64,000 bases of DNA. It comes from Octopus sinensis (Eukaryota). The notes beneath the pieces are model-generated. The model did no database searches. It had not been told where the DNA came from and saw only the letters and a list, made by a program, of their open reading frames with translations. This document shows, one piece after another, positions 1 through 64,000 of the stretch (positions within the stretch are counted from its first letter, which is position 1; each line of letters starts with the position of its first letter). The stretch spans positions 26,412,001-26,476,000 of the forward strand of contig NC_043002.1 of assembly GCF_006345805.1 (NCBI RefSeq), read 5' to 3'. Both the position numbers and the translations under genes were made by a program.

Positions 1-428
1 TGGTAGTTTCATCCATTATTACTTTCACTTTCATTACATTTAATGATGACCGTTAAATTAGGTCAACTTGTATACGCACAAAAACGCATTAATACAGTAA
101 TATTGTTCTGCTTATATATTCCAGTACTATGATATGCATGTGTGTATCTCTGCGTATGAGTATATATATTTATGTGTGTAAGTGTGCATATTTGTATATA
201 TATATATGTATGCATATAAGTACGTATACATACATACACACACACACATAAATTATGGCTTCGATTTTAGCGTGCTGTTACCGCTTGTAGCACCTTTAAT
301 TAATTAATATATATATATATATATTATATATATATATATGTATGTATATATATATATATTATATATATATATATATACACGTGTGTGTGTGCGTGTATGT
401 CTTTCTGTATGTATACATACATACATAC

Positions 429-502
<74 letters not shown>

Positions 503-1839
503 ATATATATATCATAGTCCAAATATAGTCCAAAACGAGAAAAATGTCTGAACGATCACATCAAATTGCTTGTGGAGTTAGCCTTCAAGTCCTATTTCTT
601 TGAAGGAATGAACAATAAACATTGATTAATGAGAACGAGGGTAGAAATTAAAGAAAATATATCACAATTTACAGCAGATGTTAAGTATAGAAGACTTGAC
701 TGTCAATAGGATGTGTGTATGTGTAAATATATATAAGCGTGTGTTTGTGTAGATATGTGTAAATATATATAAATGCATGAGTGTATTTGCGTGTTCATGA
801 GTGTATATATTTCTATAAAATTGCAATACTCTACACTCAATAAACTGATAGCACAGAGCTAGATCGAAAGTACAACCTATGAGAGTGTAATGTGAATACG
901 CATTCACTTATTCATGCACAGATACGCACATACATTTACGTGTATATGTATGTATGGAAGGATTATGTATGTATCTATCTCGCTCTCTTCGTATACTTAG
1001 AGGTGTGTGGAGTGGTGGTGCTTGTGCGTGTGAATGTTGCTTCGTACTTTTATACAACTATAATACCGACATTAGTCCATACTGTGCCTCTAAATATGTC
1101 AAGTCCAAGGAGCTAAAATATCGTGTTTGTGTGCTTACACAAACACACGCACACATATATACACATGCACAGGCACACGCACACACACTCGCATACACAT
1201 ACACTCACACACACACACTCACTCACACACATACACACAGTCACACACACTCGCTTACACGCATGCTTCGGGCGGTAATGAGGTAAGATGAAATCAGTGG
1301 CTATTGGCATATATTTGAACACCATTAGCACATTAATTGTCCTGCAACGTTATTAGAAGTCGAGACACCAACATGCGGAAAAGTTACAGAATATATTTAT
1401 GTCCTACCTATATGCACATACATACACGTACACACACATCAATACACACACACACACACGCACACGCACACACACACACACAATGTACAAATATACAACG
1501 TTTGATAATTGGTGCGCATTCAAAGCCAGTGAATAGCAATGGCGATACCAGTTTGACTTTGAATTTCTTTAACAATTTAAAATAATGAATTTAATTTCTC
1601 TAAATTCTACATTAGTTCATCTAATTGCATTTATTTAATTATCGTTACTTTTCATAAAATAGCCTATATTCTTTTGGTATTCAATGTGCATTTTCGCTTT
1701 TTTCCACGTGTAGTTTCTATTTTCTTTTTGAAATATATTTCTATATATAATATATATATATATTATATATATATATATATAATATATATAATATATATAT
1801 ATATACATACATATGCAGTTACATACAGAGTACAAACCT

Positions 1840-1976
1840 CTTTGGTCATGAAGCACCATGAGATTGCACCTAGGAAGTTTTTCACCGAGGAACAAGTCCT
1901 ATAAACAATCTTACTAGGACTTGTTCCTCGGTGGAAAACTTTCTAGGTGCAATCTCATGGTGCTTCATTACCAAAG
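1840..1976. repeat. Fold-back inverted repeat, ~62-bp arms, 13-nt loop
   Basis: CTTTGGTCATGAAGCACC...CAAGTCCTA / TAGGACTTG...GGTGCTTCATTACCAAAG, with few mismatches. Confidence 0.92.
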
Positions 1977-2273
1977 ATTGTTTACGGAAGGCCAGCAATC
2001 GCCCATGCATTCCGGCCTCTCCACACCACGCCATCGATGTTATGCAAAGAAAAAGCCGATACAGCTTGGCACCCGTGAAGTACAGCACCAGAGAAATAGC
2101 AACTCGTTCTACATCCGAGTGAACTGGAGCAACGTGAAATAAAGTGTTTTGCTCAAGAACACAACACACAGCTCGGTTCGGGAATCGAACTCATTATATC
2201 ATGATTGACAGCTCGAGGAATCAAAATCATAATTGCTTGCAATACCCTAATCACTAGTCTACGCGCCTGCCTA

Positions 2274-2426
<153 letters not shown>

Positions 2427-2484
2427 GTTGGCGCCGCAGCATGAACGCAGCTTTGAATCTTTAACGTTTAAAAAAGATTCAAAG

Positions 2485-2540
<56 letters not shown>

Positions 2541-2640
2541 TAAAAACGGTAAGATAACAAAAGAAAGAAAGAGACCTCAATATTATGTAAATAGAGGAAA
2601 TTTATCTATAAAATAATATGTTACAATTACTCAATAGTCA

Positions 2641-2703
2641 AGATAAAACTCTGAGTTTCAGATGCCGAAGTGGAAATCCACAACACCATCTCTTCGGTTA
2701 TCT
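2641..2703 (-). ncRNA. Strongly degenerate hammerhead-like motif
   Basis: Minus strand: AGATAA-CCGAAGA-GATG...CATC-T-GAAA-CTCAGAG-TT-TTATCT. Confidence 0.4.
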
Positions 2704-3077
2704 GGCCATCTGAAAAAACGTTATGAAAAAATACCGTTATATAAGGGGAAATTACTGTGTTATATATATATATATATATATTCTAAAACTCAAAATTTGT
2801 TTGTTTTCTTGCCATTTGATTAAGATGATAAGGATTACAAATAAAATAGTCATTCCCCCTTTAAAAAAATAATCAATTTGAAAATGTCGGCGCTTCAAAA
2901 ATCCTCTTAGATACCGCCGTCCGTCCTTTTTTCTTAGTTTTTTTTTCTTTGAGAGTGCCATAGTTTTAAAAGATATAAATTGTCCCTATATTTCTGAGAT
3001 ATTTTTGAATCACGGGCACTTGATTTTTTTTCTTTACGAGTGAAATTACTATTTTATTTAAAATAAAATATTAATCT

Positions 3078-3140
<63 letters not shown>

Positions 3141-3733
3141 GGCATATATATATATGATTGTGTGCTTGCATTTGTCCCCACAACATTGCTTGACAACCGA
3201 TGCTGGTGTGTTTACATCCCCGTCACATAGCGGTTCGGCAAGAGAGACCGATATAATAAGTACTAGGCTTACAAAGAATAAGTCCTGAGGCCGCAGTCAA
3301 ATGACTGACACAAATAAGAGAATAAAAGAAAAAAGAATATATATATGTCATGATATATATTCCCCACTTAACTGTGACTGACCCATGTAGGACGATGCTA
3401 CTGTTGTTTATAGCCCCAGGAAGACATCTCCTCCAGCTGGCTAATGACACGCTGTATCGGAGCAGTATTTGCGAAGGGAGATCACCATTCCCATCTCTTG
3501 CCTTACACGAAACACACGGACCCGGGTATTTGGGTAGTCATCAGCATGTGACAATAACCAGCTAGGGATGGGAACTGATTCCAAGAGCAAAATACTATAC
3601 GCTTTTTCCATGAACAAACCATCGCTCGACTCGAAAAAGGAGAAACAAGCAATAATAAATCTTTGGGCGAGATGTAAAACGAAGTCGTGCTGCTAGTGTT
3701 TACATCTCGCTCAGAGATTTAATATTGCTATAC

Positions 3734-3835
<102 letters not shown>

Positions 3836-4084
3836 TAATCCAAACAAGAAAGCACAAAAACAAACACAACAACGCGAGGACGTGGAACAAATATAGTATT
3901 AATGGACGCTCAGGAAAGAAGGAAACAAGGAGGGTATAACGTTTCGAGCGGAGCTTTTCGTCGGAAACATAAGAGAAGGGAAGACAGAGGAAAAAAACTC
4001 GCCAACGGTACACACGCGGTCACATTTTGAAAATGTATACACACACACACACACACACACCACACACACACACACAAACTCACG

Positions 4085-4118
<34 letters not shown>

Positions 4119-4234
4119 CATGTATACAGAGTGTAACAGATAAATTGGGACCATTTAAATATCTTTATTATAATTGGTATCAAACACTGCAAGTATTATG
4201 TTTATGCTAATTTATTGTGGAGTGTTTAGCACTT

Positions 4235-4620
4235 ATTTCAGTTCAATGTGACCGCCATTTGCTTTCTCTGCAAGTTCAATCTGTTTACGAAATGATGCGC
4301 ATGCCTTAACTATTTTTTCGCTCTTCATTTTACCGAATGCTCCTTGATCGAAGCCTTCAGTAAAGACACACAATGTATTAGCATTGACATTATAGATGTA
4401 GTTATGGGGGATAGTTTTGGTAAGCGGGTCGGTTGGTGCATTGCATTTATATGTATGGAGCTGGAGATTATTTTGAATAAATTTACTAGGGTTGGGTTTA
4501 GCTGTTGGTGGATTTCGGAGTTTGTTGTTAAGATTTCGAATATCTCCGACAATGTTGGTGGTAGTGGTGGAAAAGGACAATTTTATACATTGGGTATTTT
4601 ATACAATTTATTTATTCGGT
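4235..4620 (-). mobile_element. Inverted Penelope-like fragment (linker region)
   Basis: STTTTNIVGDIRNLNNKL...NYIYNVNANT; homologous in inverted orientation to 5190-5230 plus 6296-6450. Confidence 0.65.
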
Positions 4621-5242
4621 GTTTATAGATGTTATAGATAGAGGTTAAATATATCCCTACGCGAACTTCTCCTCCAAACCCGCTCCGTCCTAAGGCCTAT
4701 TGCAGAAAGCATGTCCTACCAGATCTCTTCATTATCTGTTAATCAAGATTTATTAGATCAACATGTTGAATACTACAACAGTGCCCTACAATGGGCCGGA
4801 TATAAACACTCAGTTAATAACTACCCATGTGGGACATTCCCCTCTCAACTAAACCCAGAACAAAAACCCTCTTCTCCACCCCTCCAATACCCATCCAAAT
4901 ATCAGAGTTGCAAACAATCTGACAAACGTTCCCACCTGATAACCTCTAATCCTACGTACACCACAGCCCACCAAAACAGACATCAACACATACCTCCAAA
5001 AACCCTATCTCAACCCAGGTAACCGCCGTAAACTGATTAAATAAACAAGAACCCGGGACGTCATCTGGTTCCACCCCCTTGCCTTTTACGTTTAGACTTG
5101 AGTACCGAAACTCGTCACCACCATACTCGAAAAAACTTTCCCTAAATCTAACCCCCTTATAAAAATATTTAACATCCAATCTATAAAATTGTCTCACAAC
5201 CAACATTGCCGGAGTTATCCGAAATCTTAATATATGGGATCT

Positions 5243-6293
5243 AGTCTTTTACATTCGCAAATCTGAAAACCGGCTATGCTAATGTAGTCTTCCACTCTCA
5301 TTGCTATGGAGGTATGTTGTGGAGAAAAAATCGGAGGGAAAAGTTACAGAAAAATCGGAAAAACTCTGTTTTTTTGTTTTTTTAGCCAATAGCGAGACAG
5401 AAATTTTCTGCATTTAGCGGAGTGGTGTCAGCTCTAAGGTTGTACTCTGTAAAATTTATAGTTTAGCGTCTGTGACATGACCTGTTCATTTTAAGTTTCG
5501 AAATAAACAGAAATGCTTAATAAAATAAACATGCATCATCTTATTGTTTCTTTTGTTCTCTCTTCATTGATTGCATGTTTTTTATTATTTTTTAAAATTT
5601 GTTATATTGATATATTTGTCTGCATGTGTTTATGCGTATTTCAGTACCTGTCATGTATTTGTGTAAATCATCAATATATAAGTGCATGTGGATGTATGTA
5701 TTCATATCTAAGTTTGTATGTACATTGATGCATTCATGTGTGTGTGTGTGTATGTGTGTGTTTGTGTGCGTGTGTTTGTGTGTGCGTGTGTCTGTGTCTG
5801 TATTTGTGTCTGTGTGTGTTTATGTGTTTGTGTGTGTGTGTCTGTGTATCTGTGTGTGAAGGGGTATGTGTCTCCAAAACTCCAAAGTTGAGTAACGTTT
5901 TCATGCTTGGATTTGTTAATTACGGTTAGAATAACACTGGTAAACCAAAGAATTTGTCCCAAAAGCACAGAAAAATATGTAATATAATAATGCACAGAAA
6001 CATTAAAACAGAACACGCAGGTGAAGAGAATCTTGTGGTGAGAAGAATCAAGTGTGAAAAATCAACATAGAACAACGTGCAGCACAGACAACCGTAGTTG
6101 TCGTGATAACAAGCTGCTAATGCTACGCTGTTTGTAGCTTGGCTGAAACTACCCAAATTACCCTATTTTAATTCTAAATAACAAGAGAGTCTTTAAATTA
6201 CAAGATAAATTGGTTGGTTGCATCGATTCACCAAAATTGAAAGCAATCTGAGCAAAATTAAAGGGGTCTCATTTTGAGAATGAAAAAGACAAA
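5243..6293. mobile_element. Possible non-autonomous DNA transposon inserted in the Penelope-like element
   Basis: Imperfect ~30-bp terminal inverted similarity (GTCTTTTTACATTC.../...GAATGAAAAAGAC); internal (TG)n tract; splits colinear PLE sequence. Confidence 0.4.
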
Positions 6294-6514
6294 ATCAACA
6301 AGAAGCTCCGAAATCCACCAACAGCTATACCCCCACCCTAATAAATTCATCCAACTGAACCCCAGCTCCATACATATGAACCCAATGCACCATCGAACCC
6401 GCTTAACAAAACTAACCCCCATAACTACATTTATAATGCCACTGCTAACACCCGAGCGTTACATGTACCACAAAGCTCAAATATACCTCCTGTCATAATA
6501 GAGAACATCCCAGA

Positions 6515-7270
6515 GGATACCGCCAGGCAAAATAATTATCATACCATACAACCAAAAAACACCATCACCCTCAACCTGTTATCAATTGATAACCTTAACA
6601 CCAACTATATAATAACGAACAATCTTCTCAGAAGCTCATCTGGAACACCCCAACAAACCTATGCAGCTTCAGACGCCTTACCTCATGTCCTTTAGATAAC
6701 CGCTGTCTCACTAGAAATACAGTTTACAAGTGCACAGTATCAACTTACAACTGTAACTACATTTACACCGCCAGGATACCGCCAGGCAAAATAATTATCA
6801 TACCATACAACCAAAAAACACCATCACCCTCAACCTGTTATCAAATGATAACCTTAACATCAACTATATAATAACGAACAATCTTCTTAGAAGCTCATCT
6901 GGAACACCCCTACAAACCTATGCAACTTCAGACGCCTTACCTCATGTCCTTTAGATAACCGCTGTCTCACTAGAAATACAGTTTACAAGTGCACAGTATC
7001 AACTTACAACTGTAACTACATTTACACCGCCAGGATACCGCCAGGCAAAATAATTATCATACCATACAACCAAAAAACACCATCACCCTCAACCTGTTAT
7101 CAAATGATAACCTTAACACCAACTATATAATAACGAACAATCTTCTTAGAAGCTCATCTGGAACACCCCTACAAACCTATGCAACTTCAGACGCCTTACC
7201 TCATGTCCTTTAGATAACCGCTGTCTCACTAGAAATACAGTTTACAAGTGCACAGTATCAACTAACAACT
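6515..7270 (+). repeat. Tandem triplication of a 259-bp segment of the Penelope-like element
   Basis: GGATACCGCCAGGC at 6515, 6774 and 7033. Confidence 0.95.
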
Positions 7271-7609
7271 ACACCGGCTTATGTAGCACCACCTTCGAAG
7301 CTAATGGTGAGTAATCACTACTGTGGCTTTTAATCCCACATAAAATCTAACAGTACATAATTATCTCAACTTAGTAAACGAACGCTTCATTCGACCCCTT
7401 ACACTCTCAAACGATCCATAGTCATCCACGCCAAACTTTACAGCGCATATACCAAGTATAATCTATGCATAGCCGAGGTCATGGCTATTTTGCAATGCAC
7501 GGACTGAATGAACGCAACTGTATAATACTCACCTGCGAACATCGGGCACTAAACATTTTCTCAAAATACAAATAATTACAACCACACCCAGATCTTGTCT
7601 TCCCATTAT

Positions 7610-7700
<91 letters not shown>

Positions 7701-7838
7701 ATAATAAATATTAGGGAATAAATCCAAATTTACAAGGAAAAATCAGATTTAAGATTGAATCCAATTTTATAATAAAATATTATATTATAATAAATTAGAG
7801 ACAAAATTAGAGTTTATAACTCGCTAAGAAGGTTTAGA

Positions 7839-7890
7839 AACCACCTGAAGAATGTCTAAGATGTGCTGACACGAAACGATCGTAGTGGTT
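7839..7890 (+). ncRNA. Minimal type I hammerhead motif (PLE-associated), one stem II mismatch
   Basis: AACCAC-CTGAAGA-A-TGTC...GACA-C-GAAA-C-GATC-G-TA-GTGGTT. Confidence 0.75.
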
Positions 7891-7998
7891 ATTCATTTGT
7901 TAAATTTTAATTTATATCAATTATTTTATATTTTATGTATTGGCTTAAGTCTTTCTTTGCTTGATTTGCATAATAGTGGTTTTGTCTCTAATTTATTA

Positions 7999-8037
<39 letters not shown>

Positions 8038-10136
8038 CCACTCATCCACCCTCAGTACCACTTTGTATTAACCCAACAATGCCTTTCTCTCCTTTTAATT
8101 CCTTGATCATCAATTAGTATTTTCACCGTATTTTTACTTACTACCTAAAATATCCTTCTCTCCTTATATTTCTACATCCTCCTCTCTTACCTTGTCCACC
8201 CGTAAATTCACAAATACATACGCCTGCATACACCTTCACCACTTCATATGTTTTTTTTTCTGTACCAATTTATGCCTTTCGGCCATAGAAACCGCTCAAC
8301 TACAAACAACCACTAGCCATGATTAAATCCCTCCACTCTACCTTGCTTTAACCACGCACACTGTTTTTCTCCCACATGACGACAAATGTTCTCCCCTCTC
8401 CCCCAGACACACACACGCATGCGCACATACACACACGCGTCCCGCACGCATACATTCACGCGAGTGTGTGTATGGTGTGCATATAAATATATATATATTT
8501 ATGTGTGTGTGTAGGGGGGTATAAGGCCTTTCCTACCATTCTCAACAGCACTAAGTTACGTGATTGGGGACCCAGAACTCATCAATATGTGAGCCCATCG
8601 GTTAAAAAATATTGTGACGTGCGTGTGTGTAGGTAGGTTAGGAGATGACTTGGGCTGGCCCGTATACATACTTTCACACACGCATTCACCTATACATACA
8701 TTCACGCATACATTCCCGTATATATACATTCATACACACTCTGACACATACACACCAGGCACGCATACGCACAGTAAATTCGTATAACACAACAAATATA
8801 AAACACTATGGAGGCGTTAGATATATGTAAAATAACTGAATAGCTATGAACATTATACTTAATGTAGTTTTCTAGTGTCCTAAGCAGTTCTATTCTAACA
8901 CACACACGCGCGTATCTGCTTATATTGTTTGTGTTTGTGTGTATATATGAATATATCTATATACTTTGCACATATAGAAAAGTATATATACATACATATA
9001 TATACACATATATACCTACCTAAGCTAAATGTGTTTATGTACATATATACATAGACACACTAATAGCCACACAGACACACACAAACAGCCACACGTACAC
9101 ACACAGAGAGACTCAGACGTACACACGCATATTTACATTGATATATATACAGACATCTGTACATATATATGATAATGCATACTCACACACGTACGTATAT
9201 ATGTTGGTGTGTGTGTGAGTGTTTGCATAGATTCGTATATGAGACATATAACTCCCTTCGGCACATTCTACGAATACCCCTTTTCCCTCAACGCATGAGA
9301 AGCGCTATGTGATCGATAGAACCGGGAAGGACATTGCTTCAAACCAAAATTCTTAAGCCATACTACTGTACGCATTACTGTGTTGTTTCCATGTTTTAAA
9401 TAACTGTATTTCGTCCACTTGGAGTTTAAATAAGCAAAACGAATTTAACACTTCAGAAAACTTCGTAATACGATATGCAGTAAACACTGCTTGTATACAA
9501 TGCTATATTTGGAAGAGATATCACGTTTATTTTAAAGAATCTCTACAAAGTTTTTCTCGATAAAAGAATTAAATTCTAAGAAAATGTAAGAAAAATGATA
9601 AGACTTTTGTAAACTTGTAACTATATATATTTATTTTATTATTTTTCGATTTATACTTGACCAAGCTTGTAAATTTGATAATTTTCTTATACAAATATTT
9701 TATCCACAAAACAAAATCAATGTGAACCACTTTATAGATAGTTCTTCAAAACGAATATGTATCCAAACACACACGCGCACACATGTTCACATACATATAC
9801 ACACAGATGTATGTGTGTATGGAGCCTATTTACATCAATGCATATACATGAAAAAGCATATGTTTGTAAACCACAGACACACACCCATATGCACACATTC
9901 AGGCATACATATATAAAACAAAACTAATTCCTGTTTCTTTCTATCAGTTTTTTTTCACATTGTACGTTTGGGTTACTTGCAGTAAGTTTGCAACAATAAA
10001 ATTCTAAATTCGCCTCGAAAGAATATGTTTCAAAATACATAAAAAATAACTCCATAAAATGTTAGAATTGGAACGCAGTTGGGAGTTCAATACATGTCTA
10101 TAAGAAAAACTGTACTTTGTGTGTGTGTGTGTGTGT

Positions 10137-10170
<34 letters not shown>

Positions 10171-10746
10171 TGCGTATGTGTGTATGTTAATGTGTGTGTT
10201 TGAGAGTGTGTCTTTCACCTTGTATTTCACGCCTTGGACTGCAGCCATGATGGGGTACCGCCTTCAAGGCTTTAATAAAACAACTGAAACCCAGTACTTG
10301 TTAACTAAAACCTGCTACTTATTCTATCGCTTTCCTTTTTGCTGAACCGCTAAGTTACGGGGACGTAAAGATACTAATAGTAGTTGAAATGTGGTGGTGG
10401 TGAAAAGCACAAACAAATACACAGGCACGTATATATATATGTGCATATATACAAAGGATTAATTCACCCTCTCTGTAATGCTAATAAGCAGGAATTGAGA
10501 CCCACCTCGTTGTAATTAACAATGGATAAATTTGTCTTCTGTGAGTAATAATCCCTCATCATATCTATGGAATTCATATGGATTAGGTCACCTTCTCTGT
10601 GATGCTATCATACAAACTTTTTTAAAATTCTGTGATAAGACTGTACATCATCTTTAAAGAACTTAATGAACTTAAAATCTGTTTAATTATCTACATTACT
10701 TCATGAGTATAGCCTCAAACACTAGGATGTCTAAGACTTACATGTA

Positions 10747-10832
10747 TTTTAGCTGATGAGTACGGACTCGTTTATTGCTGTAATCTTTGCAACTTTTAAT
10801 AAACTGTCCTTGTATGAACGATCGTACTAAAA
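10747..10832 (+). ncRNA. Type I hammerhead motif with long stem II, lacking one core A
   Basis: TTTTAG-CTGATGA-GTAC-GGAC..GTTTATT...AATAAAC..GTCC..GTAT-GAA-CGATCG-TA-CTAAAA. Confidence 0.7.
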
Positions 10833-11766
10833 ACCTATCCATTCCTGTTGCTTCTTTCTCGCGTATATATATATATATATATAATCAAAATAAGCAACAA
10901 GGATATCCAGAGGTAAAGCAGTAAGATCGTTTCAAGCAACTCCATTTAATTGAACAATGCAATCATTACATCAATTTAAAATGCAGAGCAATCCTCAGCT
11001 GCACAAAGACATAGAATTTAATTAAATTAGAACATTTGGACACATTAGTATAATTATACCTAAAATCTTCAAGAAGTTAAAGAGATAGACAAAAACATGC
11101 TGTCTTCACTCCAACATCGAAGTTACTAAGTTATCAAAAGGATATACATTGTTACAGACTGTAACTGATTTTTTGGTTTTTATGGGGTCAGTTTTAATTT
11201 ATAGGCTAGTTTATCAAATCCTTGTAGAACTAAGGCTGAGAGAACAAAGGGCAATATCTGTTAGAGGTAGGGCGGTGGGAGCAGATCGAAATCATAGTTG
11301 GTATAGTCATAAAAATCAAGATTTATTAGAACCAATAACCTGAGGTTTGGTAAAAGAAAACTTAAAACAATATGTTAGCTGACAATTATGGGGGTCCCCC
11401 ACTAGCAGACCATTGATAATGAAACATGAGGATTCTTATCATGTAGTACTATAGTTAAATATTTTAAACAATGTTGCTATATAGTGTATAGTTAAAGTTT
11501 AGGGTTATTCAGAGGATTATTAAGAAGAATATTATAACAAAAGGATAGAAATTTATGAATACTTTTGAGTATATACTAAACTTTTACCACAATACAGGTT
11601 TTCATAAAACAACTGAAACCCAGTATTTTATCTAAAGCCTGGTACTTATTCTATCGGTATCTTTTTGCTGAACCGCTAGATTACGGCGACGTAAACAAAC
11701 TAATACTAGTTGACAAGCGGTGGTGGTGAAAAACACAACACACACACACACGTATATATATATATG

Positions 11767-11815
<49 letters not shown>

Positions 11816-11842
11816 GTAATGTATATATATATATATATATAT

Positions 11843-11909
<67 letters not shown>

Positions 11910-11948
11910 TGAGAAAGTTGGTGTGTGAAAGCACGTAGTTCAATATAT

Positions 11949-12132
11949 AGAAAATAGTAAAAAGTGAAAAAACTACAGAAGGCTTGCTTTAGAAGGTTAA
12001 AAAATATATATTGGAGTCATTATGTCTGAAGAATGTTATAAATTTTTTTCATACAATGACATAATGACTCAAATATATATTTTTTAACCTTCTAAAACAA
12101 GCCTTCTGTAGTTTTTTCACTTTTTACTATTT

Positions 12133-12135
<3 letters not shown>
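11949..12135. repeat. Long palindrome, ~77-bp arms
   Basis: The arms differ at about 2-3 positions; the loop begins CTGAAGA (12026-32). Confidence 0.92.
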
Positions 12136-12168
<33 letters not shown>

Positions 12169-12171
12169 ATA

Positions 12172-13367
12172 TAGGGGTTGGACAAAATAATACAAACACC
12201 TTAAAATTTCGAAATAAATTAATTTTAATATGGAATAGAACCGCCTTTAGCAGTAATTACAGCTTGAATTCTACGAGCTATGGATTCGTAAATCTTTGGA
12301 TTGTTTCCAAATGATTTTTTGTCCAGTCTTCAGCTAAAACAGTCTCCATTTCTTGTAGTGATGATGGTGGAGGATATCGACACCTTACTTATTTTTTCTA
12401 AAGTGCACCATATATGTTCAATAATATTGAGATCTGGGGACTGTGACGACCAGATAAGATGTTCAACCTCACTAGAATGTTCCTCGCACCATTCAGTAAC
12501 AACTTTAGCTGTGTGAATTGGTGCATTATCGTCCTGAAAGATTGCATTTCCCTCGGGAAGACGTTCTGCAACCATAGGATGATTCTGATCAGAACATGCT
12601 TAAATAGTCTTGAGTATTAATTCTGCCATGCAGAGAAACCACTGAGCCGGTGGATTTCTAACATATGCACCCCCACCACCCAGATTATCACAGATCCTCC
12701 TCCAGGTTTAACATTTAGAAGAAGGCAATGTGGGTCATATGCTTCTTTTGGCTGTCTCCACACGTATACACGGCCGGTGGTCGGAAATAAGGTAAAGGAT
12801 GACTCGTTTGTTTTTGAAAGTAGTGGTTTCCTGATTGCAGCCCTCTCGTGAGATCCAGCTTTGTGCAGCTCCCGGTGAACAGTTTTTGTGTAAACTGATT
12901 CTCGGGGTGGTCATTAAGCTCTGCATTAATTTTAGGAGCTGTACGTTTGTGATCATTTCTAATAATTCGCGTAAGAGTCCGACGGTGCCTTCTTCCGGAG
13001 TTTTGTTTCGACGAGGAGGTTTCTCCCTCTTTCTCAATAGCTGACATTACTTCGGAGACAGTACGTCATGATACACCAAGCATTTCGGTTGTTTTCGTTA
13101 CGCTAGTGCCTGTAATACCAGCACCAACATTTTCACCTCTTTGAAAGTCCGATAGATCTGTCATTGTAATGAATTTTAATTACCTTTTTTCTGGTGGTAT
13201 CTGAAAAGGAACATCAAAAAAAAAAAAAAACAACAAAAAAAACACAAACATATTAAGCAACATTAATAATAAATAATAAAACAGAAATAAACAAGCTTTT
13301 GACGGTTTTATTGATATTTCAAAACTTCTGATGCTATGATGCTAGCTGTTTCTATTATTTTGTCCAA
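12172..13367 (-). mobile_element. Tc1-family transposon relic
   Basis: TIR remnants TAGGGGTTGGACAAAATAATA / TATTATTTTGTCCAA. ATG at 13164 (MTDLSDFQRG); Tc3-type HTH fragment; FQDDNAPIHTA and SQSPDLNIIEHIW; stops, frameshifts and an internal deletion. Confidence 0.9.
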
Positions 13368-13554
13368 ATATAAGTGAATGACGCCCACACTTTGAAGCAT
13401 TCGATTGTGGAAGAGAACAACTCCTAGAGGTAACTTACCATTTAACTCACTCCTCTTCCACAATGAACATGTGAACTGAAACACTTGAGTTGTTTAGAAA
13501 CATATACATATGCATGTGTATGTACGTGTACATGTGTATGTGGGTATATGTAGA

Positions 13555-13861
13555 TATCACGTGATCACGTGACCGACCAGACCTTCATATGTTGTTACAC
13601 ATCGCTGGTCACAAAGCGTTCGCATTGTTTTAGCCTTCGAATGACGCCACCCCGCTGGCTAAGCGAGCAGGGCGATAGAAGAAAGAGTGGGAGAAAGAGT
13701 GGTGAAAGAGTACAGCAGGGATCACCAACCCCTGCCGGAGCCTCGTGGAGCTTTTAGGTGTTTTCGCTCAATAAACACTCACAACGCCCGGTCTGGGAAT
13801 CGAAACCGCGATCCTGCGACCGCGAGTCCGCTGCCCTAACCACTAGGCCATTGCGCCTCCA
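13555..13861 (-). mobile_element. tRNA-derived SINE with intact head
   Basis: Minus strand GGAGGCGCAATGGCCTAGTGGTTAGGGCAGCGGACTCGCGG...GGTTTCGATTCCC (A and B boxes, TCG at the anticodon position). A degraded relative lies at ~44150-44335. Confidence 0.85.
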
Positions 13862-14427
13862 TATGTAGATATACGAGTGTAATAAATGCACATGTGTGCA
13901 TACATGTATGTATACATGTGTGTGGATATATATGTGTAAATACGTATATACACACACATACCCACGCGTCCCTATATTTGTGCATGCATCCATCATTATC
14001 ATAATCGTCGTCGTTCAGCGCCCACATGGAAACTGGAGATTGGACGGCGATGATGATGGTGGTGGTGGATGCGTGGGCGGAGGTGTGGGGGATATTTATG
14101 TGCATGTATGTGTATGTGTGTGCATATATGTGTGTATGTATATGTATAGGCATATGTAGGTGTGTACGTGTGTATATATATGTGTGTATAATATAGTTTA
14201 TATATATATATATATGTATGTATGCATATGTATATATGTGTGTGTGTATGTATGTGTCTATATGTATATATATATATATGTATGTGTGGGTGTGTGTATG
14301 TGTGTGTATGCATATATATATATGTTTGAGTATGTGTGTATGTGTGTATATACATGTGTATGGATGCGCATTTCTATATATGTATATGCACATATGAATA
14401 TATCTGTGCATGTGTGTATATGTGTAT

Positions 14428-14467
<40 letters not shown>

Positions 14468-14836
14468 GTAAATGTGAGTGTGCGTATATATGTGTATGTA
14501 TATGTAAATATGAGTGTGTGTATATGTGTATGTATGGATAGATATATGTGTATTGACTTATTTATTTATATATACATATGATAAGTAATAGATAATAAAT
14601 AAAATATTATATATATTTTTTCTGTACAATAAGGGCAGCTTATCCTGTTCAGGCTATATTATTAGCATTATCCTGCGTTTGGAAATTTAAAATCACTTCT
14701 TTATCTTTCTAAGACATCTGAACCCTTCTGAAGCAAACTTCGTTTGTTTTCTTCCGTTCATCGTAATTTCGTAATTTGAATTTATATATATATGTATAAA
14801 AATGGAGTTAAACGCAGGTGTTATTCAAATTATTTT

Positions 14837-14925
14837 ACTTCCGATACATGTTTCGAAGATGTCACTGGCATTATTCCAAATGAATAAAGTAGTGTAAAAC
14901 AATGTAATCTTCTCTTCAGAGAAAT
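14837..14925 (-). ncRNA. Type I hammerhead motif, core intact
   Basis: Minus strand: ATTTCT-CTGAAGA-GAAGAT...ATCTTC-GAAA-CATGTA-TC-GGAAGT. Confidence 0.65.
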
Positions 14926-15189
14926 GAGGAAATGAAACTCGTCAATAAGAGATTTTAACAGAAAATGATGGATATGTATAGTGATTAACTATACATATCC
15001 ATTAAGTTTGTTTCCAAAAAATGTTATAGGATATAACATCAAATATAGCTTATAGAAATTGGAAAGTGTGGCTATTGACACACTTTCTGTGCCCTATCAG
15101 TATTTGCAAAGGAAAGTCATCTTTGCCATCTTCAACCTGACGTGATACAGACGGACTCGAGTTTCTATATGCACACACATGCAATATAT

Positions 15190-15460
15190 GGGTACAGGAA
15201 GTCACCAACGATATAAGTAACATGAAATACTTAACAAACGAGGGAAAACATTTAGTTTTATCTCTACATGTACAATTAATTATATTCCGGTCTTTATTAT
15301 TATTATTGGAGTAAAACGTATTCAGATTAAATTTATTAAAAGAAGAAATAACGTTACTAACATTATTATTAGTAGAATAACCAACTCCAAAATTATTTCT
15401 AGAAAAAGTTATTATATTTTTTATTATCTCTAATGAATGCTTCAATTATAGTTAAAATCT
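15190..15460 (-). mobile_element. Penelope-like linker remnant
   Basis: FSRNNFGVGYSTNNNVSNVISSFNK...NCTCRDKTKC matches the PLE FNRN.K.SYSC..N...CNCR.K..CP pattern. Confidence 0.6.
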
Positions 15461-15987
15461 CTTTAATAATGTAATCATCCACCCTGAATTAAGAAATCGT
15501 TGCCAGATAATATAGGTAAAATAATATCGTTGCTTTCAACTAATTTAGAGATTTTCCAAAAACACGCACCTTTTGTAATGAAGTCCTGCGGGAAGCGGGA
15601 TATATTAATAATATTAAATTCTTTAATAATTCTAAATACCTATACAAAGAGTATTGAACATTATATTTAATACTCCACCGCAAGATAACTATATAAACCG
15701 TAGTTGATATATATTTTATTGAAACAACTGTAAGGGATGTTTACCAATTATTATTTATTTGTTAACTTTATATTCTCTCATCTTATATATATCCTGGCTA
15801 TGAGAAGTATTGGTGTCAAGAAGACCCAAAGGTGTCAGGTAACGCTGAGCAAGTGCTATGGACAGACGACAGTTAAGATCCAGGTACGATAATGATACGA
15901 ATGAGTCCAACGTGAGTTATGTATTAATATGCGTGTATAAAAAAATTCAAGGCTGTGAATAGTTTTCAGAACATTTATAAAGAGAAG

Positions 15988-16035
15988 GTCTTACAGCTGT
16001 TTCCGGGATATTTTATACATCCCTTCATTAGAGAC
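15988..16035 (-). ncRNA. Degenerate minimal hammerhead (core G5 to A)
   Basis: Minus strand: GTCT-CTAATGA-A-GGGAT...ATCCC-G-GAAA-C-AGCT-G-TA-AGAC. Confidence 0.6.
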
Positions 16036-16869
16036 GGTGCGAAAAAATGTTGAAGTAATAATTATTGTAGAGAAGATATGAAATATAGAGGGAAGTGAAG
16101 CAAGGAAAATAGAATTGAGATACGTAAGGATATTGTATTTGCAGTTCCATTATTTAAGCAGAATGGTGTATTATAAATTTCCTGTACCTTGTGTGTGAAT
16201 TCCAATTGTGTTTATATTTGGTCATTCCAAGCATAGAGTCGTGTAAACGGTGTTATTCGATCGAGACATTAACAACAGGTGTCTTTCGACTAAGGACGAA
16301 TTAGATTAAGCTGGCGTGTGTGGAGTGAGACTTTACGGTAGGAACATTAGAGATGAAACCATGGGAAGGAATATAACAGATGCTACGCGGATGGAAGTCG
16401 AACCAAGAAAGGTCTGGTTTGGTGGAATGAGAGGATAGAGGTGGGGGAAGAGGGATTGAAGTATTAGAGAGGGACGAAAAAGAGAGAAAAAGAAATGAAA
16501 GGGACAGAATAAAGTACAAGGGAGGTAAAAGAGGAGAGACGTGATAAGAATGAAGGGAAGGAATGAAATGTGAGAGATGGGTAGCAAGAAAAAGAAAAGT
16601 AGAAAGAAAGTGTTAAAGGGGAGTGCACATATGTGTGTGTGTGTACGTGTGTGCGTATGTGTAAATAAGTATATTGTATATGTGTGTGTCACGACACATG
16701 GGGAGATAATGTTAAACGTAACAATGCTCATACAAACTCATATATTTGTTTATATGCTTAGATGTGTGCTGTGTTTGAAAGTGTATTTATGACTATGCGT
16801 GTGTGCATTTTCTAAATACATACAGAGAAGAAAATCAAAAGCAGAAGAAACAAACTATGACACAAACGT

Positions 16870-17430
16870 AGATGCAGTCGAAATCAATGACGTCTATGAG
16901 GAATCGGTGGAAATATTCACTTATTACCTGGGCTGTCGTTACAACAGATACATAACATGTGAAATCATGAGATAGAAGCAAATATCAAATACAACAGCAC
17001 ATTTAGCAAAGGCAAATAAAATCTGGAACAGAAGGAAATCTGAGTTGGATGTCAAACTATAGCTAATAAAATCTATGATAACCATCACTTGTTTTGAATG
17101 TGTATGAGACATGGTCAGGAAAAAATAGATATATAAATAAGCGTTGAGAATAAATTGTTAGCATTCGATATCCTATGCTTTCGCAATATTGTTGTTATTA
17201 CGTGAAAAGAATACCAAACAATTCTGTCTGTTTTTGAACAACCTAATTTGCTGCTTGGGAATAGAGAATGGCTTATAGAAAGAGTGCGGAAGAAAAACTT
17301 TATGGTTCAGTTATATTAGTAGAATGAATGGACATCTTGCCAATAGAGCTGTGTTTAGGAATATGAAAACTTAAAAGAACAGCGAGTTGCCATGGAAAGG
17401 CTGACTCCATGATGTTTAGATCTGGACAGG
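16870..17430 (+). mobile_element. Degraded RTE-type RT C-terminal relic
   Basis: Patchy frames VEIFTY-LG, KIWNRRK..LDVKL, ENKLLAFDILCFRNIV, WFSYISRMN. Confidence 0.55.
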
Positions 17431-17559
17431 GATATGAACGAAAATAAACATTGATAAAAAAATCCAAAACTTCCTACGGGAGAAAAGTTAAGGAACGATT
17501 TCACCAACACATGTACGAACTCTGAACACACACGTACGTACATACACACACACACAATT

Positions 17560-17611
<52 letters not shown>

Positions 17612-17629
17612 ATACACATTCTTATGAGA

Positions 17630-17920
17630 TTCTCCAGTTTCAGACAGGACATTGTTGAGGATTTCTAATGCAGTATTTTCTTCCACGAAGACACCTGTTG
17701 ATGATGAAGAAATTTCAGTGGTAGTTGATGTGTCATCTCTCGTATCTTCTGATGATGGCTCAATTTTCTGCAAGTGTCACATATTTTTCGTCCAGGAATT
17801 AGGTTTGCTTTATGATATTTTGTTGCAAACTCTGCTGGTATTGTTCTTAAACCCTTTTCGACAGGTATTTTGTGCTTTTTTAAATGGGGCATAACATTTT
17901 TCTGCCTTAGTTAAAAATCT
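17630..17920 (-). pseudogene. Transposase-like N-terminal fragment with Cys/His motif, family unassigned
   Basis: Frameshift-joined C.APFKKHKIPVEKGLRTI...LIPGRKICDTCRK...ALEILNNVLSETGES; pattern recalled from DNA-transposon proteins. Confidence 0.45.
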
Positions 17921-18595
17921 TTAACCAGAAATTAACATAAATGGTCGTATATATCTAATTTGAAAAACAAAATTAATTACGCTGTATAACATGAACCATA
18001 GTTAATAGAAAACCTTATAATTACAGTTCCCAAGGAGATCCCAGTATGAATTTTTCTGTGTGAGTTTTGACTACGTAGAGCAATATTTGGACAAAACTTC
18101 AAAAGAATCGATGACCAGGTCTTGTGACTTATGAATAAAAAGAATGAGCTTTCTAGCTCAAATAGTAGCTGACATGTGCTTCTCAAATTTATTGGGAAAT
18201 CGAAATGTTCCTTATTTGAAAATTTCAAATGGTCAAACCTCAGCAAGTATTAGAGTCAGGTAAAAGATATTTAATATTTCAAGGTTTCATATGAAAGCCA
18301 TGTTGCATGCAGAGTTTGAAGGGTATCGGTTCCGGTCAACTTCAGCACCTGCACTTGATTTCGCATGGAACGAACTCTCAGTGTTAAGCAAACTTGGTTA
18401 ACTATATCAAAGAGAAACAAATATATTCGAAAGAAATTAACATCCAAGGTAATTCCTCGTGTATAATGTATTGGTTTGACAGGTATAATATTTTCTACCA
18501 TTTTTATGTATAATATATCTAAATAACGATTGTTATTAATGTTTGGTATATTCATCAATTAGAGATGAGCTTTTCAGCATTGTTATTCTTGTTGT

Positions 18596-18691
<96 letters not shown>

Positions 18692-20799
18692 CGTGTATAT
18701 GTGCAGAACGTTGCCATTATTACATTTCATGGTAACTTTTGAAAAGTTAGTACACGGTTTTATGTACTATGAAAGATAGAAAATCTATTTATTATATCAC
18801 TGTTTTTCACCTAAATTTGTTTATATTTCTAAAATATTCTGAATCTATTTCAACTGCTACCAATCTTGTTAGTCCGATTTCTAGGTCATTATATTTGAAT
18901 AGTATAAACAAATGTAATTGCGAATCTATGAAAGCATAAATTGTTGTTTTCCATGGTATTTCAAACTGTTTACAAACTTTTGGAGGATAGTATTTTTTTA
19001 AATATCAATTTATTTTCATAGCGACTACATTCCTATGTATACCGTTTATGTATAATAAGTTCAAAATAATTATATTCTGGTATTTTTAGAGATACTAATA
19101 GCATACTTTTAATGTCAGTGCATCAAGTCGCAAAGCATTCGAGGAATAATATTTCTCTGGAGAAAACGAAGATTAGAACAGTATCTTGGAAGAAGCTGTG
19201 GACTCGTATCTTCTAATCAAGATGGAGTGGCTAGGTATTTAGAATATTTTTCAGTACCTGGCTACCATCTAGTTCTTCATGAACTTTTGTATAATCGTCA
19301 TTCCAGAAGACACAGTATTAGGCACAGCATGAGACACACAATGAATTTTCTTTTGCTATGTGCAAGGGAATATTGCTAGTCATTAGCATACTGCACAGTT
19401 TACAGCTAGCGACGTTATTAAAAAATGAATGTAGACTGCTAGCACCAGTATAAACCGCAGTGGCAATTCACCGTCTGGAGATGTTCCAGGAAATCAATTG
19501 GGACATTTACCAGATGCAGCTTTAAGTCTAGTAAATTGTGTCTCTTTTGATTTCAGATATGTATCGTGCAAGAATCCAACTACTAGTCGCATGTACGCCA
19601 GACATAATATTTTACGCTAGTGTTTTTGTTTGAGTAGGCAAAACCTTTGTTGACAACTGTTCGTTCACTGAAGTCGATTTCTATTATAATTGCTCTTCTA
19701 GAATTGCAGCAACTTTGCTCACAGGTAGTAAAACTGCTCATTCTGTTTTAAAGCTGCCGCTAGACATTGCACACAATAACACTACTATGTATAAATTTTA
19801 GAAAGATCGGGGCAGGCAGAGTTTCTAAAGTTGACCAGCTTGATAGCATGGAAAGAAGGAATAATGTCTAATGGACTTGCATTTAAATCTTTCTACCGCA
19901 CTACAAATTCTCAAAGGGCATGATTGCAATCAGCTTTTCTCTCCATTGATTTTAGATAAAATTTACTAGATATCTTAAAAGGTACATACGCTAATAAACT
20001 GAGAGTGTGATTCAAACACCTTTATTTGGAAACGATGCAAAAACTTCATCTTTCATGAGCATGAAATTTACATTTAATAGACATAGCAACAAATTTCACA
20101 AGATTTATTGCAACTGGGGTGGGGGATGATCAACAATCAGTTGATACTGAAATTGCAGATATCTCTAACTACAAATAAAATTTTATACCGGGAAATGTTA
20201 CTGAGAGTTTAACCTAGCGTCTAAGAAGAATAGAAAACACGAGCAGCCTAATGAAAGTGTCTGCATGAATCCCCTAAATAACACAATGTAGCATATGAGT
20301 TACTAATATTTTAACTATTTTGACAACGATTAGGGCATCACTTTCACATTAATAAATAATATGAATAATATAAGTCAATAATTAATATTGCTTGTTCCTC
20401 AGCAAATCATAATTTCCCCTTAGTTTTGTGGTACTCTTTACATCACAAAAGTTAGCAGTAACCTTTCTCTCTTTACACACAAACACTGACACACACACAC
20501 ATACACACACACACACACACACACCACACACACACACACCACACACCACACACAAACCAGATAAATATACACACATAATCATTATGAAATCTCAGCTCAC
20601 GACTAGGCATTACACTGTCACATTATCTTCAATAAAATTCTCACAATACAATGCTGTATCTAATTCTCTTTATTTTAGTAGTACTGTAAGACGTACACAC
20701 ACTAACACACACACACACCACACACACACACGAACACACACACACTTATTGCTATCTAAATAAAGAAAAGCAAAATCAAATAAATAAACAGTGCTGAAA

Positions 20800-21850
20800 A
20801 ATCGAATAGAACAGCCCATACTTTCCGTAGAACTCTGAGGAGAAATTACCTCTAAGGATGTATCACCAAGCTTTTGGCAAAATTTGATGCAGAATCGCTG
20901 CTCAGCTTTCTCTGTCATGGACAATGCGACGATCATACACACCACACTTTCCTTCCAAGCACTGCTGTAAACAGCGGAAATGAGATTGAACGTTGAAACT
21001 TAGCGATCATGCACAACAGCCCTTTTGCTATGGCAGCAGCCCTGATAATTTTTGATCAGACCACGTATAAATATATATACATACATACATACATACATAC
21101 ATACATACATACATACATACATACATACACACATACATATACATCCATATATATATACAGACATACATATAAGTTATCTGATCAATAAGTATCCGGACTA
21201 TTGCCCTAGTAACAAAGCTAAAGCATGCACATTGAAGTTGCTTGGCACATATTGACCTTGAACTCGGTTGTGAATGCGAACTAAGTTTTAACGTTCTTGC
21301 TCACTTCGGCTGTTTACAGCATTGCTTGAAAGGAAGGTGTGTATCGTGTGATCGCCACATTGGCCATGACAGAGATAGTTGAGCAGAGAATTTGCATCAA
21401 GTTTTGCGAAAAGCTGGGTGATACCTCCTCAGAGGTCTACGCAAAGTTTTCAAACAATTTTCATCGTTCTCGACACAATGAACATCTTGTGCAACTGGAA
21501 CCCGAATATTTTGGGGTCAGCAGACACGCGTCACATACCCAAATCTTGAGTGATAATGGACTGAACTGAATCATAATTAATCTGCATAATATCTAATAAC
21601 TCACGGATGGTGATTCGACTATTTCCCCTCAGAGATTCCCGCACAACGACAATATTTTTGTCAGTCCTGCCGGTTGCGGGTCTGCCAGGACGTTCGTCAC
21701 TATCGACATTTTCTCTGCCATCTTGGAAACGTTAGAGTCACTCGTGCACTTTCTGCAACTTTGCGTAGGCCTCTGAGCAGGTATCACCATGACAATTTTC
21801 TCTGTCATGGTCAATGCGACAATCCCACGCTACAGATGTTCCTTCCATGC
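20800..21850. mobile_element. Three mariner 5'-end fragments in alternating orientation (-, +, -)
   Basis: MTEKAEQRFCIKFCQKLGDTS (~20800-21010, minus); MTEIVEQRICIKFCEKLGDTS (~21170-21560, plus); frameshifted FQDGRENVDSDERSGRP-like HTH (~21630-21850, minus). Confidence 0.8.
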
Positions 21851-21917
<67 letters not shown>

Positions 21918-23984
21918 TGATAGACACATATTCATTAAATATGTGTATGTATGGAAGTTTTGATGTATGTGCGTCTTTCCAGCTATCTTATTTTCCTGTC
22001 TCACAACATTATTATTTTTTGCTAATTTTCCAATACTACCAACATTAACTATCTTGATCTTTGACTTATCTATTGTTAAAAGCCAAACTATAGTTGAAAA
22101 AACAAAACAAAACAAAATCAAAAGAGAACTGAATGAAAAAGAAAGTGATTGAAATGTACTTTATCAAATTGTCTTTAATTCATTTGTAATTTATATTTTA
22201 TAAAATAACTATATAATTATCAATTGATTCTTTGATAGTGGATTAATATTGCAAGAATACAGAGATAAAGCACGGTCACTGAACACGAAAGTTATTAGAT
22301 GTTTTCCTTTTTAATATCTGAATAAATGTTTTATGTGTTTTATGTTCCACTCAGCTGAAAATGAATACGGTTATGCTCTTTCAAAGTCCACGGAGACCAA
22401 GTGTGATATACATTATTTTCTTTCTTTTACTTTTGCGCTTATATTATTTTTCTTGCTCAAGTCACTGATTTACAAGTAGTGCAAGACACCCTTTTCAAAA
22501 TTCGAAGTATCTTTAGTCAATGACAATGTCCCCGGTTGTTATTTTAAGTCTGATATTATGTTAGTCTTTTTGCCTTACCGCTAAGTTACGGGGATGGTAA
22601 CCAACTTACATACTTACTTAAAGCAGTGAGATATAATCACAGACACGCTAACACATACGCAAATATTCATATATGCACACAATTAGGCACAAATAACACA
22701 CATATATGCATGTATGTGTCTGCTTGCGCTAAATGTGTATGTGTCTATATGAATACACGCATAAACACTCACACACACAAACACACACACACACACATTT
22801 AGTTTCCCTCTGTTAAATTCACTCACGAAGCATTGGTTGATCCAGAACTTTCGTAGAAAGCATTTACTCAACGTTTTGCAGGGGGACAGGACCCGTAAGA
22901 ATTTGGGTGCGAAGTGAAATAAAACTGTGTGATATATTTTCCCCATCTCCCAGCTTGATAGCAACCTCTGATCCTCGCATAATTTTAGCGGACTGCACAT
23001 TTTCGTAAAGCATTTCTACGAGATCCCTAGTCTGAGTATAATCCAGGTATCGGTATATAACTTCGAGGCGCAGCTATCCACTTATCATTTATTGTTTCTA
23101 CGCATAAAACAAATGTTTATACACACCACACAGACAGCTCACTGTTTACAAATAAATAAATAAAAGGTATAAAAACGAAAGAAATTAAAACTGATAGTTT
23201 TGATATTGATTGTGTTATAAGATGATCAATTAATTATTTGTCAATATTGCTTGTTAATTTAGTTTCCTTAAAATCAGCGCGTGACCTTTACACTTTAACA
23301 CTAAATTCATGCACACTTAGTCAAGCAATCATTAAAGTTATCACAAGGCGAGCAATCAGTAAAATGAATCAATAAATCTGACAGCTTAATAGGATAGAAA
23401 TATTTGAAGAAGTTTAATGAATAATTTGGCAAGTACAGAAAGAACGGAAGAGGAAGGTATAGAAAATACACCACTTATTGTCATATACTCTTGGTTTCCA
23501 AACCAGGGAGAAATACTCTAAGGGGCAGTGTGCGGGGAGGGGGGATTTCAGGGTCCCAGGCTTGCAGGGAGAGAATTAAGATCAGAGATTAATAGCCGCT
23601 CTGAAAATCCGCGGATAGTTCAAGGTAGCTGATCTACCGTGAGGGCTGCAATATCGTCCAGAAAATAGAAAAATAGGAAAATAATAGTACACAGATCAAT
23701 GGCAGTCAAATTTTCAATGGCATACTGAAATAAAAGGTATAAAGGTAACTATGATAGCAAAAGTCACACCAATCAGAAATATTTTAACAAATATAGTAAA
23801 TGTACATCTAATTTTCTCAGTAAATCTCGAAGTAGATAAAGCTGTAGATAGTCCCTTGCAGAATATTGGGTTAAAACAATCCCTTAGATGAAACCTTCTG
23901 TCAGGGAATGCTGAAGCACATACTCATTTTGTTTATGTCAAGCAACTGGGAAGCAAACCTGAACTATTGAGCAGAAGTTTGTTA

Positions 23985-24188
23985 TTACTATTGTTGTTGT
24001 TGTTCTTCTTCTTGTTCTTCTTGTTCTTCTTGTTCTTCTTGTTCTTCTTGTTCTTGTTCTTCTTGTTCTTGTTCTTCTTGTTCTTGTTCTTGTTCTTCTT
24101 CTTCTTCTTTTTCTTCTTCTTCTTCTTCTTCTTCTTCTTTTTCTTCTTCTTCTTCTTATCATTATTATTATTATTATTATTATAATTA

Positions 24189-24240
<52 letters not shown>
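23985..24240. repeat. Compound microsatellite (TTG)n-(TTC/GTTCTT)n-(TAT)n
   Basis: Direct reading. Confidence 0.97.
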
Positions 24241-24850
24241 GCCTTTGCACAGTTTCTAACGCTGAAGATGTACTACGGTGTCAGCTGTTCACTACCAGTG
24301 AACTAAATTAACACCTCTTATTTTTCGAGCACCTTCTGGAGTATTCGAGCGGTTCCAAGCAGTGCTATTTTCTGATCCACCCTTATTGCAGCCCCTATCT
24401 CTTCTATGTACTTCTCAAGATTTTTACTTACTGTTCCAAGGGATCCGACAATTATTTCATCGACCACATCTGCTTAACCCCTCAAACTAATCTGTCATAT
24501 TTATCGGCTTTTCTTTCTTCCCTATCGTATACCTTTTTGTCAGCTATATCTATGATCCAGCATAGTTTGCTTTCTTTCCTAATTAAGACTATGTCCAGCT
24601 TCCTATTGTCAATCTCATGGTTGCACTGGATTATGAAATCCCATAGGATCTTCGCATTTCTATTTTCGACGATGCCTTCAGGTTTATGGTCGTACCAATT
24701 TTTTTCTTTTGTCAAAGCCATACTTGTTGCAGAGTGACCAATGTACAAACCTGGCTATATATTCCTTCTGGGCTAGTGGCGTACATTGTTGATAATATGC
24801 CATACTGTTTCAATATTTTGTCCACAGATTTTGCACTTATCCCTCTCTGC
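24240..24850 (-). mobile_element. R4/Dong-clade (RLE endonuclease) non-LTR retrotransposon 3' end
   Basis: CKICGQNIETVWHII zinc knuckle; WYDHKPEGIVENRNAKILWDF...KLDIVLI...IIDIA; terminal QKIALLGTARILQKVLEK-stop; followed by (TAA)n. Confidence 0.85.
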
Positions 24851-24873
24851 TGTTATCATTATTATTACTATTA

Positions 24874-25861
24874 CGAGGGGCGTTCAATAAGTAATGCCCC
24901 TGACCCACTTCCCATAGCAGTAGAGTTGTGGACCGGAGCGTTGTCCTGCAGGAGGAGGATGTCTTTGCTGATCTTGCTCCGCCTCTTGATTTTGATAACT
25001 TCTCTTAATTTCCTGAAAAGTGAAGCATAATAGGCTCCTGTAATTGCGGTACCCTTTGCCAGGAAATCTGTCATCACTACTCCGTCCTGGTCCCAGAAGA
25101 CTGTGAGCATGACCTTGCCAGCGGAGGGCTGCACCCTTGCCTTCTTTGGAGGGGGTGAGTCACGGTGCTTCCACTGCATTGACTGGGCTTTGGTCTCTGG
25201 ATCATCGTGATGGACCCAGGTTTCATCCTGTGTAATCAGTCTTTTGAAAAATTTTGACCCATCTTCTTGGCACATCTCCAAATTCACCCTCGAGCACTCG
25301 ACGCGTTCTTGCTTCTGGAAAGGCGTGAGCAACCTGGGAATCCATCTGGCAGACACCTTTTGCATATGCAAATGGTCATGAATGATAGTTTCCACAGACC
25401 CGGTACTAATCTTGACCTCATGGGCTATTTGGCGAATAATTATGCGTCGATCTTCCAAAATGGCAGCCTCAACTTGACGGACAGATGCCTCATCAATGGC
25501 GCGAAGGGGCGACCAGATCTGGGAGCTGTTTCCACAGAGTTCCGACCATGTTTGAATTCACGATGCCAGCGTTTTACAAGGTCATATGATGGGGCATCAT
25601 CACCATAAGTTACTTTCATTTCATCAAAAGTCTCCCGTGGTGTGCGTCCTTTTTAATACAAAAACCGGATCACTGCTCGACACTCAACAGGCTCCATTTC
25701 ACACTTGACTCAGTTCAAACACCTGTAAATCAGAAACCACAATTAATTCAGAGCTGTAATTTGTATGTTGTATAGAGATATAAATGATTGCACATGCAAA
25801 ATTTCAGCTAGATCCAACAACTGCAAGTGGGTCAGAGGCATTACTTATTGAACGTCCCTCG
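24874..25861 (-). mobile_element. mariner transposon, 3'-deleted, TA target duplication
   Basis: ~37-bp TIRs (CGAGGGGCGTTCAATAAGTAATGCCCCTGACCCACTT). MEPVECRAVIRF...WIPRLLT...TQDETW...LLQDNAPVH, then a jump to the TIR, so the third catalytic D is missing. Confidence 0.95.
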
Positions 25862-26983
25862 TATTATTGTTATTATTACTATTGTTGTTGTTGTTGTGGT
25901 TATTGCCCTGTTATAGAGACCAGCTTCTTGCGGGATGTGAATTTTTGACAGTGAACTAATTTATTATGCGATGTTTTTATAAAAGTTAAGAAAACTTACT
26001 TGCTTTTATAAATTCACAGACATTTGTTTTCAGATGAAACGATGTCTATCAGGAATTCCCTTGACAGTCTTAACAAAAGCTAAGACACAATAGGAATGAC
26101 AAAATTTAAAGCCCAAGAGAAATAACAATGCTCTTACGGAAGTACTTAAAAGGATACAAAAACAATAATAAAGCAAAAAAAAAAAAGCAAAAGAAAAATA
26201 AATTCACTGAAGAAATACGATTTAATACAATTTCGAAATATCAAAAAACTGTCAGACTACGAGGGTCGGCAGAAACGTTCATAGGCTGACCAATATACTC
26301 CCATTTTAAGCGCAATCTCTTATATTAACCTAAAATATCTTTCTTTCTCTCCCACACATTCATACGTATACACACATCCACGTACACACGCACACACTCA
26401 CACACACATAGACACACACATCCACACAGTCACTCATACACACATATACACATACGCACACACACACAGACATACGCACAAACACATAGACAAATACACA
26501 TAGAGGAATGTGTATGTCCTAGTAGCAAGGCACTTAATTTCATTTTGTATCTCTTATCTTTTACTTCTTTCAGTCATTAAACTGTTGCAATGCTGGGGCA
26601 CCGCCGTGGAGAATTTTGGTCGAATGAATCCACCCCAGTACTCCTTTTTAAAGCCTACTACTTATTATATCATTCTCTATTGCAGGACTGCTAAGTTACG
26701 GCGACGTAAACCCACCAACACTGATTGTCCAGCGTAGTTGGAGACATACACATACACACATATACGCACACATTCATACACAGACGCAAACACACACACA
26801 TACACACACGCACGCACATGCATCTACGACGGGCTTCTTTCAATTTCAGTCAACTGAACCAACTCACAAGGCTTTGGTCAGCTCGAGGCAATAGTGGAGG
26901 ACATTTGCTAGAAGTGTCACTCAGTGAGACTGAACCTGAAATCATGTGGTTGGGAGAAAAACTTCTTATCACACAGGAACCCC

Positions 26984-27046
<63 letters not shown>

Positions 27047-27047
27047 A

Positions 27048-27100
<53 letters not shown>

Positions 27101-28264
27101 ACCCCCTTTTTTACCCCCGAAAGAAAAGCTCTACCTTGTAATCTGTCCTGTCTGTGTGCAGCCCTGTGTGGCTAATAAAGAAACATATCTATCTATCTAT
27201 TTGTCTGTCTGTCTCTTTGCCTGTTTTTCCTTCTCTCTGTCTGTCTGTCTGTTTATGCATGCATGTATGTATAAATATTTGGACTTGAACTGAGAGTGGG
27301 TGGTGACGTTTTCTGAATGATATAAACACATAAATACATATATACATACATACTTACATACATACACACACACATACATACATACATACATACATAATAC
27401 ACACACACATGCATACATACATACATACATACATACATACATACATACATACATACATACATACATGCATAAATACATACATACATACATACATACTCAT
27501 AAACATACATTTAATAACTGTTGTACTTGTAAAGATATTGAAGTTAAAGCTGAAATACATAAAAATAATATGTGTATTTGTGTGTGACTGTGTGTGTGTG
27601 TGTGTGTGTGTGTGTGAGTGAGTGAGTGAGTGAGTAGGCAGTTATATCGAAGTTTTAAATATGCAGCCTTAAACGGAGTAATGAGGGCCATACAGCTGAA
27701 ACTTCGAAGTAACCGACAAACTTTTGCTCCTAGAAGTGAAAATTATTTCATGTTGAAAGGTGTTGAATGATCCTTTATGTTAATACTTGACTGTTGTTAT
27801 ATATATATATATATGCGTGAATATATATACAGACGCACACGCACACATACATACACATAAATACTTATGCACACACACACATATGTAAGTAATGTTTATA
27901 CATGAGACTTTTGAGATCTATAGAACCATATCTAGGTAAGAATGTAATGGAATATTTCATATTGACAACTTATAAGTGTAAATTTCATCTCTCGTTTTTA
28001 TATTCCCTGAAGCTTATATTTGGATGAGACCATATTTTTACGTCATTAATTCGACCGGCCTCCAGATATTCATGTAGTACGTACTGATAAAGCATTATAT
28101 CGATGTATTTGGGATTTTCACATCTTCCGCTGTGTGACATTTTAAGTGCATATTCTTCAGTAATCGCCAGAATTATTTCTGCAAGTACAATATAATGAGA
28201 ATTTGCCGATCGTTGGCTTCAGTAGTTGACTGAATGAAAAGGTGTCAGAAAAGTTATATGTTAC

Positions 28265-28368
<104 letters not shown>

Positions 28369-29467
28369 TACATATCCATACACAGTATCTATGCATATAC
28401 ATACAACACAGTGGCACACATATCTATATGTTGATGTAGTATGAAACTATTTATCCGAAATTTGATAGTCGAAAAATGTTTCTATTGTCTTCGTTGTGTG
28501 CAGATAGTCTTCAGTGAAATTGGTTTTAGGCTTTTAAACATGAAATTATTATTAAATGATGTAATTAGATCATATGAAAATACTTCTTATGTTAATATAT
28601 TATCTTATTCTACAAAAAAAAAACATCTTTTTCAAATCGCATTTCCCACAAAAGAAATATACCACTTTCCTTTCTACGCGATCATTTTAGCAAAGACTAT
28701 GACTGCGATTTCAAATAGAAGCAAATACATCACTTGTTATCTATTCTCAAGCGGTCATGCAAATCGATTGTAGCACCTGAATCACATATCCACTATTAAT
28801 AGATTGAATTTTTCTGACTGTTTCAGAACATTCTACCTTACAATAACCAACTACTTATTTAATCCCGCACGCTATTATTTTTTTTACAATACTTTTCTTT
28901 CCTCCATCGAAAGGCGATAAAAATCTGTGGATCCTATACTAATTATTTTTCTCGCCCTTAATCAAGTCCCTCCTAGATCGCCTACGATCTTACATCCTCA
29001 ATGTCATGTTATCAACTCATTGCCAAAACAACTTATCAATTAGGCAGTAAGTATTTTGTAAATCTATTTCACTTTTTTGCTCGCACTCGCTCCATCTTAA
29101 TATATTGTATTGCATCCAATCCCTGCAGTGCAATGTCCTTAATCGGAACAGATCATGAATTCTGCATCAAGACTAAACGCGAACTTTAACTGTGATCCAA
29201 TAGCCTTACTTGTTTTACCATTCGATTGGCTACATTTTAGAAAGTGTATTTATCCTCGGACTTTCGTCCAAATTATGTTTGATGCATTCAAACCATGAGT
29301 ATATACTTCACCTTCCTTTTATTTTTGCCTTCCAAGCAAACTCATTTCACGCTTTTTATTATTGATGATGTTGTGTGGGTTCTAGTTGCTTGAATTTTAC
29401 TGCCTACATGCATTTGTAATTATGCACGCGTATATGTACTCTGCATGGGTCAATATTATATGCATTT

Positions 29468-29690
29468 AAAGGCGGTGAGCTGGCAGAATCGGTAGAATGG
29501 TGGGCGAAATGCTTAGCAGTATTTCGTCTGTCATTACGTTCAAACTCTGCCGAGATCGACTTTGCCTTTCATCCTTTCGGGGTCGATAAATTAAGTACCA
29601 GTTGCGTACTGGGGTCGATCTAACCGACTGGTGCTCTCCCCCCACCCAAAATGTCGGGCCTTGTGCCTAAAGTAGAAGAGAATATTGTAT
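29468..29690 (+). mobile_element. tRNA-derived SINE (GGCGGTGAGCTGGCAGAA family)
   Basis: Same family as 47030-47445; shared core GACTTTGCCTTTCATCCTTTCGGGGTCGATAAATTAAGTACCAG. Confidence 0.85.
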
Positions 29691-29758
29691 GAATTTAGTG
29701 TATTTGTTATTATTATGTATGTATACATACATACATATATATATGTATATATATATAT

Positions 29759-32700
29759 ATTAACAATTAAGGAACGGCCATAATAGGCCATTCACCCACT
29801 AGAAATAACAGCCAAAGCTTCTACCGCAAATAAAGATTAATTCCGTAAACAGGAGAAAATTAAAAAAACATTTACCCTGTAATTCTTGTACGGTATACCG
29901 TTTCATCCGCTGTTTAATGGTAAACTAACCTGATTAAATTAAATCAAGCCAATCTTCCATAAGCCCTCGGATTCTTCAGCAAGAAATAGCTCAAGTCGGA
30001 ACAGATATTTACACGAGGCATACCCTATCTTGCCAAGTCAATATCTGACCTAAAATTTTCAAATCGTCGCACTCGCGCCAAATTTATCGGCAGCAAATAA
30101 ATATCAGCCGTCGATTCCATTACGGAATTAACCAAAAAATTCATAATTAATCAATATAGGGTGGCAAGGAAAATTTTGTAGAATTTTTTGCCACCAGCGG
30201 CCCAGTGGGAAAAAATTAAATAGTCATAGACCATTTTTAAGTCAACATTAACAATTAAGGAACGGCCATAATAGGCATTCACCCATAGAAATAACAGCAA
30301 AGCTTCTACCTCACCGCAAATAAAGATTAATTCCGTAAACAGAGAAAATTAAAAAAACATTTACCCTGTAATTCTTGTACGGTATACCGTTTCATCCGCT
30401 GTTTAATGGTAAACTAACCTGATTAAATTAAATCACGCCAATCTTCCATAAGCCCTCGGATTCTTCAGCAAGAAATAGCTCAAGTCGGAACAGATATTTA
30501 CACGAGCATACCCTATCTGCCAGTCAATATCTGACCTAAAATTTTCAAATCGTCGCACTCGCGCCAAATTTATCGGCAGCAAATAAATATCAGCCGTCGA
30601 TTCCATTACGGAATTACCAAAAAATTCATAATTAATCAATATAGGGTGCAAGGAAAATTTTGTAGAATTTTATTGCCACCACGGCCCAGGGGGAAAAAAT
30701 TAAATAGTCATAGACATTTTTAAGTCAACATTCAATTAAGGAACGGCCAATATAGGCCATTCACCCACTAAAATAACAGCCAAAGCTTCTACCGCAAATA
30801 GATTAATTCCGTAACAGGAGAAAATTAAAAAAACATTTACCCTGTAATTTCTTGTACGTATACCGTTTCATCCGCTGTTTAATGGTAAACTAACCTGATT
30901 AAATTAAATCAAGCCAATCTTCCATAAGCCCTCGGATTCTTCAGCAAGAAATAGCTCAAGTCGGAACAGATATTTACACGAGCATACCCTATCTTGCCAA
31001 GTCATATCTGACCTAAAATTTTCAAATCGTCGCACTCGCGCCAAATTTACGGCAGCAAATAAATATCAGCCGTCGATTCCATTACGGAATAACCAAAAAA
31101 TTCATAATTAATCAATATAGGGTGGCAAGGAAAATTTTGTAGAATTTTATTGCCACCAGCGGCCCAGTGGAAAAAATTAAATAGTCATAGACCATTTTTA
31201 AGTTCAACATTAACAATTAAGGAACGGCCATAATAGGCCATTCACCCCTAGAAATAACAGCCAAAGTTCTATCTACCGCAAATAAAGATTAATTCCGTAA
31301 ACAGGAGAAAATTAAAAAAACTTTACCCTGTAATTTCTTGTACGTATACCGTTTCACCGTTTTCATCCGCTGTTTAATGGTAAACTAACCTGATTAAATT
31401 AAATCAAGCCAATCTTCCATAAGCCCTCGGATTCTTCAGCAAGAAATAGCTCAAGTCGGAACAGATATTACACGAGGCATACCCATCCTCTTGCCAAGTC
31501 AATATCTGACCTAAAATTTTCAAATCGTCGCACTCGCGCCAAATTTATCGGCAGCAATAAATATCAGCCGTCGATTCCTTACGGAATTAACCAAAAAATT
31601 CATAATTAATCAATATAGGGTGGCAAGGAAAATTTTGTAGAATTTTATTGCCACCAGCGGCCCAGTGGGAAAAAATTAAATAGTCATAGACCATTTTTAG
31701 TTCAACATTAACAATTAAGGAACGGCCATAATAGGCCATTCACCCACTAGAAATAACAGCCAAAGCTTCTACCGCAAATAAGATTAATTCCGTAAACAGG
31801 AGAAAATTAAAAAAACATTTACCCTGTAATTTCTTGTACGGTATACCTACCGTTCACGCTGTTTAATGGTAAACTAACCTGATTAAATTAAATCAAGCCA
31901 ATCTTCCATAAGCCCTCGGATTCTTCAGCAAGAAATAGCTCAAGTCGGAACAGATATTTACACGAGGCATACCCTATCTTGCCAAGTCATATCTGACCTA
32001 AAATTTTCAAATCGTCGCACTCGCGCCAATTTATCGGCAGCAAATAAATATCAGCCGTCGATTCCATTACGGATTAACCAAAATTATCATAATTAATCAT
32101 ATGGGTGGCAAGGAAAATTTTGTAGAATTTTATTGCCACCAGCGGCCCAGTGGGAAAAAATTAAATAGTCATAGACCATTTTTAAGTTCAACATTAACAA
32201 TTAAGGAACGGCCATAATAGGCCATTCACCCACTAGAAATAACAGCCCAGCTTCTACCGCAATAAAGATTAATTCCGTAAACAGGAGAAAATTAAAAAAA
32301 CATTTACCCTGTAATTTCTTGTACGGTATACCGTTTCATCCGCTGTTTAATGGTAAACTAACCTGATTAAATTAATCAAAGCCCAATCTTCCATAAGCCC
32401 TCGGATTCTTCAGCAGAAATAGCTCAAGTCGGAACAGATATTTACACGAGGCATACCCTATCTTGCCAAGTCAATATCTGACCTAAAATTTTCAAATCGT
32501 CGCACTCGCGCCAAATTTATCGGCAGCAAATAAATATCAGCCGTCGATTCCATTACGGAATTAACCAAAAAATCATAATTAATCAATATGGGGGCAAGGA
32601 AAATTTTGTAGAATTTTATTGCCACCAGCGGCCCAGTGGGAAAAAATTAAATAGTCATAGACCATTTTTAAGTTCAACATTAACAATTAAGGAACGGCCA

Positions 32701-35498
32701 TAATAGGCCATTCACCCACTAGAAATAACAGCCAAAGCTTCTACCGCAAATAAAGATTAATTCCGTAAACAGGAGAAAATTAAAAAAACATTTACCCTGT
32801 AATTTCTTGTACGGTATACCGTTTCATCCGCTGTTTAATGGTAAACTAACCTGATTAAATTAAATCAAGCCAATCTTCCATAAGCCCTCGATTCTTCAGC
32901 AAGAAATAGCTCAAGTCGGAACAGATATTTACACGAGGCATACCCTATCTTGCCAAGTCAATATCTGACCTAAAATTTTCAAATCGTCGCACTCGCGCCA
33001 AATTTATCGGCAGCAAATAAATATCAGCCGTCGATTCCATTACGGAATTAACCAAAAAATTCATAATTAATCAATATAGGGTGGCAAGGAAAATTTTGTA
33101 GAATTTTATTGCCACCAGCGGCCCAGTGGGAAAAAATTAAATAGTCATAGACCATTTTTAAGTTCAACATTAACAATTAAGGAACGGCCATAATAGGCCA
33201 TTCACCCACTAGAAATAACAGCCAAAGCTTCTACCGCAAATAAAGATTAATTCCGTAAACAGGAGAAAATTAAAAAAACATTTACCCTGTAATTTCTTGT
33301 ACGGTATACCGTTTCATCCGCTGTTTAATGGTAAACTAACCTGATTAAATTAAATCAAGCCAATCTTCCATAAGCCCTCGGATTCTTCAGCAAGAAATAG
33401 CTCAAGTCGGAACAGATATTTACACGAGGCATACCCTATCTTGCCAAGTCAATATCTGACCTAAAATTTTCAAATCGTCGCACTCGCGCCAAATTTATCG
33501 GCAGCAATAAATATCAGCCGTCGATTCCATTACGGAATTAACCAAAAAATTCATAATTAATCAATATAGGGTGGCAAGGAAAATTTTGTAGAATTTTATT
33601 GCCACCAGCGCCCAGTGGGAAAAAATTAAATAGTCATAGACCATTTTTAAGTTCAACATTAACAATTAAGGAACGGCCATAATAGGCCATTCACCCACTA
33701 GAAATAACAGCCAAAGCTTCTACTACGCAAATAAAGATTAATTCCGTAAACAGGAGAAAATTAAAAAAACATTTACCCTGTAATTTCTTGTACGGTATAC
33801 CGTTTCATCCGCTGTTTAATGGTAAACTAACATGATTAAATTAAATCAAGCCAATCTTCCATAAGCCCTCGGATTCTTCAGCAAGAATAGCTCAAGTCGG
33901 AACAGATATTTACACGAGGCATACCCTATCTTGCCAAGTCAATATCTGACCTAAAATTTTCAAATCGTCGCACTCGCGCCAAATTTATCGGCAGCAAATA
34001 AATATCAGCCGTCGATTCCATTACGGAATTAACCAAAAAATTCATAATTAATCAATATAGGGTGGCAAGGAAAATTTTGTAGAATTTTATTGCCACCAGC
34101 GGCCCAGTGGGAAAAAATTAAATAGTCATAGACCATTTTTAAGTTCAACATTAACAATTAAGGAACGGCCATAATAGGCCATTCACCCACTAGAAATAAC
34201 AGCCAAAGCTTCTACCGCAAATAAAGATTAATTCCGTAAACAGGAGAAAATTAAAAAAACATTTACCCTGTAATTTCTTGTACGGTATACCGTTTCATCC
34301 GCTGTTAATGGTAAACTAACCTGATTAATTAAATCAGCAAGCCAATCTTCCATAAGCCCTCGGATTCTTCAGCAAGAAATAGCTCAAGTCGGAACAGATA
34401 TTTACACGAGGCATACCCTATCTTGCCAAGTCAATATCTGACCTAAAATTTTCAAATCGTCGCACTCGCGCCAAATTTATCGGCAGCAAATAAATATCAG
34501 CCGTCGATTCCATTACGGAATTAACCAAAAAATTCATAATTAATCAATATAGGGTGGCAAGGAAAATTTTGTAGAATTTTATTGCCACCAGCGGCCCAGT
34601 GGGAAAAAATTAAATAGTCATAGACCATTTTTAAGTTCAACATTAAATTAAGGAACGGCCATAATAGGCCATTCACCCACTAGAAATAACAGCCAAAGCT
34701 TCTACCGCAAATAAAGATTAATTCCGTAAACAGGAGAAAATTAAAAAAAACATTTACCCTGTAATTTCTTGTACGGTATACCGTTTCATCCGCTGTTTAA
34801 TGGTAAACTAACCTGATTAAATTAAATCAAGCCAATCTTCCATAAGCCCTCGGATTTTTCAGCAAGAAATAGCTCAAGTCGGAACAGATATTTACACGAG
34901 GCATACCCTATCTTGCCAAGTCAATATCTGACCTAAAATTTTCAAATCGTCGCACTCGCGCCAAATTTATCGGCAGCAAATAAATATCAGCCGTCGATTC
35001 CATTACGGAATTAACCAAAAAATTCATAATTAATCAATATAGGGTGGCAAGGAAAATTTTGTAGATTTTATTGCCACCAGCGGCCCAGTGGGAAAAAATT
35101 AAATAGTCATAGACCATTTTTAAGTTCAACATTAACAATTAAGGAACGGCCATATAGGCCATTCACCCACTAGAAATAACAGCCAAAGCTTCTACCGCAA
35201 TAAAGATTAATTCCGTAAACAGGAGAAAATTAAAAAAACATTTACCCTGTAATTTCTTGTACGGTATACCCGTTTTCATCCGCTGTTTAATGGTAAACTA
35301 ACCTGATTAAATTAAATCAAGCCAATCTTCCATAAGCCCTCGGATTCTTCAGCAAGAAATAGCTCAAGTCGGAACAGATATTTACACGAGGCATACCCTA
35401 TCTTGCCAAGTCAATATCTGACCTAAAATTTTCAAATCGTCGCACTCGCGCCAAATTTATCGGCAGCAAATAAATATCAGCCGTCGATTCCATTACGG
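29759..35498 (-). repeat. Left arm of ~490-bp tandem array, ~11.7 units; ribozyme-sense strand is minus
   Basis: Marker GGAACGGCCA recurs at 29771, 30259, 30740, 31221, 31719, 32205, 32691, 33181, 33670, 34162, 34652 and 35143 (period 490 in the cleanest copies). Copies differ almost only by 1-nt indels. Confidence 0.98.
33292..33398 (-). ncRNA. Type I hammerhead ribozyme, representative copy in left arm (12 copies, some with indels)
   Basis: Reverse complement of the 37388-37494 motif. Confidence 0.9.
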
Positions 35499-38400
35499 TA
35501 TACCGTACAAGAAATACCGTATACAAGAAATTACGGGGTAAATGTTTTTTTAATTTTCTCCTGTTTACGGAATTAATCTTTATTTGCGTAGAAGCTTTGG
35601 CTGTTATTTCTAGTGGGTGAATGGCCTATTATGGCCGTTTCCTTATTTTAATGTGAACTAAAAATGGTCTATGACTATTTAATTTTTTCCCACTGGGCCG
35701 CTGGTGGCAATAAAATTCTACAAAATTTTCCTTGCCACCCTATATTGATTAATTATGAATTTTTTGGTTAATTCCGTAATGGAATCGACGGCTGATATTT
35801 ATTTGCTGCCGATAAATTTGGCGCGAGTGCGACGATTTGAAAATTTAGTCAGATATTGACTTGGCAAGATAGGGTATGCCTGCGTGTAAATATCTGTTCC
35901 GACTTGAGCTATTTTTGCTGAAGAATCCGAGGGCTTATGGAAGATTGGCTTGATTTAATTTAATCAGGTTATTTACCATTAACAGCGGATGAAACGGTAT
36001 ACCGTACAAGAAATTACAGGGTAAATGTTTTTTTAATTTTCTCCTGTTTACGGAATTAATCTTTATTGGCGGTAGAAGCTTTGGCTGTTATTTCTAGTGG
36101 GTGAATGGCCTATTATGGCCGTTCCTTAATTGTTAATGTTGAACTTAAAAATGGTCTATGACTATTTAATTTTTTCCCACTGGGCCGCTGGTGGCAATAA
36201 AATTCTACAAAATTTTCCTTGCCACCCTATATGATTAATTATGAATTTTTTGGTTAATTCCGTAATGGAATCGACGGCTGATATTTATTTGCTGCCGATA
36301 AATTTGGCGCGAGTGCGACGATTTGAAAATTTTAGGTCAGATATTGACTTGGCAAGATAGGGTATGCCTCGTGTAAATATCTGTTCCGACTTGAGCTATT
36401 TCTTGCTGAAGAATCCGAGGGCTTATGGAAGATTGGCTTGATTTAATTTAATCAGGTTAGTTACCATAAACAGCGGATGAAACGGTATACCGTACAAGAA
36501 ATTACAGGGTAAATGTTTTTTTAATTTTCTCCTGTTTACGGAATTAATCTTATTTGCGGTAGAAGCTTGGCTGTTATTTCTAGTGGGTGAATGGCCTATT
36601 ATGGCCGTTCCTTAATTGTTAATGTTGAACTAAAAATGGTCTATGACTATTTAATTTTTTCCCACTGGGCCGCTGGTGGCAATAAAATTCTACAAAATTT
36701 TCCTTGCCACCCTATATTGATAATTATGAATTTTTTGGTTAATTCCGTAATGGAATCGACGGCTGATATTTATTTGCTGCCGATAAATTTGGCGCGAGTG
36801 CGACGATTTGAAAATTTTAGGTCAGATATTGACTTGGCAAGATAGGGTATGCCTCGTGTAAATATCTGTTCCGACTTGAGCTATTTCTTGCTGAAGAATC
36901 CGAGGGCTTATGGAAGATTGGCTTGATTTAATTTAATCAGGTTAGTTTACCATTAAACAGCGGATGAAACGGTATACCGTACAAGAAATACCGTACAAAA
37001 ATTACGGGGTAAAGTTTTTTTAATTTTCTCCTGTTTACGGAATTAATCTTTATTTGCGGTAGAAGCTTTGGCTGTTATTTCTAGTGGGTGAATGGCCTAT
37101 TATGGCCGTTCCTTAATTGTTAATGTTGAACTTAAAAATGGTCTATGACTATTTAATTTTTTCCCACTGGGCCGCTGGTGGCAATAAAATTCTACAAAAT
37201 TTTCCTTGCCACCCTATATTGATTAATTATGAATTTTTTGGTTAATCCGTAATGGAATCGACGGCTGATATTTATTTGCTGCCGATAAATAAATTGGCGC
37301 GAGTGCGGACGATTTGAAAATTTTAGGTCAGATATTGACTTGGCAGATAGGGTATGCCTCGTGTAAATATCTGTTCCGACTTGAGCTATTTCTTGCTGAA
37401 GAATCCGAGGGCTTATGGAAGATTGGCTTGATTTAATTTAATCAGGTTAGTTTACCATTAAACAGCGGATGAAACGGTATACCGTACAAGAAATTACAGG
37501 GTAAATGTTTTTTTAATTTTCTCCTGTTTACGGAATTAATCTTTATTTGCGTAGAAGCTTTGGCTGTTATTTCTAGTGGGTGAATGGCCTATTATGGCCG
37601 TTCCTTAATTGTTAATGTTGAACTTAAAAATGGTCTATGACTATTTAATTTTTTCCCACTGGGCCGCTGGTGGCAATAAAATTCTACAAAATTTTCCTTG
37701 CCACCCTATATTGATTAATTATGAATTTTTTGGTTAATTCCGTAATGGAATCGACGGCTGATTTATTTGCTGCCGATAATTTGGCGCGAGTGCGACGATT
37801 TGAAAATTTTAGGTCAGATATTGACTTGGCAAGATAGGGTATGCCTCGTGTAAATATCTGTTCCGACTTGAGCTATTTCTTGCTGAAGAATCCGAGGCTT
37901 ATGGAAGATTGGCTTGATTTAATTTAATCAGGTTAGTTTACCATTAAACAGCGGATGAACGGTATACCGTACAAGAATTACAGGGTAAATGTTTTTTTAA
38001 TTTTCTCCTGTTTACGGAATTAATCTTATTTGCGGTAGAAGCTTTGGCTGTTATTTCTAGTGGGTGAATGGCCTATTATGGCCGTTCCTTAATTGTTAAT
38101 GTTGAACTTAAAAATGGTCTATGACTATTTAATTTTTTCCCACTGGCCGCTGGTGGCAATAAAATTCTACAAAATTTTCCTTGCCACCCTATATTGATAA
38201 TTATGAATTTTTTGGTTAATTCCGTAATGGAATCGACGGCTGATATTATTTGCTGCCGATAAATTTGGCGCGAGTGCGACGATTTGAAAATTTTAGGTCA
38301 GATATTGACTTGGCAAGATAGGGTATGCTCGTGTAAATATCTGTTCCGACTTGAGCTATTTCTTGTCTGAAGAATCCGAGGGCTTATGGAATTGGCTTGA

Positions 38401-39173
38401 TTTAATTTAATCAGGTTAGTTTACCATTAAACAGCGGATGAAACGGTATACCGTACAAGAAATTACAGGGTAAATGTTTTTTTAATTTTCTCCTGTTTAC
38501 GGAATTAATCTTTATTTGCGGTAGAAGCTTTGGCTGTTATTTCTAGTGGGTGAATGGCCTATTATGGCCGTTCCTTAATTGTTAATGTTGAACTTAAAAA
38601 TGGTCTATGACTATTTAATTTTTTCCCACTGGGCCGCTGGTGGCAATAAAATTCTACAAAATTTTCCTTACCCTATATTGATTAATATGAATTTTTTGGT
38701 TAATTCCGTAATGGAATCGACGGCTGATATTTATTTGCTGCCGATAAATTTGGCGCGAGTGCGACGATTTGAAAATTTTAGGTCAGATATTGACTTGGCA
38801 AGATAGGGTATGCCTCGTGTAAATATCTGTTCCGACTTGAGCTATTTCTTGCTGAAGAATCCGAGGGCTTATGGAAGATTGGCTTGATTTAATTTAATCA
38901 GGTTAGTTTACCATTAAACAGCGGATGAAACGGTAACCGTACAAGAAATAAACAGGGTAAATGTTTTTTTAATTTTCTCCTGTTTACGGAATTAATCTTT
39001 ATTTGCGGTAGAAGCTTTGGCTGTTATTTCTAGTGGGTGAATGGCCTATTATGGCCGTTCCTAATTGTTAATGTTGAACTTAAAAATGGTCTATGACTAT
39101 TTAATTTTTTCCCACTGGGCCGCTGGTGGCAATAAAATTCTACAAAATTTTCCTTGCCCCCTATTTGATTAAT

Positions 39174-39178
<5 letters not shown>
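35495..39178 (+). repeat. Right arm of the same array, inverted, ~7.5 units; ribozyme-sense strand is plus
   Basis: The reverse-complement marker (TGGCCGTT) recurs 8 times, near 35632, 36116, 36602, 37103, 37595, 38079, 38565 and 39052. The arm ends in (TA)n at ~39180. Confidence 0.98.
37388..37494 (+). ncRNA. Type I hammerhead ribozyme, representative copy in right arm (7 full-length copies in this arm, some with indels)
   Basis: Stem I ATTTCTTG (37388-95)/CAAGAAAT (37487-94); core CTGAAGA (37396-402); stem II ATCCG (37403-07)/CGGAT (37466-70); GAAA (37471-74); stem III A-CGGTATACCG-T; predicted cleavage after GTA at 37486. Confidence 0.9.
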
Positions 39179-39206
<28 letters not shown>

Positions 39207-39622
39207 TTCTCTTTTATTTTTTCGTTTTTATTCTCTTTATTTGTTTCAGTCATTTGACTGCGGCATTGCTGGAGCACCGCCTTTAGTCGAGTGAATCTAC
39301 CCCAGGACTTATTCTTTATAAGCGTAGTACTTATCCAATCGGTTCATTTGCCGAACCGCTAAGTTACGGGGATGTAAACACACCAGCATCGGTTGTCAAG
39401 CGATGTTGGGCAGGGGGGGGATCAATCACAAACACATAAACAAAAACACACACACTCACACACATTCATATATATATGACGGTCTTCTTTCAGTTTCCCT
39501 CTACCAAATCTGCTCACAAGGCTTTGATCGTCCCGAGGCTATAGTAGAAAACACTTTCTCAAGTTGCCATATATATACATATAGTACAGGTATATCAAGT
39601 ATCATATAAAGTAAATTCTCAG

Positions 39623-39913
39623 TATTCTGCTGTGTCTGGGGAGAGTCATTTTCTTTTTGTGCTTAATAATTAAACACACTCACCTGTAAAATTTCCACTT
39701 ATTTTCATTTTCCTAAAATTTTCGTTGCGTCTTGCATCCTTTTCAATAGTCTTTTTCAGACTTTTTCAGAGTCAAGACTATTGAAAAGGTTGCAAAATTT
39801 TAGGTAAAAAGAATTTTAGGAAAATAAAAATAAATAAGTGGAAATTTTACCGGTGAGTGTGTTGAATTATTAAGCACAAAAAGAAAATGACTTTCCCCAG
39901 ACACAACAGAATA
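39623..39913. repeat. Long palindrome (MITE-like), ~130-bp arms
   Basis: TATTCTGCTGTGTCTGGGGAGAGTCATTTTCTTTTTGTGC... versus ...GCACAAAAAGAAAATGACTTTCCCCAGACACAACAGAATA. Confidence 0.9.
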
Positions 39914-41295
39914 TGCTTCAACACACGAACTGATATAAAGAATCTTGCAAACCAAATCCAAAAACGAAATATAAATTTTCGGTATTTCCGACTCTAAGAC
40001 TAGCTACTCTTGTGAAGGGTTATAATCATCTCAAAAATCAAGAAAATCTTCCGAGTTCTCAAAAAATAGACGTATATTCTGCAGATAAGAGGACACTCGT
40101 GGACATCAATTTCTGGCTCAAAAACCATTATTAACCCGATAATCATTCGACCTTATCTCTAGTAACCAAGAGAACTTGACTTATGCATAAAGGTGTAGAG
40201 CACATTTGTGGCCTAGGTAATTTGCATAATTGAACATGATCAAAGAGAAATAATTCACATAATAATTACTGGTCTATTGCAACCATAACTTTTGATACAG
40301 TTATTATTCATACAGCCGTATTACCCTCTGACTTCTTCACCAGTTTCAGCGAGCTCAAATGATGGCAATTTGAGTCAATCTTTCCGTAAAAAAGAGAAAA
40401 TTCCAGACGAGTCGAGAGAAATACTGCATAAATCCAGGTTCTTTTTTTATCTCACAGTACTTTTAACGATCATGCCCTACAAGCATATTTGCATCCATCC
40501 TTTTCTGTATAATTCTGCTTATGCGTATGCATATATATACAAACAGAACTATATTACCTTTAAGGTGACAGCATGAGAATTACAGATATATATATATAGG
40601 AAAAACCGTAGTTTCTTTAGCTTTAGATTATTTTCTTCGCCGTAGTCCTGTTATGAGGCTGTTTATGAATGTAAGATTTTGACGATATCTATTAAAAGCA
40701 TTGGATTATGAACAAGTATGTTATCAGCATTCTTGTTAAAAAGCAAAATAAACTAAATTCGCCCGTATTTGTAGAAATGCACAACAGAACTGCCTGCGCT
40801 CGTTTAAAACAGACTTCCATAATTGCAAACATGATAGAAACGAACACACCAATATGAAAATAAACGATCGATAAAGACAAGGAAAACAGTGAAAATTATT
40901 ATTAATGGCGCCATTTATTAAAGCACACTTTATCATATTTTCTTGCTTGATAACAATATCAATTAAAAACGCCTAAAAGCTATTCGTTATAGATGAATGA
41001 TTCATTAGCAACATGGCGTAATAAGGAGAGAAGTTATATCTTAAACACATCGTCTTTGAATTATCTTTCAATCTCAGTCTCTGATTAATGTTTATGAAAG
41101 ATGATTCATTCAATTAAATCGATAACTACGTTGTAAATTATAATGATCATATATCTGAATATATTTTCATGTTTATCACATCAGCATATCAGAAATTGAA
41201 GTTGCTCATTCTGGTTGTGCGTGCATAGGTGCGTGCACACGTGTATGTGTGTATATATGCACGTATGCATATTTATATATGTAAATGTTTGTATA

Positions 41296-41345
<50 letters not shown>

Positions 41346-41369
41346 TATATAACATATATATACATATAC

Positions 41370-41419
<50 letters not shown>

Positions 41420-41799
41420 ATATATGCATATACATACACACAAACACACACACACACACACACACACCACACACACACACACACACAGGTATATCAGTAG
41501 ACAGAAAATTCTTTAACGCTTTAACGCATCTTTAATGATTCGTTACAATTGTTTTTGTACCTACTCTATTTGCAACGCCTGTTTGCACAAACGTTCGAAG
41601 AGAACATTTACGTACTGTTTGCAGTTTTAGACTTTAGAGAAGCACTCTATCAGACTTGCATCAAAGGTGTGCTGTCATACTGTGTGTCTTCCTGACCTTA
41701 TTTTCAGGCTTATATCAAGATGAAAAAAAAAGTGTGGTTGTGGGATGAATAAGTGGGGTACAGATTATGTGGGGATGGGAAAGCAAAAGCCATGATGAG

Positions 41800-42210
41800 A
41801 TGACAAAAAGGAAGAATGAGGAGGAAGAGAAGGCGGAGGAAAAGACATGGAGGATGGAAAAAACGAGCAGAAGACGAAAAGGAAGGGGAAGTAGAGGGAA
41901 AATAAGTGGAGTAAAAGGAGAAGAAGGAGAAGAAGAAGAAGAAAAAGAAGGAGGAGGACAGGGAGGAGGAGAAAAGTGAGCAGAGGAAGACGAAAGTGAA
42001 GAAGTAGAGGGCAAAGAAGAGAAAGAATAGGCAGAAGAAGACGAAGAAAAAGAAGGATGAGGAGAAGTAGAAGAAGGAAGAGAAGGAGGAGAAAGGGAGG
42101 GAGAGGAGGAAAACGTGCAGAAGAAGAGGGAGAAGAAAAAGAAGAGGACTAAGAAAAAGAAGGAAGAGGAGGAGGAGGAGAAGGAGGAAGGGGAGAAGAA
42201 GGAGGAGCTA
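41800..42210. repeat. Purine-rich (GAA/GGA) low-complexity tract
   Basis: Direct reading. Confidence 0.95.
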
Positions 42211-42343
42211 AACAGCATTGATATATTAGGTAGAACCATATACAGCAAATTGCTTTATCTTGGCGTATGCCCCTAGTCTGTCAGTACAAACAGTTCTACC
42301 GTTACCGAAATGGAAAGCAAACTTCTTACCCCACAGCCATACT

Positions 42344-42392
<49 letters not shown>

Positions 42393-43174
42393 TAAAGTGT
42401 TGAACGTGAGTTCGTCCTTTAATTGGAGTAATTTCCAGAGATTTCTAACGTTTCTTCATACTTTGCTTTTGAATATAGTAGTGTAAATCTGTGTAGATAT
42501 GGAAAGTTATCTAGAAATATTAAGTATATAACTTAACTTATGTAAATGTAGGAGATTAGACGTTAAAATGGATAATAGTTTTTATTATTCATGTTACTAT
42601 ACAAATTGTCTCGTACAGAAAGACAAGACATTCATATTAGAAAAATCTGAGTCGTCAGAAATTACTCGTCAGTGGCTTATATACGATTGCTAGTAGCCAT
42701 GTTTAATTCATGGAGAGAAAATTACCATACAGATAAGTTAAAATTTCTTTTTACTAACATTTCTCCTTTCTACTTTTATTCCACATTTCCGTTCATTATT
42801 TACTGAAGTAAAACTATTCCAACAACTTCTAGTTATATAATTTTAGTTTGACATGTCTTAATATAGGATGTAAGTAACAAAATAAGTTCATATAAGATAG
42901 ACCTGAAGATTGGTAATATAACCGTTTTAATATGGTAATGTATAGAGGCATTCTATTTCTGCAATATCGAGGAATATGTTTTCATGAAAAGTGCCTACTC
43001 TAGAAAATGAAAAGTATATGATTTGTAATAAGAATTGTAGGTATTAATTTTGATAATTTTAATATTCAGTCCTATATGTACATATTGTGGATAATGGCAT
43101 TCAATGATGATTGAGTTGCTTGAGGGTGATTCTGTCTCTTAAACCAATATATATATATATATATATATATACAT

Positions 43175-43205
<31 letters not shown>

Positions 43206-43209
43206 ATAT

Positions 43210-43243
<34 letters not shown>

Positions 43244-43308
43244 CATATATATTGCACAGTCAGAGTTAATAATACATAACGTGACAGTTATGGATTATTA
43301 CCCGTAGG

Positions 43309-43362
43309 CCACGCTGACGAGGCTCAGGGTTTAAATACACAAAAGCCGAACCTGGTTTGTGG
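43309..43362 (+). ncRNA. Degenerate minimal hammerhead
   Basis: CCACG-CTGACGA-GGCT...AGCC-GAA-CCTGG-TT-TGTGG; one core A missing. Confidence 0.55.
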
Positions 43363-43480
43363 ATATCCCTAATTGCATAATATTTTATTTGTTCTCTTAA
43401 ATGTTTTAATCTTTTCTGTTTTCCTCGCATACTGTTTTTCTCTTTTATCTTGGTGCGGTGCGGTGGATAAATTTAAGACT

Positions 43481-45420
<1,940 letters not shown>

Positions 45421-45435
45421 TTACGGGTGTATTAG

Positions 45436-45470
<35 letters not shown>

Positions 45471-45512
45471 ATCTATCTATCTATCTATCTATCTATCATC
45501 TATCTATCTATA

Positions 45513-45558
<46 letters not shown>

Positions 45559-45629
45559 GATAAACAAAAAAAAGTGTGGTTGTGGGATGAATAAGTGGGG
45601 TACGGATTATGTGGGGATGGGGAAGCAAA

Positions 45630-46325
45630 AGGCGGTTCAATAATATGAAACCATTGGCTTCAACCACAACCTCCAGACAACTTCACAATCTCTTGCAACT
45701 CTTCTGGACGGTCTCCTTGTTTCAGTTGGTCAATGCTCTTCAGTTCATCATTAGTGTTACAAGGAGTCTTGTTGGTCTCTCGCTCAACTGAGCCCACACA
45801 TAATAATCAAGGTGGTTGCAGTCTGGGGAGTTAAGTGGCCAGATTTTAGGGGTGAAAATTGTCAGACAGCCATGACTGGGTACTCCTGTTTCCAGATATA
45901 TGGTCTTCCAGCAGCCATCCTCTTGACCTAGCTCAGCACAACCTCATCCACGCACTCGATTTAGGTTCCCGTGGTGAGTCTGAAGCCATGTGAGAAGAAG
46001 GATGGAGGCGTAGCGTCACCATCACTAGTGATCACTCCAAACACCATGATGTGGACTGGATTGTTGGAAGATGAATGGAAGTATAATGTCGCCATCACTA
46101 GTAATCACTCCAAACACCATGATGTGGACTGGATGTTTGATTTTTATCATTCTTGTTACATGTTTTGGGAACCCAGATTGACGACCAACACACCAAACGG
46201 CTTTGTATTGGAGCTTCCAGCACGAATGTCAAGCAGTACAGCATGTCGTTTCCAAATTACTGTGGGACTGAATTGCGTCATGGTGCTGTTTTTCTCACAG
46301 ACGGTGCCCAACTGACCCTACTATA
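45630..46325 (-). mobile_element. Tc1/mariner-superfamily (maT/DD37D-like) transposase remnant
   Basis: Minus strand PKIWPLNSPDCNHLDYYVW..VERETNKTPCNTNDELK. Confidence 0.7.
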
Positions 46326-46571
46326 CTGAGTAGTCAACAAAATCAAAAACAAACAGTGTGCATGCTCAAAATAAAAATATATTGTGATGACAAGTTACCC
46401 ATGTATGTATATATGTTTATCCTGTATGCATATACACACACACACATATACATATACATATTCTAACATACATACACATGCACACAGAGACCCGACACAT
46501 ACATACAATCACAAAGATATACACGTATTGACAGAAAGAAGAGAAGATGAAGAGAAGACAGACTAGATGTG

Positions 46572-46615
<44 letters not shown>

Positions 46616-47029
46616 CAACACCATTGAAGAAGGTCATTAAGACTTTAAGATCAGGAACATTTTGCTAGATTTGACTAGTGGCGACCGACCTGTATGTATG
46701 TGTGTGTGTTTGGGCGTGTGTCCCCATGTGCTTTTGAAAAGGGTCTGGGAGAGATGTGCAAAGGTGGTGACAGATGATAAATTATACCAGAGAAAAAATC
46801 ATATACTCCACTCCGACGAGGAGAAATAAACAGATGACATACACACAGAATGTGTGTATGTATTTTCAAGCATTGCGTGACATAAAACGACTCATATAGA
46901 TATACACACACAAGCGTAGCTGTGTGGTAAGAAGTTTGCTCCCCAATCGCATGGTTTCAAGTTAAGTGCTATCCTCAGGCCGAATAAAGCCTTCTGAGTG
47001 CATTTGGCAGACGTAAACTGTGTATATGA

Positions 47030-47445
47030 AGGCGGCGAGCTGGCAGAAACGTTAGCACGCCGGGCGAAATGCTTAGCGGTATTTCGGCTGCCGTTACGTT
47101 GTGAGTTCAAATTCCGCCGAGGTCGACTTTGCCTTTCATCCTTTCGGGCTCGATAAATTAAGTACCAGTTACGCACTGGGGTCGATGTAATCGACTTAAT
47201 ACCATGTCTGTGGTTGTTTGTCCCCTCTATGTTTAGCCCCTTGTGGGTAATAAAGAAATAGGTATTTCGTCTGCCGTTATGTTCTGAGTTCAAGTTCCGC
47301 CGAGGTCGACTTTGCCTTTCATCGTTTCGGTGGTCGATAAACTAAGTACCAGTTACGCACTGGGGTCGATGTAATCGACTTAGTCCCTTTGTATGTTTTT
47401 GTTTGTCCCCTCTATGTTTAGCTCCTTGTGGGCAACAAAGAAATG
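47030..47445 (+). mobile_element. SINE plus tandem 5'-truncated second copy
   Basis: Full copy ~47030-47260; the repeat restarts at GGTATTTCG (47261). Confidence 0.88.
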
Positions 47446-47849
47446 GGTAACTGTGTGTGTGTATTACATCTATATAGATGTGTGTGCTTTTGCCTGTGAT
47501 TGTCCCTAGCCCTGGCTTGACAGCCCGTTATACTTTCTTTACGCCCACGTAACCTAGCAATTCAGCAAAAGAGAACGATAGAATAATTACTATGCATAAG
47601 AAAATAAGTACTTGGGTCCATACATCGGACTAAAAATTCTGCACGATGGAGCATGGCCACAGTCTAATGTTAGAAATAATATATGTAACTCCATCTGCAC
47701 ATTATTAAATAAATGTACACACTCTAGCACAAGGGTGCATAGGATAAGAGACTGAGACACGATAAATGTACATTTAACGTACACTTATTCGTATACGCTT
47801 GTAAGTATAATTGAACACACAGACACACATAGGCACACATACACACATA

Positions 47850-48400
47850 AACACACACACCAGCTTTCCATGTTACAAAGACCACACTCACCACTACTCT
47901 TGTCTAAGATCTTCCAGTAAATACTATAATTGACACCTTGTTCTTTTAAAAGCCATATATAACTTAATAATTTAGTAGTCTTCCGTTTATTCCAGTGTTT
48001 GAATTTTAAGGAATGATTGATTAATCTTGCATTAAAATTTCCCTCTGTGAGACCCACATATCTCTTGAATGAAACTGCATTATTTTGGTTCGTGGAATTT
48101 ACAGTAGCTTCATTAATAATGGCCTCAGTAATACAGGCTCCATTTAGTGGACACATGTCTTTATTCCTGTAGGAACAGCCGGCTTCATGGTGTTGTGTTG
48201 TATTGTGCGCGATTATGCTTTTAAATTTTAGGGTGGAACTAAAATTAATTTCTAGGTTATGCCTATTAAAGAGTTTTCTATATTTGTGAAGTATTGGAAA
48301 ATGTCTATCTATAAGTGACAAAAAATATTTACCTACAATAAAGGTTACCTCAGAAAAGTAAGAGGGTGTGAACCAGATGATTTTCCTTTCTCTGTGTTTC
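47850..48400 (-). mobile_element. Penelope-like element linker and GIY-YIG endonuclease fragment
   Basis: RKIIWFTP...FLSLIDRHFP...KLFNRHNL...CPLNGACI...YVGLTEGNFNARLINH...LLSYIWLLK...YWKIL...CGLC. Confidence 0.85.
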
Positions 48401-48665
48401 CTTTTCTTTATTTCTGGTCTAACAGCAGAGATGAAAACTAGTTCCTCTTTAAATCTACTAACTTTGAGGGCATTGTTACATAGATAGGGGGCAACATTAT
48501 CAAATATGTTTATATTGGAGGAGAGGCCAGAAATTCTACTAATATTATTAACTCAATTCTTAAACGCTATGGTCGGTGGTGGCAGGAACCTACATTAATA
48601 TAACTAAGTCTATCGCTGGGCTTTCTATAGGGTTTGTAAATATTCTCTTGGAAATCAACCGATAC

Positions 48666-48715
<50 letters not shown>

Positions 48716-48803
48716 TTATATATATATACACTTCTTTAACTCCCAAGAAAGAATATATATATTTTCAAAAATCAAAAGGAAAACAAACAAAAGAAAAACA
48801 AAC

Positions 48804-50033
48804 ATGACTAACTTGCAGGCCTGCAACAGACGAAATTGGTCTGATAACGAAATTGATGTTTTAATAAACACTTGGTTCTCTCTTTCCCAAACAGAAAATC
48901 TAAATGTTTTGTGTTTGAATGAGATTGCCGAAAAAACATCACAAGTGGTCAACACACGATCCGTCAAACAGATTCGTAGCAAGCTGAAACATATCGAAGA
49001 ATCTTTCAAACTGACAAAAGGCCATTATGAAAAGCTTCTTCATATTTTCACAGTTCAAGAACATCAACAGCTAGAAAACCAGCAGCCACAACAACAACAA
49101 CAACAGAATGAGCCACTCCTGGCTCCCAGCACAATGGCTGACCCTAACATGGGTCAAGCACAACAACAACAACAACAGCCACAGCAACAAGAACAACAAC
49201 AGCCACTCCTCAACTCTAGCTTACTAGATGATTCACTAAATGCCAGTATCTTTTCACCGCTCTCACGGCAACCACCACAATTATCATCATCATCATCACC
49301 ACCGCTGCCACCATCGTCTTCTATCACCAAAAATACCAACAAAAAACCAAATAAGAAACCACTGCCCTCTTCCTCCACATCACCACCTCAATACTACTGC
49401 AGTAACAAAAACTTAAAGAAACATAGGAAGCAGAATGCGCCCCCCACGGCACAAACAAGAAATCCCAAAATATGCCGCTATTCTCTGCGCCAGAGACTCT
49501 GCACAAATAGTGACTGCATCTTCACGCATCTACCCGGCACTAGACGCACTACCGGCCAAGGCCAAAGCACGCATCCCACAATAACATCAACACCACCAAA
49601 TAGTAAATCGAAATTCAAAACACACACAACTCGGAGTCCCAAAATCTGCCGGTATTCCCAACGTGAGAGAACATGTCTGCTGAGTGACTGTCCCTTCACT
49701 CATCTTCCAGGGACCCGACGCACAAACAGAAACGGGGCTTCAAGCCAACACACAAACCTGAATAAAAATAAGAATATAAACACACCATGCTGCAGTAATG
49801 CTGGTCCAGTCTTTTCAGGAAGACACAAAAACAACAACAACAAAAGTGGAAACTACAACCCTATCCAACAGTACAACCACACCTCCAGCCAAAAACTGCT
49901 CCCTAAGCAGGAAAATTCTTTTTTAGCCATGTTGAACATGGCAAAAGAGATACACAAAAACATTCTAGCCATCACTCAACACCATCCTATGCTATTACCC
50001 CAGTGCACCAATTCCCCACATTGCTGCCACTAA
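48804..50033 (+). CDS. LINE ORF1, 409 aa: Myb/SANT-like N-terminus, poly-Q/Pro-Ser linker, two CCCH zinc fingers
   Basis: First ATG after the (TA)n is at 48804 (MTNLQ...). W-x3-E-x3-LI-x2-W...EIAEK...RSVKQIRSKLK resembles a trihelix/Myb-SANT domain. CRYSLRQRLCTNSDCIFTH (49473-49529) and CRYSQRERTCLLSDCPFTH (49647-49703) are C-x8-C-x4-C-x3-H. Confidence 0.8.
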   Translation: MTNLQACNRRNWSDNEIDVLINTWFSLSQTENLNVLCLNEIAEKTSQVVNTRSVKQIRSKLKHIEESFKLTKGHYEKLLHIFTVQEHQQLENQQPQQQQQQNEPLLAPSTMADPNMGQAQQQQQQPQQQEQQQPLLNSSLLDDSLNASIFSPLSRQPPQLSSSSSPPLPPSSSITKNTNKKPNKKPLPSSSTSPPQYYCSNKNLKKHRKQNAPPTAQTRNPKICRYSLRQRLCTNSDCIFTHLPGTRRTTGQGQSTHPTITSTPPNSKSKFKTHTTRSPKICRYSQRERTCLLSDCPFTHLPGTRRTNRNGASSQHTNLNKNKNINTPCCSNAGPVFSGRHKNNNNKSGNYNPIQQYNHTSSQKLLPKQENSFLAMLNMAKEIHKNILAITQHHPMLLPQCTNSPHCCH

Positions 50034-51082
50034 CACACACAAAAAATCCAAGCCCCCTGCAACAGTCAAAACCAGCCACTACACTAACCTCCACATTCCT
50101 ATTCAATGCACAAGGTGTCAGCCCTTCCATCAATGCACAAAAATGGAAGGTCCAATTCATTGAAGACTGGGTTGGTAACCATTCACACCACATCCCTTTC
50201 TTCATTCTCACTGAGACCCACCTTGACAACTCCCACTTGGAAGCCGAAGTGAGAGTGAAGAATTTCACAACCATCCGCGCGGATCGTATCGGCAGGAGGA
50301 AGGGTGGAACTGCCATTTTCCTGCATGATTCATTTACGGCAGATGGAAATAGTATATTCTCCAACGGCTACTGTGAATCAGTCACCGTGCACAACAAAGC
50401 CAATGACCTGACAGTAATTGGGCTCTATAGGCCGCCCCAAACACCCATACTGTGCTTTAAAGAATGCCTCAACAGCATTAAGTGCTTTATTCAACAGTGC
50501 CATTCGAGCAACATACTCATGATGGGAGACTTCAATCTACCCTGTGTTGACTGGACTACAAACTGTTTGAAACCAAGCACTCCCGCCTCAACCGCTGACA
50601 AAGAAGCAGCAGAGTCACTTTTCGACTTTACGAATGAGTTTTTCTTGTCCCAACTTGTCCTTGCACCAACAAGACATGAGAACATTTTGGACCTAGTGTT
50701 TAGTAACCGCACTAACACTATACATAACGTTACAGTGGAAAAAACCCTTCTTTCAGACCATGACATGGTTCTCTGTAACATGAAATTCCACCAGCCGAAA
50801 GCTAATCCTAGTGACCTCCCTCCAGCCCACCCATTTGACAACATGGATCTCCATAATGCCAACTGGGATGCAATCAGGAACGAGCTATCACATGTGGACT
50901 GGTCCTTTACACATACACACATCTCCACCAACCATAAAACATATTGGCAGATCTTTGTAGACACCGTAACAGACATATGTGCAAAACACTCCCCACCAAG
51001 ACCTGTGAACAAAAAGTGCAGAATCCCCCAAAACAGAAAAAAACATTATCAGAAAAATAAAAAGAACAAACAAAAAAATTAA
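49907..51082 (+). CDS. LINE ORF2 part 1: apurinic-like endonuclease
   Basis: Motifs FNAQG, LTETHL, GGTAIF, YRPP, GDFNLP, ILDLVF, SDHDMV. The frame is open from 49907, with no ATG before the endonuclease domain. Confidence 0.92.
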   Translation, partial: AGKFFFSHVEHGKRDTQKHSSHHSTPSYAITPVHQFPTLLPLTHTKNPSPLQQSKPATTLTSTFLFNAQGVSPSINAQKWKVQFIEDWVGNHSHHIPFFILTETHLDNSHLEAEVRVKNFTTIRADRIGRRKGGTAIFLHDSFTADGNSIFSNGYCESVTVHNKANDLTVIGLYRPPQTPILCFKECLNSIKCFIQQCHSSNILMMGDFNLPCVDWTTNCLKPSTPASTADKEAAESLFDFTNEFFLSQLVLAPTRHENILDLVFSNRTNTIHNVTVEKTLLSDHDMVLCNMKFHQPKANPSDLPPAHPFDNMDLHNANWDAIRNELSHVDWSFTHTHISTNHKTYWQIFVDTVTDICAKHSPPRPVNKKCRIPQNRKKHYQKNKKNKQKN

Positions 51083-53036
51083 CAAACTAAAGTACTGCCA
51101 ACAGCAACACACACATTCGACGGCTATCGCACTGCTTGAATCCAAAAAATATAACCTCCAACAATGCATGAAGACCCTCATCAATAACCAAAGATCAGCT
51201 GAGGAGAAGTGGGCCATTGAAAAAATCAAACTCAACCCCAAAGTGTTCTTTTCATTTGCGAGGAAACGCAGGGTCACTGTCCCCACTGTTGGCCCTCTAA
51301 TTGACGAAACTGGCACTCTCCAAGATAATGCCAAATCCATGGCCGAGATACTGCAGAAACAATACTGCTCTGTTTTCAGCAATCCTGATATGGCCGATCT
51401 GGGCTGTATCAGTGATGTCAACCCCCAACACACTATATCGGACATAACGTTTAGTGCCCCTGATGTCTTAGCGGCGATAAACGAAATAAAACACAATTCA
51501 GCAGTAGACCCCGATAGGTTCCCTGCTTGTGTCCTGAAGGTGTGTCGACACCAACTTGCATCTCCCCTTGCTAATCTGTGGAGAAACTCACTGGATGCTG
51601 GCTATATTCCAAAAAACCTTCTGTCCCAGTCTGTTGTCCCAGTTTTCAAAAAGGGAAACAAGTCCCTTGCAGTGAACTACCGTCCGATCTCACTCACCTC
51701 TCATATCATCAAGGTATTTGAGAGGGTGGTGAGATCTCGAATAACCCAATTTCTGGAAAACAACAGACGGCTGATCTCCAACCAACATGGGTTCCGTAAT
51801 GGAAGGGACTGCCTAACGCAGCTCCTGCATCACTTTGATGACATTTTGAGAGCTTTGGGAGAGGGCTCCAACACCGATGTCATCTACCTTGATTTCAGTA
51901 AGGCCTTCGACAGGGTCGATCACAAGATCCTATTGAAAAAACTATCCAACATTGGTGTCTCTGGAAAGTTACTGAAATGGATCAAGTGTTTCCTGACAGA
52001 CAGATCTTAACATGTTGTAGTTGAAGGGGTAAAATCAAGCCCAGCCAAAGTCAGTAGTGGCGTTCCGCAAGGCACTGTGCTGGGTCCACTTCTTTTCATC
52101 ATTTACATTAATGACATTAATGACATTATCAAGCACAGCAACATAAACATTTTTGCAGATGATTCCAAGCTACAGAAGGTCATAAATGAGGCGAGTGACC
52201 GGACATGCCTTCAGTCAGATCTACTGGCTGTTATCCAATGGGCAGAAAAAAACAATATGCTGCTGAACGAAGATAAATTTGAGTTAATCCACTTTGGAAA
52301 AGAGGATGCCCTGAAACTCCCATACTCCCTTCCTTCAGGTGAAACTCTCGCAGCGTCCAACAACATCAGAGACTTGGAGTAATTGTGGACAACAACATAA
52401 GCTGGGCCACTCATATAAACACCAAAGTTGACATGGCCCGCAGAATGTGTTCCTGGATTCTCAGAACTTTCCAGTCGAGAGATATCCACACCATTATCCT
52501 TCTCTTCTCCACTTTTGTCCGACCCCACTTGAATACTGTTGTCCACTGTGGTCTCCCCACACAATACAAGGTATCATAAAAGTTGAAGCACCTCAAAGGG
52601 CAATCACAAAAAGATAGATGGCATGACAGGCCTCGACTATTGGGGTCGACTAGTAAAGCTAAAACTTTATTCTCTCCAACGTCGTCGTGAGCGCTACATC
52701 ATCTGCATGATGTGGAAAATATTCCATCAGCATTGCCCAAATGATGTTGGCATCACCTTCAGGGTACATCCAAGGCTTGGGCCCCGTGCCATCCGCCCAA
52801 AACAAAAATCGCACTCTCATCTCATAACAACAATACGGCACAATTATTTCACCTCAATTGGCCCCGCTCTCTTTAACATTACACCAAAACACATTAAAAC
52901 AGAAACTGACCCTATAGGGTTCAAGAAGTCTTTGGACAGATTCCTTCAAGAAATCCCGGATAAACCCCCTACACCCGGATATGTCTCTGTAAACAATAAC
53001 TCTCTACTTGAGTGGGCCATAGTGCCCAAATTCTGA
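51083..53036 (+). pseudogene. LINE ORF2 part 2: reverse transcriptase and C-terminus, disrupted
   Basis: Motifs NYRPISLTS, QHGFR, YLDFSKAFDRV, GVPQGTVLGP, IFADDSKL. One in-frame stop at ~52008 and frameshifts near 51045, 52377, 52528 and 52612, mostly in short homopolymers. Confidence 0.92.
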
Positions 53037-53126
53037 CTTGAAAGACTTCACCAGGTGGTGCTATTAAGTTAGACATGGCCTGGGCCAATAATGGCCGAAA
53101 CCTATTAAAGTATCAAAGTATCAAAG

Positions 53127-53159
<33 letters not shown>

Positions 53160-53417
53160 CGATATACACATACATACATGTACACAACCGCTACTATACT
53201 CACAGTCATATATACACACACACGGACGTAAAGACTTGTATACATATATTTCAATCTCAAGAAATTTCTCTCCTGTCTATCGTAAAGTGAAATATTACCT
53301 TTATATCTATATATAAATTCTTAATATCCTCATATGTATAACGTAACCAAAGCAAGAGAGACTATCAGACAAAGTTATTTACATGGCTACGCACACACAC
53401 CCGCACACACAGAGGGA

Positions 53418-53456
<39 letters not shown>

Positions 53457-54444
53457 TTTATCTTTTACGTGTTCAGTCACTAGACTGCGGCCATGCTAGG
53501 GCAACGCTTTGTAGAATGTTTTAACCGAATGAATATTTTCCAGTAGACTTTTTAAAGTCTGGTACTTATTCTATCGGCGCTTCTTGTCAAACCACTACCT
53601 TACAGTGTTCTAAACACACCATCAGTAGTTGTCAAGCGGTTGTCGCGAACAAGGACACACACACACACACACACACGAAATGTCATTTTTCTCTTTTGTT
53701 CAAACAAATTCACACAGAACTGTTTGGTAGACCCAAAGCTATAATAAATGACACTTGCCCTGGGTGCCACCCAGTAGTCGAAACCGGGTTCATGCGGTTG
53801 GGAATCAAGCTTCTTACCATACAACCATACAACCACTCCTATATGAAACATTTTTGTGTGTGTATCTATGTATATGATTTATATATCAGTACATGTTATA
53901 TTACAGCTGTCCTTATATTTATACATTAGTTCTAGAGCATTTTTATATTTTTCATCGTGCCTATGTGAAATATTTATAGGTATATGATCAAGTTTAACTT
54001 TGATCGTTATAGCAATTCGAAAAGTTTATGACGCACAAACTTTTTGGATAAAATGTGGCTAATATTTTGAAACTTAGTATGTATAGAGATGAATTTCAAA
54101 GTTGTTAACATTGTCTATAAATGTTTTTTCCTTTAATTGTATGTCATCATCGATAGAATTTATAAGTAGGAATTTAAGTGATATTTCATGTTTTGAAGTT
54201 ACATGAGAGAAATTTTAATCAATCTCGAGACTGACTATATGCATTTATGTGTGTCGAAGAAGAGCTATGCTCGAAACATAAACCTACTATTCTTTCCTTC
54301 TCTGAACACCTTATTAATATATTGTGCTACATCCACACGTTCGTTTGTTTTTTTTTCTTTTCTCTGTGTTTCTTTAAATTGACTATACACAAGCACACTC
54401 ACATATTCATACACCTACACACAAACACACACACACACGCCATG

Positions 54445-55315
54445 AAGAGCCATATGGTTTTGAAGCAAGTTTCTTTTACATAGACACACCTGAGTAAGGA
54501 GTTCTTGTTGAGTGAGTAGTATCGAGGTATAAGTAGCTTATCTGGCGTATACTTTCAAGAAAATTTTCCAGATTCCGTTTAAAAGTGAAGAGATCCTTTT
54601 CTCTTTGATCTGTTTTGGGATAGGACTTCTTGGGGAAAAGAAATTGTGTTACAGTGTATTTATGTGTTGTTAGGACGTATGGCAGAGGACGTATGGCTCG
54701 TGGTTCTAGCCATGGATGAATTTTGAAACTAATGTTGAGGTCGTCTGGGCAATACTGGTGGTATATTCTCCACATAGTGCACAGGATGTATCACCCACGA
54801 CGGCGCTGGAGAGAATAGAGTTTCAGTGCTTTAAGGCGGTTCCAATAATCGAGATCAGTTATGCCTTTAATTCTTTAAGTGAACGACCTCTGGGGTTATC
54901 CAAATTTAAAATATTTTTTCTCGTGTAAGGAGACCAAAGACAGCAGCAGTATTCGAATTGTGACCGTACAAAGGAGGAGAAAAGAGGAATTATGACACCT
55001 TGTTCTCTGAACCGGAAGGTTCTTAAGATCCAAGAGCTCATTCTATATCGACCTTATATATCAACATTATATCAACCTTATTATTGATTTGGGCACTGCA
55101 GCTGGGATTGTGGTAAAGAACTACTCCCAGATCTCTGATATTATTAGATGCTGTGAATGGTTCCCCTGAAGAAGAAGAATATGGTTGTTGTTTTTGTAGA
55201 CCAGACTAGAGCTTGGAGTAATTGGCGAATATTTTCATTAGGCTGTGATTGATGACGCTTGAAATGTTTATATAGACAATAAACAGAAGATTCAGGTCAG
55301 TACCCTGATGAGCTC
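54445..55315 (-). mobile_element. Degraded 3' fragment of a related CR1-clade LINE
   Basis: Minus-strand HQGTDLNLLFIVYINISSVINHSLMKIFANYSKL, MSSWILRTF and MWRIYHQYCPDD...PRAIRP align to the RT and C-terminus of the 48730-53128 element. Confidence 0.85.
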
Positions 55316-56881
55316 TGTGTGTGTGTGTGTGTGTGAGAGAGAGATTGCGAGTATATGTGTGTGTGTGCGTGTATCGACTGAGGATAGAAAACTCTGAATG
55401 ATCCGTCCTTGTTTTCCTTGTATCGTCTGCCTGGATATTTTATTTTCCTTCTTTTTGTTTCACCTAACTCTCTGGCTGTTTTGCATTCTTGTCCCATTTG
55501 TGTACTTTTTTATATATAAAATATAGCAGCGTACGTACATTTTGGTCTCTTATATGTTAGTATAAAAATCTAAATTTTGTACGACTTTATTGTTCTTTGT
55601 ATTCTTTCATTCTTTCTTGTTTTTCTTTCAGTCCTTTCACACTTCGTTCATTTCACTCTTCGTTCTTTCGTCCCCTCTCTCTCACATTTCCTGGTCTTCT
55701 CTTCATGCTCACTTTCCCTCTTTCACTTCACTGTGTCTCTTTCACTTTTCTCTCGCCCTTCCTTAATACCTCTATCCCCCTAACTCTACGTCTCTCTTTT
55801 CTCTCCCCACGTGACCGGTGTTCGGCCAGGCCTGATCTTTCTTTCTTTGTTGGACTACTGTCCGTACATTTATATTCCTTCTTGTGCTTGTTAAAACTTA
55901 TGTCCCTGCCGTACGGCTTTACTTCCACACACACCAGCTTAATTTAATTCGTCCATTTCCCCTCTTTTGAAGCGTTGTAATAATACAACATTTGACATTT
56001 TGGACGTAGGTCCTTCTTCACAAACAATAAAGCAATAAAAAAAACTGGTGGGAGGTAAAGGATAATATGTAATTCAAAGCATCTATTTAAGAAGACAGTG
56101 GCCTCTGGATATGATTTGGTCATTGGATCTGATGGACCAGGTAACCAGCGAGGGTCTTCTTGACGTGGTCATGCTGTCTTATTCCTAGAATATTTTGTTA
56201 TTAGTAGTTTTGCTGTTTAATATTTTAGTACCCCAATACAATCATGACTAAAACAAAATCAGCAATGTTTTACTATCAGTGTGCTTGATAAGAAAAAATG
56301 TTTCGTGTTCTGTACAAATGACCAACATACCTATCCACGATAATTTGCAATATATTTCGATAACAGTAAACGTGATAGGAACCAATATATCAATATGATA
56401 AATGATAAATAAAGGCAATCAAATGTGTCAAAAATCTCTATTAATGGCGTCATTTATTAAAGCAAAATATTATCAGTTCGTGTTATAGGATTCTCAGCGT
56501 CAATTAAAGGAATTCGACCTGTTAGACTGAATAGCAATATCTCTTTTATACTATGTACCACAAGATATAATAGAAAGAAGGAATATAAGAATTCAGTCTT
56601 AGATATTTTTATACTGTTATTGTTTACACATCTTGTTTTTCACAAACAACAAACAAAAAGCTATGTATTAAGCACACCATCCTCAAATTTCCTTTATATC
56701 TCAGTCATTGATTAATGTTCATGAAATATGATTCCTTTAATGAAATCATTAATGGCAACTTCGTAACATGATGCGTGAGTATTAAATAGTGTTATTGCTA
56801 CTGTATACAGTATCAATATCTGCTAGAATTTAAAGTTCCACTTACAAATACGCACAAATACACACACACACACACACACAC

Positions 56882-56912
<31 letters not shown>

Positions 56913-57107
56913 CACCAGAGAGTTCCAAAGAAACTTGGTCTACGTAATTAATTCAAAAGTTAGGAGCGACTCAGGGCCATATCAGAAAGCATTTGCCCTA
57001 GTGTTGCGCCGTAGGACACAACTCGAACCCATGCAGTATTGAAGCCAGTTTCGAATCCACATAGCCTCAACAACGCTTATATATATGTACATACATGCAT
57101 GTATGTA

Positions 57108-58321
57108 CGAGGGAGTACCTAAAAGTAACCGGAAACGTTGTCTGAGGGACAAGCTCATTGTACTTCAGGTTTCCACCACTAGAAGTCACTTGATGTGACT
57201 CTCAAGCATCAGTTTGTTGACTGGCGTTGTCCGCTGGCTTCGAACAGTCACGTAGTGCGCCTCTGTTTTGCAGTGCTTCTCCTTTGTTCGTCGATTTTTG
57301 CGATGACTGAAAAAGAACAACGTGTTTCTGTGAAATTCTGTTTTCTGCCGAAACAGTTGTCATGTTTCAAACAGCTCACAAGGACGCTGCCATGAGCAAA
57401 ACACAAGTTTACAAGTGGTTTTCATGTTTTAGGAATGGTCGCTTGAAGACCAATCTCATTCAGGGCGAACTTTGATCTGAACGAAAAAAAACATCACGAA
57501 TATTCATGAACTGCTGTTGCATGACCGTCACCGAACATTTAATGAACTTGTCGATAGGGTTGGTGTGTCCTGGAACTCCTGCCAACGAGTTTTGAGCGAG
57601 GAATTGCGAACGAAAAGATTGCAACAAAATTTGTGCCTCCCTTACTCAATGAAGATCAAAAGCGGTCATGACTGAATGCGTGTCGTGCACTGACAGAACA
57701 GTTGGAGGTTTGATCTGGACCTTTATTCAAAAGTCACCATTGGTGACGAAAGGTGGTGCTACAGTTACAACAGGGAAGCGAAGCACCAATGAAGTCAATG
57801 CGAAAGGAATTGTCCACACAGAATTTGTTCCTCCTCGTCAAACTGTTGACCAGACATTTTATTAGGCAGTTTTGAAACATTTGCGAGACGCGGTAAGACG
57901 AAAACGCCCCGACCTGTGGAGATTGGTGGTTTCATCACAACAATGCACCTGTGCTCAACACCTTGAGAGTGAGAGAGATTTTTAGCAAAAAATAGCATGA
58001 CTCACTTAAAAACACCCCCACCACCACAGCCACCACCACCGCCATCACCACCATCACCACCACCATCATTCACCTACTCTTGCTCACTGCAACATTTTTT
58101 TGTTCCCCGAATGATAGAAGTCCTTTAAGGAAATTATCTAAACCTTTTGCAGATACGGAAAAGTTAAAGAAAGAAGAGAGGCGTTAAATGGCATCACAGG
58201 ACTGTTGCGATCAGTGGAAAGCGCGCCTGGACATATACATACTTTGAAGGCGATAAAAGCGTAAACATGTAAAACTAACTGAATACATTATTACTGCAAA
58301 CTTCCGGTTTCCTTTGGATAT

Positions 58322-58324
<3 letters not shown>
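57108..58324 (+). mobile_element. Degraded mariner transposon
   Basis: TA-flanked TIR remnants (CGAGGGAGTACCTAAAAGTAACCGGAA / TTCCGGTTTCCTTTGGATATCCC). MTEKEQRVSVKFCF, KFVPPLL, GIVHTEFVP..QTVDQTFY, HHNNAP; many lesions; internal (CAC)n. Confidence 0.88.
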
Positions 58325-58385
<61 letters not shown>

Positions 58386-58488
58386 ATGTGTGCGTATATA
58401 TATATATATATATATATGTATACATGTATAAATATATCTATATACATATATAAATATATGTATATATATATATAAATATAAATATATC

Positions 58489-58521
<33 letters not shown>

Positions 58522-58525
58522 CTAT

Positions 58526-58610
<85 letters not shown>

Positions 58611-59844
58611 GTTGGCATTTAAGTTCCAGCGGCTTTTTTAAAGTTTGGAATTTTGTTGCGTTTTTAAATTTTCGAACCTATTTTTTTGAAGAATTCTATT
58701 TATGAATCATTTTGGAATCTATTTTGTTTTTATTTTTCTAGTTAATTTTAGTTAATTTTTGTTTATTTTCAGATAATTAAAATGGAATGTCAAGTTAAGA
58801 AAAAAGAAAAAACAGTATTTTCAACACCTCCTTTTTGCTTTTAATCAAGCTTCTGAGGCTGGAAAAGCTGCTCGTGACATTTGTGCTGTATATGTATACC
58901 ATTTTGCTTAAATAATGGATCTCCAGAAATCCACCCACAAGGCTTTGCTCGGCCGGCCCGAGGCTGTAGTTGAAGAGACTTGCCCAAGGTGCCACGCAGT
59001 GGAACTGAACCCGGAACCATGTGGTTGTGAAGCAAGCTTCTTACCACAGCCACTCCCATACGTGCGTATTTGCACGTATATGCATTTGTGTGCGTATTTG
59101 TGTGTACATATATATATATGCACATGTGTGGGTGTGTGTGGGCTTGTATTCAGTTTCGATAACTATAACTAGAAGATTAAGTAGTCTGTCTGTAAGTCTG
59201 TCATAATCTGTGGCAGAGAAAATACGGGTCGATGGAGAAAAAGAAAGAGAAAAAGACAAAGGAGAGGGAAAGAGTGAGAGAAAGAGTGAGAGAGAGAGAG
59301 AAAGAGCGAGAGAGAGAAAGAGCGGGAGTGAGACATATATACACACACATACTTACACAGAGTGAGAGAAATAAAAAGAGAGTGAGAGAGAGGTAGCACG
59401 TTAATTTAGTAGACGCTAAACAGGAAAGAGTATTAATATTTTATAATGTCTGATCACAGTAAGGCGCAACTTCTCTTCATTACCGTCTTCTGATTCCGTT
59501 ACAAAATATAGCTCAGTAATAAATTGTCTTCTTCAACCTACAATAAAATATAATTCGTCCAGCTTGGTCTCTGCTCTCTTCTGTCTTTTTTTTCCTTTGG
59601 ATACAAAGGACCAGTGCTTTCAAAAGTAATTATTTTGTCTGAGAAAATGCTCTAGCAGTAGTGAAACCTGTTCATATTTGTCAGATTGTGGAGGTTGTTA
59701 GAGAAGAAGGGACTCATTGAATCGGTGTGATGTTCTTTAGACACTGGGACAGGGGTGAGTTACCTGTAAAAAAAACGGTGTTGTCACATCTATAACGTCT
59801 TTGATCATAGGTCTACTCAATTTTGAGCAGGTGTTAAGCAAAAA

Positions 59845-59904
59845 CTACAACAACAATAACAACAACTACTACTACTACTACTATTACTACTACTACTACT
59901 ACTA

Positions 59905-59946
<42 letters not shown>

Positions 59947-59990
59947 CATCACCACTACAACCACCACCTCCACTACCACCACTACTACTA
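59845..59990. repeat. Compound (AAC)n-(TAC)n-(CAC)n microsatellite
   Basis: Direct reading. Confidence 0.95.
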
Positions 59991-60367
59991 AATCTTTTGG
60001 GGAAATCAAGTCGGCGCAGACTGTAAAACCGACCTAAAACCGGTTATTGCCCTGTGGTGGACGTGATCCGTATATGAATTTAAGACCACCACATGGTATA
60101 TAGAGGTTGTTAGTGGGTACCTGTATGTTGCAGCCATGTAGAAAGAAATATCCCGTTTGCATGCCAGATATCCGGTCGGAAGCTCAGCTGTAAACTCTGT
60201 GGACCATGCATCCAATGTCATCGTGAATGCTTTCCCTCCCAGATTCAACAAGCAAAAAGGGTAAAACACTAATATAAAAAAATAGGCCGATTAATCGTTG
60301 ACAGTATTCTACTGTAACGTGCGCGGATTTCAGTTTATTGTTTTTCTTACAAAGTCATAAAATAATG

Positions 60368-60782
60368 CGTAGGTGTGGATGTGTGGTAAGTAGCTTGCTT
60401 ACGAACTACATGGTTCCGGGTTCAGTCCCACTGCGGGGCACCTTGCGTAAGTGTCTTCTACTATAGCCTCGGGCCGACGAAAGGCTTGTGAGTGGATTTG
60501 GTAAACGGAAACTAAAAGAAGCCCGTTGTATATATGTATATATGTATGTGTGTGTATATGTTTGTGTGTCTGTGTTCGTCCCCTCAACATCGCTTGACAA
60601 CAGATGCTGGTGTGTTTACGTCCCCGTAAATTAGCGGTTCGGCAAAAGAGAACGATAGAATAATTACAAGGCTTACAAAGAATAAGTCCTGAGGTCGATT
60701 TGCTCGACTAAAGTCGGTGCTCCAGCATGGCCACAGTCAAATGACTGAAACAAATAAAAGAGTAAAAAGAGTAAAGAGTAAT
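60368..60782 (+). mobile_element. Composite SINE with internal (TG/TA)n and tandem 3' tail
   Basis: tRNA-like head (TGTGGTAAG...GGTTCAGTCCC), central microsatellite, (AAAGAGTA)-like tail. Partial copies at ~3155-3330, 10220-10400, 11590-11735, 26545-26945, 39225-39560, 53480-53830 and 58920-59060. Confidence 0.8.
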
Positions 60783-61601
60783 GCATTTGAGAGCAGGGAT
60801 CAGCCGATCATCTCGATGCGGTACTTGACAGGAACTTAAGCGCTTTTAGTGAATAGATTTACAGTAAGACGTTCTTTCATCGTAGAGATACTAGTAACAT
60901 GTCACCCGGTACAACTTTTCTTTAAACTCGAGCAAATTTGTTTATTTGGTAATCGGTGAATTATTGCCTTTTAAGCAAGACCTCAGTTGAACGGATACCT
61001 TCATCAGAAAAATCTAGAATTATAATAATCGTTGTTTCTTAACGGCAACAATAATAGCTTCTGATTTTGATGGAAGGCCAATAAATTTGAGGAGAGGGAT
61101 AAGTTGATAACCTCACTACTTAAGCTATTCATTTTATCGACAAATGGCGAACTTGGCCTTAGCGGAATTTGAATTCACAACGTAATAAACCAGTACAAGT
61201 TCCGAATTTGCTTCCCTCGTAAAGTCGAATTCAGCGGAATTTGAACACATAGCGTAAAGGGGACAGCCGATTTAATAATAATTAGTAAAGCAAAAGATAT
61301 AGAAGTATTGCTTAAAAAATATTACATCTAAGTGTATTTATAAGGAATTTTTTTTTGGTCTCTTATAAGTATAAAACCTAAATTTCGTACGACTCTATTG
61401 TTATTTGTAAGATATGCATGTATAATATGCATGTTTAATTATATATAAGTTTCGTAAGGTGTATCTATGTTTTTTTTTTACCCAACATTGTTGATATTGT
61501 TGATATAATTCTTGAACCATGAATAATATATATAATGAAGGTTTCAGAACGGAAGTATTAAATATTATCTCAAGATTCGTCATGTATATATATATACATA
61601 C

Positions 61602-61676
<75 letters not shown>

Positions 61677-61727
61677 TGTATATATATATATATAAATACA
61701 TATATATATATACATATATATATATAC

Positions 61728-61804
<77 letters not shown>

Positions 61805-61841
61805 TATATATATAAATGCATGTATATATGTATGTATGTAC

Positions 61842-61880
<39 letters not shown>

Positions 61881-62245
61881 CACAGGCATGTATATAATTA
61901 AATATTGGTCTTTACAGGAAAATAGGAGATTACATTCTCTTCCCTTAGAGGATTATTTAATATTAAAAGAAATAAACATGATGATATTATTTAGCTGCTC
62001 ACACACATTAACACACACTCTCATCTAATGCGTAGCGCAGTCTGGCAATACGCTCAACAACATGAATGCAAAGTGAACTTTCCGTAATCATACGGTCAAT
62101 TTTGCCTCTTTCGTAAATAAAAATATCTTTGTGAGGATTATGCATTCTGAAATGTGCTAAGAGATGTATATATATAACAAATAAAAAGGGAAGAAAAATT
62201 GTATACATACATACAGACTGATAGACATAAATATATATCTATATA

Positions 62246-62388
<143 letters not shown>

Positions 62389-62425
62389 TATGTATGTATA
62401 TATATATATATATGTATATATATAA

Positions 62426-62483
<58 letters not shown>

Positions 62484-63957
62484 GATATATATATATTATA
62501 TATATATATATATATATGCATATATATATGCACATATATACACAAACACAGGTACACATACGTATGGCATGATATGGTTTTCTCTGTAATATGGAATTAA
62601 ATGATTTGTAGCATCATATTCAAAGACGTGATTAATACTAAATTACAAATATAAAATAAATAAAGTAATATGCTACAAAACCAAAGAACGGCATTAAAAA
62701 AGATTAGAGTGATTTGTTTTCCACTTACTCATACAAAGTTTACATATATTTATAAAGTAGTTAGAAACGGACGAAAGGGGAATGAATATTTTTACATGGT
62801 ATGTATATACGTTAGATTGTGAGGCATCAATTCAGTTTCGAGCAAGCCAGTTTGCTTTTGCAGATATATGCCTTTAAATGGCTTCATAGCACTCCTACTA
62901 CGGGCTTTTACGTGGCCACTTAGCCCTGAATATGTTTCAAATTTTGGTTAACAAATGTAGCCCGTGATTTTCCACCACCCTAGTCCATTCTTCGAAAGTA
63001 GATTTTCAGCCCAGTAGGAAAAAATGAAGACGCTTTCGTTTCTGACATAAAGGACGAAAGTGCTCTATTTGTGCTTTTGATTCTGTTTGTAAATATAAAT
63101 ATCTCGTGTTAGTTCCATGAAATACGATGTGTGATGATTGAAGGATGTTACGGCTGGGTTTTGAAAGTGTAATTCAAGTGTAATTCATCAGAGATTGCGC
63201 ATTATCACTCGACACTTTGCCATAAAATAGCTTGCAAGTTTTCGACACAACGTCTAATCATTTCATGGACAATTCGAATTTTCTAACCATTCTTTGGTGT
63301 TCAGTGCGAAATGTTTCACATGAGCTGATTTTCAAGTAACTAAAATTACTCCTTGCGATATGAAGAAAAATTTGTTTTCGTTTGTGCTAGGGATGCCTAA
63401 CAAAAACAAATCCTGCATAACGTAACAGCTTCGGAAGCTTCAATTTATCAATACGTATAACATAACCAATATGTCGTACAGTTAAATCTAGCTGAGGTGA
63501 GCTTCCCTGCTCAGGCATCACGCCTAATTCAGTATTTCTTTTTTAGTTATAAACAACTTTCAATTTGTACGCAAGTGTATGAGTGTACGTGTGTGTATGT
63601 TTGTAAGTTTGTGCTTCAGTGTACATGTGTGAGTAGACGTATGCCTAACTTATAATATGGGTACATTAAATAAACAGACATTCAGCCGAGGTAAGTAAGT
63701 AGTTCACCTGGTTAAACCACAGAACACTGTTTACTGACCGGATAATTTAAGTGTTGTTTTTTTTTTTTTAAAAGAAGACATTAATGGCAAACACATTTAA
63801 AAGCCTAAGAAATTTAAAACAACTATGAAAACTATAAAGGATTTATTTTCATATCAGCACTATCTATACGTAGTTATTTTCAAACTAATGGTACAATACT
63901 CTAGCTTCGATGACAGAGATTCTGATGATGACGATAGTATTGGTGATGATGATGATG

Positions 63958-64000
<43 letters not shown>

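What the first reader, a model, noticed from the sequence alone, without database searches (positions are those of the whole stretch)
29759..39178. The 490-bp 'satellite' is an array of hammerhead-ribozyme units: candidate octopus-type non-LTR retrozyme / circular RNA system
Seen: each unit contains, on one strand only, all parts of a type I hammerhead in correct order and pairing (example 37388-37494). These are an 8-bp stem I, CUGAAGA, a 5-bp stem II (A-U rather than the usual G-C at 10.1-11.1) closing a 58-nt structured insert, GAAA, a self-complementary stem III (ACGGUAUACCGU) and a GUA cleavage triplet; 19 full-length motifs in total. Known: hammerhead-bearing tandem repeats occur in newts (satellite 2), schistosomes (Sm-alpha) and Dolichopoda crickets (pDo500). 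Animal non-LTR retrozymes are transcribed as multimers that self-cleave to monomers and circularise. Palindromic stem III is typical of dimeric hammerheads. Inference: transcription through either arm should give 490-nt monomers and circles that a retroelement RT can copy back into tandem DNA. I know of no description of this family in cephalopods but cannot search.
Basis: partly seen in the sequence, partly recalled or inferred. Interest (0 to 1): 0.93.

Follow-up and report, generated by a model that had tools for sequence, protein, structure and literature searches.

The report
Hammerhead-ribozyme tandem repeat (retrozyme) array
A 9.4-kb block of nineteen ~490-bp repeats, each carrying a complete self-cleaving "hammerhead" RNA motif, is a new example of a known class of animal mobile repeats (non-LTR retrozymes), laid down here as two head-to-head arms inside a TA microsatellite.

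Summary
Positions 29759-39178 hold two mutually inverted tandem arrays of a ~490-bp unit (11.7 and 7.5 copies). Each of the 19 units carries a full type I hammerhead on one strand only: 8-bp helix I, CUGAAGA, 5-bp helix II closing a 58-nt extension, GAAA, palindromic helix III, GUA cleavage triplet. A generic three-helix descriptor finds it only in the array, and never in shuffled sequence. Rfam Hammerhead_1 aligns end to end but scores 21-22 bits, below its 34-bit threshold. The long helix II insert is the visible cause, and an A-U pair at 10.1/11.1 may add to it.

This fits metazoan non-LTR retrozymes, already described in corals, mussels and amphibians. It is a new member of a known kind, probably in an octopod genome.

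The insertion architecture is new here. The arms meet 5'-to-5' at a 4-nt microhomology. Both 3' ends abut a split (TA)n microsatellite, and the unit phases are neither mirrored nor contiguous. That pattern matches Penelope-like-element integration and suggests two target-primed reverse transcriptions of multimeric or circular sense RNA.

Self-cleavage, circular RNA and mobility remain untested. No relatives could be retrieved, so there is no covariation evidence.

The parts
29714..29758 (.). Left half of the split, imperfect (TA)n microsatellite that flanks the array.
   Evidence: TRF rows at 29714-29760; sequence.
29759..35498 (-). Left arm: 11.7 units of the ~490-bp repeat, with the hammerhead-sense strand on the minus strand. 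In sense numbering it runs from unit position 255 (at the junction) to position 131 (at the outer edge). It holds 12 hammerhead copies. The last base 5' of the predicted cut is at 35260, 34772, 34281, 33791, 33300, 32810, 32322, 31837, 31341, 30855, 30378 and 29889.
   Evidence: Exact-pattern copies are at 29889-29979, 30378-30468, 32322-32413, 33300-33390, 33791-33881 and 34281-34372.
35495..35522 (.). Head-to-head junction. ACGG (35495-35498) is shared by both arms as a 4-nt microhomology. It is followed by TATACCGTA|CAAGAAAT and a 15-nt repeat of the cleavage-site sequence (35508-35522).
   Evidence: Sequence; splitting; unit phases.
35499..39178 (+). Right arm: 7.5 units, with the hammerhead-sense strand on the plus strand. 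In sense numbering it runs from unit position 479 to position 237. It holds 7 hammerhead copies, with predicted cuts after 36006, 36494, 36981, 37486, 37971, 38455 and 38941.
   Evidence: Exact-pattern copies are at 35918-36006, 36406-36494, 36891-36981, 37396-37486 and 38367-38455.
39174..39206 (.). Right half of the split (TA)n microsatellite.
   Evidence: TRF; sequence.
37388..37395 (+). Example hammerhead: helix I, 5' strand (AUUUCUUG).
   Evidence: this pairing forms in the minimum-energy fold.
37396..37402 (+). Example hammerhead: core C3-A9 (CUGAAGA).
37403..37470 (+). Example hammerhead: helix II. Five proximal pairs (A10.1-U11.1, U-A, C-G, C-G, G-C) close a 58-nt extension that folds into an imperfect long hairpin. 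The segment's fold energy is -25.9 kcal/mol, and its 14-bp distal helix contains 5 G-U pairs.
37471..37473 (+). Example hammerhead: core G12 A13 A14.
37474..37485 (+). Example hammerhead: helix III, the 12-nt palindrome ACGGUAUACCGU. It forms a 4-bp hairpin with a UAUA loop that includes A15.1-U16.1 (-2.9 kcal/mol), or a 12-bp intermolecular duplex (-18.8 kcal/mol).
37486..37486 (+). Example hammerhead: A17 of the GUA triplet. The predicted cut lies between 37486 and 37487.
37487..37494 (+). Example hammerhead: helix I, 3' strand (CAAGAAAU). This is the 5' end of the predicted monomer RNA.
36982..36995 (+). 14-nt duplication (ACCGTA|CAAAAAT) spanning the predicted cleavage/ligation site. It occurs together with an A12G change, and both are also seen at the junction unit.

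Best explanation
This is a genomic array of a non-LTR retrozyme: a non-coding ~490-nt repeat whose sense RNA carries a type I hammerhead ribozyme.

The proposed working is as follows. Only the sequence anatomy is shown; the rest is inferred from the published retrozyme model.
1. Read-through or own-promoter transcription of the sense strand gives multimeric RNA.
2. The hammerhead folds, either transiently in cis or as a double hammerhead through its palindromic helix III. [quoted passage not shown]
3. A host tRNA-type ligase closes the monomers into circles.
4. A reverse transcriptase supplied in trans copies circular or multimeric RNA into multimeric cDNA.

The locus itself looks like one integration event of the Penelope-like-element (PLE) type. 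A break in a (TA)n microsatellite supplied two primers. Each annealed to an AU-rich stretch of sense RNA (…UUGUUAAU and …GAUUAAUUAU), and each was extended for several unit lengths. The two cDNAs were then joined 5'-to-5' at a 4-nt microhomology, giving two head-to-head arms. Later unequal exchange may have changed the copy numbers.
For: - Complete hammerhead core and three helices in every unit, on one strand only. A generic descriptor finds it nowhere else in the window and never in shuffles.
- Rfam Hammerhead_1 is the only ribozyme family that aligns, over its full length.
- The isolated motif's minimum-energy fold is the canonical junction.
- Unit features match published retrozyme features: tandem, 36% G+C, no ORF above 42 aa, monomer RNA far more stable than shuffles with z = -4.7 to -6.3 (PMC7229834, PMC7761336).
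- Copies differ by only 0.64% substitutions plus indel noise, so the array is young or homogenised.
- Anatomy: the sense 5' ends meet at the centre at microhomology ACGG. Both sense 3' ends abut (TA)n at AU-rich positions that are followed by G in the consensus. The unit phases are 255->131 and 479->237.
- (TA)n covers only 5% of the rest of the window.
- Tandem/inverted insertions with an inverted 5'-truncated copy at the 5' end, and a bias towards microsatellite targets, (TA)n in the Naiad clade, are described hallmarks of PLEs (PMC8557442).
- PLEs are the proposed mobilisers or ancestors of animal retrozymes (PMC7761336; bioRxiv 10.64898/2026.07.22.740005).
- Young Penelope families exist in Octopus vulgaris (PMC13282606).
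- The flanks are host interspersed repeats with paralogues elsewhere in the window, so the array is embedded in host DNA.
Against: - Rfam score is 21-22 bits against a gathering threshold of 34.
- A10.1-U11.1 replaces the highly conserved G10.1-C11.1, whose N7 belongs to a metal site (PMC4209133, PMC7151607).
- A 58-nt helix II extension is atypical, and loop-loop tertiary contacts cannot be recognised.
- At thermodynamic equilibrium helix I is outcompeted once 150 nt or more of upstream sequence are included (pair probability 0-0.4).
- The copies are too alike for covariation. No related locus, transcript or species could be retrieved.
- The unit (490 nt) is slightly above the published 150-450 bp range.
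- No PLE lies in the window.
- The PLE-type reading rests on one locus.
- (TA)n is self-complementary, so other rearrangements with a breakpoint inside it would be partly invisible.
Confidence: 0.7

Rival explanations
1. This is a hammerhead-bearing satellite amplified at the DNA level. A short hammerhead-containing piece, for example a PLE terminal repeat or one retrozyme dimer, landed here once. It grew into the two arrays by unequal crossing-over or replication slippage, with no repeated RNA-circle retrotransposition.
For: The units are nearly identical, with substitutions at 0.64%, as expected from homogenisation. A satellite birth-and-expansion model is discussed for these elements (bioRxiv 10.64898/2026.07.22.740005). 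The two variant units carrying the 14-nt duplication and A12G lie 3 units apart, which shows the right arm is not a copy of a single circle.
Against: DNA-level growth does not by itself explain three features: two oppositely oriented arms with independent phases, both 3' ends at (TA)n, and a microhomology join. It is compatible with the main explanation as a later step.
Confidence: 0.2
2. This is a relic. The repeat descends from a retrozyme, but the hammerhead no longer cleaves because of A-U at 10.1/11.1, the long helix II insert and competing folds. The array now behaves as ordinary satellite DNA.
For: The score is below the Rfam threshold. The 10.1/11.1 pair is non-canonical. Helix I is disfavoured in long-context folding. 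Eight of 19 copies carry changes in or near the motif.
Against: All 11 invariant core bases (C3, U4, G5, A6, G8, A9, G12-A14, A15.1, U16.1) and H17 are intact in the consensus. Compensated changes at 10.1/11.1 occur in cricket hammerheads (PMC2837043). Most copy differences look like long-read indel noise. The array is young.
Confidence: 0.15
3. The hammerhead-like motif is a chance match in an ordinary satellite.
For: Rfam gathering search finds nothing. No covariation evidence is available.
Against: The generic descriptor gives 0 hits in 200 shuffles of 54.6 kb on both strands and 0 in 5000 shuffled monomers. Hammerhead_1 aligns over its full model length. The minimum-energy fold equals the canonical junction.
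Confidence: 0.03
4. The inverted arrangement is an assembly artefact (a fold-back or chimeric long read), and the true locus is one direct array.
For: Indel-dominated noise (1.4% indels against 0.64% substitutions) suggests a weakly polished long-read assembly in this repeat.
Against: The arms are not mirrored at the junction (phases 255 versus 479). Their lengths differ (5.7 and 3.7 kb). Each ends in a different unique flank and at a different phase.
Confidence: 0.05

Closest known systems
Metazoan non-LTR retrozymes (Cervera & de la Peña 2020, PMC7229834; review PMC7761336), e.g. the Mytilus galloprovincialis 350-390-bp repeats
   Same: Type I hammerhead in each unit of a short, AT-rich, non-coding tandem repeat. 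No LTR, PBS or PPT. The monomer RNA is predicted to be stably folded. The archetypal loop 1-loop 2 contacts are not recognisable, as in the mussel. Helix III is stable enough for monomeric action, as stated for most invertebrate copies.
   Different: The unit is longer (490 nt, against 170-400 nt RNAs and 150-450 bp repeats). Helix II carries a 58-nt extension. The 10.1/11.1 pair is A-U. The host is probably an octopod. Expression and circularity are unknown here.
Classical hammerhead satellites: newt satellite 2, Schistosoma Sm-alpha, Dolichopoda pDo500 (PMC2837043)
   Same: Tandem satellite with a type I hammerhead on one strand. The unit length is close to pDo500 (~500 bp). Helix III has a palindromic element that would allow double-hammerhead pairing.
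   Different: No sequence similarity could be tested. Helix III here (4 bp plus a tetraloop) is longer than the 1-2 bp of the amphibian type, which cleaves efficiently only as a dimer (PMC4209133, PMC7229834).
Penelope-like elements and their pLTR hammerheads (PMC4209133, PMC8557442)
   Same: Head-to-head inverted 5'-truncated copies, tandem arrangement and a (TA)n microsatellite target. Hammerhead on the sense strand. A longer than usual helix II is noted for PLE min-hammerheads.
   Different: No RT/GIY-YIG ORF lies here or anywhere in the window. The hammerhead is a full three-helix motif, not the minimal variant that lacks helix III. There is no bulged base between A9 and 10.1. The 30-40-bp 'tail' was not identified.
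L1 twin priming (Ostertag & Kazazian 2001; recalled from memory, not checked here)
   Same: Two target-primed reverse transcriptions from the two strands of one break, joined at microhomology, giving inverted segments.
   Different: A different retroelement class and endonuclease. The template here is multimeric or circular, so each arm is many units long.
Plant LTR retrozymes (PMC4918200)
   Same: Non-autonomous elements with hammerheads that yield circular RNAs.
   Different: They have type III hammerheads, LTRs, PBS and PPT, are GC-rich, and occur as dimers rather than long arrays. None of this applies here.

Membership tests
Hammerhead ribozyme, type I | Core C3 U4 G5 A6 N7 G8 A9 (definition quoted in PMC7151607) | tested here: met
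   CUGAAGA at 37396-37402 and in the consensus of all units.
Hammerhead ribozyme, type I | Core G12 A13 A14, the A15.1-U16.1 pair, and H17 (not G) at the cleavage site | tested here: met
   GAA, then A...U closing helix III, then A17 (GUA) at 37471-37486.
Hammerhead ribozyme, type I | Three helices around the core, with helix I open and helices II and III closed | tested here: met
   Helix I is 8 bp, helix II is 5 bp plus an extension, and helix III is 4 bp plus UAUA. The minimum-energy fold of the 107-nt motif is exactly this structure. Eleven copies pass the generic descriptor. Support comes from complementarity and energy only, with no covariation.
Hammerhead ribozyme, type I | G10.1-C11.1 pair (highly conserved, not part of the minimal core) | tested here: not met
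   A10.1-U11.1 in all copies. Compensated changes at this pair are reported in cricket hammerheads (PMC2837043).
Hammerhead ribozyme, type I | Rfam RF00163 gathering score (34 bits). This is a curation threshold, not a biochemical criterion. | tested here: not met
   21.4-22 bits over model positions 1-45, and 0 hits at gathering threshold. The printed alignment shows the long helix II insertion, with low posterior probability there, and no match at the two 10.1/11.1 columns. Their share of the score loss was not measured.
Hammerhead ribozyme, type I | Loop-loop tertiary contact between helices I and II | not testable with these tools
   No recognisable loop 1. An internal loop 5 bp into helix II could play the role of loop 2, but this is speculative.
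Hammerhead ribozyme, type I | Site-specific, Mg2+-dependent self-cleavage | not testable with these tools
   Needs in vitro transcription.
Metazoan non-LTR retrozyme | Type I hammerhead in all units of a tandem repeat (definition of an 'active' element in bioRxiv 10.64898/2026.07.22.740005) | tested here: met
   19 of 19 units carry the motif. Eleven are exact and 13 pass at least one strict test.
Metazoan non-LTR retrozyme | Short unit (150-450 bp), low G+C (<45%), no LTR/PBS/PPT, non-coding | tested here: inconclusive
   G+C is 36%. The longest frame is 42 aa. No tRNA-like or PBS feature was found. The unit is 490 bp, slightly above the quoted range.
Metazoan non-LTR retrozyme | Stable, highly self-paired monomer or circular RNA | tested here: inconclusive
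   The circular minimum free energy is -144.5 kcal/mol with z = -6.3. The paired fraction (59%) is no higher than in shuffles (63%), and the antisense strand has a similar z (-5.2).
Metazoan non-LTR retrozyme | Expressed as linear and circular monomer RNA | not testable with these tools
   No transcriptome of the host is reachable.
Metazoan non-LTR retrozyme | Many dispersed genomic copies; co-occurrence with PLEs | not testable with these tools
   There is only one locus in the window and no eukaryotic genome collection is at hand. PLEs are reported in Octopus vulgaris (PMC13282606).
PLE-type integration | Tandem copies plus an inverted 5'-truncated copy at the 5' end; microsatellite target | tested here: met
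   Head-to-head arms with independent phases, and (TA)n on both sides. The description of PLE insertions is in PMC8557442.
PLE-type integration | Sequence similarity of the unit to a PLE terminal repeat; PLE RT/GIY-YIG nearby or in the genome | not testable with these tools
   No PLE lies in the window. The only RT there belongs to an APE-type LINE.

The most novel reading that the evidence does not exclude
The locus is a preserved footprint of a single Penelope-type, twin-primed integration of multimeric cDNA copied from a circular or multimeric hammerhead RNA. If so, it is direct structural evidence for which machinery mobilises animal retrozymes. The 2020 review says that cannot be deduced from the repeats themselves. 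In addition, the hammerhead, with A10.1-U11.1 and a 58-nt helix II extension, would be an active natural variant that standard Rfam annotation misses. Cephalopod (and other) genomes could then hold an uncounted population of such ribozymes.
Probability: 0.3. Interest if true: 0.6.

Novelty: new member of a known kind. Interest (0 to 1): 0.4.

Why it matters
Hammerhead-bearing tandem repeats are a widespread but still poorly understood class of mobile, circular-RNA-producing elements in animals.

- **New host group.** This one probably adds cephalopods to the list. In the literature I could search, only an Rfam count in the giant squid exists for them.
- **Blind spot in annotation.** A complete hammerhead can sit below Rfam's threshold because of a long helix II insert, so annotation pipelines would miss the family.
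- **A testable clue to mobilisation.** Head-to-head arms with both 3' ends in a TA microsatellite point to Penelope-like elements as the mobiliser. This could be checked genome-wide in any species with retrozymes.

It does not open a new category of biology.

Tried and rejected
- **Rfam at gathering threshold, whole window:** no hit. In E-value mode only Hammerhead_1 appears, plus TA-repeat 'miRNA' noise. No other ribozyme class was found on either strand.
- **Search for relatives:**
  - An exact 28-mer in metagenome contigs gave 0 hits.
  - A 23-mer in viral contigs gave 0 hits.
  - A degenerate core and helix II pattern in metagenome contigs gave 19 hits. All are bacterial coding-sequence chance matches lacking helix III and helix I.
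- **Reaching eukaryote assemblies through spurious ORFs of the repeat:** exact look-up of six ORFs found none in the collection. A full HMMER scan with the 42-aa frame returned two unrelated repetitive proteins.
- **Literature search for the motif's sequence strings:** only unrelated primers.
- **Host identity:** the LINE endonuclease ORF has Argonauta hians as its best named hit, at 48% identity. Contigs of the closer, unnamed hits come from ENA metagenome assemblies and say nothing about the organism. The host is therefore 'probably an octopod', not proven.
- **Strand asymmetry of folding:** I first read this as evidence for selection on the sense RNA (-144.5 versus -103.2 kcal/mol). It is mostly G+U composition, since the z-scores are -6.3 versus -5.2. 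I dropped it as an argument.
- **Simple inversion of a direct array:** rejected, because the unit phases are not contiguous (131+1 is not 479).
- **Fold-back duplication or artefact:** rejected, because the phases are not mirrored (255 versus 479).
- **Pol III or tRNA-like origin:** no tRNA was found. The sense strand also has T7 and T6 runs that would terminate Pol III. The T-run point comes from reading the sequence and general knowledge.

Full report
**What is there**

Tandem Repeats Finder reports two adjacent arrays of one unit: 29759-35498 (period 490, 11.7 copies) and 35522-39180 (period 486, 7.5 copies). The consensus of one is the reverse complement of the other.

I cut the arrays at the predicted ribozyme cleavage site. 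This gives 18 full monomers of 477-496 nt plus terminal pieces, and a 491-nt consensus.

The copies differ from the consensus by 0.64% substitutions and 1.4% single-base indels, nearly all singletons. This looks like long-read consensus noise over an essentially homogeneous, young array. The array therefore holds no covariation information.

**The hammerhead**

- AUUUCUUG, 37388-37395
- CUGAAGA, 37396-37402
- AUCCG...CGGAU closing 58 nt, 37403-37470
- GAA, 37471-37473
- the palindrome ACGGUAUACCGU, 37474-37485
- A17, 37486
- CAAGAAAU, 37487-37494

All 11 invariant core bases (C3, U4, G5, A6, G8, A9, G12-A14, A15.1, U16.1) and H17 agree with the published core definition (PMC7151607).

The motif occurs 19 times. 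Seven are on the + strand in the right arm and twelve on the - strand in the left arm, so it lies on one strand of the unit only. Eleven copies match the exact pattern, against none in shuffles.

That pattern was derived from the sequence, so I also wrote a generic type I descriptor. It finds 11 copies in the array. It finds none in the remaining 54.6 kb on either strand, none in 200 dinucleotide shuffles of that sequence, and none in 5000 shuffled monomers.

The 107-nt motif alone folds at minimum free energy into exactly the hammerhead three-way junction (-35.3 kcal/mol). The 121-nt stretch around it has z = -4.7 against shuffles, although its minimum-energy fold forms helices II and III but not helix I.

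Rfam gives no hit at gathering threshold. With permissive filters the only ribozyme family is RF00163 Hammerhead_1. It aligns over the whole model (positions 1-45) at 21.4-22 bits, against a threshold of 34. The alignment shows where it departs from the model: the long insertion in helix II, aligned with low posterior probability, and the unmatched 10.1/11.1 columns. I did not measure how much of the score loss each of these explains.

I treat the Rfam threshold as a curation cut-off, not as a defining property, but I record it as not met.

**Departures from the canonical motif**

- **A10.1-U11.1.** This replaces the highly conserved G10.1-C11.1 (PMC4209133), whose base contributes to a metal site (PMC7151607). 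Compensated changes at this pair are known in cricket satellite hammerheads (PMC2837043).
- **Helix II extension.** Helix II continues into an imperfect long hairpin. The segment's fold energy is -25.9 kcal/mol, and its 14-bp distal helix has five G-U pairs.
- **Helix III.** It has 4 bp plus a UAUA loop (-2.9 kcal/mol). Because the 12-mer is self-complementary, two copies can form a 12-bp duplex (-18.8 kcal/mol). A double hammerhead is therefore possible. Helix III is nevertheless longer than the 1-2 bp of the amphibian type, which needs dimers (PMC4209133, PMC7229834), so cleavage in cis is equally plausible.
- **Competing folds.** When 150 nt or more of upstream sequence are included, helix I is outcompeted at equilibrium. 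If the ribozyme acts, it does so kinetically or through alternative conformers, as is usual for viroid-like RNAs. That last comparison is inference.

**The unit as a whole**

The unit is 36% G+C. It has no frame longer than 42 aa, no tRNA-like element and no other Rfam match.

The monomer RNA is much more stable than shuffles: z = -4.7 for the linear form and z = -6.3 for the circular form. The antisense strand has a similar z (-5.2). The 41 kcal/mol advantage of the sense strand is largely due to G+U composition, so I do not use it as evidence.

These features match the published description of metazoan non-LTR retrozymes: type I hammerheads in AT-rich, non-coding tandem repeats of 150-450 bp, expressed as 170-400-nt circular RNAs in coral, mussel and axolotl (PMC7229834, PMC7761336). 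The one exception is that this unit is somewhat longer.

In hammerhead-sense orientation, the left arm runs from unit position 255 at the centre to position 131 at the left edge. The right arm runs from position 479 at the centre to position 237 at the right edge.

The arms are therefore head-to-head. Their 5' ends are joined at a 4-nt microhomology (ACGG, 35495-35498).

Both 3' ends abut a (TA)n microsatellite that the array splits in two (29714-29758 and 39174-39206). Both stop at the end of an AU-rich run, directly before a G of the consensus (…TTGTTAAT|G and …GATTAATTAT|G).

The phases exclude two simple alternatives. They are not mirrored, which rules out a fold-back duplication or a fold-back assembly artefact. 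They are not contiguous, which rules out a simple inversion of part of a direct array.

(TA)n occupies 5.0% of the rest of the window, so landing in it by chance is possible but not likely.

This arrangement is what is described for Penelope-like elements (PMC8557442): tandem copies, an inverted 5'-truncated copy at the 5' end, and a bias towards microsatellite targets, (TA)n in the Naiad clade. PLEs are the proposed partners or ancestors of animal retrozymes (PMC7761336; bioRxiv 10.64898/2026.07.22.740005).

The 2020 review notes that the repeats themselves give no clue to the mobilising element. The 2026 preprint argues from sequence similarity in Xenopus and does not discuss insertion architecture.

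My inference is that both strands of one break in (TA)n primed reverse transcription on sense RNA, either multimeric or circular and copied round and round. The two cDNAs were then joined at microhomology. This is inferred from a single locus.

**Host and context**

Both flanks are interspersed repeats with paralogues elsewhere in the window, so the array is embedded in host DNA and is not a contaminant.

The window also holds an APE-type LINE (48576-53036; Exo_endo_phos and RVT_1) and a mariner fragment. It holds no PLE.

The LINE endonuclease has as its best named relative a protein of the octopod Argonauta hians (48% identity). This is consistent with, but does not prove, an octopod origin.

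In the searchable literature I found no description of a hammerhead repeat in cephalopods. The giant-squid genome paper lists 235 Rfam Hammerhead_1 loci (PMC6962438). Octopus vulgaris is reported to have young Penelope families (PMC13282606).

**What could not be done**

No eukaryotic genome or transcriptome collection is reachable. The following all failed to retrieve relatives:
- DNA pattern scans of metagenome and viral contigs
- exact look-ups of the repeat's short ORFs
- a full HMMER scan with the longest frame
- a literature search for the motif strings

Copy number in the genome, conservation, covariation, transcription, cleavage and circularity therefore all remain open.

**Verdict**

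The interpretation as a hammerhead-bearing tandem repeat of the non-LTR retrozyme kind is supported by every test available in silico. Two conserved or curated features are not met: G10.1-C11.1 and the Rfam cut-off.

It is a new member of a known kind with some variant traits. The head-to-head, (TA)n-flanked architecture is the most useful new lead.

Interest is moderate (0.4). The most novel reading is a preserved PLE-type twin-primed integration together with an active hammerhead variant that Rfam misses. I give that reading a probability of about 0.3.

Noticed in passing
window 36982-36995 and 35508-35522: A 14-15-nt duplication (ACCGTA|CAAGAAAT) spans exactly the predicted cleavage/ligation site. 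It occurs in two units of the right arm, 3 units apart, and both copies are followed by the same A12G change (TTACGGGG). Unlike the singleton indels, this is a shared, real variant. It could be polymerase or RT slippage at the palindromic helix III or ligation junction. It shows the right arm is not a copy of one single circle.
   Followed up: partly
window 29759-39178: Differences between units are dominated by single-base indels, mostly singletons (1.4% indels against 0.64% substitutions). This suggests long-read consensus errors in this repeat rather than true divergence. The per-copy 'broken' hammerheads may therefore be intact in reality.
   Followed up: partly
unit positions 42-55 and 246-259 (e.g. 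window 37528-37541 and 37732-37745): A 14-bp long-range helix (UUACGGAAUUAAUC / GGUUAAUUCCGUAA) encloses the central domain of the predicted monomer fold. The left arm's 5' truncation point (CCGTAATGG) lies inside its 3' strand.
   Followed up: no
window 6514-7270: An unrelated 259-bp tandem repeat, 2.9 copies at 98% identity. My descriptor finds no hammerhead there.
   Followed up: no
window 48576-53036 (+): A LINE with a 485-aa first ORF carrying a weak Myb/SANT-like match, an APE-type endonuclease and an RVT_1 reverse transcriptase split over several frames. The best named relative is from Argonauta hians (48% identity). It is not a Penelope-like element.
   Followed up: partly
window 24871-25458 (-): A mariner-type transposase fragment (Pfam Transposase_1, E = 6e-23).
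   Followed up: partly
window 29461-29629 and 39225-39520: Both flanks of the array are interspersed, SINE-like repeats. Paralogues lie at 47021-47380, 60485-60768, 3181-3337 and 26560-26741 (68-90% identity).
   Followed up: partly
whole window: The window is very rich in microsatellites. It has 25 (TA)n arrays covering 5% of the sequence, plus many (CA)n, (ATCT)n and (ACAT)n arrays. Overall G+C is about 36%.
   Followed up: partly
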